In this document: one piece after another, positions 1 through 64,000 of the stretch | Numbering within the stretch: position 1 is the first letter of the stretch | Layout: each line of letters opens with the position of its first letter | Source of the DNA: Phycisphaerae bacterium | Lineage (GTDB): Bacteria > Planctomycetota > Phycisphaerae > SM23-33 | Length of the DNA stretch: 64,000 nt | Assembly (NCBI GenBank): GCA_009783465.1 | Contig: WRDM01000002.1 | Coordinates: 42,097-106,096, forward strand | Direction: 5' to 3' | Notes under the pieces: generated by a model | The model's input: only the letters and a program-made list of their open reading frames with translations | What the model was told of the DNA's origin: nothing | Database searches by the model: none | Position numbers and translations under genes: made by a program

Positions 1-1
1 G

Positions 2-211
2 CAGGCGGGGACGGCCTCGGCGCTGCTGGGCCTCTTCCAGTACACCCTCGGTGGACTCGCGAGCGGCCTGCTGGGCGTCATCGTCCGCCATGACACCGCC
101 GGCAAGTCCGCCCTGCCGATGGCCGCCATCATCGCCGCGTGCAGCGTCATCGGCTGCGCGGTGTACCTTGTCGGACGACGACGAAAACCGATTAACTCGT
201 TGATTCGTTAA
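2..211 (+). CDS. MFS-type transporter, C-terminal fragment (5' end outside window)
   Basis: Open frame from window edge reads ...LGLFQYTLGGLASGLLGVIVRHDTAGKSALPMAAIIAACSVIGCAVYLVGRRRKPINSLIR*; hydrophobic helices typical of Bcr/CflA-type MFS C-termini. Confidence 0.4.
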   Translation, partial: QAGTASALLGLFQYTLGGLASGLLGVIVRHDTAGKSALPMAAIIAACSVIGCAVYLVGRRRKPINSLIR

Positions 212-340
212 CTCGTTGATTCGTGTTAACGAGTTAACGAAAAGAGCTCCACGAACATACGGCATGGTTTTACCGTCGAGCAAACGAAAATCAGGATCCC
301 GTTTTTCTTCTCTGTGTCTCTGTGGTAAAAAACATATGAC

Positions 341-2011
341 ATGACCACACACAACCTCCAACCCGCGCAGCCGCTCATCCGACGGTATCTGTTCGTCGCG
401 GCGGCCCTGTTGGCGGCGGTGTATCTGGCGTGCGTCAACGACCGCTGGTATCCCACGCCCGACAGCGCCTTGTACGCCGGGCTGGGGCGGTCGCTCGCTG
501 AAGGGCGAGGGTACGTTTTCAATGGCGGAGTGGACAACACGGCCACGCCGGGCCTGCCGGCCGTCATCGCGGCGGCGAGGCTCCTCACCGGCGGCGACGG
601 CTGGTGGGTGTGCAACCTGTTCATCACGGCCTCGGGGTTGGCGGCGTTATTATTCATCCGGGCCGTGTTGCGAAAACTGCTGCCCGCCGACGCGCCGCCA
701 TCGACGAACTCATCGCCGTCACCGCCCACATCACGGCTGCGTGACACGATCGCATCGCCCGCGCCGGCGAAGTTATCCGCCGACCTGGCCACGCTCATGT
801 TGGCCGGCTCGTTTTTGTTCTTCGAGCATTCACACTATATTTTGACGGACATTCCGCTGGTCGCGTTGGCGTGGGCTGCCTTCTATGCCGCGCTGCGGGC
901 GACGCACGGACACTGGGCCTGGCTGGCGCTGGCGGCAGGGCTGTGCGTCGCCGCCATGACGATCCGCGCGCCGATGGCGCCGTTCCTGGCCTTGCTGGCA
1001 ACGGGACTGGTGTTTGGACCGTTGCCATGCGGAACGGTCCGCGAGGGCAAGTTATCCTCGCCACACGCGGGCGAGACGCCCGCGCCACGGGCCGCGCGAC
1101 GGCGTTGGTTCGCCGCCGCCGTGCTGCTGGCGGCCACCGCGGTCCCCTTCGCGTTCTGGTACGTTCTCGGCCGGTCGATCGGACCGCTGCCGTACGTCGA
1201 ATCCGCCACACGGCTGACGGCGGGATTTTTCGCGCGGGCAGGCGAGGCCGCGTGGGCGCAGGCCGGCGTCATGTCCACATTCCTCATCGGCGTGCCCAGC
1301 ATGCCCTGGCTGGGCTTGATCCTCTGGCCGGTGGCGCTGTTGGGATTGGCCGTGCTGTGGCGGGGCTTTTGGCTGGGCCTGCTCGTGCTCGTGCCGTACA
1401 CGCTGTTCATCGCCGTCATCCGCGCTGCCGACAACCCCGATCGCTTCATGCTGCCGGTGGCGCCGCTGGTCTACCTCGGCCTGACGCAGGGCGTCTGGTC
1501 GCTCGCGACGGCGGCAGGCCACCTCGCGCGAGCACGGCGAAATCACGCGACCACCGCGTTGATCGTCCTGACGGCGGCCATCCTGCTCGCCAACGTCGTG
1601 CCGATGGCCAAGTTGGTGCATCGCATGGCCTGGCTGGCCCACACCGACCGCTACGACACCGAGGCCAAACGCGGCTTCGTGGGCGAACACAAAAAAGTCG
1701 CCGAACTCCTCGCCAACGAACTGCCCGAAGAAGGCCGATTCCTCGCCACCCGAGGCCCCGGACGAATCGTGTACTATTACAGCGGGCGACCCTTCATCAC
1801 CCCGCCGCCGCACAATGACGGCCTGCTCGGCCCCGACGATGCACAGGAACTCTGGAACCTCTGGCAGGCAAACCCCGACATCCGCATCGCCGTCCTGCCC
1901 TGGCATGGCCGACAAAAACACCACGCCTACACCGCCCGCATCGCCGAACTCTTCGCCAGCGAACGCGAACTCCACCGCGGCAACACGATGATCGTCTTCG
2001 AACGTCGCTAA
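341..2011 (+). CDS. GT39/ArnT-like membrane glycosyltransferase (PMT_2 family), carries short in-frame palindromic element
   Basis: 556 aa polytopic membrane protein; N-terminal DSALYAGLGRSLAEGRGYVF motif typical of ArnT/PMT family; peptide PHAGETPAPR at nt ~1062-1092 encoded by a copy of the in-frame palindromic element. Confidence 0.55.
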   Translation: MTTHNLQPAQPLIRRYLFVAAALLAAVYLACVNDRWYPTPDSALYAGLGRSLAEGRGYVFNGGVDNTATPGLPAVIAAARLLTGGDGWWVCNLFITASGLAALLFIRAVLRKLLPADAPPSTNSSPSPPTSRLRDTIASPAPAKLSADLATLMLAGSFLFFEHSHYILTDIPLVALAWAAFYAALRATHGHWAWLALAAGLCVAAMTIRAPMAPFLALLATGLVFGPLPCGTVREGKLSSPHAGETPAPRAARRRWFAAAVLLAATAVPFAFWYVLGRSIGPLPYVESATRLTAGFFARAGEAAWAQAGVMSTFLIGVPSMPWLGLILWPVALLGLAVLWRGFWLGLLVLVPYTLFIAVIRAADNPDRFMLPVAPLVYLGLTQGVWSLATAAGHLARARRNHATTALIVLTAAILLANVVPMAKLVHRMAWLAHTDRYDTEAKRGFVGEHKKVAELLANELPEEGRFLATRGPGRIVYYYSGRPFITPPPHNDGLLGPDDAQELWNLWQANPDIRIAVLPWHGRQKHHAYTARIAELFASERELHRGNTMIVFERR

Positions 2012-3312
2012 CGCTGCGACGCCCGCAGCGCCTGGTCCAGATCGGCCTGGAGGTCGGAGAGGTCTTCGATGCCCACGCAGAGACGGATGAATTCCGGGCT
2101 GACGCCGGCGGCGCGTTGCTGGGCGTCGGTCATCTGCTGATGCGTCGTGCTGGCGGGATGGATCACCAGCGTGCGGGCGTCGCCGATGTTCGCCATGTGC
2201 GAGGCCAGTTTCACGCTCTTGATGAACCGCACGCCGGCGTCGCGGCCGCCCTTGATGCCGAACCCGACGATCCCGCCCGCGCCGTTGGGCAGGTATTTTT
2301 TGGCCAACTCATGATGCGAATGGCCGGCTAGCCCCGCGTAGTTGACCCACTCGACGGCCTCGTGCGATTGTAAAAATTTCGCCAGCGCCAGCGAATTTTC
2401 GCAGTGCCTCGGCATGCGGACGTGGAGCGTCTCCAGCCCGAGCAGGAACAAAAAGGCCGCGAACGGACTCATGCACGCGCCGGTGTCGTACAGCCAGTGC
2501 GTCCGCGCGTGCGAAACAAACGCCGCCCGGCCAAACGCTTCGACGAACGTCAACCCGTTGTACGCCTTGTCCGGCTCGGTAAACCGCGGCCAGCGGCCCG
2601 GTTCCTTCGACCAGTCGAACGCGCCGCCGTCGACGACCGCGCCGCCGACGTGCACACCATGGCCGCCGATGTATTTCGTCGTGGAATAGACCACGATGTC
2701 CGCGCCGTGCTCGATCGACCGAAGCAGCCAGGGCGTCGTCACCGTGTTGTCCACGATCAGCGGCACGCCGATGGCATGCGCGGCGTCGGCGGTCTTGCGA
2801 AAGTCCGGCACGTCGCCTCGGGGGTTGCCCATGCTCTCGACATAGACGCATCGCGTGTTGGCGTCGGCGAGCGCGGCGATCTCCTCGGGCCGATCGGCGT
2901 TGTAAAAACGGGCCTCGACGCCCAGCGTTTTCAGCGTGCGCGAGAACAGCATGTACGTGCCTCCGTAGAGGCTCGCGGACGTGATGATATTCTGTCCGGC
3001 CTGCGCGAGGGTCATCACGGCGGCGATGATGGCCGCCTGTCCGCTGGCCAACGCCACCGCGCCCACGCCGCCGTCCAGCGCGGCCAGCCGCTTCTCCAGC
3101 ACCTCATTCGTGGGATTCGTCAGTCGCGAATAAATGTTGCCCGGCTGCTTGAGCGCGTACAAATTGGCCGCGTCCTCGGGCGAGGCAAAATGATACGCCG
3201 CCGTCGCGTAAATCGGCACGGCGGAACAGTGCGTGGGCGAATCATCCGCCTGCCCCGCGTGCAACGCCAGCGTGCCCAACCGATACGCGTTGTTGTCGTT
3301 TGTGTTTGTCAT
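2008..3312 (-). CDS. metY: O-acetylhomoserine sulfhydrylase (PLP-dependent Cys/Met metabolism enzyme)
   Basis: ORF 2008..3543 trimmed to Met at MTNTNDNNAYRLGTLALHAG; strong MetY-family similarity (GNPRGDV, STTKYIGGHG PLP-lysine motif). Confidence 0.85.
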   Translation of the reverse strand: MTNTNDNNAYRLGTLALHAGQADDSPTHCSAVPIYATAAYHFASPEDAANLYALKQPGNIYSRLTNPTNEVLEKRLAALDGGVGAVALASGQAAIIAAVMTLAQAGQNIITSASLYGGTYMLFSRTLKTLGVEARFYNADRPEEIAALADANTRCVYVESMGNPRGDVPDFRKTADAAHAIGVPLIVDNTVTTPWLLRSIEHGADIVVYSTTKYIGGHGVHVGGAVVDGGAFDWSKEPGRWPRFTEPDKAYNGLTFVEAFGRAAFVSHARTHWLYDTGACMSPFAAFLFLLGLETLHVRMPRHCENSLALAKFLQSHEAVEWVNYAGLAGHSHHELAKKYLPNGAGGIVGFGIKGGRDAGVRFIKSVKLASHMANIGDARTLVIHPASTTHQQMTDAQQRAAGVSPEFIRLCVGIEDLSDLQADLDQALRASQR

Positions 3313-3619
3313 ACCGACTCCTTGCCTGTGTCCTGCACCAGTGTATGACAAATCGAACATGGATGCCATGTGTCGATCAAAAAGATGTCCGGCATGGATA
3401 TGGTTGAGACGACACGCCTGTCCCTCTGTGCACGTCGTCCGCCGCCGACTTCGCATGACGGTGCGCCCTCGGCCAGTGGCGTCAGGCACGAGGAAAGAAT
3501 CCTGAAAACGCCCGAAACCCAGGGCTCGCGGCGTACCGCTCACCCTGGGCTATAGCAGACGCCGCTGACGCGGCTGTGGCCCGGCCCTTCTGCGCCAGAC
3601 CGGGAAGGCCAACCAACTC

Positions 3620-3934
3620 CTACCGCCCGGTGTTGTCTTCGGGATGGTCCTTCACGGCGTTTTCGGCGTGATTTTCCACGAAATTCTTCGCGTTGTTGGC
3701 CGCGTTCTCCGCATGATCGACCGCCTTTTCCGCGTGATTGGCGACGAAATGTTCCGCGTGGTTGGCGGCGTGTTCCATCGCGTTGGCGGCGTGGTTGGCG
3801 GCGTTCTCCACCGCGCGGGCCGCGTTGACCCCCTTCTCGCGCGCCTTCTCCGCCTGCTCGCGACTACAGCCAACCGACACCACCAGCAATCCCGCCACCA
3901 CGATCGCGGCCAGGAAATTCAACCGACTCATCAT
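3620..3934 (-). CDS. small lipoprotein with eight His-containing heptad repeats (x-N-H-A-E-x-A)
   Basis: Signal peptide plus lipobox (LLVVSVGCS); body is ENAANHA/ANHAEHF/VANHAEK/AVDHAEN... heptads; DNA shows matching degenerate ~21-nt tandem repeats. Confidence 0.45.
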   Translation of the reverse strand: MMSRLNFLAAIVVAGLLVVSVGCSREQAEKAREKGVNAARAVENAANHAANAMEHAANHAEHFVANHAEKAVDHAENAANNAKNFVENHAENAVKDHPEDNTGR

Positions 3935-4055
3935 GCCTCCTCCGAGAAATACGGGCGTCCGCCGCCTCGCTTCTCCTTGACCCCGTTTGCGACATTATAG
4001 GCCGATGTTCTTCCATTTCTTATGACACAAATGAGAGACCCGTTCGAGGGAAATA

Positions 4056-4197
4056 AGCCAATAGCCAATAGCCAGCAGGTATGGAAAGACAAGGACAAAA
4101 AGGCAAGGAAAGCGGGAACAGGCACATGAGTAACAACATTCAGAATCGTGTGATTTGCAACAAAACCCGCCATACCTTCTGGCTACTGGCTACTGGC
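4056..4197 (+). repeat. operon-hairpin element (OPH family, 'gccagtagccaatagccagtagg...ccatacctactggctactggc'), forward orientation
   Basis: ~28-bp inverted terminal arms flanking ~90-nt conserved core (..acagcgggaaca..atcagaatcgtgtga..); same family as 11024, 12571, 13745, 27752, 28293, 55981. Confidence 0.8.
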
Positions 4198-4358
4198 GAA
4201 ATGATTCCTTCGATCAGATCGCCCGCCCGCGCCACGAGAAATGAAAGCCCTTGTTTTTCCTCTGCCCCATTTGCGAATCCCGTTCGCCGTTCCTACACTG
4301 AGGCCGAGGGCGTCGGCGTGGGGTCGGCGTCGCGTGGGGCGTCTTCGCGGGGGCGGTC

Positions 4359-7300
4359 ATGCTGGGGTTGTCGCGTCGAGCGTTTCTTCAAGTCACCGCC
4401 GGCTCCGCGGGCGCCGTGGCCGCCTCCATGGGCCTGCGACAGGCGGGAAAACTCATCCCCTACGTCGTGCCCCCCGAGGAAATAAAACCAGGCCAGTGGG
4501 CGACCTTCGCGACCACCTGCCGCGAGTGCCCCGCCGGCTGCGGGCTGCACGCGCGGCACCGCGACGGCCGGGCCATCAAAGCCGAAGGCAACCCGCAAAG
4601 CCCCGTCAACCGCGGCGCGCTGTGCGCCCGCGGGCAATCCGCCGTGCAAGGCCTGTACGACCCCGACCGGCTGCGACACCCGCTGCGACGCGTCCACCGC
4701 GACGCGACGCTCGAACACGCCGCCTGGGCCGATGCCATTGCTGCCGTCATCGAAATCCTGAAAAAACCACAGAAAAACGTCCACATTGTCAGCGACTTGC
4801 AAACCGGCGCACTGGCGGAAGTGCAAACCGCCTTCGCCGCACTCCACGGCAGCGAGCCCGTGCTGTACTTCGAGCCGTGCAACTACGAACCGCTTCGCGA
4901 CGCCCACCGCATCGCCCTGGGCCTGGACGCAATCCCGCGATACCGCATCGAGCGAAGCCGCTACATTCTCAGCCTCGGCGCGGACTTCCTCGAAACGTGG
5001 ATCTCGCCCGTGGAGTTCGCTCGCGGCTTCGCAAACGCTCGCGAAATCCGCCCCGCCGAATACGGCCGCGATCCGTACGAGTCGCCGCCGCGCAGGCCCG
5101 GAAAATTGGTATACGTCGGGCCTCGACTGTCCATGACGGCCGCCAACGCGGATGAGTTTTTCCAATGCCAAAGCGGTGCCGAAGGCTGGATTGCCCTGGC
5201 GATTCTTCACGAACTGCTCGCCGCGGATTGGGTGCAAAACCAACGCGACGCGATCGCGGCAGCCGCGAAAATAGTGGGCGCCGAGCACGCGCTCAATCAC
5301 GCGGGGTTAGAAAAATCCACCGTCGCCCGCCTGGCCCACGAGTTCGCCGCCGCGCGCGGCGCGGTCGCGCTGGCGTGTCCGACCGCCGCCACGGGCGATG
5401 CGGCACGATGGGCTTCGCTGGCGGCCATCCTTCTCAACGTCGCCGTCGGCAGCGGCGGCAACGATGCGGAGAACAACGGCGTCATCGTCGATTTCTCGCA
5501 GCCGCACGCGCTGAGCGCCGCCGCCAAACTACGCGAAGTCGCCGATCGGTTGGCCTCGCTGGGGCCAAACGACGTCGTGATTCTGCACAACGCCAACGTG
5601 GCGTTCGCCCTGCCGGCAGCGGCGGCGGGATTACAAAACGCCGCCGCCGTGATTTATCTCGGCCCGCAGCTCGATGAAACCGCCGAACTCGCCGACGTCG
5701 TGCTGCCCACCGATTCGCCTCTGGAAGCCTGGGGCGACTACGAACCGTACGCGGGCATGCACAGCCTGATTCAGCCGACGACGGCCCGGCTGTACAATTC
5801 GCGAAACGCAGGCGACATCCTGCTGGCGCTCGCGCAGGCGACGAACCGCCCGCTCACTCCGCCGTACGCGTCAAGCCCGCCGGAAGATTTCCTGCACTGG
5901 CTGCGGCTGCGATGGCAACATTTTCACCCGCAACACGACTGGCAGGACGCCCTCCGCGCCGGCGGGGAGTTTGACGAGACGCCAGGTGGCGAGATGCCCG
6001 CTTCACGTGACGCGGGCGTCTCGCCCGCGTTGTGTGTTCCACTGTCCTGGCCTATGGAATACAGTAAATCTGTTCCACAGCACAGCGCGGGCAAGATGCC
6101 CGCGAGACACGAGGGCGAGACGCCCTCGTCACGTGAAGCAGACACCCGCGCCGCAGACGACCATTTCCATCTCTGGCTGTGGCCTTCGGTGTTCCTCTTC
6201 GACGGCCGGTCAGCCAACAGGCCGTGGTTGCAGGAGGCGCCCGATCCGACGACCCAGGCCACCTGGAGCAGTTGGGCGGACATGCATCCCGACCGTGCCG
6301 CCGCGCTGGGCCTGCGCGGCGGCGACGCCATTCGCATCCAACTGTACGACGCCACGGACAAATCCGCCGCCATCACCCTGCCCGTGCGAATCACCGCCGA
6401 CGTCGCCGACGACACCCTCGCCGTCGTCCTGGGCCAGGGGCACTGGGCGATGGGCAACACCGCCCGCAACCTCGGCGCCAACGCCTTCCGCCTCCGCCCG
6501 ATTCAACCGACGCGCGACAACTTCCCCGCCGTACGCGTCCGCCGTGCCGCCGGGGCCAATCCATTGTCCTATCATCCAACATCCGCCATGCAGGATCAGC
6601 ATCGCCGCGAACTGCTCCAGTGGACATCACTCGCGCAGGCGTCGGCCGACCCGCCCCCGCCGCGCGACGACGCGTTTCGCATGCCGCTGCCGGAAGGCTA
6701 CCGCACCGACGCCTACGCACCGCACGAACACCGCAACCACCGCTGGGCGATGGCGATCGACCTGCACCGATGCGTCGGCTGTGGCGCGTGCGCGGTCGCG
6801 TGCTACGCGGAGAACAACATCCCCGTCGTCGGGCCCGCCGAAGTGGATCGAGGCCGCGAAATGGCCTGGCTGAAAATCGTCCCCTACCGCTCGCCCCACG
6901 ACGCGGGCCGGCTGGGCTTCCTGCCGATGCTCTGCCAGCACTGCGACGCCGCCCCGTGCGAACCGGTCTGCCCCGTCTACGCGTCCATGCACACCGAGGA
7001 AGGCCTCAACGCCCAAGTCTACAACCGCTGCATCGGCACGCGGTACTGCAACAACAACTGTCCCTACAAGGCCCGGCGGTTCAACTGGTTCGACCGCGAC
7101 TGGCCGGAGTCGTCGCGATGGCAGCACAATCCCGAAGTCACCGTTCGCGAGCGCGGCGTGATGGAAAAATGCACCTTCTGCATTCAGCGAATCCGCCACG
7201 CCCAGCACCGCGCCCTCCGCGAAGACAGGCCGCTGCGAGACGGCGAAATCCAGCCCGCGTGCGTCGCCACCTGCCCGACCTCGGCCATGATCTTCGGCGA

Positions 7301-7427
7301 CCTGCTCCGCGGCGACAGCCTCGTGACACGACTCTTCCGCAACGACCCGCGACGCTACCAGGTGCTGGGGGAATTGAACACCAAACCGGCCGTGGTGTAC
7401 TTGCGGCGTGTGACATGGAACGCCTGA
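4359..7427 (+). CDS. actB: Alternative complex III subunit ActB (Tat-signal, molybdopterin-oxidoreductase-like domain fused to 4Fe-4S ferredoxin domain), with in-frame palindromic element
   Basis: MLGLSRRAFLQ twin-arginine signal; N-terminal MopB-like domain; C-terminal CVGCGACAVAC / CQHCDAAPCEPVCP Fe-S motifs; followed by actC; 44-codon element insert at ~5975-6140. Confidence 0.8.
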   Translation: MLGLSRRAFLQVTAGSAGAVAASMGLRQAGKLIPYVVPPEEIKPGQWATFATTCRECPAGCGLHARHRDGRAIKAEGNPQSPVNRGALCARGQSAVQGLYDPDRLRHPLRRVHRDATLEHAAWADAIAAVIEILKKPQKNVHIVSDLQTGALAEVQTAFAALHGSEPVLYFEPCNYEPLRDAHRIALGLDAIPRYRIERSRYILSLGADFLETWISPVEFARGFANAREIRPAEYGRDPYESPPRRPGKLVYVGPRLSMTAANADEFFQCQSGAEGWIALAILHELLAADWVQNQRDAIAAAAKIVGAEHALNHAGLEKSTVARLAHEFAAARGAVALACPTAATGDAARWASLAAILLNVAVGSGGNDAENNGVIVDFSQPHALSAAAKLREVADRLASLGPNDVVILHNANVAFALPAAAAGLQNAAAVIYLGPQLDETAELADVVLPTDSPLEAWGDYEPYAGMHSLIQPTTARLYNSRNAGDILLALAQATNRPLTPPYASSPPEDFLHWLRLRWQHFHPQHDWQDALRAGGEFDETPGGEMPASRDAGVSPALCVPLSWPMEYSKSVPQHSAGKMPARHEGETPSSREADTRAADDHFHLWLWPSVFLFDGRSANRPWLQEAPDPTTQATWSSWADMHPDRAAALGLRGGDAIRIQLYDATDKSAAITLPVRITADVADDTLAVVLGQGHWAMGNTARNLGANAFRLRPIQPTRDNFPAVRVRRAAGANPLSYHPTSAMQDQHRRELLQWTSLAQASADPPPPRDDAFRMPLPEGYRTDAYAPHEHRNHRWAMAIDLHRCVGCGACAVACYAENNIPVVGPAEVDRGREMAWLKIVPYRSPHDAGRLGFLPMLCQHCDAAPCEPVCPVYASMHTEEGLNAQVYNRCIGTRYCNNNCPYKARRFNWFDRDWPESSRWQHNPEVTVRERGVMEKCTFCIQRIRHAQHRALREDRPLRDGEIQPACVATCPTSAMIFGDLLRGDSLVTRLFRNDPRRYQVLGELNTKPAVVYLRRVTWNA
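5975..6140 (+). repeat. in-frame palindromic element (IPE family) inside actB
   Basis: TCACGTGACGCGGGCGTCTCGCCCGCGTTGTG...CGCGGGCAAGATGCCCGCGAGACACGAGGGCGAGACGCCCTCGTCACGTGA; terminal inverted repeats; near-identical DNA in 8 other genes; encodes ...RDAGVSPALCVPLSW...AGKMPARHEGETPSSRE. Confidence 0.85.
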
Positions 7428-9382
7428 CCTACGCACAAATCGACGATGCCGTTCTCGGCGCGATGGCGCCGGCGAGGCGGCGGTATGTCGTCATCATGCT
7501 CGTGCTGGGCGGGCTTGTGGCGATGTTTTTCACCCTATGGATTCACCAGGCCCGCACGGGCATGGGCGTGGCCGGGATCAACTCGCCGGTCGGCTGGGGC
7601 GTGTACATCGCGTCGTTTGTGTTCTGGGTGGGCATCGCGCACAGCGGGACGTTGATTTCCGCCATCCTGCACCTGGTCCGCGCGAAATGGCGCACCGCGG
7701 TGGCCAGGTCCGCCGAGGCCATGACGATTTTCGCCGTCATGACCGCGGGGCTGTTCCCGCTGATCCACCTCGGTCGGGTGGGCGTGTTTTATTACATTCT
7801 GCCGTACCCGACCACGCGGCAGATTTACCCGAATTTCCTCAGCCCGCTGGTGTGGGACGTCGTGGCCATCTCGACCTACTTCACGGTCAGCCTGGTCTTC
7901 TGGTATGTCGGCCTGCTGCCGGATCTGGCCAGCGCCCGCGACCGCTGGCACCGCCTGGTCGGCCCCCATCACCCGCGCACGCGATTCTATCACGCCCTGG
8001 CCATGGGATGGTCCGGCAGCGGCAACCAGTGGCGGCATCACGGGCGGGCATACCTGTTCTTCGCCGCCCTGGCCACGCCATTGGTCATCAGCGTGCATTC
8101 GGTCGTCTCGTGGGATTTCGCGATGTCCATCCTGCCGGGATGGCACACGACGATGTTTCCGCCGTACTTCGTCGCCGGGGCCATTCACTCGGGACTGGCC
8201 ATGGTTATCGTGCTCCTGCTGCCGATGCGGAAACTTCTGCGGCTGGAAAGCCTCGTCACCGACTGGCACTTCGACTGCCTGGCCAAGACCCTCCTCGTCA
8301 CCACGTGCATCATGGGCTATTCGTATATCATCGAGCCGTTCACCGCCTGGTACAGCGGCAACGTGATCGAGCGGCAATTCATCCACTGGCGGGCGTTCGG
8401 CGACACCTGGCTGACGCCGGGCTACTGGTCGATGTGGCTGCTGAACGTCATCGTTCCGCTGGCGTTTTTCGTGCCCCGCCTCCGCCGCAGTCCCACCGCG
8501 CTGATGCTCATTTCCCTTGGCATCACGATCGGCATGTGGCTGGAGCGCGGCGTGATCGTGCCGGCAAGCCTCGCCCACGACTTCATGCCCCACGCCTGGG
8601 GCCAATACGTCCCCAGGCCAATCGAATGGGGAATTCTCCTGGGCTCGTTCGGCTGGTTTTTCTTCTGGTTTTTCGGCTTCGCGAAATTTTTACCGACCAT
8701 CGCGGCGAACGAGGTGAAAGAAGAAACGCATCGCGATGGCTTGCCGGCACCACGTGACGCGGGCGTCTCGCCCGCGTTGTGCGCTCCATGTGACTGGCTA
8801 CTGGAAAACGCCAAGTCGTCTTCAACATCGGACGCGGGCAAGATGCCCGCGAGACACGAGGACGAGACCCCCGCGTCACGTTACGTCTGGGGAACATTCG
8901 ACACGCCCGCCGCGTTGATCGCCGCCGTGCGGCAACTGCGTGACGACGGCGTGACGGGCATGGAGACGTACACGCCGTTTCGGTTACAGGAGGTGGAAAA
9001 ACTGCTCGGACGCGGCCCCAGCCCGGTGCGGCTGTGGACGTTGGCGGGCGCGTTGGCGGGCGCGGCGGGCGGATTCGCGTTGGCGATCGGCCTGGCGGCG
9101 ATTAACGGGCTTGTCGTCGGCGGGCGGATTTCCTACGCCGTCATCGTGCCGTACTGCGTGATCGCTTTCGAAGGCACGATCCTGCTGGGCGTGCTGGCGA
9201 ACGTGACGGGATTGTTTTTTCATGGCCGCCTCGGCAGCGCGAGGCCGTTGCCGCGCGGATACGTCCGGCGGATTTCGGAAGACCGTTTCGGCCTGCTCAT
9301 CCCGTGTGATCGCGAGCAGGTCGGCGCGATGCGGGAGCGGCTGAGCACCCTGTGCGCGGAGGCGATCCATGTCGTCGAATGA
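7415..9382 (+). CDS. actC: Alternative complex III ActC (NrfD-like polytopic subunit) fused in-frame to ActD via a palindromic element linker
   Basis: Starts MERLTYAQIDDAVLGAMAPARRRYVV (ATG overlapping actB stop); ~10 TM NrfD/PsrC-like body; after element (8749-8883) reading frame continues into YVWGTFDTPAALIAAVRQLRDDGV... (ActD/DUF3341-like) with C-terminal TM; no stop or restart between. Confidence 0.7.
   Translation: MERLTYAQIDDAVLGAMAPARRRYVVIMLVLGGLVAMFFTLWIHQARTGMGVAGINSPVGWGVYIASFVFWVGIAHSGTLISAILHLVRAKWRTAVARSAEAMTIFAVMTAGLFPLIHLGRVGVFYYILPYPTTRQIYPNFLSPLVWDVVAISTYFTVSLVFWYVGLLPDLASARDRWHRLVGPHHPRTRFYHALAMGWSGSGNQWRHHGRAYLFFAALATPLVISVHSVVSWDFAMSILPGWHTTMFPPYFVAGAIHSGLAMVIVLLLPMRKLLRLESLVTDWHFDCLAKTLLVTTCIMGYSYIIEPFTAWYSGNVIERQFIHWRAFGDTWLTPGYWSMWLLNVIVPLAFFVPRLRRSPTALMLISLGITIGMWLERGVIVPASLAHDFMPHAWGQYVPRPIEWGILLGSFGWFFFWFFGFAKFLPTIAANEVKEETHRDGLPAPRDAGVSPALCAPCDWLLENAKSSSTSDAGKMPARHEDETPASRYVWGTFDTPAALIAAVRQLRDDGVTGMETYTPFRLQEVEKLLGRGPSPVRLWTLAGALAGAAGGFALAIGLAAINGLVVGGRISYAVIVPYCVIAFEGTILLGVLANVTGLFFHGRLGSARPLPRGYVRRISEDRFGLLIPCDREQVGAMRERLSTLCAEAIHVVE
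8749..8883 (+). repeat. in-frame palindromic element (IPE family) at actC/actD junction
   Basis: CCACGTGACGCGGGCGTCTCGCCCGCGTTGTG...GACGCGGGCAAGATGCCCGCGAGACACGAGGACGAGACCCCCGCGTCACGTT; encodes PRDAGVSPALCAPCDWLLENAKSSSTSDAGKMPARHEDETPASR. Confidence 0.85.
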
Positions 9383-10508
9383 GCCTCATCGCGCGCAGAC
9401 GATCGCGTTGGCCCTGCTGGCGACGGTTGGCGTGGCGGCGTGGGTTGTCATGTATTGGCTTGGCGACCGCGCGAGGTTGTGGCAGTCGTTGTTGGTGGCG
9501 TTTGTGTATTTCTCGCCGCTGGCGGGCGGGCTGGTCGTCTGGTCGGCGGTCGTGAATCTTTCCAACGGGCGATGGACGGGGACGATGGAAAAGGCCGCCC
9601 TGTGGGGCCTGGGCGGCTGGGCGGTGGCGATCGCGCTGTTCGTGCTGCTGGCGGCGCTGTTCGTGCCGTCGTGGGCTTCGCGATGCGAAAACCCAACCTG
9701 GGCCTGCTGGCAGAGCGATCGGCGGGCCGACGCGGGGAAGGATTTCTGGCTGTCGTCCGAGTTCCTCTTCGCGAGAAACGCGGCGGCGCTACTGGCGTTC
9801 TGGGCCGTGGCCGCGTGGTATGTCCGCCGGCGAATGCGAGGCCTGCCCGCCCGAGGCCTCGCCACCGGCGTGGTCCTGCTGTACGTGCTGAGCATGACGC
9901 TGATCGGCTACGATCTGGTGATGAGCCTGGACCCGGTCTGGTTCAGCTCGCTGCTGGCGCCATACGTGTTCATCTCGGGCATGTACACCGCGACAGCCGC
10001 CTGGGCGATCGTCGCCGCCGACAGCGGCCTGCTCGAGCCGACCGACCGCCGGCACGACCTCGGCAAGCTGATCGTCACGTTCAGCCTGCTCACCATGTAC
10101 ATGATGTACGGTCAACTATTGTGCATCTGGTACGGCAACCTGCCGCCAGAATTGCGGTTCGTCGTGCCGCGGCTGCGACATCCGCCGATGCAGTACGTCA
10201 GCCTGCTCCTGCTGGGCACGGTCTACCTCGGCCCGCTGGTGCTCATGCTGCCGCGATGGGTCAAACGCCGCCCCGCGCCGCTGCGGCTGATGGCCGTGTG
10301 GGTGCTCGTGTTCATGTACGTCGAGCGATGGTGGCTGATCGTGCCGACGTTCCATCAAGGCCACGACGTGATCAGCCTGCCCATCGACCTGCACGCCGGC
10401 GACGCCGCTGTCGCACTCGCCGCCGTCGCGGGGACGGCCCTGGGAATCCGCCACGTACGACGCGCCGGGCCGGACCATGACGTCGCGGAGAAAGGCGGCG
10501 CGACATGA
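9369..10508 (+). CDS. actF: Alternative complex III ActF-like polytopic membrane subunit
   Basis: 379 aa, ~10 predicted TM helices, position after ActC/D and before pentaheme ActA; ATG overlaps upstream stop. Confidence 0.6.
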   Translation: MSSNEPHRAQTIALALLATVGVAAWVVMYWLGDRARLWQSLLVAFVYFSPLAGGLVVWSAVVNLSNGRWTGTMEKAALWGLGGWAVAIALFVLLAALFVPSWASRCENPTWACWQSDRRADAGKDFWLSSEFLFARNAAALLAFWAVAAWYVRRRMRGLPARGLATGVVLLYVLSMTLIGYDLVMSLDPVWFSSLLAPYVFISGMYTATAAWAIVAADSGLLEPTDRRHDLGKLIVTFSLLTMYMMYGQLLCIWYGNLPPELRFVVPRLRHPPMQYVSLLLLGTVYLGPLVLMLPRWVKRRPAPLRLMAVWVLVFMYVERWWLIVPTFHQGHDVISLPIDLHAGDAAVALAAVAGTALGIRHVRRAGPDHDVAEKGGAT

Positions 10509-11017
10509 CGAGTCATCGCCCCGCCGCCGTGCTCGCGCTGGTGCTCTTCCTGACGCTGCTGGCCGCGGCGGCGGTGTATTTCCTGCCCTGGCCCGCCGCC
10601 ATCGGACCGGCCCAACCCGTCGCGTTCAGCCATCGCGTCCACGCGGGCGTCAAACAGATCAGTTGCATCTTCTGCCACCCCGGCGTGATCGACGGCCCGC
10701 ACGCCACCGTGCCGCCCGTGGCCAAGTGCATGCTCTGCCACCAGAAAATCATTCCGAAACACCCGGAAATCGTCAAAATCCGCCAGGCCTACGAACGCGA
10801 CACGCCCATCGCGTGGGTCAAAGCAAACGACGTCCCCGAGTTCGTCTACTTCACACACGAGCGGCACATTCGCGAGGGCATCGACTGCGGCCGATGCCAC
10901 GGCAACGTCACCGCCATGGATCGCCTCGCCGCCGCGACCGAACTGAACATGGGTTTCTGCATCCCCTGCCACCGGGACAACAAGGCGAGTGTGGATTGCT
11001 ATGTGTGCCATAGGTAG
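10505..11017 (+). CDS. actA: Alternative complex III ActA, membrane-anchored pentaheme cytochrome c
   Basis: N-terminal TM helix; five CxxCH motifs (CIFCH, CMLCH, CGRCH, CIPCH, CYVCH); start overlaps actF stop. Confidence 0.7.
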   Translation: MTSHRPAAVLALVLFLTLLAAAAVYFLPWPAAIGPAQPVAFSHRVHAGVKQISCIFCHPGVIDGPHATVPPVAKCMLCHQKIIPKHPEIVKIRQAYERDTPIAWVKANDVPEFVYFTHERHIREGIDCGRCHGNVTAMDRLAAATELNMGFCIPCHRDNKASVDCYVCHR

Positions 11018-11023
11018 GGAAGA

Positions 11024-11172
11024 AGCCAGTAGCCAATAGCCAGTAGGTATGGAACGGCATCGGCAAAAAACAACGACAGCGGGAACAGATAACGATGCGG
11101 CCAAAATCAGAATCGTGTGTTTTGCAACTGGCTTCGCCATACCTACTGGCTACTGGCTATTGGCTACTGGCT
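11024..11172 (+). repeat. operon-hairpin element (OPH family), forward orientation, between actA and ccoN
   Basis: agccagtagccaatagccagtaggtatggaacggcatcggcaaaaaacaacgacagcgggaacagataacgatgcggccaaaatcagaatcgtgtgttttgcaactggcttcgccatacctactggctactggctattggctactggct. Confidence 0.85.
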
Positions 11173-11192
11173 AAAACCGTGCCCTGTAAACA

Positions 11193-12593
11193 ATGAATCG
11201 ACGACAAACCATCTTCCGCAAACCCAACTCCGCCGCGTTGGCCTGGCTTCTCGCCGGCGCGGTGTGGTTTGCCATGGGGACGACCTGGGGGCTGTTTTCG
11301 GCGGCCCATCTCATCGCGCCGGAATTGTTCGATAATATTAGCTGGCTGGTATTCGGGCGGACCAGGCCTGTGCATGTCAACACGGTGATTTTCGGATTCG
11401 TCGCGCCCATGTTGATCGGGGCGGCGCTGCATTACGTGCCCGCCCTGCTCAAAACGAGGCTGTGGTCCGAGCCGCTGGGCTGGCTTGCCTGGCTGGCGTG
11501 GAACGCCGCCGTCGCCAGCGGATTCATCCTGCTGCCGCTGGGCATCACGCAGGGCCGGGAGTACGCCGAGTATATTTTCCCCTTCGACGTGTGCATCATG
11601 GTCGCGCTGGTGCTGCTGATCGTGAATCTGGTGATGACCATCGCCACCCGCCGCGAGCCGCTGCTGTATGTGAGCGTGTGGTACGTGGTGGGCATGGCCG
11701 TGTGGACGGCAGGCGTGTATCCGATCGGCAACGTGATGTGGCAGCCCGCCACCGGCGCGATGCCCGGCGTGCTGGACTCGATTTTCCTGTGGTTTTACGG
11801 CCATAATCTCGTCGGCCTGCTGCTGACGCCGCTGGCGACCGCGGCGGCGTATTTCGTCGTCCCCCGCGTCACGCGCACGCCGCTCTACAGCCACACGCTC
11901 AGCCTGGTGGGCTTCTGGATCCTGCTGACGCTCTACACGCACATCGGGGCGCACCACCTTCTCCAGGCGCCGGTGCCGAATTGGCTCAAGACCCTCTCCG
12001 TCGTCGATTCCATGGCCATGATGCTGCCGGTTTTCACCGTGCTGATGAATCTCTGGCTGACCGCGCGAGGCCGGGGCGGCAGGCTGTGGCGCGACGTCGG
12101 CGGGCGGTTCGTGATGTTCGGGCTGATCCTGTATTTCGTCACCTGCGTGCAAGGCCCGCTGCAAAGCCTGCCCAGCGTGCAGCGTGTCACGCACTTCACC
12201 AACTGGACGATCGGCCACGCGCACATCGCCGTGCTGGGATTCGCGGGGTTCATCGCGCTGGGGGCGATGTGGCACACGCTGCCGGGCATCCTCGGCCGTC
12301 GGCTGTTTTCGACCCGACTCGTCAGCGTCCAGTTCGGCCTGCTGATGACGGGCGTGGTGGGCTTCTTCCTCGTGCTGTCGATCGCAGGCCTGGTGCAGGG
12401 TACCAACTGGGCCAACGGCAACGTGGAATACAACACCCTGCCGATGATGCCCCCCTACATGATCCTCCGCGGCGCGATGGGCCTGCTGATCGTCACCGCC
12501 GCGTGGGTAGGGCTGTACAACTGCGTGAAAACGATACGCCGTAAGGAACGTGCAACCGAGTTGGCGACAAAGCCAGTAGCCAATAGCCAGTAG
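11193..12593 (+). CDS. ccoN: cbb3-type cytochrome c oxidase subunit I (CcoN)
   Basis: 466 aa, 12 TM; HLIAPELFDNISWLVFGRTRPVHVNTVIFGF and FLWFYGHNLVGLLLTPL match CcoN signature helices; last 7 codons (KPVANSQ*) are supplied by the OPH repeat arm. Confidence 0.75.
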   Translation: MNRRQTIFRKPNSAALAWLLAGAVWFAMGTTWGLFSAAHLIAPELFDNISWLVFGRTRPVHVNTVIFGFVAPMLIGAALHYVPALLKTRLWSEPLGWLAWLAWNAAVASGFILLPLGITQGREYAEYIFPFDVCIMVALVLLIVNLVMTIATRREPLLYVSVWYVVGMAVWTAGVYPIGNVMWQPATGAMPGVLDSIFLWFYGHNLVGLLLTPLATAAAYFVVPRVTRTPLYSHTLSLVGFWILLTLYTHIGAHHLLQAPVPNWLKTLSVVDSMAMMLPVFTVLMNLWLTARGRGGRLWRDVGGRFVMFGLILYFVTCVQGPLQSLPSVQRVTHFTNWTIGHAHIAVLGFAGFIALGAMWHTLPGILGRRLFSTRLVSVQFGLLMTGVVGFFLVLSIAGLVQGTNWANGNVEYNTLPMMPPYMILRGAMGLLIVTAAWVGLYNCVKTIRRKERATELATKPVANSQ

Positions 12594-12720
12594 GTAAGGC
12601 ACGACATTGGCGAAACGGCAGTGACAGCGGGAACGGATACAAAAATGGCAACGGCCAGGATCGTATGACTGGCGACAGGCTTCGCCATACCTACTGGCTA
12701 TTGGCTATTGGCTACTGGCT
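12571..12720 (+). repeat. operon-hairpin element (OPH family), forward orientation, overlapping ccoN stop codon
   Basis: agccagtagccaatagccagtaggtaaggcacgacattggcgaaacggcagtgacagcgggaacgg...ggatcgtatgactggcgacaggcttcgccatacctactggctattggctattggctactggct. Confidence 0.85.
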
Positions 12721-12738
12721 TTTTCCAAAAGGATTCCC

Positions 12739-13731
12739 ATGAAAATGACCCCAGCCTTCCTCATCCTCGGCGGGTTGCTGATTTTCTGGACCAGCACGTT
12801 TATCGCCGTCATCTTGCCGGCGATGACGTTGGGCGACGAGCCGTCGGCGATCTGGAGGCCTCGCGAAGCCGATGAGGCGCGCGGGGCACAGCTCTACATC
12901 GACAACGGCTGTTCGTACTGCCACAGCCAGTTCGGGCGCACGTTCGACTGGGGACTGGGGCGGCAGCGCGTCGCCGAACAAGGCGACTACTACGCCATGC
13001 AGCCGGTCATCCTCGGCACTGAACGCTGGGGACCCGACCTCCAGCAGGCCGGCGGCGAACACCCCGACGGCTGGCACCACGCGCACTTCCTCAACCCGCG
13101 AAACACACGACCGCTCTCCCTCATGCCGTCGTGGGAATTTCTCGGCGAAAAAAATATCGAAGCCCTCACGCGATACGTGCAGTCCAACTGGGGCACGCTC
13201 GCCGACGAACGCATGGCCAGACAGCGGCACTGGGAGACCCAGTTCGTGGCCGCGTACGAATCCGGCGCCGACGCCAACGTCGCGTTCCTGCACGCCAACG
13301 TCCCGCCGACCTGGCGGGCCATGCCAAATCCCTACCCCGCCGACGAAGCCGCCCTCCAGCGCGGACAATTGATTTACCAATGGTACTGCATCGCCTGTCA
13401 CGGCGAAGTCGGCGACGGCAAAGGCCGGGGCGGACTTGCGACCTTCCGAGGCCGCCCCGCCATCTATCCGCCGCCGATGAACTTCACCACGCTACGGCGA
13501 AACCTGATCGAGGACAAATACATCGGCGGCATTTTTTATTACCAGATCATGAACGGCATCACGGGCACGGCCATGCCGTACTTTAAACACGAACTCACGA
13601 GCGAAAAAATCTGGGACGTCTCCAATTACATCGCGGTGCGCTTCGTAGGCTACACCGACGCGGGCCTGGAACCCCGCGGCATCGAGGCGTCGTATGAATC
13701 TGCGGGAGACGACGGTGAAAACAAACCGTAA
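12739..13731 (+). CDS. ccoO: cbb3 oxidase monoheme subunit CcoO fused to an extra C-terminal class-I cytochrome c domain (CcoP-like)
   Basis: N-terminal TM; CSYCHSQ heme motif; ERWGPDLQQAGG...DGWHHAHFLNPR matches FixO/CcoO (GPDL...WH..H.LNPR); second CIACHGEVGDGKG heme site in C-terminal ~130 aa. Confidence 0.65.
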   Translation: MKMTPAFLILGGLLIFWTSTFIAVILPAMTLGDEPSAIWRPREADEARGAQLYIDNGCSYCHSQFGRTFDWGLGRQRVAEQGDYYAMQPVILGTERWGPDLQQAGGEHPDGWHHAHFLNPRNTRPLSLMPSWEFLGEKNIEALTRYVQSNWGTLADERMARQRHWETQFVAAYESGADANVAFLHANVPPTWRAMPNPYPADEAALQRGQLIYQWYCIACHGEVGDGKGRGGLATFRGRPAIYPPPMNFTTLRRNLIEDKYIGGIFYYQIMNGITGTAMPYFKHELTSEKIWDVSNYIAVRFVGYTDAGLEPRGIEASYESAGDDGENKP

Positions 13732-13744
13732 TGTCGAAGGAACA

Positions 13745-13889
13745 AAGCCACAAGCCACTAGCCACCAGCCACGAGGTAAGGAACGACAACGGCGAAATGA
13801 CAATGAACGCGGGAATAAATACGAACATGGCGATAATTTGTGATCGTGTAATTCACAACAGATTTCGCCATACCTGGTAGCTAGTGGCT
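13745..13889 (+). repeat. operon-hairpin element (OPH family, 'ccacaagccactagccac' arm variant), forward orientation
   Basis: aagccacaagccactagccaccagccacgaggtaaggaacgacaacggcgaaatgacaatgaacgcgggaataaat...gatttcgccatacctggtagctagtggctt. Confidence 0.75.
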
Positions 13890-13907
13890 TTCTTCAGGAG
13901 GCAACGA

Positions 13908-14090
13908 ATGAACCCTGACCAGATCGACGCGTTGTTCAGCACGCGGTTTGTGATTATCTGCGTGACCTTCTCCAGCCTGGCGATGGTGGCGATTATCGTC
14001 ATGCTGGTCTGGGCAACCCGCCGCCGTCAATTCACCGACCAACACCGCGCCCGCCGGCTGGCATTGGAGGCGAAGATTCCACCTGAGTAA
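13908..14090 (+). CDS. small single-TM membrane protein (possible CcoQ-like oxidase accessory peptide)
   Basis: MNPDQIDALFSTRFVIICVTFSSLAMVAIIVMLVWATRRRQF...; GGAGG RBS 10 nt upstream; location directly after ccoO. Confidence 0.3.
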   Translation: MNPDQIDALFSTRFVIICVTFSSLAMVAIIVMLVWATRRRQFTDQHRARRLALEAKIPPE

Positions 14091-14142
14091 CAATCAGGAC
14101 AATCGCATGTGCATGCCTTATTCCACACAGGATTCGCATTTC

Positions 14143-14254
14143 GGCGCCACTGGCCACAGGCCCTGCCATTTTGCGTTGTCGATCGTTGTGACAGACGAAG
14201 CGTTCAGTCGCTCACACCGTCTTACAACGCAAAATGGCAGGGCCTGTGGCCAGT
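14143..14254. repeat. large perfect-ish palindrome (BPAL family, 'ggcgccactggccacaggccctgccattttgcgttg...caacgcaaaatggcagggcctgtggccagtg')
   Basis: ~35-bp arms around ~40-nt core; family copies at 34674, 36198, 62041 and shorter variants at 19001, 33165, 58334. Confidence 0.8.
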
Positions 14255-14347
14255 GATGCCGAGTACGAAGGTCACGCGAAAACCGGAAAATATACATGCG
14301 TTCGCCCTGGAGTAGCCATCACCTATACTGTATTGGGGGAGCGTCGC

Positions 14348-14623
14348 ATGTGGACATACAGCGTTTTGCAAAACCAGAGGCTTGTGCTCGCGATTTTCGG
14401 CGGGACGGTGGTGCTGCTGAGCATCGTGCTGGTTTACATGGCCTTGTGGAAACCTCGCGAGGGCGAGATTCACGAGGACGCCGTCGTTGCCTCGCGACAA
14501 AACGCCCCGCTACGGGAATGGCTGGCGTCGATGCCCTGGCTGCTCGCGGTGACGGCCGCCGCGATCGTCGTGTACGGCGTCGGCTACGTGCTGTACCTGG
14601 CCCACAGGCCTCCAAACTGGTGA
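14348..14623 (+). CDS. small two-TM membrane protein of unknown function
   Basis: MWTYSVLQNQRLVLAIFGGTVVLLSIVLVYMALW...WLLAVTAAAIVVYGVGYVLYLA; within cco/act operon. Confidence 0.3.
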   Translation: MWTYSVLQNQRLVLAIFGGTVVLLSIVLVYMALWKPREGEIHEDAVVASRQNAPLREWLASMPWLLAVTAAAIVVYGVGYVLYLAHRPPNW

Positions 14624-14630
14624 CGCAACC

Positions 14631-15038
14631 ATGGCCAAAACCTTCGAAGAGTATCGCGTGCTTTCTCAACCGGCGGCGTGGGCGTTGCTGTTTCTGCTGG
14701 CCGGTGGCATTCTCGCGTGGGGCCTGTTCGTGAAATCCGTCATTCCCAACACACCGCGCGTCCACAACTACGGCGCCCTGCCCGACGCACCGGGACAATC
14801 CATCTACTCCACAAACCCCACGCCGCGCGACACCACCGCACCGCCGCAATATCAAACGCTCCCCGAAGCCAAACGTGACGCGGGCGTCTCGCCCGCGTTG
14901 TGCGTTCCATTGGCCGAGGCACCGGAAAACGATCTCTCGACTTCGCCATCCGGCACGGGCAAGATGCCCGCGGGACACGAGGGCGGGACGCCCTCGTCAC
15001 GTGAGACGCCCACATCACACGCAGAGGCGTCGCCATGA
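14631..15038 (+). CDS. small membrane protein whose C-terminal third is encoded by an in-frame palindromic element
   Basis: N-terminal TM (AWALLFLLAGGILAWGLFV); C-terminal ...AKRDAGVSPALCVPLAEAPENDLSTSPSGTGKMPAGHEGGTPSSRETPTSHAEASP*; stop overlaps next start (ATGA). Confidence 0.35.
   Translation: MAKTFEEYRVLSQPAAWALLFLLAGGILAWGLFVKSVIPNTPRVHNYGALPDAPGQSIYSTNPTPRDTTAPPQYQTLPEAKRDAGVSPALCVPLAEAPENDLSTSPSGTGKMPAGHEGGTPSSRETPTSHAEASP
14874..15004 (+). repeat. in-frame palindromic element (IPE family) forming the C-terminus of a small membrane protein
   Basis: AAACGTGACGCGGGCGTCTCGCCCGCGTTGTG...CACGGGCAAGATGCCCGCGGGACACGAGGGCGGGACGCCCTCGTCACGTGA. Confidence 0.85.
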
Positions 15039-15532
15039 ACACGCGTCGCCTGCGACGGCTCATCCACGTCGCCATCGCCGCCGGCACGCTCGGGCTGGGC
15101 GCGGTCGCGATCGGGCTGTTCACCCATGTGCCGGAAATGAAAACCCAACCGAAACTGCAAACGCACGCCGCCCGCATGCCGCTTCCGCCGGCCGGGGCCG
15201 TGACCGTCGAACGACCCGCGCCCGTGCGATTCCCCGACCCCGCCGACACGCGTCCCCTGGCCAGCGGGCAAGTCTACTATGGCTATTACTGCCTGCCGTG
15301 CCACGGCCAAACCGGCGACGGCAGAGGTCCCGTCGGCGAAAGCTACCACCCCGTCCCGCGCGATCTGCGATCAGCCGCCATCCAAGCCCGCACCAACAAA
15401 CAACTCCTCCGCGCCATCGCCGAGGGCACAGGCCATCAACTCGAAAACGACGGCCCGCGAATCCTCCACCTCACCGTCCCCCCACAACACGCAGGCCCGC
15501 TCATCGCCTACGTGCGGACGCTGAAAAAGTAA
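15035..15532 (+). CDS. membrane-anchored monoheme cytochrome c (ActE-like / class I)
   Basis: N-terminal TM; single CLPCHGQ heme motif; terminal gene of the act/cco operon. Confidence 0.6.
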   Translation: MNTRRLRRLIHVAIAAGTLGLGAVAIGLFTHVPEMKTQPKLQTHAARMPLPPAGAVTVERPAPVRFPDPADTRPLASGQVYYGYYCLPCHGQTGDGRGPVGESYHPVPRDLRSAAIQARTNKQLLRAIAEGTGHQLENDGPRILHLTVPPQHAGPLIAYVRTLKK

Positions 15533-15622
15533 CGAGTGACCCGCAATGAATAACGAAGACTGCGAAATTCCGCATTTTGCCCGGAATTCCGCAGTCCTCG
15601 TCAGTCATCACTCGTTACTTTT
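15527..15622. terminator. long imperfect inverted repeat (aagtaacgagtgac...gtcatcactcgttactt) followed by TTTTG; candidate bidirectional terminator between cytochrome c gene and tRNA-Ser
   Basis: IR arms ~15 nt at 15527-15540 and 15605-15621, inner EcoRI-type palindrome cggaattccg. Confidence 0.35.
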
Positions 15623-15629
15623 GTAAAAC

Positions 15630-15719
15630 CGGAGAGGTCGGGATTCGAACCCGAGGTACGGCGTTAAACCGTACACCGGTTTAGCAAACCGGCGCTTTCA
15701 GCCGCTCAGCCACCTCTCC
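15630..15719 (-). tRNA. tRNA-Ser (anticodon GCU)
   Basis: Reverse complement GGAGAGGTGGCTGAGCGGCTGAAAGCGCCGGTTTGCTAAACCGGTGTACGGTTTAACGCCGTACCTCGGGTTCGAATCCCGACCTCTCCG: 7-bp acceptor stem, anticodon loop TTGCTAA, long variable arm, GGTTCGAATCC T-loop; architecture matches E. coli tRNA-Ser(GCU). Confidence 0.85.
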
Positions 15720-16052
15720 AACAAGCGGCCGTGTGCGTACGCCACGACCGCTCGGCCCTAAAGTATATCGTCACGTCGTATAAAGGTCAATAACACCAAC
15801 AGGACAATCGTATCGAAATTTCCGTAGTTTTTCGCGAAAAGACCGAAGGCCGAAGGCTGCAGGAACGACATGGCGTTGCGGAGAATCATTCGCAAAGGCA
15901 GGTCGCGTCTACAGCCCACAGCCTTCAGTCTACAGCCTGTTTTTCTGCTCGATTTGAAAGCGGGCGGTCTCGCTGCCTACCATATGCCCGGACGCACGCG
16001 ACGACGGCTGGCCGTCACGAAAAACCCAACACAAAAACCACGAGGACATGCG

Positions 16053-16652
16053 ATGGACATTTTCGAAACCATTCGGACCGATCACGCCCTGTGCCGCGAA
16101 ATCATGGAGCAAATGGAAGAATCCTCGCCGCGAGGCAAAACGAGGGAACGCCTGCTGACCAAACTGGCCGACGAATTCACGATGCATCAGGAGGCGGAGG
16201 AGGCGGTGTTTTACCCCACCGTGCTCGACGAAAAGGAAACTCGCGACGCCGCCCTCGAAGCCATCGAGGAACACCACGTGCTGGCGATGATTTTGCAGGA
16301 CCTGGAGGGCACGGCCACCGACGACGAACGCTGGCTGCCCAAACTGGTCGTATTCCGCGAAATCTTCGAGCACCACGCCGAGGAAGAAGAAGAAGAAATC
16401 TTCGACGAAGTCCAAGACCTCCTCACCGAAGACGAAGCCGACGACATGGGCAAAGAATTCGCCCAGGCAAAAGAAAAGGAAACCCCAAAGAAAGCCGCCA
16501 CAAAACGCGGTGCCGCCGTGGAGGCCGACGAAGAAGAAGAGGAGGAAGAGGAAGAAGAAGACATCGACGAAGGCCCGGAGGAGGAGGAAGAGTATGAAGA
16601 GGAGGACGAAGACGATGACGACCTGCCCGACGTGGAGGAGGAGGACGAGTAA
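16053..16652 (+). CDS. hemerythrin HHE cation-binding domain protein with ~60-aa poly-Glu/Asp C-terminal tail
   Basis: MDIFETIRTDHALCREIMEQ...MHQEAEEAVFYP...EEHHVLAMIL...FEHHAEEEE (H/HxxxE pairs); tail EADEEEEEEEEEEDIDEGPEEEEEYEEEDEDDDDLPDVEEEDE encoded by (GAA/GAG)n. Confidence 0.55.
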   Translation: MDIFETIRTDHALCREIMEQMEESSPRGKTRERLLTKLADEFTMHQEAEEAVFYPTVLDEKETRDAALEAIEEHHVLAMILQDLEGTATDDERWLPKLVVFREIFEHHAEEEEEEIFDEVQDLLTEDEADDMGKEFAQAKEKETPKKAATKRGAAVEADEEEEEEEEEEDIDEGPEEEEEYEEEDEDDDDLPDVEEEDE

Positions 16653-16741
16653 TTGGTTTCAGCAACCGTTTTCAGCGGCTTGCCTCTTTGCGCTGCAGGA
16701 CGTTCTGTACTGCAAGACCATGCCGTAGCGGAAGTGCGGCG

Positions 16742-17785
16742 TCACGCCTCGGCAGCACCTTGGGCAGCCCTTGCCTCTTCCATGCGTTGCAGGAGCGCAC
16801 GGGTTTCGAGAGTCTTGGGATGATCCTTCCCGAGCACATCTTCTCGCAGTGTCAGCACGGCCTGGCACTCCGTTTCCGCTTCGACATGCCGGCCCTGACC
16901 GTGTAACGCCTCGGCCAACCGGTGGCGGCTGACCAGCGTGTCGGGATGCCGTGACCCCACAACCTCCTCCTGAAGTATCAGCACGGCCCGACACTCCGCC
17001 TCCGCCTCGACATGCCTGCCCTGACCTTGCAACGCCTCCGCCAAATTGCTGCGACCAAGAAGCGTATACGGATGCCTGGCCCCGAAAACCTCCTCCAGCC
17101 GTTTCTGTGCATCCAGACACAGGGCTTCCGCCTCGACGTCTTTTCCCTGACCGTGTAACGCCCCGGCCAAATTGATGTGCATGAGGAGCGCGACGGGGTG
17201 CGTAGCGTCCGAACCCGCCTCGTGTTGTTGGATGACCTGCCGACATTCCGCCTCGGCCTCGACGTGTTTATCCTGGTCCACCAGCGCAGCCGCCAGATTG
17301 ATATGGAGCATCATCGCGGAAGGATCCGTAATATTCCATTGGCGCTTCCACTCCAGCGCCGTCCGGCTCTGGGCTTCGGCCTCGGCATATCGGCCTTGGC
17401 CAAGCAGCGCAAACGCCAGATTGTTGTGAAGATTCAGCGTGGAAAGCCGCCTGACGTTGCCCCTCGTTGGCAACTCCTGCGTCAGTGCCGTCCGACACTC
17501 GATTTCCGCCTCGACGTATCGCCCCTGGTCCAGAAGCGCAGCCGCCAGATTACCGCGGAGGATCTGCACGCAAACAGGACTGACGATCCAGACCCGCTCC
17601 TGAGATGTCAACATCGCCCGGCACGCGATTTCCGCCTCGACATATCGGCCCTGACCATGCAGCGCAACCACCCGTTTACAGTGACGGGAAATACGATGTG
17701 CACGCCACAGCCCCACCAACAGAAACCCGGCGAAAACCGCGACGAAGACGGCTCCGAAAACGACCCACATGTTGTCCATCTGCAC
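16742..17785 (-). CDS. N-terminally membrane-anchored tetratricopeptide-repeat protein
   Basis: N-terminal TM (VFGAVFVAVFAGFLLVGLW) then ~8 degenerate TPR units of form LxGQGRYVEAEAECRxVL. Confidence 0.55.
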   Translation of the reverse strand: MQMDNMWVVFGAVFVAVFAGFLLVGLWRAHRISRHCKRVVALHGQGRYVEAEIACRAMLTSQERVWIVSPVCVQILRGNLAAALLDQGRYVEAEIECRTALTQELPTRGNVRRLSTLNLHNNLAFALLGQGRYAEAEAQSRTALEWKRQWNITDPSAMMLHINLAAALVDQDKHVEAEAECRQVIQQHEAGSDATHPVALLMHINLAGALHGQGKDVEAEALCLDAQKRLEEVFGARHPYTLLGRSNLAEALQGQGRHVEAEAECRAVLILQEEVVGSRHPDTLVSRHRLAEALHGQGRHVEAETECQAVLTLREDVLGKDHPKTLETRALLQRMEEARAAQGAAEA

Positions 17786-17836
17786 ACCTTCTTCTTCTCA
17801 CCATTCTGCTGCATTTTCGCGTGAAGGCAAGGCCGT

Positions 17837-18982
17837 TTATAGTGAATGGAGATTTTCCCCCAGCATCCACTTCGCGACGGTCTGGGCGGCGTTGGGTTTT
17901 CCTGCGTGGGTGGCGGCTTGTTGCATTTGGAGCAGCGTGGTCTCGTCGCGGAGGATTGGCAGGAGGTGTTCGCGGAGGCTGGCGGCGTTGGTGGTTGGGG
18001 TTTTTGTGTCGGAGACGATGACGGCGGCGCTGGCGTGTTCCAGCGCGGCGGCGTTGCGTTTTTGTTGTTGGTCTTTGTGGTGCGGGTAGGGCATGATGAC
18101 GCTCGCCCGGCCTGCGGTGGCGATTTCGGCGACGGTGCCGGCGCCGCCGCGGCTGAGCACCACGTCGGCGGCTCCGTAGGCCAATTCCATGCGGTCGCAG
18201 TAAGGCAGGGTTGTCGTGTGCATGCCGGCGGCGCGGAGGCGGGTTTCGATGTCCTTCGCCGCCGGCAGGTGGCTGATGTGCAGCACCTGCCAGCGATCGG
18301 CCAGCGGGGCGAGGTCGTCGGCCAATTGGCCCAGGGCTGCACTGATGGACTCCGACGACAAACTGCCGCCGAAGACCAGCAGCGTTCGCCGCGACGGGTG
18401 CAGATGGAATGTTCGAATGGCTTCATCGCGTGCAGCCGCCGTCGAGGCCTCGTCGCCAAACGCGGCGGCGAAGGCGGGGCGAATCGGGCAGCCGACGCAC
18501 CGCACCTTGTCGCGATGCCGCGAGGCGAACGCCTCCGCCGTGCTCTCGAACTGCGTGAAAATCACCTCCGCGTGCCGGGCGAGCATTTGGTTGGCCTTGC
18601 CGGGCACGGCATCGGGATTCAAAAACGCCCGCCGAACGGACGCCCGCGCCGCCTGCACCATCACCGGACCGGCCGCGAAGCCGCCCAAACCGAGCACGGC
18701 AGCCGGCCGCAAATCGGCAATCAGCCGCTTGGCCATCGATCGACTGCGAAGATACGTCGTCACGAAAGGCCAAAGTTTTCCCAGCGAACTCGGCAGCGGC
18801 TGAATCGGCTGCGGCGCGACGACGTACGACAGCGGGCTGAGGATTTGTCGATCAATGTCGCGTGACGAACACGCAAAGACGATCGTGGCGTCGGGTTCTC
18901 TGTTTACCAACTCTTGTGCGACGGCCAATCCCGGATACAGGTGACCGCCAGTACCGCCACCGGCGAAGATATAAACGCTCAT
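17837..18982 (-). CDS. murG: undecaprenyldiphospho-muramoylpentapeptide beta-N-acetylglucosaminyltransferase
   Basis: MSVYIFAGGGTGGHLYPGLAVAQEL N-terminal G-loop, GT28 family architecture, dcw cluster context. Confidence 0.85.
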   Translation of the reverse strand: MSVYIFAGGGTGGHLYPGLAVAQELVNREPDATIVFACSSRDIDRQILSPLSYVVAPQPIQPLPSSLGKLWPFVTTYLRSRSMAKRLIADLRPAAVLGLGGFAAGPVMVQAARASVRRAFLNPDAVPGKANQMLARHAEVIFTQFESTAEAFASRHRDKVRCVGCPIRPAFAAAFGDEASTAAARDEAIRTFHLHPSRRTLLVFGGSLSSESISAALGQLADDLAPLADRWQVLHISHLPAAKDIETRLRAAGMHTTTLPYCDRMELAYGAADVVLSRGGAGTVAEIATAGRASVIMPYPHHKDQQQKRNAAALEHASAAVIVSDTKTPTTNAASLREHLLPILRDETTLLQMQQAATHAGKPNAAQTVAKWMLGENLHSL

Positions 18983-19000
18983 AGTAGACTACACTTTCGC

Positions 19001-19090
19001 GATGGCTCCGCCGGTTTGCGCTGTAGAACGTTGTGGACTACAAAACATTTTTTTGTACGCAACGTTCTACAACGCAAACCGGCGGAGCCA
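19001..19090. repeat. palindrome (short BPAL variant: gcgatggctccgccggtttgcgctgtagaacg...cgttctacaacgcaaaccggcggagccat)
   Basis: Between murG and ftsW; related copies at 33165-33230 and 58334-58423. Confidence 0.8.
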
Positions 19091-19104
19091 TATCAACCAT
19101 TCGT

Positions 19105-20364
19105 TTATTCCGCCGGTTTGGCCGCGATCGCCGCCGCGGTGCTGCCGGTTTGCGACAGTTCGTCGCCGGGCGCCCGGCTGCGGGAGGTGACCGAGACGAT
19201 CAGCGCCACCGCGGCGGCCATGATGAGCATGCTCGTGCCGCCGGCGGAAACAAACGGCAGGCCGATGCCTTTGGGCGGCAGATACACCGCCAGGTTCACG
19301 CTGATGTGGAGCAAACTCTGCATGGCGACGACGAATCCCACGCCGCCCGCCAGCGCCAGGCCGAAACGATCCGGCGCACGCAGCGCCGCCCGGCGGACCT
19401 GGAACATCCACGTCACCAGCAGGCAGATCAGCAACGCCCCGCCGAACAGCCCCAACTCTTCGCACAGCGTGGAAAAAATATAATCCGTCGACCGCTCGGG
19501 CAGATAGCCCTGCTTGAAGGTGCCGTACCCCAGCCCCTTGCCCCACCAGCCGCCGCTGAGAATCGCAATCAACGACTGCTTGGTGTGGTAGGTGCCCCAG
19601 GGATCCATCATCGCTTCGAATCGCGACCAGCGGTACGGCACGTGCACCACCAGCAGCCAGAACACGCCCGCCGCCGGCGGAATGAACGCGCCAAGATAAT
19701 ACCACGGCACGCCGGCGAGGATCATCGTGACGGCCGCCGACAGCCCCACCACGGCGGCGGTGCCGAAATCCTGCGTGACAATCACGCCCACACACGCGCC
19801 CGTGACCATCGCCGCCGACAGAAATGTCCAGCCGCTGCGGGGCTTCGTCGCCGGATGCGCCAGCCAGGCGGCCAGGAAAACGATCAGCGACAACTTGATG
19901 AACTCCGACGGCTGAACGGACAACTCCACGCCGCCGACAGGCACGCGGAGCCAGCGGGCGTAGTCGCCCACTTTGTGTCCGACGAACAGCACCAGCACGC
20001 CCAGGCCGACGGAGATCAACAGCAACGCCAGCGCGAACGTGGGCATCGCCCCCGCCAGCGGCAGACGGAACGATTTCGCCGCCAGCCACCGGTAGTCCAA
20101 CCGCCAGAACGTCAGCAGCACCACGGCGGCCGCGACGGCGAACACGATGTGACGATTGCTGACCTGCGCCCACCAGTGCGCGTCGACGACCTTCAGGCTG
20201 GCCACGGCGGAAGGCACCATCACGGCGCCAATCGCCAGCAGGGCCAGCGTCATGATGAGAATGCTGGTACCCGTGGCGTTCCGCCGTAACGGCAAGCGGT
20301 CAGGTTGTGATGGCGTCCGTGCCATGGTGGGAGTCCATTCTATCACAAAATCTTTTTTTACCAC
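19105..20364 (-). CDS. ftsW: SEDS-family peptidoglycan glycosyltransferase FtsW
   Basis: 419 aa, ~10 TM, FtsW/RodA family motifs; between murG and mraY. Confidence 0.8.
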   Translation of the reverse strand: MVKKDFVIEWTPTMARTPSQPDRLPLRRNATGTSILIMTLALLAIGAVMVPSAVASLKVVDAHWWAQVSNRHIVFAVAAAVVLLTFWRLDYRWLAAKSFRLPLAGAMPTFALALLLISVGLGVLVLFVGHKVGDYARWLRVPVGGVELSVQPSEFIKLSLIVFLAAWLAHPATKPRSGWTFLSAAMVTGACVGVIVTQDFGTAAVVGLSAAVTMILAGVPWYYLGAFIPPAAGVFWLLVVHVPYRWSRFEAMMDPWGTYHTKQSLIAILSGGWWGKGLGYGTFKQGYLPERSTDYIFSTLCEELGLFGGALLICLLVTWMFQVRRAALRAPDRFGLALAGGVGFVVAMQSLLHISVNLAVYLPPKGIGLPFVSAGGTSMLIMAAAVALIVSVTSRSRAPGDELSQTGSTAAAIAAKPAE

Positions 20365-20386
20365 AGAGACACAGAGGACTCAGAGA
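20354..20386. repeat. 'ggtaaaaa/cacagagacacagag' palindromic repeat family copy
   Basis: tttttttaccacagagacacagaggactcagag; other copies 307-333, 20544-20568, 41485-41607 (full palindrome), 61202-61227. Confidence 0.7.
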
Positions 20387-20402
20387 AAAAGACACGTGGT
20401 GT

Positions 20403-20500
20403 TCGATGGACTGTTTTCAGCGGCTTGCCTCTTTGCGCAGCAGGATATTAAAAACTAAAAACGTTTCGGTTCACCCATCCTACGGCGCAAAGAGGCAAGC
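20403..20500. repeat. palindrome cagcggcttgcctctttgcgc...gcgcaaagaggcaagccc
   Basis: IR arms at 20403-20430 and 20470-20500; half-copy at 16662-16700. Confidence 0.65.
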
Positions 20501-20569
20501 CCTTACGAAATATCCACCGCATACCCACGTCTACATTTCTGTACCCTCTGTGTCTCTGTGGTAAAAAGA

Positions 20570-21727
20570 TCAGTCCACCAGCGCCGTCGGCTGGAACTCC
20601 AGCCGCATGGCCGCCAGGGCGAGCACGGCCAGCAGGATGCCGATGATCCAGAATCGCGTGACGACCTTGGTTTCCGCCCAGCCGCCCAGGTGAAAATGAT
20701 GATGCAGCGGCGCGCAGCGAAAAACCCGCTTGCCCGCGATGCCGCCTTTTTTCTTGGTGAGCTTGAACACGCTCACCTGGATGATGACGCTGAAGGCCTC
20801 GGCCACGAAGATGCCGCCCGCGATGAACAGCACGATCTCCTGCCGACAGACGACCGCGACGAACCCCAGCAGCCCGCCGAGCGTCAGGCTGCCCGTGTCG
20901 CCCATGAACACCTGCGCGGGATGCGCGTTATACCAGAGAAATCCCAAACACGCGCCAATCATGGCCGCACAGACAATCGCCATCTCCTGCGCGCCGTACA
21001 CCAGCGGCACGCCCAGGGCCATCGACCACTCCCGCACGCCCGCCACCCACGCCACCACGACGAAGACCGCCGACACGATAATCACGCACCCGGTGGCCAA
21101 ACCGTCCATGCCGTCGGTGAGGTTCACCGCATTCGACGTGGCCACCATCGTCAGCGTCGAAATCATCACATAGTAATAAATCGTCAGCACGATCGGCGAG
21201 GCCAGGAACGGCAGGTAAAAATGATGCGAAGGCCTCAACTGCCCCACACCCGCCTGCCCGCCGTAATGATACATGTATACCGACAACACCACGCCAAGCC
21301 CGATCTGGAAGAGCAGCTTCTCGCCGCTGGTCAGGCCGTCGCGATTGCCCTTGCCCGCAGCGCGGCGAAGCTTGAGCCAATCGTCAAAGCCCCCCAGCAC
21401 GCCCAGCCAGACGGCCGCGAGAATCGCCGCCCACACGTACAAGTTCCGCAAATCGGCGAAAAACAGCACCGCCAACACAATGGCCACCACGATCAGCACG
21501 CCCCCCATCGTCGGCGTGTTGGATTTGTGCTTGGTGATCTCGTTCAGGTCGATGTGATTAAACTCAGGCCGGTCGCCGACCTTCTTCTTGATGAGAAACC
21601 GAATCAGGCTCGGGCCGAGCATCATGACCACCGCAAAACTCATGAACGCCGCCGCGCCCATCCGCACCGTCAACAACGAGCCGGGCTTGATGTCCAACGA
21701 CAAAAAATTGAGAAGCCAGTAGATCAT
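20570..21727 (-). CDS. mraY: phospho-N-acetylmuramoyl-pentapeptide transferase
   Basis: 385 aa, 10 TM, MraY family (DGMDGLA, NLTDGLDGL-like motifs). Confidence 0.9.
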   Translation of the reverse strand: MIYWLLNFLSLDIKPGSLLTVRMGAAAFMSFAVVMMLGPSLIRFLIKKKVGDRPEFNHIDLNEITKHKSNTPTMGGVLIVVAIVLAVLFFADLRNLYVWAAILAAVWLGVLGGFDDWLKLRRAAGKGNRDGLTSGEKLLFQIGLGVVLSVYMYHYGGQAGVGQLRPSHHFYLPFLASPIVLTIYYYVMISTLTMVATSNAVNLTDGMDGLATGCVIIVSAVFVVVAWVAGVREWSMALGVPLVYGAQEMAIVCAAMIGACLGFLWYNAHPAQVFMGDTGSLTLGGLLGFVAVVCRQEIVLFIAGGIFVAEAFSVIIQVSVFKLTKKKGGIAGKRVFRCAPLHHHFHLGGWAETKVVTRFWIIGILLAVLALAAMRLEFQPTALVD

Positions 21728-21731
21728 TCTC

Positions 21732-21840
21732 GTTAACCCGGTAACTGGTTAACTAGTTGACTAGTTAACTGGTTGACTGGTCCCTTCGCCAAACGGTTCC
21801 TCTTCACTAGTTAACCAGTTAACGAATTAACCAGTTAACA
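21732..21840. repeat. GTTAAC-rich palindromic repeat (ggttaactagttgactagttaactggttgac...ctagttaaccagttaacgaattaaccagttaac)
   Basis: Family copies at 192-240, 25311-25400, 42461-42522. Confidence 0.75.
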
Positions 21841-21909
21841 AAAATGCTTCCCTCGAACAACCGGTTCACCTTCACCCACACGCTTCGCAAATCCTACGTG
21901 GCTGCGTGG

Positions 21910-23454
21910 CTACGTAGCCGCCGCTCCAAAACGTACGATCGGTCCAACCAGGCGCTCCATCGCCATGCCTCGCGAGCCTTTGATCAGGATCGTGTCGCCC
22001 GCTCGCAGCAGCGCGGGCAAGGCCTCGATGGCGGACTCGACGGAATCGAACTCCGCCGTCCGCGCCGTCGCGCCCGCCGACGCGGCGCCTCGCGCGATAT
22101 ATCGTCCCAACAGGCCGATTCCAATGAGAAAATCCACCCGCCCAGACGCGATCTCCCTGCCCGTCCGTTCGTGCAGCGAAATCGTCGACTCGCCAAGCTC
22201 TCGCATGTCGCCGGCGATCATCACGCGACGCGCGCCCGGCTGGTCGCCCAGCACGTCCGCGGCCGCGGCCATGCTGGCGGGGTTGGCGTTGTACGCGTCG
22301 TTAATCAGCCGCACGCTGCCGGCGGGCACGGCCTCCAGCCGCATCTCCACGCCACCGAAATCCGCCAACGCCGCCGCCGCGTCCTCCGCGCTCACGCCCA
22401 GACACGCCGCGGCCGCCATCGCCGCCGTCGCGTTGCTCGCACTGTGACGTCCCGGCTGCGGCAACACCACGCGCACGTCCCGCCCGCCAACGCGAACGGA
22501 AAACCGCACGCAGTCCGCGCCACCCTCGAAATCCACCAGCCGCCAATGGGCATCCGCCGACTGGCCAAACCATGTCACCGCCGCTCCACCCGTCGCCGCA
22601 ACCGCTTCGCGACGCAACGACTCGTTGTCCGCCCACACCACCGCCTGGCCCGCTCCGCGCAGCCCTGCGTAGCTCAACGAGCGAAGCAGGGACGCCTTCT
22701 CCTTCGCCACCAATTCCAGGCTGCCAAGTTTTTCCAGGTGCGTCTCGCCCACCGACGTAATCACGGCCACGTCGGGCCGGCAGATCTCGCCCAATTGCGT
22801 GATCTCGCCCGGCGCGTTCGTACCGACCTCGCACACGACGTACTGATCGCACTCGCCAACGCCCAACAGCGTCAGCGGCACGCCGATGTTGTTATTAAAA
22901 CTCTTCGGACTGCACGTTCCGTGTAAACGTGACGCGGGCGTCCCGCCCGCGACACGACTCAGAATGTGATGCAACATCCGCTTGGTGGTCGTCTTTCCGT
23001 TGGACCCCGTGACGGCGATCACGCGGGCGGGCATCGCGTCGCGGTGCCACCGTCCCAGCCTGCCCAACGCCGCCAGCGTGTCCGACACGCCAATCAACCG
23101 ATCGCCAAACCGCCGCGCCAAATCAGCCGGCAGCGGCACGCGAACATCCACCAGCGCCCCGCCCGCGCCGGCGGCGAACGCCTGCGGAAGAAAATCGTGC
23201 GCGTCGAATGTCTCGCCCTTGATCGCGATAAACAACGGCCCGTCCGGCCCAATCTTCCGACTGTCCATTTCGACGGCCTCGACACTCACCGCCGCCAGCG
23301 AACGTACGGCAGCGCTGGCGACATTCACATCCGCGCCGGCGCAGTCCGCGCCAGGCCACCAGAACGATTGGCCGTCCACGATTTTTCGAATGTCTTCCAG
23401 CGACGTCCGCTTCATAACAACACACCTGGCAATACATTCTGCTATCACATCCAA
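21910..23454 (-). CDS. murF: UDP-N-acetylmuramoyl-tripeptide--D-alanyl-D-alanine ligase, carrying a partial in-frame palindromic element
   Basis: Mur ligase domains (GSNGKTTTK P-loop, NNNIGVPLTLL); peptide SRVAGGTPASRLHG encoded by element fragment at 22927-22956. Confidence 0.8.
   Translation of the reverse strand: MDVIAECIARCVVMKRTSLEDIRKIVDGQSFWWPGADCAGADVNVASAAVRSLAAVSVEAVEMDSRKIGPDGPLFIAIKGETFDAHDFLPQAFAAGAGGALVDVRVPLPADLARRFGDRLIGVSDTLAALGRLGRWHRDAMPARVIAVTGSNGKTTTKRMLHHILSRVAGGTPASRLHGTCSPKSFNNNIGVPLTLLGVGECDQYVVCEVGTNAPGEITQLGEICRPDVAVITSVGETHLEKLGSLELVAKEKASLLRSLSYAGLRGAGQAVVWADNESLRREAVAATGGAAVTWFGQSADAHWRLVDFEGGADCVRFSVRVGGRDVRVVLPQPGRHSASNATAAMAAAACLGVSAEDAAAALADFGGVEMRLEAVPAGSVRLINDAYNANPASMAAAADVLGDQPGARRVMIAGDMRELGESTISLHERTGREIASGRVDFLIGIGLLGRYIARGAASAGATARTAEFDSVESAIEALPALLRAGDTILIKGSRGMAMERLVGPIVRFGAAAT
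22927..22956 (-). repeat. in-frame palindromic element fragment (single hairpin unit) inside murF
   Basis: acgtgacgcgggcgtcccgcccgcgacacg. Confidence 0.7.
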
Positions 23455-23465
23455 TGCCTACACGA

Positions 23466-23704
23466 CCGCTTGATTCTTTTAGCCCCGGCAGGGGCGCCTT
23501 GGGTAGCCCAGGGTGAGCCGTACTCGGCGAACCCTGGGGACAAGGCGTTTCATTCCGTCCAAGCCCCGTAGGGGCGCCTTGGATTCTCGCAACCTCCAAG
23601 GCGCCCCTGCCGGGGCTTTTTCTTCTTGGGCCGCTATCCCAGGGTTCGCGGAGTACCGCTCACCCTGGGCTACCCAAGGCGCCCCTTCCGGGGCTTGATA
23701 CCGG
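23466..23704. repeat. complex inverted repeat in murF-murE spacer (arms gccccggcaggggcgccttgggtagcccagggtgagccgtactcggcgaaccctgg / ccagggttcgcggagtaccgctcaccctgggctacccaaggcgccccttccggggc with inner hairpin)
   Basis: ~55-nt arms at 23466-23530 and 23640-23704; partial copy at 3518-3556. Confidence 0.75.
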
Positions 23705-23759
23705 CACACTCGTCAGGAAAGACCTTCGAGCTTGAGGTTGCGAATGAACTCCTTCTTAT

Positions 23760-25304
23760 TCATCGTTTCACCAACATCTCGCGCACCACTTCGGCATCAT
23801 CAAAATGATGTTTGGTTTCCTCGACAATCTGGTACGTTTCGTGCCCTTTGCCGGCTAACAAAATCACGTCGCCTTCGCGGGCGTGCTGAATCACCCGCTC
23901 GATCGCCTTGCGGCGGTCGGGTTCGACGTGCGTTTTGGCCAGGCCTGCCGGTGTGAAGCCGGCGAGGATTTCGTCGATGATCGCGCGGGGGTCTTCCGTT
24001 CGCGGGTTGTCGCTGGTGACGACGACGGCGTCAGCAAGTTCTTCTGCCACGCGGGCCATCCGAGGCCGTTTGAGTCGGTCGCGATCGCCGCCACAGCCGA
24101 ACATCACGATCAGCCGCCCCCGCGTCACGGGCCTGACCGCCGACAGCACGTTCGCCATCGCGTCGTCCGTATGAGCGTAATCCACGTACACCGTGAACGG
24201 CGCGTCCACCGGCACGCGGTCAAGCCGCCCCGGCACGCGAACGCCCTTCGTCAACGTCGAGGCGATCACGTCCCACGACACGCCCAACCCGCGACAAATA
24301 CCCGCCGCCGCGAGACCGTTCCGCACGTTGTGCTTGCCGATCAGCGGGCTGGCAATCATGATCTCACGTGACGCGGGCGTCTCGCCTGCGTTGTGCGTGC
24401 CATGGGATTGGCCATTAGAAGACGTCAAACCGTCTTCGCCCGACGCGGGCAAGATACCCGCGTCACGCATCACAAACTCCGTGCCGCGGTCGCTGATGTC
24501 GCGAATCACAGCGCCGAGCGTTCTCGGCCCGTCCAGGCCGTAACTCACCACACGGCCTCGCGTCACCGCCGCCATCGCCTCGCCCGACGGATCGTCAAAA
24601 TTAATCACCGCCGTCGCGGAGGCGGGCAACTCCGCAAAGAGAATCCGCTTGGCCGCGAGATAATTCGCCATCGTCTTGTGATAGTCCAAATGCTCGCCGG
24701 TCAAATTCGTGAACGCCGCCGCCGCGTACTCCACGCCGGCCACCCTGCCCTGATCCAGCGCGTGCGACGACACCTCCATCACCAGGTGCGTTCGACCGGC
24801 CTGTACCATCTCGGCCATCATCTCCGCCAAGTCCACCGCGCCGGGCGTGGTGTTGTTGGCCTCGACGCTGGTTTTTCCGGTTTCGTAGGCAATCGTGCCC
24901 AGCAGCGCCGGCCGATGGCCCGCCGCCTCCAGGATCGCCCGCACCAGCAGCGTGATGGTGCTTTTTCCCTTCGTGCCCGTCACGCCGATGTTGATCAACT
25001 TCCGCGCCGGCCAGCCGTGAAACGCCTGCGCCATCGGCCCGAGCGCCCGCGCGGAACTCGACACCACAGCCCACGGCACGGACGCGGGCACGGCAGCGGC
25101 ATCCTCGCACACCACCGACGTCGCCCCGCCCGCCAACGCCGCCGCGATAAAATCATGCCCATCCACCACAGGCCCGCGCACGGCCACGAAACACGCCCCC
25201 GCGGCGCAGCGTCGCGAGTCGCTCACCAGCGAGGCCACAGGCCCGTCGCCGCGGCGAACGACCACGTCCACCCCCGCCGATGCCAACAATTCCGACAGAC
25301 GCAT
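23760..25304 (-). CDS. murE: UDP-N-acetylmuramoyl-L-alanyl-D-glutamate--2,6-diaminopimelate ligase, carrying in-frame palindromic element
   Basis: Mur ligase domains (GVTGTKGKSTIT P-loop, DNPRTEDP); internal ...SSNGQSHGTHNAGETPASREIMIA... encoded by element at 24364-24469. Confidence 0.85.
   Translation of the reverse strand: MRLSELLASAGVDVVVRRGDGPVASLVSDSRRCAAGACFVAVRGPVVDGHDFIAAALAGGATSVVCEDAAAVPASVPWAVVSSSARALGPMAQAFHGWPARKLINIGVTGTKGKSTITLLVRAILEAAGHRPALLGTIAYETGKTSVEANNTTPGAVDLAEMMAEMVQAGRTHLVMEVSSHALDQGRVAGVEYAAAAFTNLTGEHLDYHKTMANYLAAKRILFAELPASATAVINFDDPSGEAMAAVTRGRVVSYGLDGPRTLGAVIRDISDRGTEFVMRDAGILPASGEDGLTSSNGQSHGTHNAGETPASREIMIASPLIGKHNVRNGLAAAGICRGLGVSWDVIASTLTKGVRVPGRLDRVPVDAPFTVYVDYAHTDDAMANVLSAVRPVTRGRLIVMFGCGGDRDRLKRPRMARVAEELADAVVVTSDNPRTEDPRAIIDEILAGFTPAGLAKTHVEPDRRKAIERVIQHAREGDVILLAGKGHETYQIVEETKHHFDDAEVVREMLVKR
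24364..24469 (+). repeat. in-frame palindromic element (IPE family) inside murE (opposite orientation to host gene)
   Basis: TCACGTGACGCGGGCGTCTCGCCTGCGTTGTG...GACGCGGGCAAGATACCCGCGTCACG. Confidence 0.85.
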
Positions 25305-25310
25305 GTTTTC

Positions 25311-25400
25311 GTTAACTGGTGAACTCGTTAACTCGTTAACTGGTTAACTCGTTGGCGCACGTCGCAACTTCACGAGTCAACCAGTTAACGAATCAACGAA
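25311..25400. repeat. GTTAAC-rich palindromic repeat
   Basis: gttaactggtgaactcgttaactcgttaactggttaactcgttgg...cgagtcaaccagttaacgaatcaacg. Confidence 0.75.
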
Positions 25401-25523
25401 ACTGTATCAAAACCAGCCCGACGGACAAAATCCGCCGTGAGGCCGGGGAGTTTCCGAGGCCCAGGAACAACGCCACCCCAAGTGACGTCAAGAGCCTGAG
25501 CCTACGCTGGGAATATTGAACAG

Positions 25524-25716
25524 CAAGCCACTAGCCATCAGCCACTAGCCACCAGGGTTTTCGTGACTCGGCTGTAAAATCGCTCCTCCTGTTCGAGAGA
25601 GTGATCTCGTGGCTTCGCTGACTCGTAGATCAATTCTCACACGCACACCAGCAGTATGCCCTGGCTTCTGGAAAGCTTCGCCCTACCTTGTGGCTTGTGG
25701 CTAGTGGCTTGTGGCT
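25524..25716. repeat. divergent OPH-type element (gccactagccatcagccactagccacc...ccttgtggcttgtggctagtggcttgtggctg)
   Basis: Shares arm motifs with OPH family but core not conserved. Confidence 0.55.
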
Positions 25717-25721
25717 GCGGG

Positions 25722-27695
25722 TTAATCGCGATTCCTCACCCACGCGCGCCGGATGACCGGTTCGGTCCGGTCGGGCGAGACGTTCAGGTACGCGAGCGTT
25801 TTTTCCACCACGTCTTTGAATACAGGCCCCGCCACCGTGCCGCCGTAGTAGCCGCCCGTACGCGGGTGGTGTACCGAGATCAGGCACACCACGCGCGGAT
25901 GGCTGGCCGGCGCGCCACCGACGAACGAACCAGTGTACACCCCGGTGGCCAATTGCCCGCCGCGGGCCACCTGGGCCGTGCCGGTCTTGCCGAAACTCGT
26001 CCAGCGGTCCATCTGCGTCGTCGCGTGCCCGGTGCCGTATTCCTTCTCCACCACGCTCGCCATCACGGCCAGCGTGCTGCGACTGGTCTGCTCCGAAATC
26101 ACGCGGCGGATCACTTTTCGTTCGCTCTGCCACGTCACGCTGCCGTCGGGGGCGACGATGCAATCCACCAGCCGAGGCTGAAGCAACTCGCCGCCGTTGG
26201 CCAACGCACAGAACGCGTTGGTCAGTTGCAGCGACGTGACGGCGACCTCCTGTCCGAACGGCACGCGGGGCAGCGAAAAACCGTCCCAGTCCGAAAGCCG
26301 CCGGACAATGCCCGCCGACTGCCCCGGCCAGGCGCGACCGTCGGGCAACTGGATCGGCACACGGCTGCCGAATCCGAACCGCTTCACCACCTCGTGAACG
26401 CGGGTCTTGCCCATCATCAACCCCAGCTTGGACATGCCGATATTGCTCGAACGGATGATCACGTCCGACATGCTCAGCACACCGTACGCGTTGCCGTGGT
26501 CGCCGACCTTGCCGCCGTTGGGCGGGTAAAACGTGCCCCCGCCGCAGTCGATCGTCGTGTTCCACGAAATCAGCCCCGCGTCCACGAACGCCGCCGCGAT
26601 GATCGGCTTGAACGAGCTGCCGGGCTCGTACGGACTCACCAGGGGGCGGTTCTGCCGCTGCTCCGGGTTGTCGACCTCGTTGAATTTGTTGGGGTCGAAC
26701 CCTGGCGTGCCGTACATCGCCAGGATCCGCCCGCTGTGCGGGTCCATCACCACGCCCGCGACCCAGGCGGCCTTGTGCTTGTCCTTCGCGCGATTGGCGG
26801 CCTTTTCCAGAATGTCCTGGATCACCGGATCAATCGTCAGATAGACGTTCGAGCCGTCGACGGGAGGCACGTCGCGTAGCGCGGAGAGTTGCCGCCGGCC
26901 TGAATCGCCGAGGTTCTCCCGCACGCCCGCCTTCGGCGCGATGTACTTGTGCAACACGGCCTCGATGCCTTCGCCCGCTTCGCCGCTTTTCAATTGATAC
27001 CCAAGCGTCGCCGAGGCCAGGTTGCCGTTGGGATAATCGCGGTGCCACTGCCACTCGATGCCGATGCCCCGGTAATTTTTGTTCTTGCGAAGCGCATTGA
27101 TCGCCTCGACCTCGACCTCGTCCAGGTCCTTCTTGATCCACACGAATTTCGAGCCGCGACGCTCGCGAAACGCCTGCCGCACGCGCTCGGCGTCGACGGC
27201 CAAAATGGCGGCCACCTTCTGGCTGGCGTCGTCCAACTGGTCGTCGGGAATGTCGCGCGGGAGATTCAGGTCGCCGATGGCTTCGAGTTGTTCCGGCGTG
27301 ATGTCGCTCTTGATCCAGCGGTAGGTCGTGTCGCGTTTGGCGAGGATGATGTTCTGGATTTCGCGGGCGTCCATTCGGAGGACGTTGGCCAGCGCGGTCG
27401 CGGTGAGCGGGAGTTTTTCGTTGTCCAGCAGGCTGGGGTCGGCGTAGCAGGCCGGCGATAGCTTGCTCGTGGCGGCGATAAAATCGCGATTGACGCCGCG
27501 GAAATACACGTCGCCAGGGCGGCCTGGGACCGGAATGACGATCCGCTCCTGAACCAGCGCCGCCTCCCGCGCGTACTGGGCGGAGTGCACAATCATGTCC
27601 GCGTGCTGAACGATCAGGCAGAGCGCCGTCACGATCAACCCGCCAAACAGGAGGTTCACAATCCACTTACTCGATGATGAAAGGTTCGCGTCCAT
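25722..27695 (-). CDS. ftsI: peptidoglycan D,D-transpeptidase FtsI (class B PBP)
   Basis: ORF trimmed to MDANLSSSSKWIVNLLFGGLIV (upstream codons are repeat-encoded); PBP dimerisation plus transpeptidase domains (SxxK-like STGK..., KTGTA). Confidence 0.8.
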   Translation of the reverse strand: MDANLSSSSKWIVNLLFGGLIVTALCLIVQHADMIVHSAQYAREAALVQERIVIPVPGRPGDVYFRGVNRDFIAATSKLSPACYADPSLLDNEKLPLTATALANVLRMDAREIQNIILAKRDTTYRWIKSDITPEQLEAIGDLNLPRDIPDDQLDDASQKVAAILAVDAERVRQAFRERRGSKFVWIKKDLDEVEVEAINALRKNKNYRGIGIEWQWHRDYPNGNLASATLGYQLKSGEAGEGIEAVLHKYIAPKAGVRENLGDSGRRQLSALRDVPPVDGSNVYLTIDPVIQDILEKAANRAKDKHKAAWVAGVVMDPHSGRILAMYGTPGFDPNKFNEVDNPEQRQNRPLVSPYEPGSSFKPIIAAAFVDAGLISWNTTIDCGGGTFYPPNGGKVGDHGNAYGVLSMSDVIIRSSNIGMSKLGLMMGKTRVHEVVKRFGFGSRVPIQLPDGRAWPGQSAGIVRRLSDWDGFSLPRVPFGQEVAVTSLQLTNAFCALANGGELLQPRLVDCIVAPDGSVTWQSERKVIRRVISEQTSRSTLAVMASVVEKEYGTGHATTQMDRWTSFGKTGTAQVARGGQLATGVYTGSFVGGAPASHPRVVCLISVHHPRTGGYYGGTVAGPVFKDVVEKTLAYLNVSPDRTEPVIRRAWVRNRD

Positions 27696-27751
27696 GCGGG
27701 TCTCATCTTCGTTGGGCGACGGTAAAATCGCACCGTCAGTTCGAGGGAACC

Positions 27752-27896
27752 AAGCCAGTAGCCAATAGCCAGTAGCCACAAGGTATGGTAAAGCCTGTTA
27801 CGAATCATCCGATCTTGAACTTCGCCACGTTCGTGTCTATTCCCGCTTTCACTGCCATTTCGCCACCGACGTTCCTTACCTTGTGGCTAGTGGCTG
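27752..27896 (-). repeat. operon-hairpin element (OPH family), reverse orientation, between ftsI and ftsL-like gene
   Basis: Reverse complement aligns with forward copies (..ggtaaggaacgtcggtggcgaaatggcagtgaaagcgggaataga...ctttaccataccttgtggctactggc). Confidence 0.85.
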
Positions 27897-27905
27897 TTTT
27901 TCGGC

Positions 27906-28277
27906 TTACCGTCCTCGCAGAATCGGCCGATCGTTTCGTTGTGGCGGCGTTGTGGTTTCGCGGGGCGGGGCCGCTTCGCGACGTTGCACCACGGCGCGAC
28001 GGGTCGGTTCGGGGGCTTTTAAGCCCTTGGCCAGGGCATCGCGATGCGTGGGGTCGATCAGTTTCGCCGCCACCGCCTCACCGCGCTCGCCGACCTGCCG
28101 AAACGACGCCAGGCGGGAAATCTCCACATCCTGTGTCCAGACCTGCCGTGGCACTTCGATATCGCAGTAATTCCGCAACGACAGCGTCTCATTGCGCACA
28201 CGGGCTTCCTCGGCGCGAAACTGAACCAGCACCACGCCGATGGCCGCAAAGCACACGATGATAAACGCGATTCGCAT
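27906..28277 (-). CDS. FtsL/FtsB-like bitopic cell-division protein
   Basis: 123 aa; N-terminal TM (IAFIIVCFAAIGVVLV) followed by predicted coiled coil; canonical ftsL position upstream of ftsI. Confidence 0.4.
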   Translation of the reverse strand: MRIAFIIVCFAAIGVVLVQFRAEEARVRNETLSLRNYCDIEVPRQVWTQDVEISRLASFRQVGERGEAVAAKLIDPTHRDALAKGLKAPEPTRRAVVQRREAAPPRETTTPPQRNDRPILRGR

Positions 28278-28292
28278 AACCGCTCCGACAAC

Positions 28293-28436
28293 AGCCAGTA
28301 GCCATCAGCCAATAGCCAGTAGGTATGGCCACGCCTGATGTCGATCACACGATCCAGATCTTGGCTACCTGTACACCCGTTCCCGCTGCCGCTGCCATTT
28401 CGCCGACGTCGTGCCGTACCTATTGGCTACTGGCTA
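28293..28436 (-). repeat. operon-hairpin element (OPH family), reverse orientation
   Basis: acagccagtagccatcagccaatagccagtaggtatggccacgcctgatgtcgatcacacgatcc...gttcccgctgccgctgccatttcgccgacgtcgtgccgtacctattggctactggctac. Confidence 0.85.
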
Positions 28437-28445
28437 CATCAACCG

Positions 28446-29462
28446 TCAGTTTCCCAGCATCAGCTCCTGGCCGACGCGGATGCTGTTGGCGTCCTTGATG
28501 CCGTTGAGTTTGGCCAGGTCGTCGGTGGTCAGTCCGCTTTTGCGGGCGATGGCGAAGAGCGTGTCGCCCTTCTTGACGACGTACTTTTCCTTCGCCGCCG
28601 CCGGCGCGGGCGTGGGCTGATCCACGACCACCAGCGGCGGAGTCCGCGAAGCGGCGCCCGCGGGCGTCAGGCCGACAATCACCGTCTCCGTCGCGCGGAT
28701 GGGAACGGTCGGCTTCGGGGCCGGTGCCGGCGCCGCCAGCGGCGGAATGGTCAACTCCATGCCGACCTTCAGGTTGTTCGGGTTGCCAATGACCGACTTG
28801 TTCACGTCGAAAATCTTGGTGTGCTGCGACGCGTTGGCGTCGCCGTAGAGTGTTCTCGCGATGCCGTACAGCGTGTCGCCCTGCTTGACGACGTATTTCT
28901 GTCCGACGACGGCCGGTTGAACAACGGGTACAGGCGTAGGGCCGAGCATTGTGTCCACCACCGCGACAGCCGGCACGGGCTGGCGGACAGGCGCGGGCGG
29001 TGTGTTATTCACGCGCGACTCCGCCGCCAGCACGTCGGCCAGCGTGTCGTACGTCACCGTCACCGTCCGGTTGCCCGACGGCACGGGCGGCGCCACGACC
29101 GGCGCAACCGCCACCGGCGTGTCATTTACGACCGGGCTTGTCTGGGCCGGCCCGACGACCGCCGACTCCACCCGGCCTGGATTCATCTGAGCGACAGGTC
29201 CGACGCTCGCATCCCACACCGACGCGGAATCCGCCGTGCCGACAACGCGATGGTCGCCGCTGGCTTCCGACGACACCGTCAACGGGCGAGTCGGCACCGG
29301 GGGCGACCCGGTGCCCTGCGCCAGTTTCTTCATCTCCGGCGACAAGGCCGACGGCCCGTCCTCCTTGGGCATGATGCCGCTGAGCACCAACCCGAAGGCC
29401 ACGATAAACAACAATCCGACGAGCAAACCAATCTTCGTCTCTCTCGTCATGTCCGACTCCAT
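28446..29462 (-). CDS. bitopic membrane protein with two C-terminal LysM peptidoglycan-binding domains
   Basis: N-terminal TM (IGLLVGLLFIVAFGLVLSGIM), Pro/Val/Thr-rich linker, LysM 1 (YVVKQGDTLYGIARTLYGD...LKVGMELTIP) and LysM 2 (YVVKKGDTLFAIARKSGLTTDDLAKLNGI...IRVGQELML). Confidence 0.6.
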   Translation of the reverse strand: MESDMTRETKIGLLVGLLFIVAFGLVLSGIMPKEDGPSALSPEMKKLAQGTGSPPVPTRPLTVSSEASGDHRVVGTADSASVWDASVGPVAQMNPGRVESAVVGPAQTSPVVNDTPVAVAPVVAPPVPSGNRTVTVTYDTLADVLAAESRVNNTPPAPVRQPVPAVAVVDTMLGPTPVPVVQPAVVGQKYVVKQGDTLYGIARTLYGDANASQHTKIFDVNKSVIGNPNNLKVGMELTIPPLAAPAPAPKPTVPIRATETVIVGLTPAGAASRTPPLVVVDQPTPAPAAAKEKYVVKKGDTLFAIARKSGLTTDDLAKLNGIKDANSIRVGQELMLGN

Positions 29463-29517
29463 TCGGTGCGACTGTTCCCAGTTTTCCAGTAGTTTTTCGT
29501 AAAGTCCCGCCGAGCGG

Positions 29518-30423
29518 CTAGCCTTGTGTTTTTTCGATCCCGCGAAGTTTCGCCGAGCGGCTTCGCGGGTTGTCCCGCGACTCCGTCTCGCTCGCCTGGA
29601 GCGGCTTTTTCGTCAGCAGCCTCGCCAAGCCTGTCGATTCCCACTTCGCAAACGCCTGCTTGACCATCCGATCTTCCAGCGAATGAAAGCTGATGATCGC
29701 CGCGCGCCCGCCCACCGCCAGCACGTCCGGCAGGGCGGCCAACAAACGCTCCAGATTGTCCATCTCCCGGTTCACCGCGATCCGCAAGGCCTGGAACGTC
29801 CGCGTGGCCGGGTGCACCCCGACGCGGGACTTGCGGGCCATCGCGGGAACCGCGGACAGTACTATGTCGGCCAGGCACCCGGTGGTTTCTATACTGTTTT
29901 TTTCGCGTTCGTACACGATCGCCCGGGCAATCCGTCGGCTGAGCCGTTCCTCGCCGTACGCGTAGATCAAATCCGCCAGCTCGCGCTCGCCGTACGTGTT
30001 GACAATCGTCGCCGCCGTCAGGCCCTGCGAGCGGTCCAGCCGCATGTCCAAAGGCCCGGACGCCTGGAACGATAAGCCACGCTCGGGATCATCCAACTGA
30101 CTCGACGCCACGCCCAGATCCGCCAACAAGCAATCCGCGTGCGAAACGTCCGCCTCGACAAGCACGTCACGCACGTCGCCAAAATTGGCCTGAAAATACC
30201 GCACGCGAGTGCCAAACCCCTCCAACCGACGCCGCGCCCGCCGCAGGTTCGCCTCATCCAAATCAATGAGAACCGCCCGCGCCCTCTCCGACGCCGCACG
30301 CAACAACGCATCGCTGTGCCCGCCAAGCCCCGCCGTGCAGTCGACAATCACCAACCGCGACGCCGGCCCCAACAGACCCAGCACCTCATCCACCATCACG
30401 GGCGTGTGCCCAAAATCTTCCAT
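29518..30423 (-). CDS. rsmH: 16S rRNA (cytosine1402-N4)-methyltransferase
   Basis: ORF trimmed to MEDFGHTPVMVDEVLGLL; SAM-MTase motifs (VDCTAGLGGHS), MraW family. Confidence 0.85.
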   Translation of the reverse strand: MEDFGHTPVMVDEVLGLLGPASRLVIVDCTAGLGGHSDALLRAASERARAVLIDLDEANLRRARRRLEGFGTRVRYFQANFGDVRDVLVEADVSHADCLLADLGVASSQLDDPERGLSFQASGPLDMRLDRSQGLTAATIVNTYGERELADLIYAYGEERLSRRIARAIVYEREKNSIETTGCLADIVLSAVPAMARKSRVGVHPATRTFQALRIAVNREMDNLERLLAALPDVLAVGGRAAIISFHSLEDRMVKQAFAKWESTGLARLLTKKPLQASETESRDNPRSRSAKLRGIEKTQG

Positions 30424-30430
30424 AACATTG

Positions 30431-30575
30431 GTCGCTGACAACGAAGCGACAAGCGACTGGTGACAAACGACAAGAGAAGGCAACGTTTTTCGTATTCGTC
30501 GTTCTCGCGACAAGCCATCGCTCTGAAAGACAAGACACTCCTGCTCCAGTCGCTTGTCACCTGTCGCTTGTCGCT
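30431..30575. repeat. 'gacaagcgac' palindromic repeat (gacaacgaagcgacaagcgactggtgacaaacgacaag...cagtcgcttgtcacctgtcgcttgtcgc)
   Basis: Second copy at 49805-49935. Confidence 0.75.
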
Positions 30576-30585
30576 GGTTTTCCCG

Positions 30586-30897
30586 TCACACCGCCGCTGC
30601 CTCCGCCTGCTCCACCACGCCCGCCGCCATGGGCGAGAGCGTGATCCCGGCATACTCATCCCCCAGGGCCTGAATGCGGGCCAGCCGTTGTGCCAAATCC
30701 AGCAGGCGCTGCCGGTGGCCGTCGCCAGGCGACGACCCGTTGGCCAATTGGCTCCGCAGTTCCGAAAGAGCAATCGTCGGCCTTCCATGGCCATCGACCG
30801 TCTTACGCCGGGCCTTCTGAGGGATGAGCATGTGCGAATCCTTTCGTCCGGGAATGCCAGACCCACGTTCATCCATGACAGTGGGCCCGCGTCTCAC
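30586..30897 (-). CDS. hypothetical basic small protein, GTG start overlapping mraZ stop (GTGA)
   Basis: 103-aa ORF, Arg-rich N-terminus; start/stop overlap suggests translational coupling with mraZ; no recognisable domain. Confidence 0.2.
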   Translation of the reverse strand: MRRGPTVMDERGSGIPGRKDSHMLIPQKARRKTVDGHGRPTIALSELRSQLANGSSPGDGHRQRLLDLAQRLARIQALGDEYAGITLSPMAAGVVEQAEAAAV

Positions 30898-31352
30898 TCG
30901 CCGGCGTGCAACTTCGCGCCGGCTTCATACAACATCTGGCCATAGGACGGCAGCGACTCCTTCACATACCGTTCCCAAGCCTCCGTCGGCCAAATCTCGA
31001 TCCGTTCGTTCATGCCGACCAACGTCACCTTCTCCGAAATCTCCGCCCGCTCCAGCGACTTCTCCGGCAACACCACCCTGCCCTGCGAGTCGCTCTTGAG
31101 AGGCCTGGCCATCGCCAGCATCAACGACAGCGTCCTCTCCTCGGGCGTCGGAAACACCGACGGCTTCCGCGACGCGACCATCTTCTGGTACACCAGGTTC
31201 GGATACAGCCGCAAGTGCTTGTCAGGACCCACGACGAGAACCCAACTCTCGCCATCCACCTCGGGCACGACCTGATCCCGGAATATCGAGCCGATCGCCA
31301 AACGATGTTTGGCGTCAATCGTCGTCTCAAATTCCCCAAGAAAAAACGCCAT
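30894..31352 (-). CDS. mraZ: transcriptional regulator MraZ
   Basis: MAFFLGEFETTIDAKHRLAIGSIFRDQ...; two MraZ/SpoVT-AbrB repeats (DxxxR motifs); head of dcw cluster. Confidence 0.8.
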   Translation of the reverse strand: MAFFLGEFETTIDAKHRLAIGSIFRDQVVPEVDGESWVLVVGPDKHLRLYPNLVYQKMVASRKPSVFPTPEERTLSLMLAMARPLKSDSQGRVVLPEKSLERAEISEKVTLVGMNERIEIWPTEAWERYVKESLPSYGQMLYEAGAKLHAGE

Positions 31353-31685
31353 GGCCGTCAGATCCTGAAATCCCCTTCAGCGACAGGGAATAACAGGGAG
31401 AATACACCATTCTCAGGGACTGTCTAGTAAAATCTCGCTAAAATTTCCATGGCCTGCAAAGAAAATTGCGGGAAAACCACCAGCCCTGCCGCCCCAAACC
31501 CCAAGTTGTAGTAGCCGCCACCCCAGACAATGCCAGAATTGGTACCCACTGCTGCCAGGACGGAACCAAAAAAAAATTTGTAACATTTCGTCAAGTTTTT
31601 CCACCACACCAGAAAACAGGGACAGAAAACACAACGCCCGCAGCCATCGGCCGCGGGCGCTGAGGAGCTCGATCAACAACCGATC

Positions 31686-32777
31686 TTAACGACGCCGTCG
31701 CAGCAGCGCCAGGCCGCCCAGGGCCAGCAGGCTCATCGTCACCGGTTCGGGAATCGGCGCGCCGAACAGTTGCACCTCGTTGATGTAGTTCGCGCTGCCG
31801 CCACCGTCCACCATCGTCAGCATGATGGCCGTGCCGATGATGCCTTCGGACAAATCGAAATAGCCATACAAAACCGGCAGAAACTGCGTCGTCGTGCCGT
31901 CGGCGAACGTCACGGGATGCCACGCGTCGTCGTCGCCGTTGCGATAGAACAGATTGAACGTCGCCGTCGCGCTGTTATAACCCGTTCCCGCCCCGGACAG
32001 GCCCAGCTTGGTGAATTCATACTCGACGCCGTTGGTGAAGTTCACGATGAAGCCCTTGCCCGCCTCGTTGAGGCTGTACATCACCGTTCGGCCCAGTGGG
32101 TTGTACGCGTCGTCCACAAAGCCGAGGTTGGGGCTGATGGCAACGCCGCCCACTGGTGTGATCGTCACCGCCGGCGAGCCGGGCGTCGCGCCCGCCAGGC
32201 CGGTGCTGGAAATCAAGTCGATGTTGTTGTTCTTCGGGCTGAGCGTGCCCACGTCGCCGAACACGCGGATGCCATGGATAATCATCCGGCCAGGCTCGTT
32301 CCCTCCGGGGCCGTTTTGATATCCGGTCGGGACAATTTGCAGATGCCGCGTGTCCAGCCCGCCCTCGGTCTTCAACACCAGGGTGCCCGTGCCCGAAGCA
32401 TACGAATATTCGCACTCGACGGGAATCGTGAACGTCACGCCGCCGTCGTTACTCGCGAACACGTCAAAGCTGCTGGCCTGATACCCGGCCCAGTAGTGCA
32501 GGCGGATCGTCTTGATGTTCTGGACTTCGCCGAAATCGAAGGTGATATCGTTGTCATAGGCATGGGCGCTGTCGCGATATTCGTAGGAAATGGCCTCGCT
32601 GTAGATCCGCCAACTGGTCGCCGGCATCGTTCCGTACGCCGAGGTAATCTTCAGATCCGGGTTCCATGTATTGAGAATGTTCACATTCTCCCGATGGTCG
32701 AAAATCGCCGCCACGGCGCTGCCACACCACGCCAATGACACTGCCGCCACGAGAACCGTCGAAATGAGAATACGCAT
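31686..32777 (-). CDS. PEP-CTERM sorting-domain secreted protein
   Basis: Signal peptide MRILISTVLVAAVSLAWCGSAVA; C-terminus PIPEPVTMSLLALGGLALLRRRR (PEP motif, TM, basic tail). Confidence 0.7.
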   Translation of the reverse strand: MRILISTVLVAAVSLAWCGSAVAAIFDHRENVNILNTWNPDLKITSAYGTMPATSWRIYSEAISYEYRDSAHAYDNDITFDFGEVQNIKTIRLHYWAGYQASSFDVFASNDGGVTFTIPVECEYSYASGTGTLVLKTEGGLDTRHLQIVPTGYQNGPGGNEPGRMIIHGIRVFGDVGTLSPKNNNIDLISSTGLAGATPGSPAVTITPVGGVAISPNLGFVDDAYNPLGRTVMYSLNEAGKGFIVNFTNGVEYEFTKLGLSGAGTGYNSATATFNLFYRNGDDDAWHPVTFADGTTTQFLPVLYGYFDLSEGIIGTAIMLTMVDGGGSANYINEVQLFGAPIPEPVTMSLLALGGLALLRRRR

Positions 32778-32951
32778 AACCACTCCTTTACGATGCACAT
32801 AAACGGAAAATGAATGCCGCGCCACGAAGGCCGACTCTATATATCGTACCACAGCATGCCAACACGTCAAGGCCGCGAATGAAGAAATCGGGGCCATCGC
32901 ATCTAAATTCCTTCATTTTCGTATGATTTTCCGCAAAGGGCCGTTTTTGAA

Positions 32952-33055
32952 GGCTGTTAGACTGTTAGGCTGTTAGGGAGAGGCTTATGGAAAATTAGGC
33001 CCAATCTCACATCAGCCGGCGCCTAACAGTCTAACAGCCTAATAGTCTAACAGTC
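32952..33055. repeat. 'ctaacag' palindromic repeat (aggctgttagactgttaggctgttaggg...cctaacagtctaacagcctaatagtctaacagtct)
   Basis: Inverted tandem arrays of GYTGTTAG units flanking ~40 nt. Confidence 0.75.
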
Positions 33056-33087
33056 TCTTGTACGAAAAAATGGGCGAATGTAGATGC

Positions 33088-33292
33088 GATGGCCCTGTGA
33101 AGAAATCAGGACGAACGCAGGTAAAATTCCAATGATTCGTGTGGGATTCGGGTTTGGCGGGAGTCGCCGCAGGCTTGCCGTTTTGCGCTGTAGAACGTTC
33201 GGAACAGCGCAAAACGGCAAGCCTGCGGCCATTCACGCCAAACCCGAAAAACGAACAAATATACATGCGTTTTCCCTGTGAAGAAATCACGC
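33088..33292. mobile_element. MITE-like composite element with 16-bp flanking direct repeats (ccctgtgaagaaatca) around a short BPAL palindrome
   Basis: Direct repeat at 33088-33103 and 33276-33291; internal IR cgccgcaggcttgccgttttgcgctgtagaacg/cgttc..gcgcaaaacggcaagcctgcggc at 33165-33230; no ORF. Confidence 0.5.
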
Positions 33293-33359
33293 CCGCAAAG
33301 CACAACGCCCGCAGCCATCGGCCACGGGCGTTGTGAAATGTGAACGAATGGGCAACGTT

Positions 33360-34520
33360 CTACCGCCGCCGTCGCAGCAGCGCCAGGCCGCCCAGGGCCA
33401 GCAGGCTCATCGTCGCCGGCTCGGGAATCGGATGAATATTGAACGTTTCCGTCAGATGGATCCCGATGCCGTTGCTGCTGACGGGGACGAATGCTTCCAG
33501 GTCCCCGTCCCACACGGTGGGCATCGCGTCGTACGGAACCATGATCCGCAGGCCGGTCACGCCCGTCAGGTCGCCCAGATCGTTATAGTACCACTTCGAT
33601 ACTGCGCCGTTGATGTTCAGTTCGGAGTAGAACGTCCCCGCGTTCAGCCAGCCTTGCGAATCTTCCGTCTGGTATTGGACCACCCAGTAACTCGGGATCG
33701 CCCGATCGCCGTTGTCGGAATTGGCCCGCCATGCGATGGAAAGGAGGTTGATGTCTTCCGGGGTGCTGAACGTCCGATCAACGAAGAAGAAATCGTGTCC
33801 CGCGTCGATGTTCGCCGCGATGCTCTGGGACAGCCAACGGTACTGACCGAGGGAGTCAAGACCACTCGCGCCCGCTCCGCCGATATTGGAACTGGCCAGC
33901 CAGCCGGTGGAACTGGGCTTTACCTGCTGGCTTTCGAGCGTGCCGCCGATGTCGCCGAACACGTCCATTTCGCCCAGCGAACGACGGTTGTCGCCACCGG
34001 GCGGTGTGCCGTAGGTCACGCGAACCCGGAGGCCCGCCGTCGTGTAGGCCTGTCCAAGGTCGACGCCATGAACCAAAACCTGCGCCAGGGCGCCGAAGTC
34101 GCTGCTGTCATATCGCTCCACCCAAACCCAACTATTCGGATCGTTCACGTCGCAGCCAGGCGCGAGCGTGTCCACACAGATATTCGTAATCCAGCCGCCC
34201 CAGTTCCAGTCCGCGAACAGCCGCAACACGCGGATATCCTGCGGCGTGTTCCATAGCATGTACGGTTCGAGCGAGGGCTGAGCGGGATCAGGATTCTCGT
34301 CGGTGGGCCTGATGTACTGGACCTGCGGCGCGTTGTTGTCGTGCCCCCACGACCAGATGGACCGGTCGGCGATATTCCGCACTTGTCCATTCGACAACGG
34401 GTGATCCACGCCGAAATGATCCGCCGACCAGGCAAGGCTGTCCAACGCCTGGACGCCGGGACCAAACGACAACGCCGCCACGGCAAGAACAACCAAAATA
34501 CGATTACGCATGACCACCAC
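33360..34520 (-). CDS. PEP-CTERM sorting-domain secreted protein (tandem paralog of 31686..32777)
   Basis: Signal peptide MRNRILVVLAVAALSFGPGVQA; C-terminus IHPIPEPATMSLLALGGLALLRRRR; the last ~75 nt and the 3' flank are near-identical at DNA level to the upstream paralog. Confidence 0.7.
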   Translation of the reverse strand: MVVMRNRILVVLAVAALSFGPGVQALDSLAWSADHFGVDHPLSNGQVRNIADRSIWSWGHDNNAPQVQYIRPTDENPDPAQPSLEPYMLWNTPQDIRVLRLFADWNWGGWITNICVDTLAPGCDVNDPNSWVWVERYDSSDFGALAQVLVHGVDLGQAYTTAGLRVRVTYGTPPGGDNRRSLGEMDVFGDIGGTLESQQVKPSSTGWLASSNIGGAGASGLDSLGQYRWLSQSIAANIDAGHDFFFVDRTFSTPEDINLLSIAWRANSDNGDRAIPSYWVVQYQTEDSQGWLNAGTFYSELNINGAVSKWYYNDLGDLTGVTGLRIMVPYDAMPTVWDGDLEAFVPVSSNGIGIHLTETFNIHPIPEPATMSLLALGGLALLRRRR

Positions 34521-34673
34521 TCCTTATGGTTTGAAACGCCGACAATGCAATAACGAAAATGGAGGACACCCTGATTGTACCCCGTCTGGCCAAAACGTCA
34601 AGCGGCGAAATGGGCGGATTCAGGGCAAACGCATGTGTATTTTCCGGTTTGCTACGTGACCTTTGTGGTTGGC

Positions 34674-34786
34674 GTGACTGGCCGCAGGCCCTGCCCGTTT
34701 GCGTTTCAAACGTCGCCATGGGCCGAGTTCTCCGCTTTTACCACGTTCTACAACGCAAACTGGCAGGGCCTGCGGCCAATCACGCC
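34674..34786. repeat. large palindrome (BPAL family)
   Basis: gtgactggccgcaggccctgcccgtttgcgtttcaaacg...cgttctacaacgcaaactggcagggcctgcggccaatcac; flanked by outer IR cagggcaaacgcatgtg / acattgcgtttgccctg (34621-34860). Confidence 0.8.
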
Positions 34787-34868
34787 ACGTGCGAAAATCA
34801 GCGAACAGCCAGGGAAACTACATTGCGTTTGCCCTGTGGGCGGTTTTTATGTGGCGGGGCGGGGCGGT

Positions 34869-36113
34869 TCAGTCCTGGCCCATCATCTCGAGATAGAGTT
34901 TTTCGTGGGCGGCGACCATGGTATCGACGGCGAAGGTTTCGGCGCGGCGGCGGGCGACGGTGGCCATGTGACGGCGGAGTGGCGTGTCGTGGGCGAGGCG
35001 TATCATGGCCTCGGCGAGGGCGGCAGGGTTTTCGGGCGGGATGAGCAGGCCGGTTTGGCCGGGGAGCATGACGTCGCGGAGTCCCTCGACGTCGGTGGCG
35101 ATCACGGGCAGCGAGGCGGCCATCGCTTCGACCGCCGACAGGCCAAACCCTTCCCAGCGGCTTGGCATGACCAGGAAATCGCCCGCAGAGTACAGGCCCG
35201 CGATCTCGTCAACAAACCCCGGAAACACCACCCGTACCGCCCCGTCGGCAGGCTGATTCCGCACAAATTCCTCGACCATCCCCTGCCAAGGCCCCTGCCC
35301 GGCGATGGCAACGACAAGCCGGGCCCGTGACGCGGGCGTCTCGCCCGCGTTGTGTGATCCATAGGCCTGGCCGTTAGAGGACGAACAAGCGTCTTCGCCT
35401 CCAGACGCGGACGAGACATCCGCGAGACACGCGGGCAAGATGCCCGCGTCACGTGGCCCCAACCGCTGGGCCGCCAGCGGCAACGCCTGGAGCAGAATGT
35501 CCAGCCCCTTCTGATCACATAACCGGCCGGCCCAGACGGCCAACCGATCCGCCTCGCCGACGCCAAGCCGCTCCCGCCACGCCAAGCCTCGCGACGCGTT
35601 CCGTGCATACGCGGCCAGGTCGATGCCGTTTTCGATCGTCACGCACCGCCGGGGCGAAATCCCCGACCGCCGAATGTGGTCCGCCCGCACGCTCTCCGAC
35701 ACGCACACGACAGGCCCGCGACGCTGGAACAGCCGACCGTACAGACTCCGCCACGGCAGAAACCGCCGCTCGGCTACGTGAACGGTGTGGGCCACGCGCG
35801 GCACGCCCGCCAGCCTCGCCGCCAGCCGCCCGGCCAGGTCGGCGTGGAACAAATGCGTGTGCACCATATCAAACCGCCCCGCCGCCAGCCATCGCGACAG
35901 CTCGCGAACCTTCAGCACGTCCCACTTGCCCGCCACGCCGAGCACGAACACCTCCACGCCGGCATCGCGAAGCCGCTCAGCGACGGCCCCGCCACGCAAC
36001 GCCGCCACACTCACACCAAACCGCGACCGGTCCAGCCGCGTCGCCAACTCATACACCACCCGCTCGGCGCCGGCGGGGGCAAGCTCGGTGATCATTTCAC
36101 ACACGCGAATCAT
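34869..36113 (-). CDS. GT4-family glycosyltransferase carrying in-frame palindromic element
   Basis: GT-B fold group-1 glycosyltransferase motifs (EGFGLSAVEAMAASLPVIATDVEG); internal ...ASGGEDACSSSNGQAYGSHNAGETPASRARLVV... encoded by element 35325-35456. Confidence 0.7.
   Translation of the reverse strand: MIRVCEMITELAPAGAERVVYELATRLDRSRFGVSVAALRGGAVAERLRDAGVEVFVLGVAGKWDVLKVRELSRWLAAGRFDMVHTHLFHADLAGRLAARLAGVPRVAHTVHVAERRFLPWRSLYGRLFQRRGPVVCVSESVRADHIRRSGISPRRCVTIENGIDLAAYARNASRGLAWRERLGVGEADRLAVWAGRLCDQKGLDILLQALPLAAQRLGPRDAGILPACLADVSSASGGEDACSSSNGQAYGSHNAGETPASRARLVVAIAGQGPWQGMVEEFVRNQPADGAVRVVFPGFVDEIAGLYSAGDFLVMPSRWEGFGLSAVEAMAASLPVIATDVEGLRDVMLPGQTGLLIPPENPAALAEAMIRLAHDTPLRRHMATVARRRAETFAVDTMVAAHEKLYLEMMGQD
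35325..35456 (+). repeat. in-frame palindromic element (IPE family) inside GT4 glycosyltransferase gene
   Basis: CCGTGACGCGGGCGTCTCGCCCGCGTTGTG...GACGCGGACGAGACATCCGCGAGACACGCGGGCAAGATGCCCGCGTCACGTG. Confidence 0.85.
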
Positions 36114-36197
36114 ATCGACGAATCATACCGGAGAACGCGACCGCTAGCCAACAGGCAGGGAAAACGCACAGGCGAACGCGTATGCGCTCCTCTTGCA

Positions 36198-36345
36198 CGC
36201 CCTTCGCCTTCAGGCGCCACTGGCCACAGGCCCTGCCAGTTTGCGTTGCAGATCGTTGTGACAACCGAAGCGTTCTGTCGCTCACGACGTTTTACAACGC
36301 AAACTGGCAGGGCCTGTGGCCAGTGGCGCCTGAAGGCGAAGGGCG
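36198..36345. repeat. large near-perfect palindrome (BPAL family, 148 nt)
   Basis: gcccttcgccttcaggcgccactggccacaggccctgccagtttgcgttg...caacgcaaactggcagggcctgtggccagtggcgcctgaaggcgaagggcg. Confidence 0.85.
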
Positions 36346-36357
36346 ATAGTGAAACAA

Positions 36358-36392
36358 AAAAGGGCCGCAGCCTCCTGAGGCTGCGGCCCCTG
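36358..36392 (-). terminator. rho-independent terminator for PEP-CTERM gene 36483..37712
   Basis: Minus-strand GGCCGCAGCCUCAGGAGGCUGCGGCC stem-loop followed by CUUUUUUGUUUC. Confidence 0.6.
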
Positions 36393-36482
36393 CGAACTTC
36401 CTGAGACCCTGCGAGGTAGGCGTCAGGAGCCGGCCCTGTGGAGGCCGTTTCGCGGTTGTGGCTGATGTGGCCCCTGGCCGCA

Positions 36483-37712
36483 TCAGACGATTCGACGACG
36501 GCGGCTCAGCATCGCCACCCCGCCCACCGCCAGCAACGCCATCGTCGCCGGCTCGGGAATGTACGCGGGGTCCCTGCCCATCACCACGAAGCCGTCATAG
36601 TCGTTCAGGTTGTTGCTGACGAACGTCAGTGTTCCGTCGGATTCATACATGAAGACGTCCGGCACGAACTGCACCCATCCTTCGCCGTCGGCGTTGGTGT
36701 AGTGCTGCCAGAACACAAGGTTCTCCACGTCCTGGCCAAGACCGATGTTGATCGTGAACGCGGCCTGGGCGTCGATGGCGATGTCATACCACCAGCCCGA
36801 CAACACGACGGAATCCGTGTCCGGCGCCCGCACGACATCGCGTTCGGCCTGCGACAGCACGTTGAACGTCGCCTGGAATTGCGCCATGCCGTTTTTGCCT
36901 TCCGAGTTGTACGTCAACTTCTGGCCGGTGGCGGTGTCGGTGATGACGACCCGATCGCCCCAGTACATCTGGAACGCCTGGCCCGTCTGGCCTGTTTGCA
37001 TGGCCGTGAGGACGCTAAAGCTCCCGCCGTTCAAGTATGCGGTCCATACGCCGCCAAAGGTTTTGACCGGCACATCCAGCAGGCCCGTGGGGCTCTTAAT
37101 GGGCTGATAGATTTTACCACTGGCCAGCGTGCTGTCGGCGATCAGAAACGTCGTTCCGAACATGCCGTTGAGCGACTCCACCGTCAACTGATTGTTGCCC
37201 GTGACCTTGATCCCAAGCCGACCCTGTCCGCCAACCGCCAATTCCTTGGTCGTCAACGTCGCCCCTCCGGACAATGTCAGCATGGCACCGTATTGACCGG
37301 ATTCTCCACTGCCCGAGGCTTCCACATGCACTTTGTTGGCGTTCAGATGCGTGCCAGCACCGTCCAGACGAACCGACGCCACCGACGCCCGATCGCCAAT
37401 GAACGAGACCGCCATCAATGAATCGATATTCATCGTGGCGCCGCCAAGCACGTGCATCCAACTGTCGCTGGAATACAAATAGATCCTGTGGGCCGGGCCG
37501 TTCCAGGCCGACCCAGGCCCCTGGACCGTCACCGTAGTCGGGCCGCTGGGACTGATGCCCAGGTAGATGTCGGATGTCTGGTCATAGACAAACCCGTCAT
37601 CGACCACGATGTCGTTCCCTGTTGCCGCCCATGCCGGCTGAGCCAACATCAACAACAGCGCCAAGGAAATCACGGCGAAACCAGGAATCATTCTATACTT
37701 ACGACTATTCAT
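36483..37712 (-). CDS. PEP-CTERM sorting-domain secreted protein
   Basis: Signal peptide MIPGFAVISLALLLMLAQPAWA; C-terminus IPEPATMALLAVGGVAMLSRRRRIV. Confidence 0.7.
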   Translation of the reverse strand: MNSRKYRMIPGFAVISLALLLMLAQPAWAATGNDIVVDDGFVYDQTSDIYLGISPSGPTTVTVQGPGSAWNGPAHRIYLYSSDSWMHVLGGATMNIDSLMAVSFIGDRASVASVRLDGAGTHLNANKVHVEASGSGESGQYGAMLTLSGGATLTTKELAVGGQGRLGIKVTGNNQLTVESLNGMFGTTFLIADSTLASGKIYQPIKSPTGLLDVPVKTFGGVWTAYLNGGSFSVLTAMQTGQTGQAFQMYWGDRVVITDTATGQKLTYNSEGKNGMAQFQATFNVLSQAERDVVRAPDTDSVVLSGWWYDIAIDAQAAFTINIGLGQDVENLVFWQHYTNADGEGWVQFVPDVFMYESDGTLTFVSNNLNDYDGFVVMGRDPAYIPEPATMALLAVGGVAMLSRRRRIV

Positions 37713-37951
37713 ACTTCCTCTCCTTATTGGAGGGCTGTCCTAAAAGCCCTCTAGTTCGTGTCTTTCGGTCTGACAGAAAAATACAATACACAGCACGAAA
37801 CGACAAAATTATTCACACACAAACCAGATAATTATATTGCGGATGATTTTCTTGCTACAGATGTGTACGTCTTATCGCCCCGCCGAGAGCAAATACCTCC
37901 ACCCCGGCGGCACGTTTTCACCAATGAACGCCCGATCGTGAAAGAAAAAAG

Positions 37952-37986
37952 GCCGCAACCTCCTAAGGCTGCGGCCTCTGTGAGCT
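37952..37986 (-). terminator. rho-independent terminator for PEP-CTERM gene 38049..39263 (paralogous to 36358..36392)
   Basis: Minus-strand GGCCGCAGCCUUAGGAGGUUGCGGCC hairpin followed by U-run; 3' flank conserved with the paralog. Confidence 0.55.
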
Positions 37987-38048
37987 TCCTGAAGCCCTGC
38001 GAGGTAGGCATCAGAGATCGGCCACTGTGGAGGCCGTTTCGCATCACA

Positions 38049-39263
38049 TTATCGTCGACGACGGCGACTCAGCAGCGCCGCCCCGCCTGCCGCCAGCAAC
38101 AGCACCGTCGCTGGCTCGGGAATGTTCGTAGGATCCATGCCCGTCACCACGAAGCCGTCATAGTTGCTGAGATTACTGCTGATGAAGGACAGCGTTCCGT
38201 CTTTCTCATACGTGTAGAGTTCCGGCGTGAATTGCTCCCACTGGCCTGTCGTGGAACGCTGCCAGAACACAAGGCCCTCCACGTCCTGACCCACGCCGAT
38301 GTTGAGTGTAAACATGGCTTGGCTGCTGCCAATGATATCGTGCCACCAGCCGGACAGTACCGTCAGTGTGTCATCCAGCGCCCGCACCGCGTCGAGTTCC
38401 GACTGTGACATCACGCTGAACACCGTCTGGATCGTCCCTGGGGTGCTGCTCCATTCAGCGCTGTACGTCAACTGTTTTCCGGTAGCGGAGTCGGTGATAA
38501 CGGCCCGATCGCCATGATTCATCGCAAACGTCTGGCCTGTGGCGCCCGCCACCGCGTCGGTGACGGTAAAGTTCCCCGTCTTCGCGTCCCATGTGCCACC
38601 AAACACTCGGACAGTACCCCCCGTGTTCGTGTACGTAATCTTGACGGGCGTATACGTGCCGTTGGCCAGATTGTTGTCGGCCATCAGGAAAATGGTTCCG
38701 CATTGCAACGTGTTTATTGTCAACTGATCGTTTCCCGTGACCTTGACACCGACTCGCCCATTTCCGTAAACATTCAGGGTCCCGATGTCCGCCGTGGCTC
38801 CGCCCGTAAACGTAAGCATGCATCGGCTTGTGCTAGTGCCCACATCCACCATGCCGGCATTCAGATACGTTCCGGCACCGTCGAAACGGGCCGCCGCCTT
38901 GCCGTGATCGGGATTGGCAGCTATCGACAAATCGTTGCCGACATACATCTTGGCGCCATCAGACACATGGACAAAGCTGCTTCTCACGAGAAGTGCATAG
39001 GCCGAGCCGTTCCATACCGTGCCAGGGCCTTTTACCGTCAACAGGCACTGGCCTTCGAAACGGCCCATGTCAAATGTGCCGGTTGGACTAAAGACCGACC
39101 CGTCGTCGATCACCATGCTCCCAACACCCGTCTTGCCCATGTACAAATCGCCCACGTCGCCTTCCTTAACAATCGCCGCCCAAGTTGGCAGGGCCGACAT
39201 CATCAGCAACACCAGGATGGCCATTACGACACTCGGAACAATGTAATTTCTACGACCGTTCAT
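38049..39263 (-). CDS. PEP-CTERM sorting-domain secreted protein (paralog of 36483..37712)
   Basis: Signal peptide MNGRRNYIVPSVVMAILVLLMMSALPTWA; C-terminus IPEPATVLLLAAGGAALLSRRRRR; ~45% identity to neighbour over full length. Confidence 0.7.
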   Translation of the reverse strand: MNGRRNYIVPSVVMAILVLLMMSALPTWAAIVKEGDVGDLYMGKTGVGSMVIDDGSVFSPTGTFDMGRFEGQCLLTVKGPGTVWNGSAYALLVRSSFVHVSDGAKMYVGNDLSIAANPDHGKAAARFDGAGTYLNAGMVDVGTSTSRCMLTFTGGATADIGTLNVYGNGRVGVKVTGNDQLTINTLQCGTIFLMADNNLANGTYTPVKITYTNTGGTVRVFGGTWDAKTGNFTVTDAVAGATGQTFAMNHGDRAVITDSATGKQLTYSAEWSSTPGTIQTVFSVMSQSELDAVRALDDTLTVLSGWWHDIIGSSQAMFTLNIGVGQDVEGLVFWQRSTTGQWEQFTPELYTYEKDGTLSFISSNLSNYDGFVVTGMDPTNIPEPATVLLLAAGGAALLSRRRRR

Positions 39264-39530
39264 GTTTCCTCTCCTTGTTATTCGAAGGTTGTCACAAAAA
39301 CCTTCTAGTTCGCAGCTTTCGGCCAATAGAAAAATACGATAGACACAGCGCGAATGTTAAATTATTCACAATCAATCTGAACAATTTATTAAAATCGTCG
39401 ACTCCGATGGATTCTTATAAACTGTCCGTCATATAACGTGAAGGCCGTAACAACAGGGAAAGCACGGCAAAAGTTTGTCCTGACTTTCGGCGGCTGGCAT
39501 GTTGTCGCCCCGCCGAGTACAATCGTCCGC

Positions 39531-41486
39531 ATGGCCGACGCCTCGAAACCCGTTGCCCTCGCCGATTCCATCGCCGCCATGCCCACGCGGGGCGGAGCAT
39601 CCTTGCGGGGGGTGCTGTTGAAGGAGTTGCTCGTTGTCAGCCGGCGGGGGCGGAGTTATGTGTTGCGGGCGGCGTACCTGGTTGCGCTGGGCGTCTACGT
39701 CGTGGGCGTATATCTTTCGCTCGTGTCCGGCGACGGTGTCAGCAGTTACGACAGCTATCAGATGGCCCAACTGGGCAAAACCGTCACCGCGTACATTGTT
39801 TTCTTTCAGTTGGCCGGGGCGACGCTCGTGGCCGTCGCGCTGGCGAGCACCGCGCTGCACGAGGAGATCCGTCGCCGCACGCTGACAGCCCTGCTCGTCA
39901 CACCCTTGAGCGACTGGCAGATCGTCGTCGGCAAGCTCCTCGGCAGGCTGATGCCGCTGCTGACGCTGGTCCTGCTGATTCTCCCGCTGCTGGGCGTGGT
40001 GCGGGTCTTCGGCGGCGTGGAGTTCACGTACCTTCTCGCGGCCACGGGGTTGACGCTTTGTTGGGCGGCGTTGGCGGGCGCGTTCACGATGTACGTTTCG
40101 TTGCGTTGTCGAGGCCCGTTCGTCACCGCCGCCACGTCGGTCGGCCTGATCGCCGTCCACTGCCTGATGACGGGTTTGATGCCGGTTTGCTGCATCATGA
40201 CCATCCTGCCGGGCCTGATGGCCAATCCGTTCCTCGCGATGACGGCGTTGACGATCGATCTTCTCCATCCCGGAAGCGGCATCCTCTCCGCGTACGTGCA
40301 TACGCTGTGGCCAATCCAGTGCGTCATCATGCTCGGTTTGGCGTGGCTGTTCACGTACCTGACAGGCCAGCGGCTCCGCGTTGTCGCGGCGGAACGGCTG
40401 TTCGGCGGCGAGGTCCGCGAGGCCCCGCTCTTCGACGCGACCTCGCAACAACGCGTCCTGCACGCCCTCGGATCGACGCCCGCCGTGCTCATGCCGCCGC
40501 TGCCAGCCACGGCCTCGCCGCCACCTGCGAGCATCGCGACGGCCGCCCCACCGCCATGGCCGCTCGCCTCGCCACCGCTGCCCTACTCCGCCGAAATCCC
40601 GAGGCCTGTCCCCGCGCCGCCGGGCCCGACGCGACAACCCGACCGACGCGAGACCATCCGCTCCGTCCGCGGATCGCCCGTTCTCTGGAAAGAACTCCGC
40701 CAACAACTCCACCATCGTCTGCCGAAGTGGCTGTTCCTGGCCATCATGTTCGTCATCACCGTCACGTACACCGTGCTCATCACGACGGGCGCCATCACCT
40801 CGCGAATCACGCAGGCCTACATGATGAACATCTGGCTGGGTGTCCTGCTCGTGCCGCTGCTGTTGGCCCTGTCCAACGCGCTCGCCGGCGAACGCGAAAG
40901 TCGAAGCCTCACCGCCCTGCTCACCACGCCCCTGAGCGACTGGCGAATCCTGCGCGACAAAGCCGTCGGCGCGTTCCTGACCGCCTGGCCTGGCTGGATG
41001 ATCTTCGCCATCCACCTGATCATCTTCGGCCTGCTGGGCGTGCTGCATCCGCTCGGACTGGCGCTGGCGGGGCTGGCCATCCTCAGCGTGGTCGGGCTGC
41101 ATCTGGGCGCGGGGTTGTGGCTGGGATCAAAACTCAAACGCCCCGCCGCCGTGCTGATGGGAAACGCCCTGCTGGCCGGCACGCTCTGGGCGGGCCTGCC
41201 GGCCGTGGCGAAACTCCTCCGCCGCGTGCTGCCATGGGACGGCTGGGACACCGTGCTCCGTTCCAACCCGTTCATGCAAATCTACGTCGCGATCAAGGGG
41301 GTCCATTGGGACCCCACAACGGCGTTCAAAACCATAATCCATTTCCAATGGCCAGGCTATGATTGGCCAGACCAGGATTTCACCTTCACCGCCCTGACCA
41401 TCGTCGGCTGGTCCGCACTCTACCTCGCCGCCGCAGCCGTCATGGTCGTTCTGGCGAAACGGAATTTACGGAACGATATGCTGTAG
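39531..41486 (+). CDS. tandem-duplicated ABC-2 family transporter permease (two 6-TM halves)
   Basis: Both halves carry LLxTPLSDW(Q/R)I(V/L) signature of ABC-2 permeases (res ~90 and ~420 of ORF) with a Pro/Ala-rich linker between. Confidence 0.45.
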   Translation: MADASKPVALADSIAAMPTRGGASLRGVLLKELLVVSRRGRSYVLRAAYLVALGVYVVGVYLSLVSGDGVSSYDSYQMAQLGKTVTAYIVFFQLAGATLVAVALASTALHEEIRRRTLTALLVTPLSDWQIVVGKLLGRLMPLLTLVLLILPLLGVVRVFGGVEFTYLLAATGLTLCWAALAGAFTMYVSLRCRGPFVTAATSVGLIAVHCLMTGLMPVCCIMTILPGLMANPFLAMTALTIDLLHPGSGILSAYVHTLWPIQCVIMLGLAWLFTYLTGQRLRVVAAERLFGGEVREAPLFDATSQQRVLHALGSTPAVLMPPLPATASPPPASIATAAPPPWPLASPPLPYSAEIPRPVPAPPGPTRQPDRRETIRSVRGSPVLWKELRQQLHHRLPKWLFLAIMFVITVTYTVLITTGAITSRITQAYMMNIWLGVLLVPLLLALSNALAGERESRSLTALLTTPLSDWRILRDKAVGAFLTAWPGWMIFAIHLIIFGLLGVLHPLGLALAGLAILSVVGLHLGAGLWLGSKLKRPAAVLMGNALLAGTLWAGLPAVAKLLRRVLPWDGWDTVLRSNPFMQIYVAIKGVHWDPTTAFKTIIHFQWPGYDWPDQDFTFTALTIVGWSALYLAAAAVMVVLAKRNLRNDML

Positions 41487-41607
41487 GGTAGCGTTATTTT
41501 TACCACAGAGGCACAGAGAACCACAGAGAGAAGAGGAAAACGTCTACACTATTTCCTCTTCTCTCTGTGGTTCTCTGTGCCTCTGTGGTAAAAATAACGC
41601 TACCCTC
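41485..41607. repeat. 'ggtaaaaa/cacagag' family, full 123-nt palindrome
   Basis: agggtagcgttatttttaccacagaggcacagagaaccacagagagaagaggaaa...tttcctcttctctctgtggttctctgtgcctctgtggtaaaaataacgctaccct. Confidence 0.85.
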
Positions 41608-42293
41608 TAGGCACGTCGTCCCCGCCGTCGCCACAGGGCCAGCGCACCGCCGGCGGCCAGCAGTGTCAGCGTGGCCGGTTCGGGGACCTCCGCCTTGACG
41701 TAATCCTTCGGCGTCAGCGCGATGCCGGCGATGCCGGTGACGTCATAGGGCGCCGTCGAGTTGAAGGCGGCTTCGACGGTGATTTGAACTCCCTTCACAT
41801 TGCGAAGGATCATCTGCCAGACCAGCTCCCCCCCCGTGATGCCCCAGGCCGACGCCGTCATCGGCACCTCGAAATGTTCCCATTCCGTGGTCCCCAGCGC
41901 CGCCACGTCCGCCGCCGAGGCCACCGTGTACTTGTACGAGCCGCTCGACGTCACGAGCGTCAACACGATGGGAAGATGCTCCATAACCCCTTCGCCATAC
42001 GTGAAGACCTTGAAATCGAACGCAAGGATGCCTCCGTTGTAATCCAGCAGATTGCCGACGAACTTGTCGGGAGCGACGATCGTTCCCCACCCGTCGCCCA
42101 GATCGGTGAACCGGAGATACCCGTCGTCGCCGGACGGCCCTCCCGTGCTGACCCAATCCAGTTTCACGTTATTGATCCCGGTCCAGCCGTCCAGACCCGC
42201 GGCAAAGGTGCTCTCCACCGGAACCACCGCCGCGCCCGCAGAAACCGCCGCAACGGCCAACACCATCATGAGGCTTCCAACAACCCATTTCAT
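41607..42293 (-). CDS. PEP-CTERM sorting-domain secreted protein (small)
   Basis: Signal peptide MKWVVGSLMMVLAVAAVSAGAAVV; C-terminus VPEPATLTLLAAGGALALWRRRGRRA. Confidence 0.65.
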   Translation of the reverse strand: MKWVVGSLMMVLAVAAVSAGAAVVPVESTFAAGLDGWTGINNVKLDWVSTGGPSGDDGYLRFTDLGDGWGTIVAPDKFVGNLLDYNGGILAFDFKVFTYGEGVMEHLPIVLTLVTSSGSYKYTVASAADVAALGTTEWEHFEVPMTASAWGITGGELVWQMILRNVKGVQITVEAAFNSTAPYDVTGIAGIALTPKDYVKAEVPEPATLTLLAAGGALALWRRRGRRA

Positions 42294-42460
42294 TTCAATT
42301 CTCCTCCACGTCCACATGAATTAATGAGTAAAACCACTCAGGATATTCCCACTATACAAGCACCCATGAGGTCCGGCAAGGGGATCGCGTCGCAACGCAG
42401 GGCGAACACGTTCCCGTGACTCGACGGTAAAATCGCATGGCCAGTTCGAGGGACCCCCTC

Positions 42461-42522
42461 GTTACCTCGTTAACTGGTTGACTCGTTAACTCGGGAAACG
42501 CCGCCAGTCAACGAGTTAACGA
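42461..42522. repeat. GTTAAC-rich palindromic repeat
   Basis: gttacctcgttaactggttgactcgttaactcgggaaacgccgccagtcaacgagttaacgaag. Confidence 0.7.
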
Positions 42523-42651
42523 AGATGTCCCCTCAAAGAAACGGCACCTGTTCACCCCGACGCCACGAGAATGCGTTTGCCCTGAATCGCTGTGTCGAAA
42601 TCTTGAACTCCCGTTATCCCTATGGTAATCTGCGTAAATTCGGAGTCTTGT

Positions 42652-45168
42652 ATGAGCGATAAATCGTCATTGACGGCCGCTACGGCGGGATCGAAAGCCC
42701 ATCCGTGGATCTGGGTGGACGAGGACGTTCTCGGTCCAGGCCAGGTGGCATGGTTTCGGCTGCGATTCGATGCCCGCCGGGGCCAGGACGTGCGGTGGAC
42801 AGGCTTTGCCGACAGCATGTACACGTTGTATTTCAACGGGCGTGAAATGGGCGTCGGTCCGTGCACGGGATTGGCCGCCAAGCCGAGGCTGACGACGTGG
42901 AACCTGTCCTCGCTGATCTCCGACGGCAGCAACGTGCTGGCGTTGGAGGTGTGGTTCGACGACCCCAACTCGCCGCCGACCGACGTGGACATCATTCAAG
43001 CCGGCGTGCTGGGCTGGCTGAGCGTGGACGATCAGATCACGCCCACCGGCACGCAGTGGAAGGCCTGCCGGATCGCCCGCGCGGGGCTGGCCAGGAAAGA
43101 ACGCCGCAGTTTCGCCGCCCGGCGGATCACCGTGCTGGATCTGCGAGGCCGACGCAGCGACTGGCACGAACCCTTCTTCGACGACTCCCGCTGGGCGTCG
43201 GCCGTCGTGGTCGGCCGACCCGACCCGTACGAATTGCGGCACGACCCGCTCGGGCCTCTGACGTCGACGGTCCGTCCGGTGGCCTCCCTCATCGACGCGG
43301 GCGTCGCCACCGGCGGAGGCGAGGTGCAATTCGCCGACGACGTCGCCGCCCGGATGAAATCGCAGTCACACCGCAGCCTGGTGCGGAACGTCCACCGCTT
43401 CACCGTCCTCTCCACCGAGGAACGCGAAGGGCTGGCCATCTCACTGCCCCGCCCGCACCGCCTGCCGAACCTCCAGTGGACCAACGCCAACGCCGCCCCC
43501 ACAGGCCCGGTCCGCATCCCGCCCTGCGACGGCGAATTCTATCTCTGCGTCGACTTCGGCATGCAAACCAGCGGGCAGGTCTGGCTGGATATCGACTGCG
43601 CCAACACCCTCAGCGTCGACCTCGGCTACGCCGACCACCTCCGCAACGGCCGCGTCGATCCCCTGCTCCAACAGCACGCTTTCGCGGACCGCCTGATCCT
43701 CTCCAAGGGCCGGCAGTACGTCCATCTGCCGACCGATCGCGGCTTTCGCTACCTGCAAATGACCTTCAGCGGCGAGGCCACGCTGCACGAAATCTCCGTG
43801 CGCGAGCACGTCTATCCCATCGACACCCGGACACGGTTCGCGTGCAGCGACCCCACGCTCAACAGTGTGTTCGCGTTGGCCCAGACGACGGCGAGGCAGT
43901 GCTCGCTCCACTCGCACGTGGACAACGCCCGCCGCGAACGCCAGGGCTGGGGCGGGCCCGATCTCTACGCGCAGGCGCACGGCTTTTTCCACATCGCCGG
44001 CGACTTGCGGCTGACGCGGAAAATGCTCGAGGATTACGTCGATTCCTTCGACACGCACGGATTCATCCCGAATTTCTGCCCGTCGTCCATTCTGTTCCTC
44101 AAGTGGATCTCCGCGCACGACCTGTGGTTCCCTATCGTCGCGTGGGATTACATCATGTATTCCGACGACCGCGAGTTGGCCCCGCGCCTGCTGGCCGCCA
44201 GCCAGGCCGTCCTGGACTTCTACCGCCCCGACGCCAGCGGGCTGATCCTTCGCGCCCACGAAAACGCCTGCCGGTGGACCGAATGGAACATGAACTCCGC
44301 GTTCAACGCCTCGACGTGGGAGAATCTGCTGGCGATCGTCGCGTGGCGGTCCGTCTCGACCTTGCAGCGGTATCTCGGTGTGTCGGACGCCGACCAGGCC
44401 GCCGACGCCGCCAACGCGCTGGCCGCCGCCGTCAACGCCCGGCTGTGGCACGAGGAACACAACGCCCTCGCGCAGGGTACGATGGAAGACGGCAGCCTGT
44501 CGGATTTCTGTGCCCAGGTCGACAACGCCTTCGCGCTGCGGCACGACATCATCCCGCCCGACCGTGCCGAGGCGGCCTACCGATTCTGCGCCGGACGCAG
44601 CGGCACGTGGCCGACCTCGCGCAGCGGCTGGCAGGGCTACGGCCAAGGCGAACGCGTCCGCTACGACCCGCGAAAGCCCGTCGTCGCGGGCACGCCCTTC
44701 ACCAGTTCCCTGTGCGCCCAGACCATCGCGCACCTCGGCTCGCCCGCCGAGGTCGTCCAGTATCTGCGGTACAACTTCGGCGCCATGATCGACGAAGGCG
44801 AAGGCGGGCTGTGGGAGATGTGGCCGATTTTCATGCGCGAGGACGTGGCCTCGACGTGCTTCAGCCAGGGGTACGGCATCCACATCGCGGCGACGCTGAT
44901 TGGCGACGTGCTGGGGCTGCGTTTCGCCTCGCCGGGCGGTCGCGAGCTGACCTTCACGCCGCGGAACACCGGCCTGGCGTGGATCGAGGGCGAGGTGCAG
45001 ACCGTTCACGGCATCGCGCACGTCCGCCGCGAGGGCGCGAAATTCCAGTACAATCTCCCCGCCGGCGTGACGCTGCGGATCATCACGGGCCCGGCGAAAT
45101 CCGACCAGAAAATCACCGGCCAAGGCGTGGTAACCGTCCATGACCGACGTGCAAGCGACAGGCGATAG
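42652..45168 (+). CDS. glycoside hydrolase family 78-like (alpha-L-rhamnosidase-type six-hairpin) protein
   Basis: ORF trimmed to MSDKSSLTAATAG; DNARRERQGWGGPD resembles GH78 catalytic-domain DxxxRERxGWxGD motif; ~840 aa multi-domain. Confidence 0.5.
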   Translation: MSDKSSLTAATAGSKAHPWIWVDEDVLGPGQVAWFRLRFDARRGQDVRWTGFADSMYTLYFNGREMGVGPCTGLAAKPRLTTWNLSSLISDGSNVLALEVWFDDPNSPPTDVDIIQAGVLGWLSVDDQITPTGTQWKACRIARAGLARKERRSFAARRITVLDLRGRRSDWHEPFFDDSRWASAVVVGRPDPYELRHDPLGPLTSTVRPVASLIDAGVATGGGEVQFADDVAARMKSQSHRSLVRNVHRFTVLSTEEREGLAISLPRPHRLPNLQWTNANAAPTGPVRIPPCDGEFYLCVDFGMQTSGQVWLDIDCANTLSVDLGYADHLRNGRVDPLLQQHAFADRLILSKGRQYVHLPTDRGFRYLQMTFSGEATLHEISVREHVYPIDTRTRFACSDPTLNSVFALAQTTARQCSLHSHVDNARRERQGWGGPDLYAQAHGFFHIAGDLRLTRKMLEDYVDSFDTHGFIPNFCPSSILFLKWISAHDLWFPIVAWDYIMYSDDRELAPRLLAASQAVLDFYRPDASGLILRAHENACRWTEWNMNSAFNASTWENLLAIVAWRSVSTLQRYLGVSDADQAADAANALAAAVNARLWHEEHNALAQGTMEDGSLSDFCAQVDNAFALRHDIIPPDRAEAAYRFCAGRSGTWPTSRSGWQGYGQGERVRYDPRKPVVAGTPFTSSLCAQTIAHLGSPAEVVQYLRYNFGAMIDEGEGGLWEMWPIFMREDVASTCFSQGYGIHIAATLIGDVLGLRFASPGGRELTFTPRNTGLAWIEGEVQTVHGIAHVRREGAKFQYNLPAGVTLRIITGPAKSDQKITGQGVVTVHDRRASDRR

Positions 45169-46846
45169 CGATAGTGCGTTCATGGCCGCCGCGTTGGCGT
45201 GTGCGGCCTTGGGTCGCGGGCACGTCGAACCGAACCCGATGGTCGGCGCGGTGTTGGTACGCGACGGGCGGGAGATCTCCCGCGGGTTTCATCGGCGATT
45301 CGGCGGGCATCACGCGGAGGTGGAGGCCGTGCTCGCCGCCCGCGCCGCCGGGACCGACCTGCGCGGCGCGACGCTCTATGTCACGCTCGAGCCGTGCTGC
45401 CACACCAACAAAAAAACACCCCCCTGCGCGCCGATGCTCGCGGGGCTGGGCCTGCGACGCGTCGTCGTCGCGATGGAGGATCCCGACCCCAACGTGCGAG
45501 GCCGCGGATTGGCCATGCTTCGCGACGCGGGCGTGGCGATAACAACCGGCGTGTGCGAAGCGGCCGCGAAAACTCTGTTGCGTGCGTACGTCAAACTGCG
45601 AACGCAGGGCAGGCCGTGGGTGATCTGTAAATGGGCGCAGACCGCCGACGGCTATCTCGCGCTGCCGCCGTCGGCGGGGCGATGGATCAGCGGCGAGGCG
45701 TCGCGGCGGGACGTCCACCGCCTGCGGGGCCTGTGCGACGCGATCCTCGTCGGCGTGGGCACGGTGCTCGCCGACGACCCCCTGCTCAACAACCGCTCCG
45801 GCGAAGGCAAACAGCCAACCCGCATCGTGCTGGACACCCATCTCCGCACGCCGCCAACCAGCCGACTCGTCCAGACCGCCCGCGAGTTCCCGCTGATGAT
45901 CGTCACACAAGCACACAACGCGGGCGAGACGCCCGCGCCACGTAGCACGGGCGTCCCGCCCGTGAGTCGCATGGGCGTCTCGCCCATGCAACCGCAGCCG
46001 ATCAGCGAAACGTTCCTGATGCAAGCCGACGCGCTCCGCAACGCCGGCGTGGAACTCCTCGAACTGTCCACCGACGACAGCTTCGGTGGCAAAATCCACC
46101 TCCCCGCCCTGCTGGACGAACTGGGCCGGCGACGCATGACGTACCTGCTCGTCGAAGGCGGACACCGCGTGCTGCAACGTTTCCTCCACGCCGGCCTGGC
46201 GGACGAAATGCGAACGTACACCTCGCCACGAACCCTCCGCGACGAGTTCCTGTCCGAAGCCCTCGCCACGCTGCCGCACATGGACACACGGGAATTTCCG
46301 TCGCCAGGCATGGACTTGGAAGTCAGCCAGCCGCTCGGCGAGGATACGCTGCGCGGCTACGCGCGGGCAGCCGCGACCGTCCGTTCAGGCGAGGACAAGC
46401 GAAAACATGGCGAAGATGACGGCGGCGTTACTCGTCTGACAGGCAACGAATTAGGCGATGGCCTGGTGTTCGACCGGCTTTTGGAGGAAGCACGGAAGTA
46501 CGCCAGAACGAATTTTTTCGACAAAAAAGTGGCCATCGAGTCCGAAGGCGTTGAGGTTCTGGTTGCGATGAGTGGGATCAAACACACGCTGACAGCCGCT
46601 AAAACGAATGAGGATATCTATGCGGTTATCGCATTGCCTCAACTTCTACAGCGTGCCGTCAAGACAGGAGAATCGCCCGACAAACGCAACCGGAATAACG
46701 TCGTTGCCGTTGAGCGATATCGGGCTCCGCTCCGCATTGGCGACAATACGTACATGGCCGAGATGATTGTGAGAGTGGAGAAAAAAAGCACGAGAATGCT
46801 GGGCCATCTTCGCGTGTTCCACCACCAAGAACTGAAGGGCCTGTAG
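45140..46846 (+). CDS. ribD: riboflavin biosynthesis deaminase/reductase RibD with in-frame palindromic element and a ~150-aa low-GC C-terminal extension
   Basis: CMP/dCMP deaminase zinc motif (HAEVEA...PCCH...C) and RibD_C reductase domain; QAHNAGETPAPRSTGVPPVSRMGVSPMQPQP insert (45914-45988); residues after ~420 (nt ~46400-46846) have markedly lower GC and no RibD homology. Confidence 0.75.
   Translation: MTDVQATGDSDSAFMAAALACAALGRGHVEPNPMVGAVLVRDGREISRGFHRRFGGHHAEVEAVLAARAAGTDLRGATLYVTLEPCCHTNKKTPPCAPMLAGLGLRRVVVAMEDPDPNVRGRGLAMLRDAGVAITTGVCEAAAKTLLRAYVKLRTQGRPWVICKWAQTADGYLALPPSAGRWISGEASRRDVHRLRGLCDAILVGVGTVLADDPLLNNRSGEGKQPTRIVLDTHLRTPPTSRLVQTAREFPLMIVTQAHNAGETPAPRSTGVPPVSRMGVSPMQPQPISETFLMQADALRNAGVELLELSTDDSFGGKIHLPALLDELGRRRMTYLLVEGGHRVLQRFLHAGLADEMRTYTSPRTLRDEFLSEALATLPHMDTREFPSPGMDLEVSQPLGEDTLRGYARAAATVRSGEDKRKHGEDDGGVTRLTGNELGDGLVFDRLLEEARKYARTNFFDKKVAIESEGVEVLVAMSGIKHTLTAAKTNEDIYAVIALPQLLQRAVKTGESPDKRNRNNVVAVERYRAPLRIGDNTYMAEMIVRVEKKSTRMLGHLRVFHHQELKGL
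45914..45988 (-). repeat. in-frame palindromic element (IPE family, three hairpin units) inside ribD
   Basis: cacaacgcgggcgagacgcccgcgccacgtagcacgggcgtcccgcccgtgagtcgcatgggcgtctcgcccatgc; left end is exact reverse complement of the IPE terminal repeat. Confidence 0.8.
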
Positions 46847-47033
46847 ATCGTCGACCCACAAGCCCTTCCCGAAGCCGGGCACGCATATACGGTAGACATG
46901 AGCAGCCGCTCAAGCTATCCCGAGTCATTGCCCGGCTTCATAAACATTATCGGCTTCTACTCGGAAAAAATCAAGCCCGCACGGTCGTTTTCTTCCGCCG
47001 GGACGTTAGACTTTATAGATCGGGAAACCACCT

Positions 47034-48575
47034 ATGACAAACCGAGTGACGTTTTTCGTGGCGTTGGGGGCGGGCTGGTTGGTGTGTGTCGCGTTTTTCG
47101 TCGCGCGGGCGGAAACGCCGCCGGTCGCCGCGACAACTTCTACGCCGACCTCCGCACCGACGTCGCTGCCCTCGGCGGAAGCGGCGCGTATTGCGGAGTG
47201 GGTGGTGCAGTTGGGCGACGGCCGGGCCACCCGGCGGGAGCAGGCGTCGAAAGCGTTGGCCGACATCGGCCTGCCGGCGCTGCCGGCCCTTCGCGTCGCC
47301 ACCACCCACCGAGACCCCGAAGTCGCCGCCCGCGCCTCCCTCCTGATCACCTCCATCCGCGCCGCCGCCATCGACGACTGCCTGCTCTGGAAAACCGAAC
47401 TCCCCGTCAGCGTCTGGGGACACCGGGACACCCTCATCAACGACGAGCTGCTCTTCCTCCCAGGCCGTAACCAAACCGTCTTCGCCGTCAAACGAACCGA
47501 CGGCAGCGTCGTGTGGGAATACCAAGCCGACCACATGAACTCCCCGCGCCTGGAACTAGCCGGCAACACGCTGATCTGTAGTTCCTCGTCAGGGTTCTGT
47601 CCCATCACGGCCCTGGACGCGGCCACGGGAAAGGAACGTTGGCAGACCGAAGACCGTTACTTTCCCTACGACGCGGGGACGACGCATCTCCTCGTCGGGC
47701 AGGGCGACAATCTTCAGACGCTCATCGGCCTGTCGCTGGAGGACGGCACGGTCGCGTGGCGGCTGGATGTACCGGAGTTGTTCGGCAGCCAGTACGGCGG
47801 AATGCACAGCAGCGTGCTCACGAAGGACGCGTATCGGTTGACTTCCTATCACGGGGAGAACGCGAAGTCGGTCTCGTGGGGCATGGCGGCGGTCGACCCG
47901 GCCACCGGCGAAAAACAGTGGCTGCTGACCGGTCCGGCCGGCCCGAACTACGTCCGCGGCGGAGTCGGCGACTATCTGTACACCTTCACGCCGGACCCGA
48001 ACACGCAAACGCCAGCCGCCACGGTATACAGCCTGAAAACCGGAAAAAAACTGGAGAAAGGCCCGTACACGGTTGACGTCAAGGCCCTCACCGGCCACGG
48101 CGTTCTTGTCACGGACAAGATTCTGCTGAGCACCGCGTACGCCGGACTGGTCGCGTACGATCTCGCCAGCGGCAAGGAACTGTGGCGGTACGCGCCGTAC
48201 GGTGATCTCGACTTTTCCGTCAAACTCGACGGTCGAAAAATGCCTGTCGAGGACATCAAACGGACGCGGGCGCAACTGCGGGCATCGCACAGCTACGCCG
48301 TCATCACCAACATCACGGTGTGCGACGGCGAGGTGATTTTTCCCGTCGGTGACGGCCTGCTGGCGCTGGATCTCGCCACGGGCAAGCCGCTGTGGAAATA
48401 CCCGGCTGAGGAGTTCGTCGGCGGCGCGATGGTCGTGCGGGACGGCGTCGCCTACTTCAAAGCCGGCGGCGGCCAACTCGGAAACTTCCGTGGCGAGACC
48501 ATCATCCAAGGCGCCGAAAAAACCCACCTCTACGCCCTGGACCTGGCCAAGGCGAGGCAACTGGGCATGCCCTGA
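47034..48575 (+). CDS. secreted PQQ-like beta-propeller repeat protein with N-terminal HEAT-like segment
   Basis: Signal/TM (VTFFVALGAGWLVCVAFFVARA); repeated GxxxW(R/K)(Y/L) propeller blades (GTVAWRL, GEKQWLL, GKELWRY, GKPLWKY). Confidence 0.5.
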   Translation: MTNRVTFFVALGAGWLVCVAFFVARAETPPVAATTSTPTSAPTSLPSAEAARIAEWVVQLGDGRATRREQASKALADIGLPALPALRVATTHRDPEVAARASLLITSIRAAAIDDCLLWKTELPVSVWGHRDTLINDELLFLPGRNQTVFAVKRTDGSVVWEYQADHMNSPRLELAGNTLICSSSSGFCPITALDAATGKERWQTEDRYFPYDAGTTHLLVGQGDNLQTLIGLSLEDGTVAWRLDVPELFGSQYGGMHSSVLTKDAYRLTSYHGENAKSVSWGMAAVDPATGEKQWLLTGPAGPNYVRGGVGDYLYTFTPDPNTQTPAATVYSLKTGKKLEKGPYTVDVKALTGHGVLVTDKILLSTAYAGLVAYDLASGKELWRYAPYGDLDFSVKLDGRKMPVEDIKRTRAQLRASHSYAVITNITVCDGEVIFPVGDGLLALDLATGKPLWKYPAEEFVGGAMVVRDGVAYFKAGGGQLGNFRGETIIQGAEKTHLYALDLAKARQLGMP

Positions 48576-48690
48576 ACAGGGAAACGCATGTGCGTCATCC
48601 GGTTTTTCGTGTGACCTTATATTCAGGCGCCTGAATAGGAATCCTGTGCAATCAGAAGAAGTGTACATGCATTTGCCCTGTGAATTCCGC
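48575..48690. repeat. solo outer inverted repeat of BPAL composite element (cagggaaacgcatgtgcgt...gtacatgcatttgccctg) with minimal ttcaggcgcctgaata core
   Basis: Same outer IR as around 14093-14312, 34621-34860 and 61993-62212. Confidence 0.6.
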
Positions 48691-48751
48691 GTATCCCTCT
48701 CCGCGCCCTCTGTGTCTTGTGATAAGATAGTTTTCCCGAAAGGAGCGGCGA

Positions 48752-49768
48752 ATGCGTAACGGTAAACCCCTGCGGTTTGCGGTGATTGGGTGCGGCGTGG
48801 TGAGTGAGTATGGACACTTGCCGACGATATCGGCCCTGGCGGGCAAGGCCGAACTGGTGGCCGTGGCGGATGTGGACGAGACGGCCCTGGGCAAGGCGAA
48901 GGCGGTGTATCCGCATGCGAAGGCGTGCACGGATTATCGCCAGGCGCTTCGCGAAAACGTGGATGTCGTCACCGTCGCGACGCGGACCGACACACACGTG
49001 GAGATCGCGTTGGCGGCCTTCGACGTCGGGGCGCACGTCATGCTCGAAAAACCGCCCGCCACCACGCTCGCCGACGCCCAGCGGCTGCTGGACGCCCAAC
49101 GCCAGCACGCCGGCAGAATCTGCGCCGTGAATTTCATCCTGCGATATCACACGGGCAACCGGCAGATCAAGCAGTGGATCGACGCCGGCGAGATCGGCCG
49201 CGTCAGGGCCATCCATATCGTCGACGCCTGGTTCGGCGCCGACCACCGGGGCCGATTCGTCGATCGCGCCGCCCGAATCCTCAAGGACGACGGCAGCGTC
49301 ATCGTCGCCGAGGGCATCCACCAGGCCGACCTGATCCGCTGGCTGGGCGGCAGCGACTTCGGCGCCATCCACTGCCTCGGCACCTGCGTCCATCACGGCC
49401 CGCACCAGGATTACCAGGTGCTCACCAGCCTCCTCCGCAACGGCGTCGTCGCCAGCCTCGAAAGCAGTTGGGCCTACGCGGTCAAGTCCAAGGACGGCGC
49501 GCTGGACCGCCAGGTCGACGTCATCGGCGAAGAGGGCGCCATCAAGTGGAACGAGTCCCTCGGCAAAATCACCCTGCTGGGCCGCGACAAAACCGTCGAA
49601 ACCCAGGCCGCCGACGATAAACATTTCCACGACATCTACGAGGATCTCCTCGCGTCCATCCACGCCGGCAACCCCGTCGCCAACCTGCCCACGCTCGAAG
49701 ACAGCGTCCACGCCATGGCCGCCGTCACCCGAGCCCACCAGGCGGCCTACGGCGACGGCGTGGCGTGA
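48752..49768 (+). CDS. Gfo/Idh/MocA family NAD(P)-dependent oxidoreductase
   Basis: LRFAVIGCGVVSEYGHLP Rossmann start, EKP motif (VMLEKPPATT), family-typical length. Confidence 0.75.
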   Translation: MRNGKPLRFAVIGCGVVSEYGHLPTISALAGKAELVAVADVDETALGKAKAVYPHAKACTDYRQALRENVDVVTVATRTDTHVEIALAAFDVGAHVMLEKPPATTLADAQRLLDAQRQHAGRICAVNFILRYHTGNRQIKQWIDAGEIGRVRAIHIVDAWFGADHRGRFVDRAARILKDDGSVIVAEGIHQADLIRWLGGSDFGAIHCLGTCVHHGPHQDYQVLTSLLRNGVVASLESSWAYAVKSKDGALDRQVDVIGEEGAIKWNESLGKITLLGRDKTVETQAADDKHFHDIYEDLLASIHAGNPVANLPTLEDSVHAMAAVTRAHQAAYGDGVA

Positions 49769-49804
49769 CGGACTATCGCTTCATAACGGCCCTTTTTCTC
49801 AAAA

Positions 49805-49935
49805 AGTGACAAGCGACAAGTGACAAGCGACTAGAGAAGGAATCTCTGGTCTTTCAAAGCGTTTGTTCCGTATAAAAACACCTGAAAACCAAGCCGATTC
49901 CTTCTCTTGTCACTTGTCGCTTGTCGCTTGTCACT
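49805..49935. repeat. 'gacaagcgac' palindromic repeat
   Basis: agtgacaagcgacaagtgacaagcgactagagaagg...ccttctcttgtcacttgtcgcttgtcgcttgtcact. Confidence 0.75.
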
Positions 49936-49955
49936 GGCCGCCGTACACTACGCCC

Positions 49956-51098
49956 ATGAACACAACCTTCGACTTCAACCCGCGTGACAGCCGGTTTGCC
50001 GATTCCGCCCGACGCCTTCGCAACGCGTTCGACCGCGTGAGCGGCGCCGCCGTTCCCGTGGTCGAGCCGGGCGGGTATGCGCGAAAATTTTCCACCAAGC
50101 AGCGGCTGGAGGATTTCGAAAAGATGGCCGTCGACGCGGTCGGCTGGGCCAACGCCCAGGCCGCCAACGGCAGTGACTGGCTGCCGTTCCTCGACACCTT
50201 CGTCGACGTCGTGATGATCGCCGAGGCGTTCGGCTGCGAGGTCGTCTACACCGAAGGCGCCGACCCGTGGTGCACCGCCGCCCTGCCGGACATCTCCGGC
50301 GTATGGAATCTCAAGCCCGCCCCGCTGGGCACGAGCTACATGGTCCGCCGGCTCAACGAATGGGTGGACTACGCCCAGCGCCATCTCGGCACCGACGTGC
50401 CCCTCTGGACCGTCGACGTCCAAAGCCCCTTCTCCGTGGCCGCCCACATCGTCGAACCCACCGAGTTGATGATGGCCTGCGTCACCGACCCCAAGGCCGT
50501 CCACCACCTCGTCAACATGGTGGCGGAATATTCCATCCAGCAGATGCAGCAGCACATCCAACAGATGGAGCATCCGAATTTCCCAGGGCGAAATTACCCG
50601 AGCATCAGCGACAACATCGGCATCTGCATCGCCGACGACACGCCGCTGATCATGCTCAGCCCGGAGATGTATCGCGAATTCGCGCTGCCGTACAACAGCA
50701 TGGTCAGCCGGGCACTGGGCGGCTGCCACATCCACTCCTGCGGCAACTACAGCCACAACATGGACAACCTGCTGCGGATCGACGGCGTGCGGTCGGTGCA
50801 GTTCCACGCCGGCGAAGGCGAGTACCCGCTGCCGCGAAACGCCACCGACGACGCAGCCGTCAACCGCGCCCGCCGCAACATGACCTGCCTCGTCGACGTC
50901 AACGACATCAGCCGCGGCGACGCCTGGCGAGGCCGGGCGAGAGAACACTACACCCACTACGTCCTGGACCGCCTCTTCACCGGCGACACCACAGGCCACA
51001 TCTTCCAACCCCCCGGCGGCGGCAACGTCCCCGCCTGCCAGGAAGCCGTCGCCTGGACGCGGCAGGAACTCGCAAAACGCGGAGCGAAAGTGGAGTAG
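49956..51098 (+). CDS. uroporphyrinogen decarboxylase (URO-D)/MtaA-like family protein
   Basis: ORF trimmed to MNTTFDFNPRDSRF; URO-D fold signatures; function uncertain. Confidence 0.45.
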   Translation: MNTTFDFNPRDSRFADSARRLRNAFDRVSGAAVPVVEPGGYARKFSTKQRLEDFEKMAVDAVGWANAQAANGSDWLPFLDTFVDVVMIAEAFGCEVVYTEGADPWCTAALPDISGVWNLKPAPLGTSYMVRRLNEWVDYAQRHLGTDVPLWTVDVQSPFSVAAHIVEPTELMMACVTDPKAVHHLVNMVAEYSIQQMQQHIQQMEHPNFPGRNYPSISDNIGICIADDTPLIMLSPEMYREFALPYNSMVSRALGGCHIHSCGNYSHNMDNLLRIDGVRSVQFHAGEGEYPLPRNATDDAAVNRARRNMTCLVDVNDISRGDAWRGRAREHYTHYVLDRLFTGDTTGHIFQPPGGGNVPACQEAVAWTRQELAKRGAKVE

Positions 51099-51698
51099 AA
51101 AACCGTTTCACGCTGGCTCGCCTTTTTACGGTGTAGGACATTGGAGACAATCGATCGGCCTCCCCGGTCTCGCGATGGAGTGCCGGTACAACGCCGTAAA
51201 CCACACACGCATAACGCCACAGTCTGGGCTTTCGTCATTGATTCGGAATTCGGGCTTCGTCATTCGGGTTTTAGACTCCACCGACAAACGTGACGTACCC
51301 CCTGAGGACGTGACCGTTCGATTTTCTTCCTTGCTAGGCCGCTTGTTGAGATGGATAATAAACCCATTGAGCATTCGTTTCGAAGGCCACCAACAGGAGA
51401 CGACAACGCGAGTATAATGTAGTGACATAACATCACGCCGACAACATCGGCGTCACGACTCGGGCATTTTACCTGTGAGTCTGTTCGGAGATTTTCGGAC
51501 AGGCTCGGAAACCGCCAAATTTCATTGTCAAAAGATGACCGAGAACCGGGACGCGCTCCCCTAGGGGGCGTGGCTCGTTCTCGCGTTTTTGACGGGCCTT
51601 GGCGGGCCTCAGGTAAGCGCGTGGCGGGCGGCCCCCGATTTTTTTCCCTCCTCCCTCCCTACACGCAACACATTTTGTGAACGGATTGGATACGACTT

Positions 51699-51740
51699 TG
51701 CCCGAGTCCGGCACCGTGCCGGATTCGGGCTTTTTTATTT
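51699..51740 (+). terminator. rho-independent terminator-like hairpin (GCCCGAGUCCGGCAC-CGU-GCCGGAUUCGGGC + UUUUUUAUUUU) immediately upstream of ORF 51779
   Basis: 15-bp stem with one G.U pair, 3-nt loop, 6-U tract; ends a 600-nt ORF-free low-GC stretch. Confidence 0.55.
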
Positions 51741-51778
51741 TCGTTTTGATTTTCCCCAACAAAAAATCGAGGTAATCC

Positions 51779-52399
51779 ATGGAAACCGTCAACGTTACGG
51801 ACGTTCCCAAACGGCGGGCGACACCAGCCGCGTTTTCCGTTGCCGTCGAAGCCTGTCTCTGCGGCGTCTTCATATTGTCCATGGTGGTTGGCATGGTTCG
51901 GTTCGTGAACCCGCCGCTCACCGGGGTATGGAGCGGCGAAGTGGAACGCGGCGATTCTGGAAACACCTCCCAATACAAATTGCTCTTGAATCATGATGGG
52001 ACATTCGAACTTCTTAACGCGACGGAGTTGCTCCTGGTCAGCCGAGGCCGATACGACATGGCCAAAGAAACCCAAGGCATACAGCACATTCGGCTTCTCG
52101 TGAAGGACTATGAGATCACGCATGCCATACCGACGAAATGCGCTCTCATCGATCGAAAACTGATCGTGTATACGGAAATGGTCGCCCGCGTTGAGTCGGA
52201 GTCGCCAGCGGTCGTCCACTACCACGAGGAATCGGTTTACCGCAAAGACATGGATTCGGCATCGTATTTTTGCATCGCTTCTCTCTGCTGCTCCTTCCTG
52301 GGATTGGTGGCATGGCGCGTGAGAAAAAAGCGCATAACTGACAAACAGAACGCCGCAAGGAAACATGAAGAGAAGAACGTTATTGTTACTCCCGTTTGA
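51779..52399 (+). CDS. hypothetical two-TM membrane protein in low-GC island
   Basis: 206 aa; TM1 (AFSVAVEACLCGVFILSMVVGMV) and TM2 (YFCIASLCCSFLGLVAW) flank a ~130-aa domain; GAGG RBS; region ~52% GC vs ~68% background. Confidence 0.35.
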   Translation: METVNVTDVPKRRATPAAFSVAVEACLCGVFILSMVVGMVRFVNPPLTGVWSGEVERGDSGNTSQYKLLLNHDGTFELLNATELLLVSRGRYDMAKETQGIQHIRLLVKDYEITHAIPTKCALIDRKLIVYTEMVARVESESPAVVHYHEESVYRKDMDSASYFCIASLCCSFLGLVAWRVRKKRITDKQNAARKHEEKNVIVTPV

Positions 52400-53711
52400 T
52401 CACCTCAACGTCCGCGCCGAAGCTGTTCAGCGCCGCCAGTCGATTCGTGGGCATGGTCGCGTCGATGACGGCGGTGCTTTCCTCGTAGGTTTGCCGCTCG
52501 ACCTGCGCGTGTTGGGCGATGTATTGCATCAGTTTCCCGTTGCGGCAGTTGGCGCGCAGGGTCACGCGGACCGTGCCGCCGCCGCTGCGTTGGAGGACCG
52601 TCGACAGCAGGGCGTCGGCGCCCGCGCCGGTGGCGGCGGAGAGGAACATCGCGCCCGGATACTTCTGCCGCAAAATCGTGTACGTCGTGGGGTCGACGAT
52701 GCGGTCGGTTTTATTCAGCACCAGCAGCACGTTGGCGCGGTTGATCTTCAGTTCATCCAGCACGGACTCGACGGCTTCGATCTGCATGTCCACGCGTTCG
52801 TGCGACGCGTCGGCGACGTGCAGCAGCAAATCACCGTGGACGGCCTCCTCGAGCGTGGCGCGGAAACTGGCCACCAGATGGTGCGGCAGGTCGCGGATGA
52901 AGCCCACCGTGTCCGAGAGCAGCACGCTCTGGCCTTCGCCGACGTTCCACCGCCGCGTCTTCGTGTCCAGCGTGGCGAAGAGTTTGTCGGCCGCGTACGT
53001 CTGGGCGCCCGTCAGCAGATTCATCAGCGTGCTCTTGCCCGCGTTGGTGTAGCCGACGAGGCAGACGCCGAAGGTGTCCTTGCGGCTTTTGACGGTCCGC
53101 ACTTTCCGCTGCTGGATTTCGCGGAGTTCCCGCTTGAGCGCGCTAACGCGTTTCTGGACGAGTCGGCGGTCGATTTCGAGCTGCTTTTCGCCGGGCCCGC
53201 GCGTGCCGATGCCGCCGACCGACCCCGCGCCGGTGGATCCGCCTCCGGCGAGGCGTTCGAGGTGCGTCCACATTCGCCGCAGCCGGGGGTAGGTATATTC
53301 GAGCTGGGCCAGTTCGACCTGGAGGCGGGACTCGCTGGTGCGGGCATGGGCGGCGAAGATGTCGAGAATCAGCTCGCTGCGGTCGATGACTTTTCGCTTG
53401 GTGATTTCCTCAAGGTCGCGGATTTGGTTCGGCGACAGATCGTTGTCGAAGATGATCGTGTCGACGTCGTTCTGGTCGCAGCGCAGGGCGATTTCCTGGG
53501 CCTTGCCCGTGCCGATGTACAGCGCAGGGCTGACGTCCTGCCGTTTGGCGACCATTTCATCGACGACGACGGCCTTGACCGTCTTGGCCAGACTCCGCAG
53601 TTCGTCGAGCGGGTCGTTGGGGTTGGCCTTGCTTTTGGGCAGCATCACGCCCACCAGCAGCACGCGCTCGTGCTGGACCGTTTCATTGTCACTTCGTAGG
53701 GTTTCTTCCAT
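52386..53711 (-). CDS. hflX: GTPase HflX
   Basis: HflX N-terminal domain plus G-domain (GYTNAGKSTLMN P-loop, DTVGF switch, NKTD). Confidence 0.85.
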   Translation of the reverse strand: MEETLRSDNETVQHERVLLVGVMLPKSKANPNDPLDELRSLAKTVKAVVVDEMVAKRQDVSPALYIGTGKAQEIALRCDQNDVDTIIFDNDLSPNQIRDLEEITKRKVIDRSELILDIFAAHARTSESRLQVELAQLEYTYPRLRRMWTHLERLAGGGSTGAGSVGGIGTRGPGEKQLEIDRRLVQKRVSALKRELREIQQRKVRTVKSRKDTFGVCLVGYTNAGKSTLMNLLTGAQTYAADKLFATLDTKTRRWNVGEGQSVLLSDTVGFIRDLPHHLVASFRATLEEAVHGDLLLHVADASHERVDMQIEAVESVLDELKINRANVLLVLNKTDRIVDPTTYTILRQKYPGAMFLSAATGAGADALLSTVLQRSGGGTVRVTLRANCRNGKLMQYIAQHAQVERQTYEESTAVIDATMPTNRLAALNSFGADVEVIKRE

Positions 53712-53713
53712 TC

Positions 53714-54442
53714 CTATCCTTTATCCACATACCGCTGCAACGACAGCTTCAAGTTCCCGCGTGCCCGGCTAAGGAGGCTTTTGACGGCCATGGTGGTGCA
53801 GTCGAGGATGTCGGCGATTTCTTCGTAGCTCTTTTGTTCGTATTTATTGAGGATGATGGCGACTTTCTGGTTTTCGGGCAGTTGGTCGATGGCCGCGGAG
53901 ACGTGCTCTCGCAGTTCGGCGGCATCCAGTTGGATGTACGGGGGTTCGTGATGCGTGTCGGGGATTTCCTGGGAGAAATCTTCGCCGTCGTTTCCCTCGG
54001 CCTTGATCTGGCGGATCTGCCCTTTTTTTCGCGACCGCAGCACGTTGAAGCACAGATTGGCCGTGATGCGATACAGCCAGGTGCTGAACTTGGCGGTCGG
54101 CTGATATCGGCCGACGGTGCGGTAGATTCGCAGGAAGACCTCCTGCGTGAGGTCCTCGACCTGCCCGGCGTCGCCGAGGAACCGGAAGACCAGCGCGTGC
54201 ACCTTGGCGGTGTTCCGCTCGACGAGTTCCTCGAACGCGTTGGGGTCGCCGGCGCGGAACCGCAGCATGATCTGCACGTCTTCATCCTGCTGCGCCCAGG
54301 GGGCGAGCTTGATGCGGCTGTCCTTGTTATGCCACGGTTCAGAAATAACATCTCCTCCGCGTTCAGGCCACCGGTGCAGTATAGCGAAAATCCCCGTGCC
54401 GGAGGTAGGGTTTTTCCATTCTCGCGGCACGGAGGGATGCAC
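53714..54442 (-). CDS. ECF-type RNA polymerase sigma-70 family factor
   Basis: Region 2 (FEELVERNTAKVHALVFRFLGDAGQVEDLTQEVFLRIYR) and region 4 HTH (SYEEIADILDCTTMAVKSLLSRAR). Confidence 0.7.
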   Translation of the reverse strand: MHPSVPREWKNPTSGTGIFAILHRWPERGGDVISEPWHNKDSRIKLAPWAQQDEDVQIMLRFRAGDPNAFEELVERNTAKVHALVFRFLGDAGQVEDLTQEVFLRIYRTVGRYQPTAKFSTWLYRITANLCFNVLRSRKKGQIRQIKAEGNDGEDFSQEIPDTHHEPPYIQLDAAELREHVSAAIDQLPENQKVAIILNKYEQKSYEEIADILDCTTMAVKSLLSRARGNLKLSLQRYVDKG

Positions 54443-54480
54443 ATCCTGTTTGTGGGTGGAAAATCGTGGCGGAAATCCAA

Positions 54481-54620
54481 ATGACGAAGCCCGAATGTCG
54501 AATCAATGACCAAAACCCAATGACGAATGGTTTTTCGTCTGCCTTATCGTGCGGCGGGCAAGTCAATCGCCATTGGGGCTTCGTCATTGTTTCGGAATTC
54601 GGGTTTCGTCATTCGGGCTT
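54481..54620. repeat. inverted repeat of 'ttcgtcattcggg' elements in divergent sigma-factor/M16 promoter region
   Basis: atgacgaagcccgaatgtcgaatcaatgaccaaaacccaatgacgaatgg ... gggcttcgtcattgtttcggaattcgggtttcgtcattcgggctt; single-arm copy at 51229-51270. Confidence 0.7.
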
Positions 54621-54716
54621 GGCGATGGTTCCGCCCACAAACGTGATGCGTACTCTCACGTCCTCACGTCACGAGAATCGAAAGACCCTGTTGCACATCC
54701 GTCCCCGCCGCATACA

Positions 54717-55991
54717 ATGGGCCGATTCCGCGTTACTATCGAGGTGACCGTGACAGAACGATTTCATATTCACGAGCTTCCCAACGGCCTGACGTTGCTG
54801 GGCCAGCCGATGGACGGCGTGTCGTCGGCGTCGATGTCGGTCCTGATCCCCATGGGCGCCGCCCACGACCCCGCCGACGCTGCCGGGGCCGCCGCCGTCA
54901 CGGCGGAGTGGCTCATCCGAGGCGCCGGCGACCGCAACAGCCGACAACTCAACGACGCCCTCGACGCGCTCGGCTGCCAACACGACGAAAGCGCCCAGGG
55001 CGAACACCTGCACGTCTCCACCGCGCAACTGGGCCGAAACCTCCCCGATATCCTCGCCATCGTCGCGGACATGCTCCGCAGGCCGAGGCTGGAAGACGAC
55101 ACCTTCGACCCCTGCCGGCAACTCATCCTCCAGGATCTCGAAACCCTCGAGGACGAGCCCGCCCGCAAGTGCAACATCCTGCTTCGCGAACGATTTTACC
55201 CGCACCCGCTGGGGCGAAACGTGCTCGGCCACGCCGACTGCCTCGCCGTCATGCAGCCGGCCGACGTGCGTCGCCACGCCCGTGCCGCCATGACGCCCGC
55301 CAAGGCCATCCTCGCCGTCGCCGGCAACATCGACTGGGACCGCTTCGTCAGCCTCGCCACGCAACTTTTCGGCGATTGGCAGGCCGCCCCCGCCAAGCCC
55401 GTCGACATCGCCGCCCAGCCACGCGGCGAAACACATATTCAAAAGGACACCGCCCAGACGCACATCGCGATGGCCCACGCCAGCGTCACCGTGCGACACC
55501 CGATGTACTACGCAGCCCGCGTCGCCGAAATCGTCCTCTCCGGAGGCATGAGCAGCCGGCTGTTCACCGAAGTCCGCGAAAAGCGAGGCCTTGTCTACGG
55601 TGTCTCCAGCCGATACCACAGCCTCAAGGACTACGCGGGCATGTTCACCTACGCCGGCACGCGCCCGGAGGTCGCCCAAACCACCTTCGACGTGACCGTG
55701 GGCGAAATCCGACGACTCGCCGAAGGCGTCACCGCCGACGAGATGGCCCGCGCCCGCACGCAGCTCAAAGCCGCCCTCATCATGCAGGGCGAATCCACCG
55801 GAGCCCGCGCCGGCGCCATCGCCGCCGACTACTACCACCTCGGCCGACTGCGAAGCCTCGACGAAATCGCCGCCGCCATCGAACACGTCACCGCCGACGA
55901 AGTCGCCGAATACCAAAAAGCGTTCCCGCCAGACAACCTCACGGTTCTCGTGCTCGGACCCGAGCCGGTGGAGATAGTCACAAGCCACTAG
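54717..55991 (+). CDS. M16 (pitrilysin) family peptidase-like protein, zinc-site motif absent (probable non-catalytic partner)
   Basis: M16 fold similarity across both halves but HxxEH replaced (…GAAHDPADAAG…); followed by active paralog. Confidence 0.6.
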   Translation: MGRFRVTIEVTVTERFHIHELPNGLTLLGQPMDGVSSASMSVLIPMGAAHDPADAAGAAAVTAEWLIRGAGDRNSRQLNDALDALGCQHDESAQGEHLHVSTAQLGRNLPDILAIVADMLRRPRLEDDTFDPCRQLILQDLETLEDEPARKCNILLRERFYPHPLGRNVLGHADCLAVMQPADVRRHARAAMTPAKAILAVAGNIDWDRFVSLATQLFGDWQAAPAKPVDIAAQPRGETHIQKDTAQTHIAMAHASVTVRHPMYYAARVAEIVLSGGMSSRLFTEVREKRGLVYGVSSRYHSLKDYAGMFTYAGTRPEVAQTTFDVTVGEIRRLAEGVTADEMARARTQLKAALIMQGESTGARAGAIAADYYHLGRLRSLDEIAAAIEHVTADEVAEYQKAFPPDNLTVLVLGPEPVEIVTSH

Positions 55992-56133
55992 CCACAAGAC
56001 ACCAGGTAAGGAACGACGACGGCAAAAAAACAACAACAGCGGGCCAAAATGGACAATGTGACGACGATCAGGATCGTATGACTCACAACAAAACTGGCCA
56101 TACCTTGTGGCTAGTGGCTGGTGGCTTGTGGCT
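55981..56133 (+). repeat. operon-hairpin element (OPH family, 'ccacaagccactagccac' variant), forward orientation, between the two M16 genes
   Basis: caagccactagccacaagacaccaggtaaggaacgacgacggcaaaaaaacaacaacagcgggccaaaatgg...atcaggatcgtatgactcacaacaaaactggccataccttgtggctagtggctggtggcttgtggctc. Confidence 0.8.
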
Positions 56134-56166
56134 CTTGCCCACCAGACGTTGTGTAAGGAAAAACCA

Positions 56167-57393
56167 ATGAATTTCCACGAAATCACGCTCGATAACGGTT
56201 TGCGGATCATCGCGGAGGTCAACCCGGCCGCCCAGAGCATGGCCGCGGGGTTTTTCGTCCGCACAGGGTCGCGCGACGAAACGCCCGGCGTCGCGGGCGT
56301 CAGCCATTTCCTCGAACACATGATGTTCAAGGGCACCGCCAAACGATCCGCCGCCGACGTCAACCTCGAGTTCGACAACATGGGCGCCAACTACAACGCC
56401 TTCACCTCCGAGGAATCCACCGTCTACTACGGCGCCGTCCTGCCCGAATTCCAGGACCGACTCATGGACCTGCTGTGCGACATGCTTCGGCCGGCCCTGC
56501 GGCAAGAGGACTTCGACGTCGAAAAAAACGTCATCCTCGAAGAAATCGCCCTCTACGACGATCAGCCGAGATTCCGCGTATACGACGGCCTGATGGGCCA
56601 CTTCTTCCACAGCCATCCGCTGGGACAAAGCATCCTCGGCTCGCGGCAGTCGATCGGTGAACTTCAGCGCGATCAGATGAAAGCGTACTTCGATGCCCGC
56701 TACGCGGCGGACAACATCACCGTCGTCACGGTAGGCCACGTCGACCTCGACGCGTTCGTGAAAAAAGTCCACGCCCTGTGCAGCCCGTGGAAGCCCAGCC
56801 AGGCCGGCCGAGCGACGCCGCCCCAACCGTCGCCGGTGGGCGTGAAAATCCTCCACGACGAAAAAATCGTCCGCGAACACCTCGGCCTGATGAGCCCCGC
56901 CCCCACCGCGCAGGCCGACAACATCCACGCCGCGCAACTGCTCGCCGCCATCCTCGGCGACAGCACGGGAAGCCGACTCTACTACGCCCTCGTCGAACCC
57001 GCCCTCGTCGACGAAGCCTCCATGACCTACGACGCCCTCGACCAGGCCGGCGGATTCATGACCTTCCTCTCCACCGACCCCGACCGCGCCGCACGCGTCC
57101 TCGAAATCGCCCACACGGAATTCCGCCGATTCATGGCCGAGGGCCCCACCGACGCCGAATTGGCCGCCGCCAAAAACAAACTCGCCTCCGCCGCCACGCT
57201 CAAAGGCGAACTCCCCATGGGACGGCTCACCGCGGTCGGATTCGACTGGGTATACCGCCACGAATACCTGCCGCTCCCCCAACGCATCGAACACATGTTC
57301 GCCGTGACAGGCCAACAAATCCACGAACTGGCCAACACCTTCGACCTGACAAAAACCGCCTGCCTGGCCCTGGGCCCGCTGGAGAACATCTAG
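56167..57393 (+). CDS. M16 (pitrilysin) family zinc peptidase, catalytic subunit
   Basis: Intact inverted zinc motif HFLEHMMFKGT; M16 N- and C-domains. Confidence 0.7.
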   Translation: MNFHEITLDNGLRIIAEVNPAAQSMAAGFFVRTGSRDETPGVAGVSHFLEHMMFKGTAKRSAADVNLEFDNMGANYNAFTSEESTVYYGAVLPEFQDRLMDLLCDMLRPALRQEDFDVEKNVILEEIALYDDQPRFRVYDGLMGHFFHSHPLGQSILGSRQSIGELQRDQMKAYFDARYAADNITVVTVGHVDLDAFVKKVHALCSPWKPSQAGRATPPQPSPVGVKILHDEKIVREHLGLMSPAPTAQADNIHAAQLLAAILGDSTGSRLYYALVEPALVDEASMTYDALDQAGGFMTFLSTDPDRAARVLEIAHTEFRRFMAEGPTDAELAAAKNKLASAATLKGELPMGRLTAVGFDWVYRHEYLPLPQRIEHMFAVTGQQIHELANTFDLTKTACLALGPLENI

Positions 57394-57555
57394 AGCGGTT
57401 CCAGCTTGCATGGTGACTGCTGGCCGTCGCCGAGGACGAGCCAGGCCAGGAGGCCGAAGCAGCCGATGCATCGCATCGGCGATGCAGGCCGACGCCGCCT
57501 GGCGACGCCGCAGGCAGGCCAGCAGGCACCATGCAAGCTGGAACCGCTCTAGGGT

Positions 57556-58299
57556 TTATTGCGGCGCCGGCGGCAGTTCCGCCAGGTTTTGTCGGATGGT
57601 TTGGTAGAGTGTGTTCGTCCACTCCGGCGTGGGCGGCATGGTGGCGGGCAAGTCGCGGACGCGGAAATCCACGGGCGTCAGGATGATCGAACAATTTTTG
57701 ATGCCCGTGTCGGCGGCGAGGATGAAGAGTTCCTCGGCCACGTCGTCGCCCATGGCGAGGCAGCCGATGGACGCGGTGCCGCCGTGGATCATGATGTCGC
57801 CTCCGAGGTTTCGTCGGCCGTCGGCGGTGCCCATGCGGCGGTCGAACGCGTTGGGGTAGCTCACGCGGAGCGAGAGGTGGAAGCGGCTGTTGGGGTTGAG
57901 CGACTCGACGTCGTAGATCCCTTCGGGCACCTGCCGGTCGCCCTCGCGGAGTTTAGGCCCGAGCGTGCCGCTGGCGCCGAGGATCGGGTAGGTCACGATC
58001 CATCGGAACGGCTGATCCGTGGCCGCCCGTCCCCAGACCTCCAGTTTCGCCGTGTCCTTGATGCCGACGAAGAGGACCTCCTTCGGCGGATAGTCCAGCC
58101 CCGCCTGACGAAAAGGCCCCGCCAGCCGCCCCCTCGCCGCCGCCCCGTACTGTTCCACGCGCTGCACCACCGTCGCCTTGCCGCCCCGCGCGGGATCTGT
58201 AACGTCTGGTGAATTAAAACGCACGAAATACACGAGAATTCCCAACAATAATAGGATCAGGACGAGACCGGCCGCTTGGGTGTACGGATTGCGGGACAT
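57556..58299 (-). CDS. L,D-transpeptidase (YkuD family) with N-terminal membrane anchor
   Basis: MSRNPYTQAAGLVLILLLLGILVYFV anchor; catalytic HGGTASIGCLAMGDD (His...Ser-x-Gly-Cys). Confidence 0.7.
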   Translation of the reverse strand: MSRNPYTQAAGLVLILLLLGILVYFVRFNSPDVTDPARGGKATVVQRVEQYGAAARGRLAGPFRQAGLDYPPKEVLFVGIKDTAKLEVWGRAATDQPFRWIVTYPILGASGTLGPKLREGDRQVPEGIYDVESLNPNSRFHLSLRVSYPNAFDRRMGTADGRRNLGGDIMIHGGTASIGCLAMGDDVAEELFILAADTGIKNCSIILTPVDFRVRDLPATMPPTPEWTNTLYQTIRQNLAELPPAPQ

Positions 58300-58333
58300 G
58301 TCAATCTTTCGAGTATACGAATAACATTTCGCG

Positions 58334-58423
58334 ATGGCTTTGCCTGTTTGCGCTGTAGAACGGTGTGAGCGAAAGAATATTCTTTCGCTCACACCGTTCT
58401 ACAGCGCAAACAGGCAAAGCCAT
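58334..58423. repeat. palindrome (short BPAL variant: atggctttgcctgtttgcgctgtagaacggtgtgagcgaaagaatattctttcgctcacaccgttctacagcgcaaacaggcaaagccat)
   Basis: Perfect 40-bp arms. Confidence 0.85.
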
Positions 58424-58430
58424 ATCCGTG

Positions 58431-61160
58431 TCACTCTTTTTCCGGTTGTTTTTCCGATGGTTCCCGCACAAAGATTGCCGTGCGGGCTTCGGTTTTGTTG
58501 CCGTCTTTGTCGGTGGCGACGGCGGACAGGCCATGCCAGACGCCCGGTTTGGCCTTCGACGCGTCCCAGACGGCCTCGAAGCCGCATTCGGTTTTCTTCA
58601 CGCCCTCCAGCGCGACGCCGCCGACAAAGATGTCCACTTTCACGTCTTCGACGAGGGTGTTGCTGGCCGCGGCCACCACCACGTTCACCTTGCCGCGGAC
58701 GTGCGCGTCGGTCAACGGTGAGGCGAATGCGCACGTCACGCCTTTGATGAAATGTCGTTTGCCGTCTTTCATCGGCGCGATGCGCACCACCGCTTCGCCC
58801 GGCTTGAGCGTGAGCGGTCCGCCGGTGTACTTGTCGGCCCGCAACGTCATGCCGTGCACGCGATGCACGACATACGTGGCACTGGCGCGTATGCCCATCC
58901 GCGAGATGACGCGATCCTCGGCATCCACCGTGACATCATCCGTGGCGTCAGCGGATGGAAACGGCAGGTTGTCAATCGTCCGCACACCGTTCGTCATATT
59001 AATCGCGATCACCATCTCGCCGTCCTTGCCTTTTCGCGCGCCGGTGAAGATGCCTTCGCCAAGGTATGGCGCGTGGGTTTGTGGCAGGAGCATGTAGGGT
59101 TCGAGGTTTTCGATCAGCCGGAACGCGGCGGCCATGGACAGCCAGCGGTCCGTGCCCGCTTCGAACGGGTGGGCGCCGGTCTGGAGTTCGGCCTCGCTGC
59201 CGGGCTTGTTCATCCGCCGTTCGTCGCGCCAACCCTGGTAGTCGAAGCTGTAGACCCGCACGCCCGCCATGCCGGCGGCGGGGGCGTACATCAGGATCGT
59301 GCTATTGGTGGGCGTGGCGGGCTGGCCCGGCGGACAAAGCGAGAGGTCCTGGCCGGGCACGTACTGCGAACCTTCGCCGCGCTTCTTGTAGAACGGCCCG
59401 CATCCGCTGGCGAGCAGGAGCATGGGCTTGTCGCGCTGAAGGCCGTAGAGGCGGTCGTCGACGCAGCGGCGGAGGGCGTCGAGTTCCTGCGGATGGCTGC
59501 CGCCGGTGTTGTACGCGCGTCGCCAGGCGAGGATGTCCCAGAAGAGCGTCGCGTAATCGCTGAACCGCGGGTCGCCCATCCACGCCGAGGAGGCCTGGTG
59601 CGAGCTGATCCCGCCGATCGGCCAGGTGATGCCGGGGCGGCCCTTGACTCCGTTGATCGTCTTCATCAATCGGAGGAAGGCGTCGTCCTTGAACGGAAAC
59701 TCGCCTCTATCCCATCGGCCGTCGGTGGGCACGGGCGTGTCGCCCCAGAGGAAGGAGACCTCGTCGATCATCTCGATGCCGACGACGCGTTTGGAGTCCG
59801 CGGCGGCCTGGAAGGCAGCCTGGACGGCCTTGGGTCCCCATTCGAGGTTGATGCTTCCGTTCATTTCGTTGCGTGTGCGTGCGACGTCGTCGCCGTGCAG
59901 CAGCATCGGCATGTCCAGTTTTTCGCTCAAGGCGAGTTGTGCATCCCAGCGGGATTTCCAGCCGGGGAACCACTCGTCAAAACTTTTCGCGCCGCCGTCA
60001 GCAGGGTTGTTGTAGAGTCCGCCGCTGAGGACGTTGAGGCCGGCGGCCCTGACGGCTTCGGGCAGGCCCGGCGTGCGGTCGATTTCGTGGGGTTCGAGCG
60101 TGAACATCGTGCGGACCCACAGCGATTTTTTCGGGTCGTATTCGGTCAGAATCGAGCCGTCGCGGCCAAAATGCGCGAACCCGTGCGGCTTGTCGACGAT
60201 GATCGTAATTTTTTTCTCGGTCGAGCCGTCCAGGAACGGACCCGTGATGGTGAGTGTCGTGACGCCCGGCGCGACGGCGGTAACGTCGCGCTTGTCGTCG
60301 ATGGTGGCGACGGCCGTGTCGGCGATGGGGCCGCAGGAGGACATGACGTTGCCTCCCTTGTCGTTAAAGACGGCAACCGGATTCAAGTTGATGCTCTCGC
60401 CGGGCGCGAGATAGACGCGGTTGAACCTGGGCTCGAGGTACGGTAACGGCGGTTCATTCTCCGTGACGAACATCCGCCGGAGCATGGCGCAGGTGGGGAC
60501 GTCTTTTTTGAACGCGGCCACCTGGACGAACAGTTCGTGCGGGCCGTTGGGCAGGCGGGCGGTGTCGAGTTCGACCTCGATCTCGGCGGCGCCGAATTTG
60601 TGCGTGTGCTGCACGCCGTCGATGAAGACCATGATGGATTCGATGGCCTTGTCGGGGTGCTGGCCGGCGGCTTGGTTGGCTTCGCGGTCGGCATCGGTCA
60701 TGGTTCGCTCGGCGTGGAGTTTCAGTTTGACGACGCCGGTGAGCGGCTTGGACAAATCCGCGCCGCTGACGGTGACGCGCCCGCCGAAGCCGTTGTCGAT
60801 CCGCATCGCGACGGGCTTGCTCGTGGCGACGGTTTCGCCCTTGCCGTTGACGACGACGGCCTCCAGCACGGCATCGGTGTCCCACACGTACGCGGTGTGC
60901 CACGCGAACGTAAACGGCGGTTGCATGATGGGGCCGCACAATGGCGCGCCGTCGAGGACAAACTGCACGCCGCCGCCTTCGGGCAGTTCGCCGTCGAGTT
61001 TCGCCTCCATCGCGACCGGCCCCTTGATCGTGCCCGCCTTGGGCGAGACGATGGAGACGGTCGGTGGATCATTATCCGGGTTTCTTCGCTCCAGGGCGTG
61101 GAACGAAGACGAACAGGCGACCGTCACAACCAAGGCCACCGCAATACTCGAACGTTTCAT
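58431..61160 (-). CDS. large secreted lipoprotein (909 aa) with Ig-like N-terminal repeats and a central glycosidase-like domain; function unknown
   Basis: Signal plus lipobox (VTVACSS); no confident family assignment from sequence alone. Confidence 0.4.
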   Translation of the reverse strand: MKRSSIAVALVVTVACSSSFHALERRNPDNDPPTVSIVSPKAGTIKGPVAMEAKLDGELPEGGGVQFVLDGAPLCGPIMQPPFTFAWHTAYVWDTDAVLEAVVVNGKGETVATSKPVAMRIDNGFGGRVTVSGADLSKPLTGVVKLKLHAERTMTDADREANQAAGQHPDKAIESIMVFIDGVQHTHKFGAAEIEVELDTARLPNGPHELFVQVAAFKKDVPTCAMLRRMFVTENEPPLPYLEPRFNRVYLAPGESINLNPVAVFNDKGGNVMSSCGPIADTAVATIDDKRDVTAVAPGVTTLTITGPFLDGSTEKKITIIVDKPHGFAHFGRDGSILTEYDPKKSLWVRTMFTLEPHEIDRTPGLPEAVRAAGLNVLSGGLYNNPADGGAKSFDEWFPGWKSRWDAQLALSEKLDMPMLLHGDDVARTRNEMNGSINLEWGPKAVQAAFQAAADSKRVVGIEMIDEVSFLWGDTPVPTDGRWDRGEFPFKDDAFLRLMKTINGVKGRPGITWPIGGISSHQASSAWMGDPRFSDYATLFWDILAWRRAYNTGGSHPQELDALRRCVDDRLYGLQRDKPMLLLASGCGPFYKKRGEGSQYVPGQDLSLCPPGQPATPTNSTILMYAPAAGMAGVRVYSFDYQGWRDERRMNKPGSEAELQTGAHPFEAGTDRWLSMAAAFRLIENLEPYMLLPQTHAPYLGEGIFTGARKGKDGEMVIAINMTNGVRTIDNLPFPSADATDDVTVDAEDRVISRMGIRASATYVVHRVHGMTLRADKYTGGPLTLKPGEAVVRIAPMKDGKRHFIKGVTCAFASPLTDAHVRGKVNVVVAAASNTLVEDVKVDIFVGGVALEGVKKTECGFEAVWDASKAKPGVWHGLSAVATDKDGNKTEARTAIFVREPSEKQPEKE

Positions 61161-61408
61161 CGGAAGTCTCCTTGAAATGTATTGTGCCGTGGGACCAAGT
61201 GTTTTTTACCACAGAGACACAGAGAAAAGAAGGTGCTCGTGCTTGTCGTGCTCGCAAAATGTTTTCAACGACTTGGCCTTTTTGTGTTGCAGGGTATTGA
61301 CAATAACAGGGTGCTCCCCGGTCTCGCGTGGACGTGTTGGCACGTAGCCGCGACGGGGCGGCCGACCATTGGGTATTCATGCAACAAGGCTACCGTCTGA
61401 AATCCAGC

Positions 61409-61897
61409 TCACTCTCGTTTGCCGAGTTGGTGGTCGATGACGAGGAGGGCGGCGTTGTTGTCGCCGGCGAGTTTGAGTTGTTCGACGTTTCGGGTGGCGG
61501 AGGCTTCTTCTTCGACCTGGTGGATGAGGAACCACTGGAGGAACGCGCCGGCGGCGTGGTCTTTTTCGGCGGCGGCCAGCGTGTGGAGGTCGTTAACGGC
61601 GGCGGTGGTTTTTTGTTCGTGCTTCAGCGCGGTCTCGAAGGCGGCCAGCGGCAGCGGCCACTCGAACGGCGGGGCCTCGACCGCGCCGATTTTCACCTGC
61701 CCGCCTCGATCGACGAGGTAGTGGAAAAATTTCATCGCGTGCGCGCGTTCTTCCCCGGCCTGGGCGTGCATCCACCGCGCCATGCCGGACAACCCGGCGG
61801 ATTCGAAACTGGCGGCCATCGACAGATACAGATTCGACGAAAACATCTCATGAACAAGCTGCCGATTGAACGCGTCCTGTAGCCGCTGGCTGATCAT
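61409..61897 (-). CDS. non-heme ferritin (ferritin-like diiron four-helix bundle)
   Basis: ORF trimmed to MISQRLQDAFNRQLVHEMFSSNLYLSMAASF; diiron ligand pattern E..ExxH...E...ExxH (EERAHAMKF, HEQKTT). Confidence 0.7.
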   Translation of the reverse strand: MISQRLQDAFNRQLVHEMFSSNLYLSMAASFESAGLSGMARWMHAQAGEERAHAMKFFHYLVDRGGQVKIGAVEAPPFEWPLPLAAFETALKHEQKTTAAVNDLHTLAAAEKDHAAGAFLQWFLIHQVEEEASATRNVEQLKLAGDNNAALLVIDHQLGKRE

Positions 61898-62040
61898 ACG
61901 AACTCCTTGGTTCCCATTACTTTTTATATACGCCAATCGCGATACGGGCAACAGGGAAAGCGGGAAATCTCAGGCCATCGCCGTGTATTTACCCCAGGGC
62001 GAATGCGTGTGCATTTTCCAGTTTTCACGTATTTCTTCAT

Positions 62041-62170
62041 ATTCAGGCGCAATTGGCCACAGGCCCTGCCAGTTTGCGTTGCAAAACGGTATGAGCGACA
62101 GAACGCTTCGGTTGTCACAACGATCGACAACGCAAACTGGCAGGGCCTGTGGCCAATTGCGCCTGAATAT
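62041..62170. repeat. large palindrome (BPAL family)
   Basis: attcaggcgcaattggccacaggccctgccagtttgcgttgcaaaacgg...caacgcaaactggcagggcctgtggccaattgcgcctgaatat. Confidence 0.85.
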
Positions 62171-62256
62171 GAACCCCCTGTGAAAAGAGGGCTGTATATG
62201 CGTTTGTCGTGGCATTTCCTCTTGGCCAATGGCTGAAACGACGGTACCTTTTCGGC

Positions 62257-63345
62257 ATGCATGATGTCGTGATTGAACGCGTGCCTTTGTCGCGTCGGCG
62301 GGCAGCGATGAGGTTTCTCATCGGCGGTTCGTCGCGCGACACGTTTACGCGGATGCAGGCGGATTCGTTGTATCAGCGCACGCTGGGCGCCGACGCGGGC
62401 CTGGCGGAATTGTGGTGGGCGCGGCGAGGGCGGACGGAGCTGGCGGCGGCGATGATCTATCACAACGTCGGACGGACAGGCACGCTGTTGGCCAGTCCGG
62501 CGGCAGCGCCGGACGTCGACGCCCAACAACTCGCCCGCCTCGTCGGCGAACTGTCGCGGGCCGAAATCCGCCGCGGGTTGTCGATGATCCAGACACTCCT
62601 GCCGGCCGAGGCGAAACCCGAATTGGCCATGCTCGGCCAGGCGGGTTATCACCGCTTGGCCGAACTGGCGTACATGCAGCTGGCCGTGCCGCTGGCGTGT
62701 AACACGGGCATCTTGCCCATGAGTCGCATGGGCGTCCCGCCCATGCAAACGCCGCCAGCAGATCAGGCCTTCACATCACAGATAAATACAAACGAAGCGA
62801 TTATGCCATATGCCGAGCATGGGCGAGACGCCCATGCGGCTCACGGGCAAGATGCCCGTGCTACGTTTCACGTCGCAGCCGAGTTTCCCGCGCGGGAGCT
62901 GGAACAGATCATCCGCCGCAGTTACGAGGACTCGCGGGATTGTCCGGGACTGGCGGGCGTGCGCGATCTCGGCGACGTCGTCGCGGGGCATCGCGCCAGC
63001 GGGCTGTTCTCGCCCGAAAGCTGGTGGATCGTCCACGTCGAGGGCCAATCGGCAGGCTGCCTGCTGCTGAACGAATCCCTCACCGGGCAGGACGGCGAAA
63101 TCGTCTACCTCGGCGTGGCGCCGGAATTTCGCCGCCAGGGCATCGCACGGACCATGCTCGTCCAGGCGATTTCGCACGCACAGCGCGTCTCCTGGCGGCG
63201 GTTGACGCTGGCCGCCGACTCGTCAAACCTGCCTGCCGTCAGGCTTTACGAATCGTTCCAGTTCGCCGTCTCGCACCGTCGCGACGCCTGGATTTTCACG
63301 CGGCGCGACGTGGCTGAGGGTTTCCCCTCAAAAAACCGCTGTTAA
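62257..63345 (+). CDS. GNAT-family N-acetyltransferase with in-frame palindromic element in N-terminal half
   Basis: C-terminal GNAT core (VYLGVAPEFRRQGIARTML, acetyl-CoA Q/RxxGxA motif); insert CNTGILPMSRMGVPPMQTPPADQAFTSQINTNEAIMPYAEHGRDAHAAHGQDARATFHVA at 62705-62872. Confidence 0.55.
   Translation: MHDVVIERVPLSRRRAAMRFLIGGSSRDTFTRMQADSLYQRTLGADAGLAELWWARRGRTELAAAMIYHNVGRTGTLLASPAAAPDVDAQQLARLVGELSRAEIRRGLSMIQTLLPAEAKPELAMLGQAGYHRLAELAYMQLAVPLACNTGILPMSRMGVPPMQTPPADQAFTSQINTNEAIMPYAEHGRDAHAAHGQDARATFHVAAEFPARELEQIIRRSYEDSRDCPGLAGVRDLGDVVAGHRASGLFSPESWWIVHVEGQSAGCLLLNESLTGQDGEIVYLGVAPEFRRQGIARTMLVQAISHAQRVSWRRLTLAADSSNLPAVRLYESFQFAVSHRRDAWIFTRRDVAEGFPSKNRC
62705..62872 (+). repeat. in-frame palindromic element (IPE family, catgggcg/cacgggca hairpin-unit variant with AT-rich centre) inside GNAT gene
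   Basis: gggcatcttgcccatgagtcgcatgggcgtcccgcccatgc...(AT-rich 45 nt)...gagcatgggcgagacgcccatgcggctcacgggcaagatgcccgtgctacgtttcacg. Confidence 0.8.
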
Positions 63346-63350
63346 TCCCC

Positions 63351-63359
63351 TGTGGATAG
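63351..63359. promoter_or_regulatory. DnaA box (tgtggatag = cTATCCACA, one mismatch)
   Basis: ~210 nt upstream of dnaA start. Confidence 0.4.
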
Positions 63360-63407
63360 AAGTTTTTTTTTCGCGGTAAGTTCCCGCATGCATCGGCACT
63401 TGAATAC

Positions 63408-63416
63408 TGTGGATAA
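63408..63416. promoter_or_regulatory. DnaA box, perfect consensus (tgtggataa = TTATCCACA)
   Basis: ~150 nt upstream of dnaA start; pairs with box at 63351. Confidence 0.55.
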
Positions 63417-63567
63417 TCGTAAGCCAATTCACCCCCTTGCAGATCGGGGAATTCCGCAGTAAAACCTCATCCACTTCGGCAGCAAGCCGCTGTCGAAGTT
63501 CGTGTGGCATGAGGCCGCGCGGCGTTGGCTGTCATGACGGATCGCCCCGTTCGACAAGGACCGAAAC

Positions 63568-64000
63568 ATGAACAGTGTGACGCCCGTGGTGCGCGCCAAA
63601 ACCAAACCCGACAGGCCTGCCGACGCGAACGGCTCCTCGCCCGTCTGCGAAATCTCGCCCAACCTGCAAGCCGTGCTGTCGGCTTTGGAAAAACGTCTCG
63701 GCACGCAGAAATTCAACGCGTGGTTCCGGCACGGGCTTCGGCTGACGCTGGAAGGCGACGTGCTCCGCGTGTTCGCCTCGAACGCGTTCGCGGCGAACTG
63801 GATCGACACGCACTACTCTCGCGATTTGTCGGCCGTCGCGACGGAACAACTTGCCTTGGCGGTGACGGTTTCGGTGGCGGTCGATCACGGCCTGACGGGC
63901 GACCTGCGGAAGCGGCAACGCGATTCGCAGGCGACGGCGGTAGACATGGCCGTGCAGGGGCGCGCCCGGTCGCGGCAGGCGGGCGAAGCATCGCCGTTGC
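63568..64000 (+). CDS. dnaA: chromosomal replication initiator DnaA, N-terminal part (runs off window)
   Basis: MNSVTPVVRAKTKPD...LQAVLSALEKRLGTQKFNAWFRHGLRLTLEGDVLRVFASNAFAANWIDTHYSRDL matches DnaA domain I; open to window end; not in ORF track because no stop. Confidence 0.75.
   Translation, partial: MNSVTPVVRAKTKPDRPADANGSSPVCEISPNLQAVLSALEKRLGTQKFNAWFRHGLRLTLEGDVLRVFASNAFAANWIDTHYSRDLSAVATEQLALAVTVSVAVDHGLTGDLRKRQRDSQATAVDMAVQGRARSRQAGEASPL

Follow-up and report, generated by a model that had tools for sequence, protein, structure and literature searches.

A palindromic intergenic repeat in a Phycisphaerae genome is probably an ISAs1-type MITE that shares its target with a neighboring element

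Insertion sequences of the ISAs1 family carry inverted repeats of 14-22 bp that begin CAGGG, together with a 10-bp direct repeat, and repeated ISAs1 insertion into one locus has been reported (PMC11946415). Aeromonas salmonicida ISAs1, the E. coli H-repeat/YbfD/YdcC-type elements, and Frankia Francci3_2330/2941 all resemble the intergenic repeats described here in their CAGGG ends of 14-22 bp and their 8-10-bp (typically 10-bp) duplication (PMC11946415). Unlike these insertion sequences, our elements are only 104-217 nt long, lack an ORF, and have a long palindrome or an 8-mer module as their interior. Hairpin MITEs such as Correia/NEMIS of Neisseria, ERIC, RUP, and Nezha are closer in form, being 70-300 bp long and intergenic, with inverted-repeat ends, a target duplication, hairpin potential, and mobilization in trans (PMC3733652). 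However, the end sequence and duplication length of our elements indicate a different transposase family, ISAs1, and their interchangeable palindromic cargo and shared-target tandem pair are not standard for hairpin MITEs. Tn3-derived TIMEs, which belong with these MITEs, reportedly build mosaic non-autonomous elements (PMC4133298). A description of an ISAs1-derived MITE was not found in the literature we searched, although that search was not exhaustive.

We analyzed a 64-kb stretch of DNA, here called the window, from an uncultured member of the Phycisphaerae (Planctomycetota). A first-pass annotation had proposed a MITE-like, nested, and layered unit, a description that was essentially correct, although the anatomy had been misread in that the flanking 16-mer is composite, the left bound is wrong, and the unit's own ends were missed. 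The 16-bp direct repeats themselves are real: CCCTGTGAAGAAATCA has exactly two occurrences in the window, 33093-33108 and 33274-33289, with a spacing of 181 nt (the starts given earlier, 33088 and 33276, were 2-5 nt off), while dinucleotide shuffles average 0.26 matches even with three mismatches tolerated. The inverted repeat reported inside the unit was also recovered, with 45-nt arms at 33147-33191 and 33204-33248 that are 93% complementary. The proposal that the 16-mers are a target-site duplication survives for TGAAGAAAT(C) only, since each consists of 5 nt of element terminus (CCCTG), the 9-10-nt duplication, and 1-2 coincidental bases. Nor does the left 16-mer mark a boundary of the unit; it combines the right end of a second element, MITE A, with the duplication common to A and the palindromic unit, MITE B. 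An outer inverted repeat had been credited only to larger relatives, whereas B also has imperfect ISAs1-type terminal repeats.

The locus therefore reads target-A-target-B-target, with three copies of the target TGAAGAAAT (Table 1). The C at 32889 can be counted either as the tenth target base or as the first base of A. The end motif was matched in A at 32889-32905 (plus strand, one mismatch) and 33081-33097 (minus strand, no mismatches), and in the comparison of family ends, its right end also reads CAGGGCCATCGCATCTA, opposite CGGGGCCATCGCATCTA on the left. For B, the nhmmer family profile spans model positions 1-214 over 33278-33107 (E = 3.6e-44), and the right-end motif at 33262-33278 reads CAGGGAAAACGCATGTA. 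The closest copy to B, at 73% identity, lies in JGI metagenome 3300010167 (locus L007). The 172 nt of B fold into a single end-to-end hairpin, with energies of -68.4 kcal/mol for DNA (z = -13.5) and -102.5 kcal/mol for RNA (z = -12.6). Because its two ends agree at only ~16 of 24 positions, B may no longer be mobile.

Table 1. Features of the tandem pair, its surroundings, and related copies in the window.
Feature	Position	Strand	Basis
F5/8-type-C gene, downstream of the MITE pair	31686-32777	-	gene downstream of MITE pair
Promoter-like sites for the F5/8-type-C gene, just beyond the left end of A	32834..32870	-	consensus scan only
Target-site copy 1, TGAAGAAAT	32880..32888	.	sequence reading; flanks 9/9 in 9-bp register
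MITE A, 209 nt, sister element; variant ISAs1-type ends CGGGGCCATCGCATCTA (left), TAGATGCGATGGCCCTG (right)	32889..33097	.	end-motif scan, inverted repeat
MITE A cargo: 3-4 tandem 8-mers GGCTGTTA / GACTGTTA opposite their own reverse complements, ~54 nt apart	32951..33056	.	direct and inverted repeats
Target-site copy 2, TGAAGAAAT, common to A right end and B left end	33098..33106	.	sequence reading, flank comparison
MITE B, 172 nt; ends CAGGACGAACGCAGGT (left), ACATGCGTTTTCCCTG (right)	33107..33278	- (family-alignment orientation)	nhmmer, end motif, fold
MITE B inner palindrome, core GGCTTGCCGTTTTGCGCTGTAGAACG, 45-nt arms, 12-nt loop	33147..33248	.	inverted repeat, core motif
Target-site copy 3, TGAAGAAAT, then CA of the original flank	33279..33287	.	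sequence reading, flank comparison
16-bp hairpin right after the PEP-CTERM gene stop codon, outside the MITEs	33301..33335	-	inverted repeat, gene call, Pfam
PEP-CTERM gene	33360-34511	-	gene call, Pfam match
E14, composite, 215 nt; flanks GAGTAACAAT / GAGTAGCCAT, 8/10	14095..14309	-	end motif, flanks, profile
Palindrome-only copy without ISAs1-type ends, in the 122-nt ftsW-murG spacer	19004..19088	.	inverted repeat, core motif, profile
Diverged palindrome copy GGCTTGCCTCTTTGCGC	20410..20503	.	inverted repeat, profile
E34, composite, 216 nt, both ends and inner palindrome; flanks TGGGCGGATT / TGGGCGGTTT, 9/10	34621..34836	+	end motif, flanks, profile
E36, composite with 148-nt near-perfect palindrome (36198-36345)	36171..36361	-	inverted repeat, profile
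E42, 187 nt, ISAs1-type ends round a different cargo (GTTAACTC 8-mer module)	42398..42584	.	end motif
E48, ends only, 104 nt; both ISAs1-type ends, short hairpin TTCAGGCGCCTGAA in place of the palindrome	48577..48680	+	end motif, profile
Palindrome-only copy without ISAs1-type ends, 45-nt arms 100% complementary	58336..58421	.	inverted repeat, core motif, profile
E62, composite, 217 nt; flanks GTATTTACCC / GCATTTCCTC, 7/10	61995..62211	+	end motif, flanks, profile

The head-to-tail order of A and B, and a direct repeat that extends around the 16-mer to 43 nt at 79% identity (33066-33108 versus 33247-33289), could be explained by a local tandem duplication or by the repeat being an integral part of one larger element. 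We consider this very improbable, as the 43-nt likeness is that of homologous right ends on two different elements. The cargos of A and B are unrelated, and over 60 nt their ends reach only ~55% identity, where the random mean is 50 +/- 4%; in contrast, the three target copies do not differ at any of their 9-10 nt. Homology of the A and B ends far beyond the terminal repeat was likewise unsupported; only that repeat and perhaps ~25 nt more are alike. The other family members have different flanking duplications and none carries the 16-mer: when all copies were compared, as the first-pass annotation had proposed in order to distinguish a target duplication from a part of the element, only CCCTG recurred.

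We instead favor two non-autonomous ISAs1-type transposons that would have inserted side by side, giving TGAAGAAAT-[A]-TGAAGAAAT-[B]-TGAAGAAAT. B would have entered the same target, or the target copy adjoining the end of A, or the order may have been the reverse. The predicted pre-insertion (empty) site is ...GGCCGCGAA-TGAAGAAAT-CACGCCCGC... Two insertions within the same 9-10 bp are unusual, and this is a single case; such a double insertion would suggest that certain sites are strongly preferred or that insertion is directed to an existing end.

Assignment to the ISAs1 family was based on the ends and flanks of the copies. The outer end motif (consensus CAGGGCAAACGCATGT) had seven matches in the window against 0.23 expected, and the terminal inverted repeats begin CAGGG; E34, E14, E62, and E48 each carry their 16-22-bp consensus, CAGGGCAAACGCATGTRYA, on both sides. 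In a 10-bp register, the flanks of B match at 10 of 10 positions (or 9 of 9), and those of the three composites E34, E14, and E62 at 7 to 9 of 10 (Table 1), all with different sequences. Under a null drawn from the window, the probability of at least 7, 8, or 9 matches was 0.008, 0.0013, and 0.0002, respectively. Outside the window, perfect 10-bp duplications flank a 78-nt copy (L017, CACCGCGTGG) and a 111-nt copy in a Tepidisphaerales MAG (L025, GCAATCTGGA). A convincing flanking duplication was not found for E48, E42 (a weak 5/10 match), L007, or L026. In short, the copies have several features of ISAs1-derived MITEs: CAGGG terminal repeats, 8-10-bp duplications that vary by copy, and short, non-coding, dispersed bodies. 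We therefore regard it as likely that the palindromic unit is a MITE with ISAs1-family ends, set beside a second MITE at the same 9-10-bp target. Judging by the known behavior of the ISAs1 family and of DDE transposases in general, the terminal inverted repeats would be bound by an ISAs1-family transposase produced at another place in the genome. This enzyme would join the element to a target cut with a 9-10-bp stagger, and repair of the gaps would duplicate the target.

A candidate source for such a transposase was found in another metagenome, where a 1308-bp insertion sequence (L008, 1513-2820) has CAGGGCAAACGCATGTACATTT as its left end and ...CACATGCGGTTGCCCTG as its right end and is flanked by a perfect 10-bp duplication, GCCTATCGCC. 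Its left end is identical to the terminal 16-22 nt of the MITEs and its right end is a close variant; the likeness ends after ~22 nt, and it carries none of the lineage-specific repeats. Its 383-aa ORF scored 387 bits against NF033564, "ISAs1 family transposase" (cutoff 70), and also matched PF13808 and PF01609. The search for a cognate transposase suggested in the first-pass annotation led to this insertion sequence, which has matching ends but is from a different metagenome and not from this genome. Pfam scans of the tested ORFs, Pfam matches of the called genes, and tblastn revealed no transposase in the window, and the ~74 kb of this genome that was read contained no autonomous ISAs1 element. 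A homolog search returned thousands of ISAs1 proteins, mostly on ~1.3 kb contigs, none of which could be linked to this organism.

The end motif was found at six loci in species-representative genomes, two of which are real MITEs in Phycisphaerae-class MAGs; the remaining four, with no partner end or MITE structure, look like chance matches. Viral contigs gave no matches to either the core or the end motif, so nothing ties the elements to phages. A protein search with the flanking gene returned the source protein itself and relatives at 65% and 39% identity only. Neither motif is present in the 65% relative (L004), whose syntenic spacers are short (36-45 bp) and free of the family, but it is too diverged to act as an empty site.

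Within the window, nine copies have recognizable ends, all of them non-coding and 104-217 nt in size, and the family profile matched four full composites, one end-degraded composite, three palindrome-only copies, and one ends-only copy. The larger relatives listed in the first-pass annotation (14093-14312, 34621-34860, 36198-36345, 48575-48690, and 61993-62212) all exist, with corrected boundaries and contents. Of these, E14, E34, and E62 do combine the outer inverted repeat with the inner palindrome, as had been described; E48 has the outer repeat only, and the relative at 36198-36345 is bordered by degenerate or truncated ends (with CAGGCGAACGCGTATG at 36171) and has a second end-like start, CAGGGAAAACGCA, at 36156. 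The mention of up to 148 nearly perfect nucleotides was borne out by the E36 palindrome, whose 64-nt arms are 94% complementary. The diverged palindrome is nested in an outer inverted repeat of CACAGAGA 8-mers (20355-20567), and 8-mer modules of the kind seen in A occur at many other intergenic sites.

The inner palindrome is a separate repeat family, because some copies of it lack ISAs1-type ends, while some pairs of ends enclose no palindrome or a different cargo. The palindrome core, GCCnnTTTGCGYTGTAGAACG, had 13 matches in the window against 0.02 expected, and no flanking duplication was visible around the palindrome-only copies. The ISAs1-type ends would form an outer shell round a cargo, which is a 90-150-nt palindrome with a conserved core in B and four to five other window copies and a module of tandem 8-mers in A and E42.

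These palindrome-only copies, and the GTAG inside the conserved core (GCGCTGTAGAACG), raised the possibility that the inner palindrome, if not the whole element, is a REP/REPIN-type repeat spread on single-stranded hairpins by a RAYT, an IS200/IS605-type tyrosine (HUH) transposase. REP, BIME, and REPIN repeats are similarly abundant intergenic palindromes with a GTAG-containing conserved motif and a possible RNA hairpin role, and GTAG-tagged REPs are known in Planctomycetes (PMC3733652). However, REPs measure 20-40 bp, one of their ends carries an unpaired GTAG (or CGTC) tag (PMC3733652), and they have no target duplication, whereas the palindromes in the window span 85-148 nt, with the GTAG paired near the stem apex. 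In addition, no Y1/HUH transposase was present among the scanned ORFs and called genes of the window and ~10 kb of flank, and the composites have DDE-type inverted-repeat ends with 10-bp duplications, which are not a product of RAYT-type movement. Spread by a RAYT is thus quite improbable. An integron attC site was considered by reading the sequence alone, which showed neither an integrase nor R'/R'' core sites.

A ~20-nt core of the palindrome is kept while the surrounding stem varies with compensation. Double changes were present in 10 of 25 stem pairs (31 cells), and none of the 22 outer pairs (columns 22-43) had a one-sided (G-T) change. Overall, 90.5% of cells were paired, compared to 33-44% with the partner slid by 1-3 columns. 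Since the double changes are strictly Watson-Crick, we infer that what keeps the arms complementary would be correction or selection acting on DNA, such as template switching in the hairpin, rather than selection on an RNA fold. Differences between copies are mirrored exactly in both arms, as in template-switch correction of quasipalindromes, a process that may apply here. L007, an almost perfect 186-nt palindrome from end to end, resembles foldback elements; in contrast, the subterminal regions of most window copies differ between the two ends, and these are not simple foldbacks.

All family copies in the window are intergenic. The hairpin at 33301..33335 is probably the PEP-CTERM gene's own 3' hairpin, and with promoter-like sites just outside A and this hairpin outside B, the two MITEs sit between the 3' hairpin of one gene and the putative promoter of the next. 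This placement, together with single-arm copies just past stop codons, a copy within the dcw operon between ftsW and murG, the conserved core with its compensated stem, and extremely stable predicted hairpins, could indicate that the palindromes are host-selected as RNA hairpins, bidirectional terminators, or protein-binding cruciforms, with the ISAs1-type ends incidental. Function as an intrinsic (Rho-independent) terminator was rejected, as the stems are not followed by a T-tract and a scan of 32700-33450 found no terminator-like sites. No Rfam family was matched beyond sub-threshold, generic eukaryotic miRNA hairpins, and covariation without G-U intermediates, with copies in both orientations, argues against selection on one RNA strand. 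The 21-mer core motif, GCCNGTTTGCGYTGTAGAACG, had no exact match in 185,579 species-representative genomes, consistent with a lineage-restricted distribution like that of a selfish repeat. We therefore consider host selection with incidental ISAs1-type ends unlikely, but it is compatible with the MITE reading, as the elements could be co-opted. If transcribed, the copies are predicted to form very stable hairpins, which could affect mRNA processing or stability.

ARAGORN called a 98-nt tRNA-Ala (TGC) at 33234-33331 on the minus strand, which would make part of the region a tRNA gene and the repeats the mark of a tRNA integration site. The probability of this is negligible. The Rfam tRNA model gave no match there, whether the gathering score or E <= 1 was the threshold, yet it found the true tRNA-Ser at 15630-15719, the sole window match to Rfam 15 at the gathering score (32700-36500 gave only the miRNA hairpins mentioned above). 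The called stretch is the right end of B plus the adjoining hairpin, and 98 nt is an abnormal length for tRNA-Ala. Apart from this false tRNA call, the MITEs also misled gene annotation in a spurious ORF call (L001, 11070-11555) that overlaps E34.

A broader model, which we put forward tentatively and hold to be unlikely as a whole, is that an ISAs1-type shell carries interchangeable palindromic cargo, either the GTTTGCG-core palindrome or 8-mer modules, around Phycisphaerae genomes, with new copies favoring existing ends. The cargo would be a second kind of repeat, held in perfect Watson-Crick symmetry by DNA-level hairpin correction and possibly used by the host as hairpins in operon transcripts. 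A preference for existing ends would account for the shared-target pair and for the tandem end fragments at 36156, in L007, and upstream of E48.

Collectively, these findings are sound but fairly ordinary. Among the dense intergenic repeats of one uncultured Phycisphaerae genome, they tie one layer to a specific family and mechanism, that of ISAs1-type MITEs with 9-10-bp duplications. The double insertion, the modular shell and cargo, and the Watson-Crick covariation are small leads on how ISAs1 elements choose their targets and how long palindromes are kept up in bacterial DNA.

The 16-mer CCCTGTGAAGAAATCA that the first-pass annotation placed at both ends of a MITE-like composite palindrome was recovered at exactly two places in the window, 33093-33108 and 33274-33289, which lie 5 and 2 nt away from the positions it had been assigned. 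Dinucleotide shuffles gave a mean of 0.26 matches with up to 3 mismatches. When extended, the direct repeat spans 43 nt at 79% identity and, as read from sequence, corresponds to the homologous right ends of two neighbouring MITEs, A and B, plus a shared target sequence (T). Since B ends at 33278, the CCCTG of the 16-mer represents its last 5 nt; in the left copy, CCCTG is the final 5 nt of A. The target TGAAGAAAT gives the layout T-A-T-B-T. It is followed by C at all three sites, and as this C is either the tenth target base or the first element base, the duplicated stretch measures 9 or 10 bp. The 16-mer is thus a target-site duplication, as proposed, in its TGAAGAAAT(C) part, while CCCTG belongs to the element terminus.

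The inverted repeat noted within the unit has arms of 45 nt (33147-33191 and 33204-33248) with 93% complementarity and a 12-nt loop. Element B (172 nt) folds into a single end-to-end hairpin, both as DNA (-68.4 kcal/mol, z = -13.5) and as RNA (-102.5 kcal/mol, z = -12.6). Alignment of the copies yielded a common composite plan, in this order: flanking duplication, terminal inverted repeat CAGGGCRAACGCATGTRYA, subterminal sequence of ~25-40 nt, palindrome, mirror-image subterminal sequence, the other end (...TRCATGCGTTTGCCCTG), and the flanking duplication again. The palindrome combines the core GGCnnnGCCnnTTTGCGYTGTAGAACG with a variable loop. In the window, the outer motif CAGGGCAAACGCATGTG had 7 matches (0.23 expected) and the inner motif GCCNGTTTGCGYTGTAGAACG had 13 (0.02 expected). 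All relatives listed in the first-pass annotation exist; E48 has outer ends without the inner palindrome, and the 148-nt near-perfect palindrome at 36198-36345 has degraded outer ends.

Flanks of the copies were compared in a 10-bp register against a null taken from the window, for which P(>=7) = 0.008, P(>=8) = 0.0013, and P(>=9) = 0.0002. Composites E34, E14, and E62 matched at 9, 8, and 7 of 10 positions, with flank sequences that were unlike from copy to copy. This excludes the refuting case named in the first-pass annotation, in which the flanks would be a fixed portion of every element. No convincing flanking duplication was detected at E48 or E42 in this register.

Positions of MITE copies, related elements, and neighbouring features (window coordinates unless a locus is named)
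Feature	Position	Characteristics
Element A	32889-33097	ends CGGGGCCATCGCATCTA and TAGATGCGATGGCCCTG
Element B, full composite	33107-33278	from CAGGACGAACGCAGGT to ACATGCGTTTTCCCTG
Target TGAAGAAAT	32880, 33098, 33279	3 occurrences
E14, full composite	14095-14309	left flank GAGTAACAAT, right GAGTAGCCAT
E34, full composite	34621-34836	left flank TGGGCGGATT, right TGGGCGGTTT
E62, full composite	61995-62211	left flank GTATTTACCC, right GCATTTCCTC
E36	36171-36361	composite with degraded ends
E48	48577-48680	ends only
E42	42398-42584	same-type ends, other cargo
Palindrome-only copies	19004-19088, 58336-58421, 20410-20503; L002 5240-5324; two in L017	
Single-arm, non-palindromic GTTTTCAGCGGCTTGCCTCTTTGCGCTGCAGGACG subfamily	16660-16709, 61254-61296; L002 3054-3118	just 3' of stop codons
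Variant-core copies	L017 1410-1479, 5345-5414	TTTGGCG for TTTGCG, compensated in both arms
End fragment in tandem with full end	36156-36186	CAGGGAAAACGCA then CAGGCGAACGCGTATG
End fragment in tandem with full end	L007 871-890	CAGGACGAA then CAGGGCGAACGC
Right-end-like CATGCCCTG	48565-48577	2 nt before E48; overlaps stop codon of PQQ-repeat gene (47034-48575)
IS in L008	L008 1513-2820	1308 bp; ends CAGGGCAAACGCATGTACATTT... and ...CACATGCGGTTGCCCTG
L007 MITE		186 nt; almost perfect palindrome end to end; core identical to B's; 73% identity to B overall
L017 MITE		78 nt; ends only; perfect duplication CACCGCGTGG
L005, L023 MITEs		partial composites
Tepidisphaerales MAG MITE		111 nt; perfect duplication GCAATCTGGA
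Phycisphaeraceae MAG MITE		123 nt; without clear duplication
Hairpin flanking the A/B spacer	33301-33335	just past PEP-CTERM gene stop
Promoter-like sites, other side	32834-32870	for next gene
PEP-CTERM sorting signals, terminal, five adjacent genes	31687-31757, 33361-33431, 36493-36563, 38056-38126, 41620-41690	
8-mer modules	188-226, 4049-4205, 11017-11172, 12564-12725, 13746-13889, 20355-20567, 21729-21847, 25308-25400, 25526-25702, 27753-27783, 28293-28440, 30445-30575, 32951-33056, 41485-41606, 42458-42520, 49805-49935, 55976-56133; L004 5080-5318, 15664-15826, 18404-18521	
G+C-hairpin family, ~130 nt	5995-6144, 8751-8881, 14872-15002, 24365-24467, 35321-35458, 62699-62864; L004 6813-6962; L005	
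Long near-perfect inverted repeats, unrelated sequence	23481-23695; 57390-57552; 41485-41606	arms 58 nt, 95%; 36 nt, 97%; 55 nt, 100%

ISAs1-family elements have inverted repeats of 14-22 bp that begin with CAGGG, together with a direct repeat of 10 bp (PMC11946415). Scanning JGI metagenome contigs for exact CAGGGCRAACGCATGTRYAT returned at least 20 loci, and one IS was common to five of those listed (L008, L020, L021, L022, and L024). In L008 it is flanked by a perfect 10-bp duplication, GCCTATCGCC, and its 383-aa ORF matches the NCBIfam model NF033564, 'ISAs1 family transposase' (387 bits, cutoff 70), as well as PF13808 and PF01609. We assigned the ends to ISAs1 because their sequence, the length of the duplication, and the kind of transposase all agree. 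This IS has only ~22 terminal nt in common with the MITEs, and no lineage-specific repeats were seen in the sequence around it. The suggested search for a cognate transposase yielded an IS with matching ends from metagenome contigs, but no autonomous ISAs1 copy in ~74 kb of the genome (the 64-kb window and ~9.7 kb of upstream flank); Pfam scans and tblastn with an ISAs1 transposase found no transposase in the window. Same-family MITEs were present at four loci listed of metagenome 3300010167, a sample also holding L004, the closest relative of the studied organism; at 65% identity, the nearest protein-database relative is too distant to provide an empty site for comparison. Among the exact CAGGGCRAACGCATGTRYAT matches listed in species-representative genomes, two Phycisphaerae-class MAGs carry MITEs, and the other four lack a partner end and resemble chance matches.

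Ends, duplications, copy number, lack of coding capacity, and hairpin potential were all found for the family, and on three of the five features that define such elements it counts as an ISAs1-family MITE; the other two would be an autonomous partner within the same genome and insertion polymorphism. REP/REPIN sequences are unlike the element in size, and the paired GTAG, the target duplications, and the lack of a RAYT gene nearby also ruled out that identity. A tRNA, a terminator, and a known RNA family were likewise rejected. A DDE transposase of the ISAs1 family, acting in trans, would bind the element ends, and insertion would proceed via a 9-10-bp staggered cut, with repair then duplicating the target. 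A and B would have inserted independently into one and the same 9-10 bp target, since they differ too much to be copies of each other and the internal target equals both outer ones (chance ~4^-9). Two insertions in one target would imply either that the site is strongly preferred or that insertion was directed to an end already present. In Frankia, three of four independent ISAs1-type insertions occurred at one locus (PMC11946415). Tandem end fragments at 36156-36186, in L007, and just upstream of E48 hint weakly at activity close to ends already in place.

A profile derived from the composites picked up three kinds of copy: composites, palindrome-only copies, and the ends-only E48. Elements A and E42 share the end type and carry quite different cargo, tandem 8-mer modules, while the palindrome at 20410-20503 is enclosed by an outer inverted repeat of CACAGAGA 8-mers. 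The earlier description 'nested and layered' is apt, as ends, palindrome, and 8-mer modules combine differently among copies. E48 reads ATATTCAGGCGC followed directly by CTGAATA, compared to ATATTCAGGCGC, then AATTGGCC...GGCCAATTGCGC, then CTGAATA in E62. Either the palindrome was inserted into a shell or E48-type shells arose by deletion of the centre; in a palindrome, both would leave the same product. Palindrome-only copies had no flanking duplication, and neither the 185,579 species-representative genomes nor the viral contigs contained the exact core 21-mer. One palindrome-only copy (19004-19088, ~85 nt) takes up most of the 122-nt ftsW-murG spacer inside the conserved dcw cell-division operon, where a hairpin would be expected to affect the polycistronic transcript. 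At least the first variant-core copy in L017 appears to lie in G+C-rich, putatively coding sequence, and the single-arm copies may have their own role or be remnants of a deleted palindrome.

To score covariation, the two arms of 11 copies were joined via an artificial GAAA linker, giving 25 stem pairs. Paired cells amounted to 90.5%, compared to 33-44% when the partner was slid by 1-3 columns, and both-sided changes affected 10 of the 25 pairs (31 cells), with a covariation score of 0.322 against 0.143 +/- 0.022 in shuffles. The 22 outer pairs contained zero one-sided (G-T / G-U) changes; every change there was Watson-Crick to Watson-Crick. In selected RNA structures, G-U intermediates are normal. 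As these are absent and palindrome copies occur in both orientations, we infer that arm symmetry is kept at the DNA level, which could involve correction templated by the hairpin, or foldbacks formed repeatedly, as in L007. Rfam searches gave no family match, only sub-threshold generic eukaryotic miRNA hairpins.

The window is a section of the 104-kb metagenome contig k141_871801 (ENA ERZ27257304). All repeat copies are intergenic, among chromosomal genes of ordinary kinds (the dcw cell-wall cluster, cbb3 oxidase subunits, hflX, a sigma factor, M16 peptidases, ferritin, and several PEP-CTERM proteins), with A and B occupying a 582-bp spacer. A 98-nt tRNA-Ala(TGC) called there by ARAGORN (33234-33331, minus strand) had no match to the Rfam tRNA model even at E <= 1; it consists of the right end of B and the adjoining hairpin, and is thus a false positive from repeats. 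A public 161-aa ORF without a Pfam match (L001 11070-11555, window about 34559-35044) overlaps E34 and the end of a glycosyltransferase gene; it is probably a gene-calling artefact of the repeat. In the PEP-CTERM paralogue cluster, the last 71 nt of the first two genes share 94% DNA identity, pointing to a recent duplication or to gene conversion.

With the long inverted repeats of unrelated sequence, the genome holds several palindromic repeat families beyond the MITE palindrome. The 8-mer modules, found in many intergenic spacers, comprise 3-4 tandem 8-mers, a 20-100-nt spacer, and the same 8-mers reverse-complemented. The 8-mer varies by site (AGCCAGTA, AGCCACAA, GTTAACTC, GACAAGCG, CACAGAGA, GGCTGTTA), and some spacers are conserved (…ACAGCGGGAAC…CAGAATCGTGTG…CGCCATACC). 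In L004 (65% identical), modules with different 8-mers occupy syntenic spacers past a LysM gene and ftsI. A second abundant intergenic family carries the short G+C hairpins GACGCGGGCGTCTCGCCCGCG and GGGCAAGATGCCC (24 matches in the window) and is common to the relative.

Keyword searches of open-access text found no description of ISAs1-derived MITEs, nor of repeats like these in Phycisphaerae. Of note for this family are two tandem elements that share one target, cargo that is interchangeable between copies, and covariation restricted to Watson-Crick changes.

Follow-up and report, generated by a model that had tools for sequence, protein, structure and literature searches.

Type I toxin-antitoxin loci in which a convergent antisense RNA overlaps the 3' end of the toxin gene include bsrG/SR4 and txpA/RatA, and the classical type I toxins are hydrophobic peptides of fewer than 60 aa expressed from their own promoter. 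In SymE/SymR of E. coli, also of type I, the toxin SymE is a folded protein of ~110 aa with an AbrB-like fold, SOS-induced from its own promoter; its repressor is a cis-antisense RNA, SymR, that overlaps the 5' end and the ribosome-binding site of symE. Phage morons are small units of deviant GC content that lie between two co-directional genes and bring their own promoter and terminator. In another 3'-overlapping pair, yonT/SR6 of Bacillus subtilis, SR6 favours degradation of the toxin mRNA by RNase III (PMC5848175). The LPD3 domain has been described in the giant polyvalent proteins that phages and conjugative elements encode, with solo versions also noted, and it is not among the potentially enzymatic LPDs listed in the same work (Iyer, Burroughs, Anand, de Souza, Aravind 2017, PMC5512222).

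The window, i.e., the whole stretch of 64,000 nt that we analyzed, contains a plus-strand ORF of 568 aa (45140..46846) with no internal stop, made of RibD, a spacer, and an LPD3 tail. Its parts were the following:

45140..46363, plus strand: RibD proper, residues 1-408, with apparently intact deaminase and reductase domains
46364..46390, plus strand: 27-nt GC-rich in-frame spacer, R409-G417 (9 codons), sitting where relatives have the ribD stop codon
46391..46846, plus strand: LPD3 module, E418-L568 plus TAG, 151 codons, assigned by PF18798 and homology to freestanding LPD3 proteins
46481-46792, plus strand: Pfam LPD3 core (PF18798), residues 448-551

A sequence-only reading of this DNA had described a low-GC segment of about 150 codons attached in frame to ribD, and this was borne out: the segment has 151 codons at 53% GC against 69%, it contains no internal stop, and the peptide quoted for it was correct. 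The GC content was 0.687 in the ribD part (GC3 0.825), 0.529 in 46391-46846 (GC3 0.605), and 0.649 in the next gene (GC3 0.817).

The RibD part scored 272.4 bits against TIGR00326 (equivalog cutoff 156.35), placing it among the bifunctional RibD enzymes, and Pfam detected dCMP_cyt_deam_1 at residues 11-112 and RibD_C at 159-366, while the zinc motifs HAE and PC..C were invariant in the alignment with relatives. The homology ended at residue 408 (G406-Y407-A408, nt 46355-46363), where the DNA match to the relatives' ribD also stops; the earlier reading had placed this end at about residue 420, and the position has to be moved back accordingly. When the 3' end was compared in relatives, the nearest RibDs (73%, 68%, and 71% identical) terminated at or just after ...GYA, and in the relative L008 the codon after the RibD end is a TGA stop, replaced in the window by CGG. 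A DUF1559/N_methyl protein is encoded on the contig of the nearest relative, which would fit a Planctomycetota host, and the samples may come from termite gut. The spacer showed homology to neither the relatives' ribD nor LPD3 genes, and it is probably a former intergenic spacer. The C-terminal extension (160 residues with the spacer) was present in one of the 120 best RibD homologues and absent from the other 119, clearly indicating that homologues of the tail are not universally part of RibD. The fusion protein has been deposited simply as 'bifunctional RibD' (MCL2700225.1), which stands as a warning for annotation.

Next, the tail was analyzed by profile and structure comparison. On its own it matched PF18798 (LPD3) with 65.6 bits, and within the full protein with 61.9 bits (cutoff 27); it also matched phrog_18222 (E 8e-18), and its homology to freestanding LPD3 proteins runs from E418 (46391) through to the stop codon. 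The AF2 model (pLDDT 87.5) is a soluble alpha/beta domain, and its comparison with LPD3-annotated phage polyvalent proteins in BFVD gave E 2e-9 to 1e-6, TM 0.64-0.79, and an rmsd of ~2-3 A, with the TM to phage polyvalent proteins reaching 0.77-0.79; the search of the tail against solved structures gave no significant match. Collectively, sequence and fold both identified the RibD tail as an LPD3 domain. A large multi-domain phage or conjugative polyvalent protein is the typical LPD3 context and not a condition of domain membership, and the tail sits outside such a protein, its only fusion partner being RibD, among chromosomal housekeeping genes. Every family-invariant LPD3 residue is kept, the ORF has no frameshift across its 151 codons, and dN/dS was 0.2-0.27, showing at the level of codon comparison that LPD3 is under purifying selection. 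The suggestion of a horizontally acquired, phage-derived module also held, as LPD3 is absent from the other RibDs examined and the unit that carries it is a low-GC islet in every carrier genome (0.53 here and 0.42-0.47 elsewhere, with flanks of 0.60-0.69), supporting that the tail is foreign, horizontally acquired, and phage-related. It may or may not be the toxin/nuclease-like domain that the sequence-only reading had also suggested.

Whether this segment was fused to ribD or an independent small gene had been left undecided by the sequence-only reading, with the in-frame Met of MSGIKHT, at about 46575, offered as a possible start. The fusion is real in this genome and the relatives are indeed independent small genes; the Met exists, at 46568-46570 to be exact, but a gene starting there was rejected because it would lose 59 conserved residues, including the family-invariant L21, G22, L30, and G53 and the near-invariant Y37, A38, and F42. 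No ATG, GTG, or TTG is found in the window where the LPD3 homologues start. LPD3 can be produced in this genome only when fused to RibD or when translation begins at a Met inside ribD (46310).

The closest LPD3 relatives are freestanding genes of 147-182 aa, and freestanding proteins of 152-163 aa align with 94-99% of the tail at 47-53% identity. These genes lie 0-130 nt downstream of co-oriented pgpH, dapB, hisG, ruvC, and flavoprotein genes; the gap was 0-16 nt in L001, L076, and L081, leaving no room for a promoter within it, though one may lie inside the upstream gene, and the cross-locus DNA comparison found no conserved sequence ahead of the LPD3 start. In L081, the LPD3 ATG directly follows the stop codon of hisG in the same frame; a single mutation at this point would yield a fusion. 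Two further independent in-frame fusions were found, ScpA-LPD3 and CobA/HemD-LPD3. No relative was found with LPD3 peptide patterns in the GTDB species genomes, among which the window's own metagenome-assembled genome is apparently not a representative. An analogous convergent promoter, hairpin, and U-tract accompany a distant solo LPD3 that lies among the structural genes of a phage. L266, a distant solo LPD3, is uninformative because the terminator could belong to a convergent downstream gene.

These comparisons bear on two other accounts of the fusion. The tail could be a functional, selected extension of RibD, e.g., a regulatory or localisation domain specific to riboflavin synthesis, in line with the intact frame, the retained LPD3 residues, and the intact RibD motifs; however, it is a singleton among the 120 best homologues and missing from the closest relatives, LPD3 is mostly freestanding and is also fused to the unrelated ScpA and CobA/HemD, and the tail brings its own antisense RNA gene, making this account highly improbable. 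We give just as little credence to an artefact or decay, i.e., a chimeric assembly, a sequencing error deleting the ribD stop, or a dead pseudogene remnant. The window does come from a metagenome-assembled genome and the fusion is seen in one genome only, but the fused frame lies within 21.7 kb that are identical base for base in an independently assembled ENA contig, indicating that it is not an error of a single assembly, although both assemblies may share reads. Moreover, both flanks are syntenic host genes, with a rhamnosidase-like gene adjoining ribD as in the relative L007, the LPD3 frame is unbroken at a dN/dS of ~0.25, and the antisense unit is intact.

The low GC content had been said to continue through 46847-47033, and this was confirmed (GC 0.535); it extends past the stop codon because a conserved minus-strand unit lies there. 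The stretch is not simply more cargo, as had been supposed, and holds a predicted conserved antisense small-RNA gene with its promoter. The features of this side of the locus were the following:

46391..46975, no strand assigned: low-GC cassette of 585 bp (530-650 bp elsewhere), comprising the LPD3 ORF, the antisense RNA gene, and its promoter
46826..46939, minus strand: predicted small RNA of ~114 nt, antisense and convergent, folding into two stem-loops, from fold and covariation, its ends predicted
46939-46929 with 46881-46871, minus strand: closing helix of stem-loop 1 (predicted fold)
46868-46853 with 46849-46834, minus strand: stem-loop 2, the terminator, spanning the LPD3 stop codon at 46844-46846 (predicted fold)
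~46833-46826, minus strand: U-rich tail (predicted)
46946..46975, minus strand: predicted small-RNA promoter, with -35 TTGATT (46974-46969), a 17-nt spacer, and -10 GATAAT (46951-46946)
46976..47033, no strand assigned: intergenic DNA between the cassette and the next gene (47034-48575), which is co-directional and encodes a PQQ_2/BamB-like beta-propeller protein

The predicted RNA had an MFE of -62.4 kcal/mol (z -5.9), and the minus strand folded better than the plus strand in eight of eight loci. The covariation analysis, on an alignment that had been fitted to the RNA model, gave 94% paired and double changes in 17 of 25 pairs, matched by 0 of 500 shuffles, with 19 G·U against 2 A·C, in support of the fold. 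The covariance model found a single full-length copy within the window (147.7 bits). A terminator-like site was predicted on the minus strand, with a U-tract behind the hairpin that is weak in the window (AGUUCUUGGU), and none was predicted on the plus strand of 46200-47200. In the same interval, the best Rfam matches had E 2.6-9, far under the gathering scores; there was no Rfam match at the RNA position in eight other loci, and over the window the only match at the gathering score was a tRNA at 15630. The LPD3-linked antisense small-RNA gene, as predicted, is previously undescribed.

The promoter is sigma-70-type, the sole promoter-like site predicted in 46200-47200, and unique in the window even when 3 mismatches are allowed. 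Its blocks CTTGATTTTT and CGATAAT are invariant in the eight loci found via protein homology (8/8), unlike the synonymous sites of the LPD3 ORF, 55-83% of which differ; in L118, L153, and L163 the invariance is by construction because the promoter pattern was used to find them. The minus-strand promoter, the two-stem-loop RNA, and the stop-codon-spanning terminator are conserved in every locus, and the long forms of stem-loop 1 share a conserved unpaired CUACC(G/A)UA motif. The intergenic DNA beyond the promoter has a weakly shared TTTTCYTCC motif, present also in L001, L006, and L076. The matches to the promoter pattern in GTDB (n = 64) were all promoter-only chance matches in AT-rich DNA and were discarded, as were those obtained in viral contigs with a first, looser pattern (67 matches), with the exception of L063.

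The DNA conservation across loci runs from the LPD3 start to the -35 box, the promoter being the right-hand edge of the cassette. It could be argued that the conserved 3' element acts as DNA, i.e., as the recombination end of a non-autonomous mobile cassette (an attC-like or IS200/IS605-like hairpin end), the 'promoter' being a recombinase binding site: the place of the invariant 30-nt block coincides exactly with the edge of conservation, hairpin-forming sequences are typical of single-strand recombination sites, and the cassette is evidently mobile, yet encodes no recombinase. We consider this improbable, since the excess of G·U over A·C and the better folding of the minus strand point to an RNA of one defined strand, the invariant bases are -35 and -10 hexamers at the canonical 17-nt spacing, and the hairpin and U-rich tail follow at a small-RNA distance. 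Target-site duplications, terminal (inverted) repeats, a conserved left end, and a mobility mechanism were sought across loci and none was found. The RNA role and a DNA-level recombination role are both possible together. Integron cassettes have an imperfect palindrome bounded by RYYYAAC/GTTRRRY and usually occur in arrays or near an integrase. An integron gene cassette was rejected for this locus, with a single copy in the 64-kb window, no integrase nearby, and RYYYAAC and GTTRRRY core sites not conserved across loci in the 3' element.

In phage L063, the same promoter and a convergent RNA flank a different small cargo ORF, located between the portal and MuF genes. This ORF gave a weak match to PBECR3 (RNase-toxin-like) of 25 bits against a Pfam cutoff of 30, covering half of the domain only, and the idea that it is a frameshifted C-terminus of the portal protein was discarded, as the hybrid sequence gave no better Pfam match. 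The RibD tail is part of a small mobile module of phage origin, composed of an LPD3 gene and a predicted convergent antisense small-RNA gene.

We give about an even chance to the following explanation. A phage-origin cassette of ~0.6 kb would have lodged directly behind ribD. One of its parts would be an LPD3 gene that lacks a conserved promoter and depends on read-through from the host gene upstream, which has the same orientation; the other would be a cis-encoded convergent small RNA with its own strong promoter, whose terminator hairpin would be made of the last LPD3 codons and the stop codon. This genome has neither a stop codon for ribD nor a start codon for LPD3, so that LPD3 would be translated as an extra C-terminal part of a RibD that is otherwise normal. 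With no plus-strand terminator before the small-RNA gene, the sense transcript would carry ~110 nt of perfect complement to the small RNA, and their pairing might form a long duplex leading to RNase III-type decay or to a blocked end of translation. This duplex would keep the output of LPD3, here RibD-LPD3, low, by analogy with yonT/SR6-type 3'-overlapping pairs. The module would thus hitch-hike selfishly on housekeeping operons, and the fusion would have come about by accident, through the tight placement of the module.

The cassette and the antisense RNA may also be real and have nothing to do with toxin-antitoxin systems. LPD3 would then be a benign accessory factor, e.g., an anti-defence or superinfection-exclusion protein derived from phage polyvalent proteins, and the RNA could be a plain cis-antisense regulator, could itself be the true selected cargo as a small RNA acting in trans, or could be a convergent-transcription insulator shielding the downstream host gene. 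We regard this as possible though rather unlikely. In agreement with it, solo LPDs have been proposed as facilitators of invasion and not toxins (PMC5512222), PADLOC gave no defence-system or TA-family match, the same promoter type precedes predicted small RNAs without an adjoining LPD3 in L063, L192, and L121, and the unpaired CUACC(G/A)UA of stem-loop 1 could serve as a trans-acting seed. However, the RNA and the 3' end of the cargo ORF are physically interlocked in all cases, the terminator containing the stop codon, though the cargo proteins are only ~30% identical, which points to a cis action on that gene. In addition, addiction-type modules typically show such a low-GC, seemingly selfish spread behind essential genes that are unrelated to one another.

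If the RNA-checked LPD3 fusion is taken further, the LPD3-antisense RNA cassettes and sister cassettes carrying other cargo of the polyvalent-protein type, e.g., the PBECR3-like ORF of phage L063, might form an unrecognised class of RNA-guarded selfish mini-elements, a generalisation that we offer tentatively. Their insertion sites would be the stop codons of essential genes or positions beside them; they would borrow host transcription and translation and be checked by a convergent small RNA, as a type I-like addiction module with a folded phage effector as toxin; recurrent capture by RibD, ScpA, and CobA/HemD would be an entry route for phage effector domains. LPD3, one of forty 'function-elusive' phage polyvalent-protein domains, thereby becomes accessible to experiment for the first time, in a minimal module of two genes whose RNA apparently controls it. 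The small-RNA family lies outside Rfam; its promoter is invariant, its covariation is good, and it belongs to an uncultured lineage with almost no known regulatory RNAs. The three independent in-frame captures of one foreign domain by unrelated housekeeping enzymes are a clean example of fusions arising from tightly packed hitch-hiking cassettes. Should LPD3 be toxic, type I toxin-antitoxin systems would extend to a new non-peptide toxin class.

When compared with the described systems, the tail is the same domain as the LPD3 of polyvalent proteins by HMM (65.6 bits) and predicted fold (TM 0.77-0.79), but those are injected multi-domain proteins of 1000-4700 aa, whereas here LPD3 is a chromosomal solo gene or a C-terminal RibD fusion, coupled to a predicted antisense RNA gene that is absent from the description in PMC5512222. 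The L063 cassette lies between portal and MuF genes as a phage moron would; unlike in morons, promoter and terminator bracket the antisense RNA and not the protein gene, and most copies sit in bacterial housekeeping operons. As in SymE/SymR, the cargo is a folded protein rather than a membrane peptide, but the RNA overlap of SymR is at the 5' end. With the type I 3'-overlap loci such as yonT/SR6, the cassette shares a predicted cis-antisense RNA of ~100 nt, convergent, with its own promoter and overlapping the 3' end of the protein gene, and these loci are likewise prophage-associated, compact, and horizontally mobile. It departs from them in its cargo, a soluble alpha/beta LPD3 domain of ~150 aa (147-182 aa) in place of a small peptide, in that no conserved sense promoter was found for LPD3, and in its position behind housekeeping genes, to which it is sometimes fused. 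Overall, the design resembles that of 3'-overlapping type I toxin-antitoxin loci, with a putative toxin in LPD3 and a putatively transcribed RNA set against it.

A stop-free ORF of 568 aa was found at 45140-46846 (+), and the GC content dropped from 0.66-0.73 to 0.50-0.56 across about 46400-47100, confirming the low-GC in-frame tail on ribD described in the sequence-only reading.

Base composition of the fused ORF and its surroundings
ribD part: GC 0.687, GC3 0.825
46391-46846, tail segment: GC 0.529, GC3 0.605
46847-47033, segment past the stop codon: GC 0.535
After 47033, next gene: GC 0.649, GC3 0.817

An artefactual fusion was one explanation to weigh; a separately assembled ENA contig was identical across 21.7 kb and encoded the same 568-aa protein, whose NCBI entry, MCL2700225.1, is annotated only as bifunctional RibD. 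Pfam searches placed dCMP_cyt_deam_1 at residues 11-112 and RibD_C at residues 159-366, and assigned residues 448-551 to LPD3, the 'Large polyvalent protein-associated domain 3' (PF18798), with 65.6 bits for the tail alone (cutoff 27). Judged from its TIGR00326 score of 272 bits and invariant zinc motifs, the predicted RibD moiety looks functional.

Alternatively, the LPD3 tail could be a selected RibD extension, and the sequence-only reading had raised the case of tail homologs being universal in RibD and proposed comparing the ribD 3' ends of relatives. Among the best 120 of 7873 RibD homologues, PF18798 was found in the query alone, and the closest RibDs in this set (73%, 68%, and 71% identity) were 417, 426, and 375 aa long. 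Protein and DNA alignments placed the end of RibD homology at G406-Y407-A408 (46355-46363), before the tail, and the codon after A408 was TGA in the compared locus L008 vs CGG in the window. Nine GC-rich codons (46364-46390) lie between this point and the LPD3 homology, with E418 as the first residue homologous to freestanding LPD3 proteins. The tail is not part of RibD. The 3' end of the upstream rhamnosidase-like gene (42622-45168) and the ribD start share 29 nt (45140-45168); the pair is syntenic in locus L007, where a gap of 176 nt separates the genes. A Pro/Gly/Ala-rich variable insertion of about 45-60 residues in the reductase domain of this clade's RibD (45910-46060, residues about 258-305) is common to the homologous proteins P0005 and P0006; more distant RibDs are without it.

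The tail also fell within a 2118-position PHROGs profile of unknown function, and a PADLOC search gave zero matches. Its AlphaFold2 model was confident (pLDDT 87.5, pTM 0.81) and superposed on LPD3 domains from polyvalent proteins of phages at TM 0.77-0.79 and an rmsd of about 2 A, with E-values as low as 2e-9; comparison with solved structures gave no significant relative. The paper defining LPD3 assigned it no function, left it outside the potentially enzymatic LPDs, and reported solo LPDs near phage structural genes (PMC5512222). The family is small: a search of 1.84 billion representatives gave 347 clusters at E<=1e-3, in which giants of 1000-4700 aa are mixed with short solo proteins. The window's subfamily comprised only 4 clusters at E<=1e-30 in that library, and a search of 185,579 GTDB species genomes did not find it. 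A dN/dS of 0.2-0.27, where dS is unsaturated, shows purifying selection on LPD3, and the window's copy retained all subfamily-invariant residues. Also among the representatives was P0135, a 275-aa protein joining an InPase fragment to LPD3, two phage-type polyvalent-protein domains, which may be a minimal polyvalent protein.

The tail's closest relatives, 147-182 aa long, were freestanding proteins that aligned over 94-99% of the tail, and their genes sat directly 3' of co-oriented housekeeping genes, as low-GC islets in every locus (0.42-0.47 vs 0.60-0.67).

Placement of freestanding LPD3 genes
L001: pgpH, 16 nt, LPD3, then ybeY
L006: dapB, 59 nt, LPD3, then ROK gene
L076: flavoprotein gene, 16 nt, LPD3
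L081: hisG, 0 nt, LPD3
L078: ruvC, 89 nt, LPD3, then rsfS
L004: uncharacterised ORF, about 130 nt, LPD3

In L081, the LPD3 ATG abuts the hisG stop codon in frame, so a single mutation would yield a fusion. Two further independent in-frame fusions were found: a complete ScpA followed by LPD3 (P0129), and a 722-aa protein in L153 with LPD3 behind a CobA/HemD enzyme. The recurrent tight placement behind co-oriented host genes and the fusion events can be regarded as shown. The sequence-only reading was partly right, the tail being foreign, phage-derived, and normally an independent gene, and was wrong about the internal start. L006 (1537-1800) and L076 (1367-1630) have in common the LPD3 cassette, the flank to its right, and the ROK-family gene that follows; their upstream genes differ (dapB vs flavoprotein gene), and the left cassette edge may be a rearrangement breakpoint.

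The same reading missed a conserved predicted antisense RNA gene, which, with its promoter, accounts for the low GC past the stop codon. In the locus DNA alignment, a region reaching from roughly 20 nt before the end of the ORF to about 130 nt past its stop was more strongly conserved than the ORF and showed compensatory changes. Two invariant 'single-stranded' blocks on the minus strand, CTTGATTTTT-N13-CGATAAT, correspond to -35 (TTGATT) and -10 (GATAAT) elements spaced 17 nt apart. This was the only promoter-like site found by a scan of 46200-47200, and it was unique in the 64-kb window even with three mismatches allowed. In all eight independently found loci the blocks were invariant, against 55-83% divergence at synonymous sites in the neighbouring ORF.

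Predicted elements of the antisense RNA gene
46946-46975, minus strand: small-RNA promoter with the invariant -35/-10 blocks
About 46939 to 46826, minus strand: small RNA
46871-46939, minus strand: stem-loop 1 of the RNA
46834-46868, minus strand: terminator, enclosing the TAG at 46844-46846

The rival view that the conserved 3' element is a DNA-level recombination end was weighed against the folding data. The minus strand folded better than the plus strand in all eight loci (consensus fold -58 vs -33 kcal/mol). On a ten-locus alignment, fitted to the model and with three loci found via the promoter pattern, 94.4% of cells paired, 17 of 25 pairs showed double changes, and the covariation score of 0.43 exceeded that of shuffles (0.18; 0/500) and of slid controls (at most 0.09). 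G·U cells outnumbered A·C cells 19 to 2, indicating that the folded molecule is an RNA of the minus strand. Collectively, the analysis established the anatomy, the foreign origin, and selection on both components, LPD3 and the RNA. A TTTTCYTCC motif, weakly shared 10-30 nt beyond the -35 box (window 46976-47000; right flanks of L001, L006, and L076) and reading GGAGGAAAA on the minus strand, upstream of the promoter, may act as an UP-like element or belong to the end of the cassette. No Rfam family matched the small RNA; the only match at gathering score in the 64 kb was a tRNA gene (15630-15719, -).

An identical 30-nt promoter was detected in L063 (viral contig IMGVR_UViG_3300010167_000033, same sample as L001), where it drives a different predicted structured RNA of about 110 nt. 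This RNA is convergent with a 72-aa ORF, whose 3' end its terminator overlaps, and the ORF had a weak match (25 bits, below the cutoff of 30) to PBECR3, a polyvalent-protein domain predicted to be an RNase.

Loci with the L063-type RNA
L063, 2698-3047: low-GC islet (RNA and 72-aa ORF) in a phage head module, flanked by the portal and MuF genes
L192, 6620-6926: L063-type RNA with intact promoter in a 70%-GC genome

The L063 islet appears to be a sister cassette carrying another cargo. The L192 RNA, which lies between genes for a large Fe-S protein and a PQQ-like beta-propeller protein, adjoins a mere C-terminal remnant (…RTMWKEKAKPTE…) of the PBECR3-like ORF, and may be an antisense RNA orphaned by cargo decay. 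The same promoter with a single-hairpin RNA occurred in a more distant LPD3 subgroup (L118, L163, and L153). L267, from an unrelated sample, has, in a phage structural module, a solo LPD3 sharing only about 26% identity with the tail in the window; its minus strand carries an analogous TTGCTT-17-TATAAT together with a long hairpin and a U-tract that ends at the LPD3 stop codon, even though the gene that follows is co-directional. These cases indicate that the interlocking of a cargo ORF with a convergent small RNA is older than the window subfamily and phage-associated. L121 (2220-2330, different sample, LPD3 absent) has the same promoter type (CTTGATTTTTTCGGGGATGTAACCGATAAT) and, for it, a predicted short RNA ending in a hairpin; directly downstream lies a co-directional gene, which by eye we take to be NYN-domain-like. 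Just outside the L163 cassette, upstream of the small-RNA promoter, a long near-perfect palindrome (3679-3754) with below-threshold matches to several miRNA-precursor models lies beside a convergent gene, presumably sodA from its translation; it is probably a bidirectional terminator.

LPD3 would have no promoter of its own and would be expressed by host-gene read-through or coupling, in the window as the RibD fusion. As no plus-strand terminator was predicted ahead of the RNA gene in 46200-47200, the sense mRNA and the small RNA would be complementary over about 110 nt, and their pairing would reduce LPD3 output. A toxin-antitoxin-like reading, in which LPD3 may be toxic, is favoured by the selfish distribution and by the PBECR3-like cargo of the sister cassette; the soluble 150-aa cargo calls for caution, and one rival is a benign cargo whose RNA is regulatory or acts in trans. 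Searches of Rfam, Pfam, PADLOC, and the literature found no description of the LPD3 and antisense RNA combination, the small-RNA family, lodging at housekeeping-gene 3' ends, or repeated in-frame capture by host enzymes. Both LPD3 and antisense control through a 3' overlap were known before, and the proposed lowering of LPD3 output by RNA pairing would resemble the action of SR6, which lowers yonT output through RNase III (PMC5848175).

Follow-up and report, generated by a model that had tools for sequence, protein, structure and literature searches.

The nine clusters of short in-frame hairpins located in the 64-kb window (the whole stretch of DNA analysed, from a Phycisphaerae MAG, GC 62.7%) very probably make up one family of REP sequences of the GTAG superfamily, for which the candidate mobilizer is a RAYT that in related genomes is nested within the valyl-tRNA synthetase gene (valS). 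Their architecture is that of classical GTAG-type REPs, REPINs and BIMEs and not that of a new kind of element, and the "modular in-frame elements" of the window can now be given a name, REP/REPIN repeats.

In the repeated unit a GTRN tag lies 5' of a GC-rich stem of 8 bp that is closed by a TCY/RGA triloop (3 nt). The units are set in a 24-nt phase, and the window holds 21 intact copies in the nine clusters. An 8-bp stem with a 3-nt loop falls within what is understood as a REP stem-loop (a palindrome of 20-40 bp with a 6-9 bp stem), and local hairpins were predicted by folding for single units. The core GGGCN5GCCC occurs 22 times in the window against 3.6 expected, a number reached by none of 100 shuffles, and the 23-nt terminus pattern, with up to two mismatches, 15 times against 0.01 expected. 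The terminus is also present in >80 stretches of Planctomycetota MAGs. When the whole window was scanned with Rfam at the gathering cut-offs, only a tRNA was found, and no family for the element.

We examined covariation in 223 unique units, picked by their core alone. The three variable stem positions all covaried: loop position 1/5 was Watson-Crick in 212 of the 223 (A-T 114, G-C 97) against 108 expected, and the outer stem pairs in 198 and 200, with three pair types each; the bases outside the stem were unpaired. Since the stem positions covary so strongly, the units are to be seen as one family, homologous and with compensatory stem changes; the outcome that would have refuted the initial annotation, units unrelated on alignment, did not occur. 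The tag (positions -7 to -4) was GTGA in 87 units, GTGG in 44, GTGT in 31, GTAG in 15 and GTGC in 9 of the 223, so the unpaired 5' GTAG of REPs, or a documented degenerate form of it, is present; GTGA is absent from the variants listed by Di Nocera 2013 (PMC3733652). A CGTC-tagged (RPE-like) superfamily was weighed because the termini read CGTCAC, and was rejected when the tag tabulation gave GTRN on the opposite strand.

The ends of the elements are defined, reading either GTGACG...CGTCAC or GTAG/GTAA...CTAC, and two subfamilies, GTGA/CGC and GTAG/CAY, are found side by side. The CAY units of the window carry the GTAG/GTAA...CTAC ends, with GTAG as the tag in ribD and GTAA...CTAC as the ends in the GNAT gene. 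Singlets, head-to-head dimers, tandem 24-nt arrays and inverted arms around variable spacers were all seen, and the spacing between neighbours was 24 nt in 53 of 143 cases and a multiple of three in 98 of 143 (p 1e-17). The initial annotation had reported hairpin modules in a GNAT, a ribD and a GT39 gene, and had taken them for a combinatorial set of short modules and not one fixed sequence. Both statements stand, with units located in each of the three genes, although several details had to be redrawn.

The GNAT copy (62699-62864), a REPIN with four units, belongs to the GTAG/CAY-stem subfamily and has an AT-rich spacer of its own. The three units originally read in it, catgggcgtcccgcccatg (62727-62745), catgggcgagacgcccatg (62818-62836) and cacgggcaagatgcccgtg (62842-62860), are indeed there, but a fourth at 62703-62721, with one stem mismatch, had been missed; the element therefore has a pair of inverted arms, each of 44 nt, with GTAA (62699-62702) at one end and CTAC (62861-62864) at the other. 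These arms are 93% identical to each other over 44 nt (blastn E 5.6e-12) and, as in a REPIN, inverted REPs around a short spacer form one long predicted hairpin (single-stranded DNA, MFE -57.4 kcal/mol, z -11). The AT-rich centre described before holds for a 43-nt core (62770-62812, 35% GC), but not for the whole spacer (62746-62817), which is 72 nt long and has 49% GC. No second copy of the AT-rich spacer was found in the window or in 82 loci (L001-L082), and no promoter or terminator within the element. The same GTAG-tagged two-hairpin inverted arms are present in the Planctomycetota MAG loci L047, L062, L030 and L023, where the spacers are variable and often AT-rich. The way the frames are arranged, and a weak resemblance to the RAYT C-terminus, had prompted the idea that the GNAT spacer is the leftover of an internally deleted RAYT gene. 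This was rejected as unsupported: an HMM of 120+ RAYTs, run unfiltered over the window in all six frames, had a best E of 8.6 and was silent at GNAT.

The host gene (62209-63345, forward strand) codes for a two-domain GNAT acetyltransferase, as judged from Pfam and homologues, and NCBI MCL2700237.1 is its product begun at an internal Met. Pfam Acetyltransf_1 covers residues 268-351 and the element encodes residues ca. 163-219. In the predicted structure pLDDT drops below 50 inside the protein only at residues 164-215, between domains with pLDDT >90, which places the element in a disordered interdomain linker. Homologues at 33-39% identity are without the insert, and those at 61-65% have differing REP versions at the site. 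In all four orthologues at 61-69% identity the site is filled, and some copies may therefore be old relics; no empty/filled polymorphism was found.

The ribD copy (45911-45991) is a mixed-subfamily dimer with one further unit. Three units had been annotated here, all reversed, and three there are, but only the first (45919-45937, with its tag reading CCAC at 45938-41) is reversed and units 2 and 3 are forward. The CCAC abuts the GTAG (45942-45) of the forward unit at 45946-45964 in a head-to-head dimer, and the third unit (45970-45988) comes after the linker agtcg. Against the GNAT arms, units 2 and 3 match at 94% (left arm) and at 92% (right arm, reverse-complemented). The cluster is predicted to fold into three local hairpins (z -6.1), is read in-frame as NAGETPAPRSTGVPPVSRMGVSPMQ and falls in a segment left unaligned in the comparison with solved RibD structures (240-317 of the query opposite 232-274 of the chain). 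Pfam and structure alignment identify the host (45140-46846, forward strand) as RibD (deaminase and RibD_C domains); the protein also carries an LPD3-like C-terminal extension.

The supposed single unit in the GT39 gene turned out to be a two-unit right-arm remnant (1042-1088). The intact unit, cgcgggcgagacgcccgcg at 1066-1084, with its tag as CCAC at 1085-1088, is preceded by a decayed one at ca. 1042-1060, exactly 24 nt upstream as measured between the GGGC cores, and the whole of 1042-1088 aligns with the right arm (two units) of the 126-nt element described below. Its in-frame peptide is EGKLSSPHAGETPAPR. The host is a membrane ORF of 556 aa (341-2011, forward strand, GC3 0.83), only weakly PMT/GT39-like (PF02366); behind the GT39 label is a Pfam PMT match (E 0.001) of 19.1 bits, which falls short of the cut-off at 22.7.

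The other six clusters belong mostly to a 126-nt GTGA-tagged element. One copy (6004-6135, 132 nt with CAC/GTG; z -8.8 when the 126 nt are folded as single-stranded DNA) separates the Molybdopterin from the Molydop_binding domain of ActB, with decayed units just upstream at ca. 5975-6003. A second (8751-8882) forms the linker in one ORF that comprises both an ActC (NrfD) and an ActD part, a third (14872-15003) the C-terminal tail of a small ORF (14631-15038), and a fourth (35324-35455) lies in-frame between the two Rossmann domains of a GT4 glycosyltransferase (34869-36113, reverse strand). A shorter element of 99 nt, with one unit per arm, is inserted in-frame (24365-24469) in a MurE-like ORF (23760-25304, reverse strand), and a solo GTGA-tagged unit (22926-22955, in-frame peptide SRVAGGTPASRL) in a Mur ligase ORF (21910-23454, reverse strand). 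Among the four 126-nt copies of the window (five with the 99-nt copy) the arms are 95% and 82% identical, and the centres 56%.

With their near-perfect inverted ends and MITE-typical size, the 126-nt copies might be taken for conventional MITEs, whose terminal inverted repeats are moved in trans by a DDE transposase that leaves target-site duplications. We find this barely credible. None of the five full copies is flanked by direct repeats, and the (c)ac/gt(g) flanks merely lengthen the inverted repeat; hence the combination of inverted repeats and target-site duplications typical of MITEs is missing. Moreover, the ends are autonomous hairpin units that are also found alone and in arrays, and the sole transposase that we found bounded by such ends is a Y1 HUH enzyme.

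All nine clusters of the window are inside ORFs, keep the frame and are free of stops, and in their host ORFs the copies are flanked on either side by Pfam domains or by homologous sequence. This is not the mainly extragenic location expected of REPs. A long ORF spanned 80 of the 134 clusters of the other loci, compared with 81% of random positions, with genic and non-genic counts that are approximate, the ORF calls there being heuristic (longest ORF plus GC3 criteria). As ca. 40% of those clusters have no spanning ORF, the nine out of nine in the window could partly be due to sampling. Pairs of termini, matched by a crude procedure, were of 3n length in 28 cases and not in 12 within ORFs, against 7 and 17 outside them (Fisher p 0.002). 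The 92 genic units used the G-V-S-P frame 37 times, G-Q/R-D-A 28 times, G-E-T-P 21 times, Arg-rich frames 4 times and the tag-closed frame twice, i.e., Arg-rich frames in 4 of 90 where 40% would be expected (p 7.5e-15). The only stop codons in the units are the TGA or TAG of the tag, in one frame, and both the unit period and the lengths of genic elements are multiples of three. For these two reasons insertion into a gene is not automatically lethal, and the hairpins survive there because they add neither stop codon nor frameshift. The copies kept in genes are in linkers or loops, of 3n length, and in G-x-x-P or G-(Q/R)-D-A frames but not Arg-rich ones. This amounts to a natural experiment on the insertions that a proteome tolerates (3n, at linker or loop sites, the Arg-rich frame avoided), and those who annotate Planctomycetota should expect REP-encoded G-x-x-P and G-Q/R-D-A stretches in ordinary enzymes, which are not to be taken for domains or assembly errors.

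Such a pattern could also arise if the elements were kept for their usefulness, as flexible linkers rich in Gly, Pro and Asp or as mRNA hairpins that pause ribosomes at domain boundaries, their origin by transposition being secondary. The copies at domain boundaries in GNAT, GT4, ActB and ActC-ActD would fit, as would the strong bias in frame use and a GNAT site that has stayed filled over a long divergence. However, purifying selection acting on random insertions yields an identical pattern, and there are copies within domains too (the two Mur ligases and RibD_C), as well as copies outside ORFs with non-3n lengths and in both orientations. What is conserved is a DNA palindrome with compensatory changes, not a peptide, and distant GNAT homologues function without the insert. 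We therefore regard usefulness as a very improbable reason for the family, and return to transposition by a RAYT.

No RAYT was found in the 64-kb window, either by tblastn or by the family HMM over six frames, so the search for a mobilizing enzyme recommended by the initial annotation gave nothing within it. In relatives the answer was positive. Near its end (63568-63975, forward strand) the window contains the start of dnaA, with 67% identity to residues 1-149 of the DnaA of one relative (L001), in which the gene order is GNAT-dnaA-hyp-valS(+RAYT); by this order the candidate mobilizing gene should lie a few kb beyond the end of the window. The valS of L001 has a 762-nt in-frame insert whose protein product scores 33.2 bits with Pfam Y1_Tnp, above the cut-off of 23, has the motifs YLPHW, HVH and YYDH, and is bounded by GTGACGCGGGCGTCTCGCCCGCG...CGCGGGCGGGACGCCCGCGTCAC, which are the termini of the window elements. 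The nested RAYT, with the same units on its flanks, recurs at the identical site in L006 and 11 further metagenome contigs, without stops in any of the 12, and in L104 and L085 its flanks are CAY-type and resemble the GNAT copy. Among the best 120 ValRS homologues, mostly labelled Phycisphaerae, the insert and the HUH motif PNH(V/I)H are present in all 120 and the Tyr motif E-x-Y-D-H in 115 (EYYDH 106, ESYDH 8, EHYDH 1), and NY(V/I)xxNP is visible in alignments of the nested protein. Its stand-alone homologues, 55-63% identical, are annotated RayT. The nested protein of the relatives thus has what defines a RAYT or class 2 TnpA_Y1 (HuH, the Tyr in Y---NP, and flanking REPs) and, by its motifs, appears catalytically intact. 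For the genome studied here the link to the enzyme depends on the relatives carrying the RAYT and on the GNAT-dnaA synteny, from which we infer that its RAYT is likewise in valS, probably shortly beyond the end of the window. A single RAYT may not be able to serve the GTGA/CGC and the GTAG/CAY subfamilies alike. In the searchable literature we found no description of a RAYT with valyl-tRNA synthetase, as an in-frame ValRS insertion or otherwise, nor of a RAYT in Phycisphaerae; in Quentin 2018 (PMC6006769) TnpA_Y1 proteins that were longer than expected were explicitly left out, being taken for fusions or errors.

These data bear on the initial proposal that the hairpins spread through replication or repair and not by a transposase with fixed ends. 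Enzyme-free spread by replication slippage, template switching and repair or gene conversion between palindromes is consistent with the absence of a transposase from the window; tandem 24-nt arrays with variable unit number could grow by slippage, and the differing REP versions at the GNAT site of orthologues, like the near-identical arms with diverged centres, could reflect gene conversion. Yet slippage cannot seed nine unlinked sites in 64 kb, let alone many genomes, and the conserved polar tag and defined ends speak against it, as does a RAYT with intact catalytic motifs that is flanked by the same units and conserved in relatives. As an account of the whole family we hold enzyme-free spread to be quite improbable and the proposal to be unsupported, while slippage probably contributes to the variation in unit number within clusters. 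The substrates of IS200/IS605-type Y1 transposases are hairpins in single-stranded DNA at replication forks, and for that reason the link to replication was not wrong, but an enzyme is implicated.

Going by relatives and known REP/RAYT biology, the hairpin and tag would be the substrate for recognition and cleavage by the RAYT (a Y1 HUH transposase), which would excise and paste units as single-stranded DNA, probably at replication forks. A filter of insertion tolerance would follow, with genic copies persisting where they are stop-free, of 3n length and in linkers or loops. We suggest, tentatively and with rather less than even confidence, that the Phycisphaerae REP-RAYT system has come to live wholly within coding sequence. 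The RAYT would be a permanent in-frame domain of the essential ValRS, with the Rossmann fold on one side and the CP1 editing domain on the other, REP-flanked, translated with ValRS and impossible to lose or silence without it. It would have seeded stop-free 24-nt modules in dozens of genes, GNAT, ribD and the PMT-like one included, and the modules would here and there create linkers and possibly fusions such as ActC-ActD. A RAYT in-frame in valS in 120 of the 120 best ValRS homologues is a candidate un-losable domesticated transposase, and bears on the reasons for the very long vertical persistence of RAYT/REPIN systems. Anaerobaca lacustris is a cultured host, which opens the arrangement to experiment.

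GTAG REPs and their RAYTs (TnpA_REP) were reportedly the subject of work by Nunvar in 2010. Those of E. coli, Pseudomonas and Stenotrophomonas resemble ours in the polar 5' GT(A/G)N tag on a GC-rich stem-loop of 6-9 bp, in the occurrence of singlets, inverted dimers with 20-100 bp spacers, clusters and coexisting families, in a dimer able to form a long hairpin, and in a Y1 HUH gene (NHVH, Y---NP) flanked by the same units with tags outward. Such REPs, REPINs and RAYTs are treated in Quentin 2018 (PMC6006769) and in Bertels & Rainey 2011 (PMC3116915), and Di Nocera 2013 (PMC3733652) describes GTAG REPs whose tags vary as GTRG/GTGG, which coexist as families, pair up in dimers with 20-100 bp between the units and can also be intragenic. 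In contrast, here nine of nine clusters in the window, and ca. 60% elsewhere, are inside ORFs and translated in-frame, the phase is 24 nt (8 codons), the tag is mostly GTGA or GTGG, and the RAYT of the lineage is an in-frame valS insert, not a stand-alone gene.

REPs within genes have been described before, in Opitutus terrae and, as RPEs, in Rickettsia. Those of Opitutus terrae (Verrucomicrobia, of the same PVC superphylum), likened to ours by their description, form singlets, dimers or groups in known genes, tRNA synthetases among them, encode ca. 20-80 residues and have GTGG-mutated tags (PMC3733652). What that work reports from within genes is REPs, and not the RAYT itself. The Rickettsia palindromic elements (RPE) are said to have been described by Ogata et al. 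in 2000. Like our elements they are palindromic repeats of ca. 100-150 bp, in-frame in many unrelated protein-coding genes, where they are tolerated as extra peptide at permissive sites. Their hosts, however, are reduced genomes of intracellular bacteria and not a free-living GC-rich lineage, and we know of no RAYT associated with them. The RPE tag is CGTC (Di Nocera 2013, PMC3733652), as against GTRN here. With CGTC found only within the terminal CGTCAC, the tag sets our elements apart from RPE-1 to RPE-8, and the likeness is functional only, that of in-frame insertion.

The BIMEs of E. coli are mosaics in which a few REP variants, joined by short linkers, alternate in orientation. This mosaic is the "combinatorial" feature of the initial annotation; BIMEs differ in being extragenic and in having linker motifs that bind IHF or gyrase. 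Finally, IS200/IS605 elements are multi-copy and carry their own transposase. They share with our system the enzyme superfamily (PMC6006769), the subterminal hairpins recognized as single-stranded DNA and the lack of target-site duplication, but differ in that here hundreds of non-autonomous hairpins go with an apparently single, vertically inherited enzyme gene.

The hairpin modules that the initial annotation had placed in the GNAT, ribD and PMT-like genes are present, with details to be corrected, and they belong to a larger set. In the window, GGGCN5GCCC is found 22 times against 3.6 expected (0 of 100 shuffles reach 22), the 23-nt terminus pattern with up to 2 mismatches is found 15 times against 0.01 expected, and a stricter hairpin search gave 21 units of the family and two look-alikes due to chance. 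The units form nine clusters, all nine inside ORFs with neither stop nor frameshift: the PMT-like ORF 341-2011 (cluster at 1042-1088), ActB (6004-6135), ActC-ActD (8751-8882), the tail of ORF 14631-15038 (14872-15003), two minus-strand genes, a Mur ligase at 21910-23454 (22926-22955) and a MurE-like gene at 23760-25304 (24365-24469), a GT4 glycosyltransferase (35324-35455), RibD (45911-45991) and GNAT (62699-62864), whose protein is NCBI MCL2700237.1, from a Phycisphaerae MAG. The arms of the four 126-nt copies are 95% and 82% identical, compared with 56% for their centres, so that the arms are the constrained or homogenised part. Decayed extra units adjoin intact elements (ggcgagatgcccgc at 5975-6003, upstream of the ActB copy; gcggacgagacatccgcg at 35395-35415, within the GT4 copy), and clusters therefore erode in place. 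The sole Rfam match of the window, a 90-nt tRNA gene (15630-15719, minus strand; RF00005, 60 bits), is unrelated to the repeats.

To describe the unit we combined the window and 80 genome loci, selecting solely on the core GGGC-N-TCY-N-GCCC, which gave 223 unique sequences. The bases at either end of the "loop" pair with each other in 212 of them (A-T 114, G-C 97; 108 expected if independent), so the true structure has a stem of 8 bp and a loop of 3 nt (TCY/RGA). Farther out in the stem, two variable pairs with three pair types each obey Watson-Crick rules in 198 and 200 of the 223 sequences, a covariation which makes the supposedly different hairpin units compensatory variants of one hairpin. 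Bases beyond the stem are unpaired, and a polar tag occupies the four bases upstream of it (GTGA 87, GTGG 44, GTGT 31, GTAG 15, GTGC 9). Neighbouring units are most commonly 24 nt apart (53/143), and 98/143 spacings are divisible by three (p 1e-17). Two subfamilies are present in the window, one with CGC/CGA stems and a GTGA tag, making the 126-nt and 99-nt elements, the other with CAC/CAT stems and a GTAG tag, in ribD (ccacGTAGcacgggc) and GNAT (GTAAcacgggc...gcccgtgCTAC). GTAG-tagged two-hairpin arms are also found in other Planctomycetota MAGs (loci L047, L062, L030, L023), inverted around short or long, often AT-rich spacers. The exact 23-nt terminus occurs as well in contigs labelled Acidobacteria, Verrucomicrobiaceae, Kiritimatiellae, Binataceae, Actinoplanes, Acidimicrobiales and Nitrospiraceae (L004, L005, L017, L020, L048, L060, L068, L077, L080), which could be chance, mis-binning or a wider distribution.

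The reading of the family as a combinatorial set of modules was right: one hairpin occurs singly, in head-to-head or inverted dimers and in tandem groups. The units named in the GNAT copy are there, but they number four and not three, in two 44-nt inverted arms (93% complementary), and its AT-rich centre is real but is a 43-nt core (35% GC) within a 72-nt spacer, not 45 nt. The ribD cluster does chain three units, of which the first alone is reversed. The supposed single unit of the "GT39" gene, a label resting on a sub-threshold PMT match, is preceded at exactly 24 nt by a decayed one, and together they align with the two-unit right arm of the 126-nt elements. Folded as single-stranded DNA, the GNAT element is predicted to form a single long hairpin (-57.4 kcal/mol, z -11), as is the ActB copy (z -8.8), and the ribD cluster three local ones.

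In the predicted GNAT structure the insert coincides with residues 164-215, the only internal segment with pLDDT<50, which separates two domains folded with confidence, and homologues at 33-39% identity lack an insert at this site. All four orthologues at 61-69% identity have common insertion boundaries (...gccgtgcc.ctggc|GTRRCAC...CYAC|g(g)tttcac) with different contents: the four-unit GTAG REPIN in the window, a 150-nt CGC-type element in the metagenome contig L001 (4243-4392), a GTGA-type element plus remnant in L164 (~520-640) and a decayed remnant in L163 (~6420-6500). Comparison of these sequences suggests a site long occupied, with turnover or replacement, or else REPs serving as targets for further REP insertion. 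Long occupancy fits the long persistence reported for REPINs, and mobility at this site need not be recent.

The initial annotation had favoured replication- or repair-mediated spread over a transposase with fixed ends, a reading that is not supported, and proposed a search for a RAYT. None was found within the 64-kb window, but relatives carry one flanked by the same units, in-frame within valS, which is the surprising result of this analysis and lies outside the window itself. In L001, a JGI contig with the gene order GNAT-dnaA-hyp-valS, valS (9636-13484) encodes 1282 aa with a Pfam Y1_Tnp match mid-protein; the in-frame insert of 762 nt (10299-11060) encodes YLPHW, HVHVV and EYYDH motifs, and has two units to its left and four to its right, its borders (GTGACGCGGGCGTCTCGCCCGCG left, CGCGGGCGGGACGCCCGCGTCAC right) being the termini of the 126-nt elements. 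Stand-alone homologues at 55-63% identity number in the thousands, annotated "REP element-mobilizing transposase RayT". A stand-alone RAYT homologue (P0018, NCBI, 232 aa) begins with REP-unit peptides (GETPVLRGLGVPPM...HGQDAQAT), so that flanking REPs are treated as coding by gene callers elsewhere too. The L001 valS also carries an ordinary REP element farther along, in-frame (11656-11784; peptide GAGVPPACPEGVPPSASAVEDGSTSSRDQAHGTHNAGETPAPR).

The Planctomycetota MAG L006 has a RAYT 57% identical at the same valS site (~2270-3085, minus strand), and a metagenome scan added 11 contigs (L084-L088, L090, L092, L093, L095, L104, L106); with L001, the insert is in-frame and stop-free in 12/12, between Y(L/M)xYPL(V/E)E and (I/V)TH(V/I)TVATTRPETMLGD. 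The flanking units are CGC-type in some contigs and CAY-type, like the GNAT copy, in L104 and L085. All 120 best ValRS homologues (P0132-P0251, 935-1469 aa) contain the RAYT; their names are Phycisphaerae (mostly), Sedimentisphaerales, Phycisphaerales or Planctomycetota, and among them is that of the cultured Anaerobaca lacustris (P0218), whose 248-residue insert replaces residues 205-208 of Thermus ValRS (1GAX), at the junction of catalytic fold and editing domain. PNH(V/I)H is present in 120/120 and the E-x-Y-D-H tyrosine motif in 115/120 (EYYDH 106, ESYDH 8, EHYDH 1); judged by these conserved motifs, the nested RAYT is catalytically intact. We found no paper describing a RAYT nested in valS, and a major TnpA_Y1 survey would have dropped such long proteins (Quentin 2018, PMC6006769). 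In the window, dnaA follows directly after GNAT, with its start at 63568 (63568-64000); since this is the L001 order, this genome probably has its valS a few kb beyond the window end. With dnaA beginning there, the window end is probably close to the chromosomal replication origin region.

The unit has a period of 8 codons, and its only stop codons are the TGA/TAG of the tag, in one frame. With crude pairing and ORF calls, the terminus-to-terminus length is 3n in 28/40 pairs inside ORFs vs 7/24 outside (Fisher p 0.002), the latter being mostly 86, 89 or 113 nt. The 92 units in confident ORFs are read mainly as G-V/I-S/L/P-P (37), G-Q/R-D-A (28) or G-E/G/K-T/M-P (21), rarely in Arg-rich (4) or tag-closed (2) frames; Arg-rich frames make up 4/90 against 40% expected (p 7.5e-15). 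Clusters in other loci are rarer in ORFs (60%) than random positions (81%). The GT4, ActB and ActC-ActD copies lie between Pfam domains, and those of the two Mur ligases and RibD_C lengthen a domain. Insertion would thus be roughly indiscriminate, with selection keeping solely those copies that are frame-neutral, encode tolerable peptides and lie at permissive sites.

Two hosts may be gene fusions. ActC (NrfD-like) and ActD of alternative complex III, separate chains in four solved complexes, form a single ORF here (7436-9382). The linker between them, query residues ~438-481, is precisely what the 126-nt element encodes, and a stop-free REP may have fused the two genes. The ribD ORF (45140-46846) extends ~200 residues beyond the RibD end, with a match to Pfam LPD3, large polyvalent protein-associated domain 3 (residues 448-551, about 46480-46795; E 7.9e-17), either an unusual fusion or read-through into an adjacent gene.

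Because they consist of a tag and a GC-rich stem-loop and occur singly, as head-to-head dimers, in tandem groups and as inverted dimers whose spacers measure 20-100 bp, these units are GTAG-superfamily REPs and REPINs. We consider it likely, arguing from the relatives for the enzyme link and the mobility, that they are a family of RAYT substrates filtered by selection to frame-neutral intragenic copies. The kind of element is known, since such REPs have been reported from Planctomycetes, with tag variants (GTRG; GTGG in Opitutus terrae), with several coexisting families per genome, and with intragenic copies, commonest in O. terrae and Rickettsia conorii (RPEs), encoding 20-80 residues (Di Nocera et al. 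2013, PMC3733652). The mosaic arrangement of the E. coli BIMEs parallels that of the window clusters.
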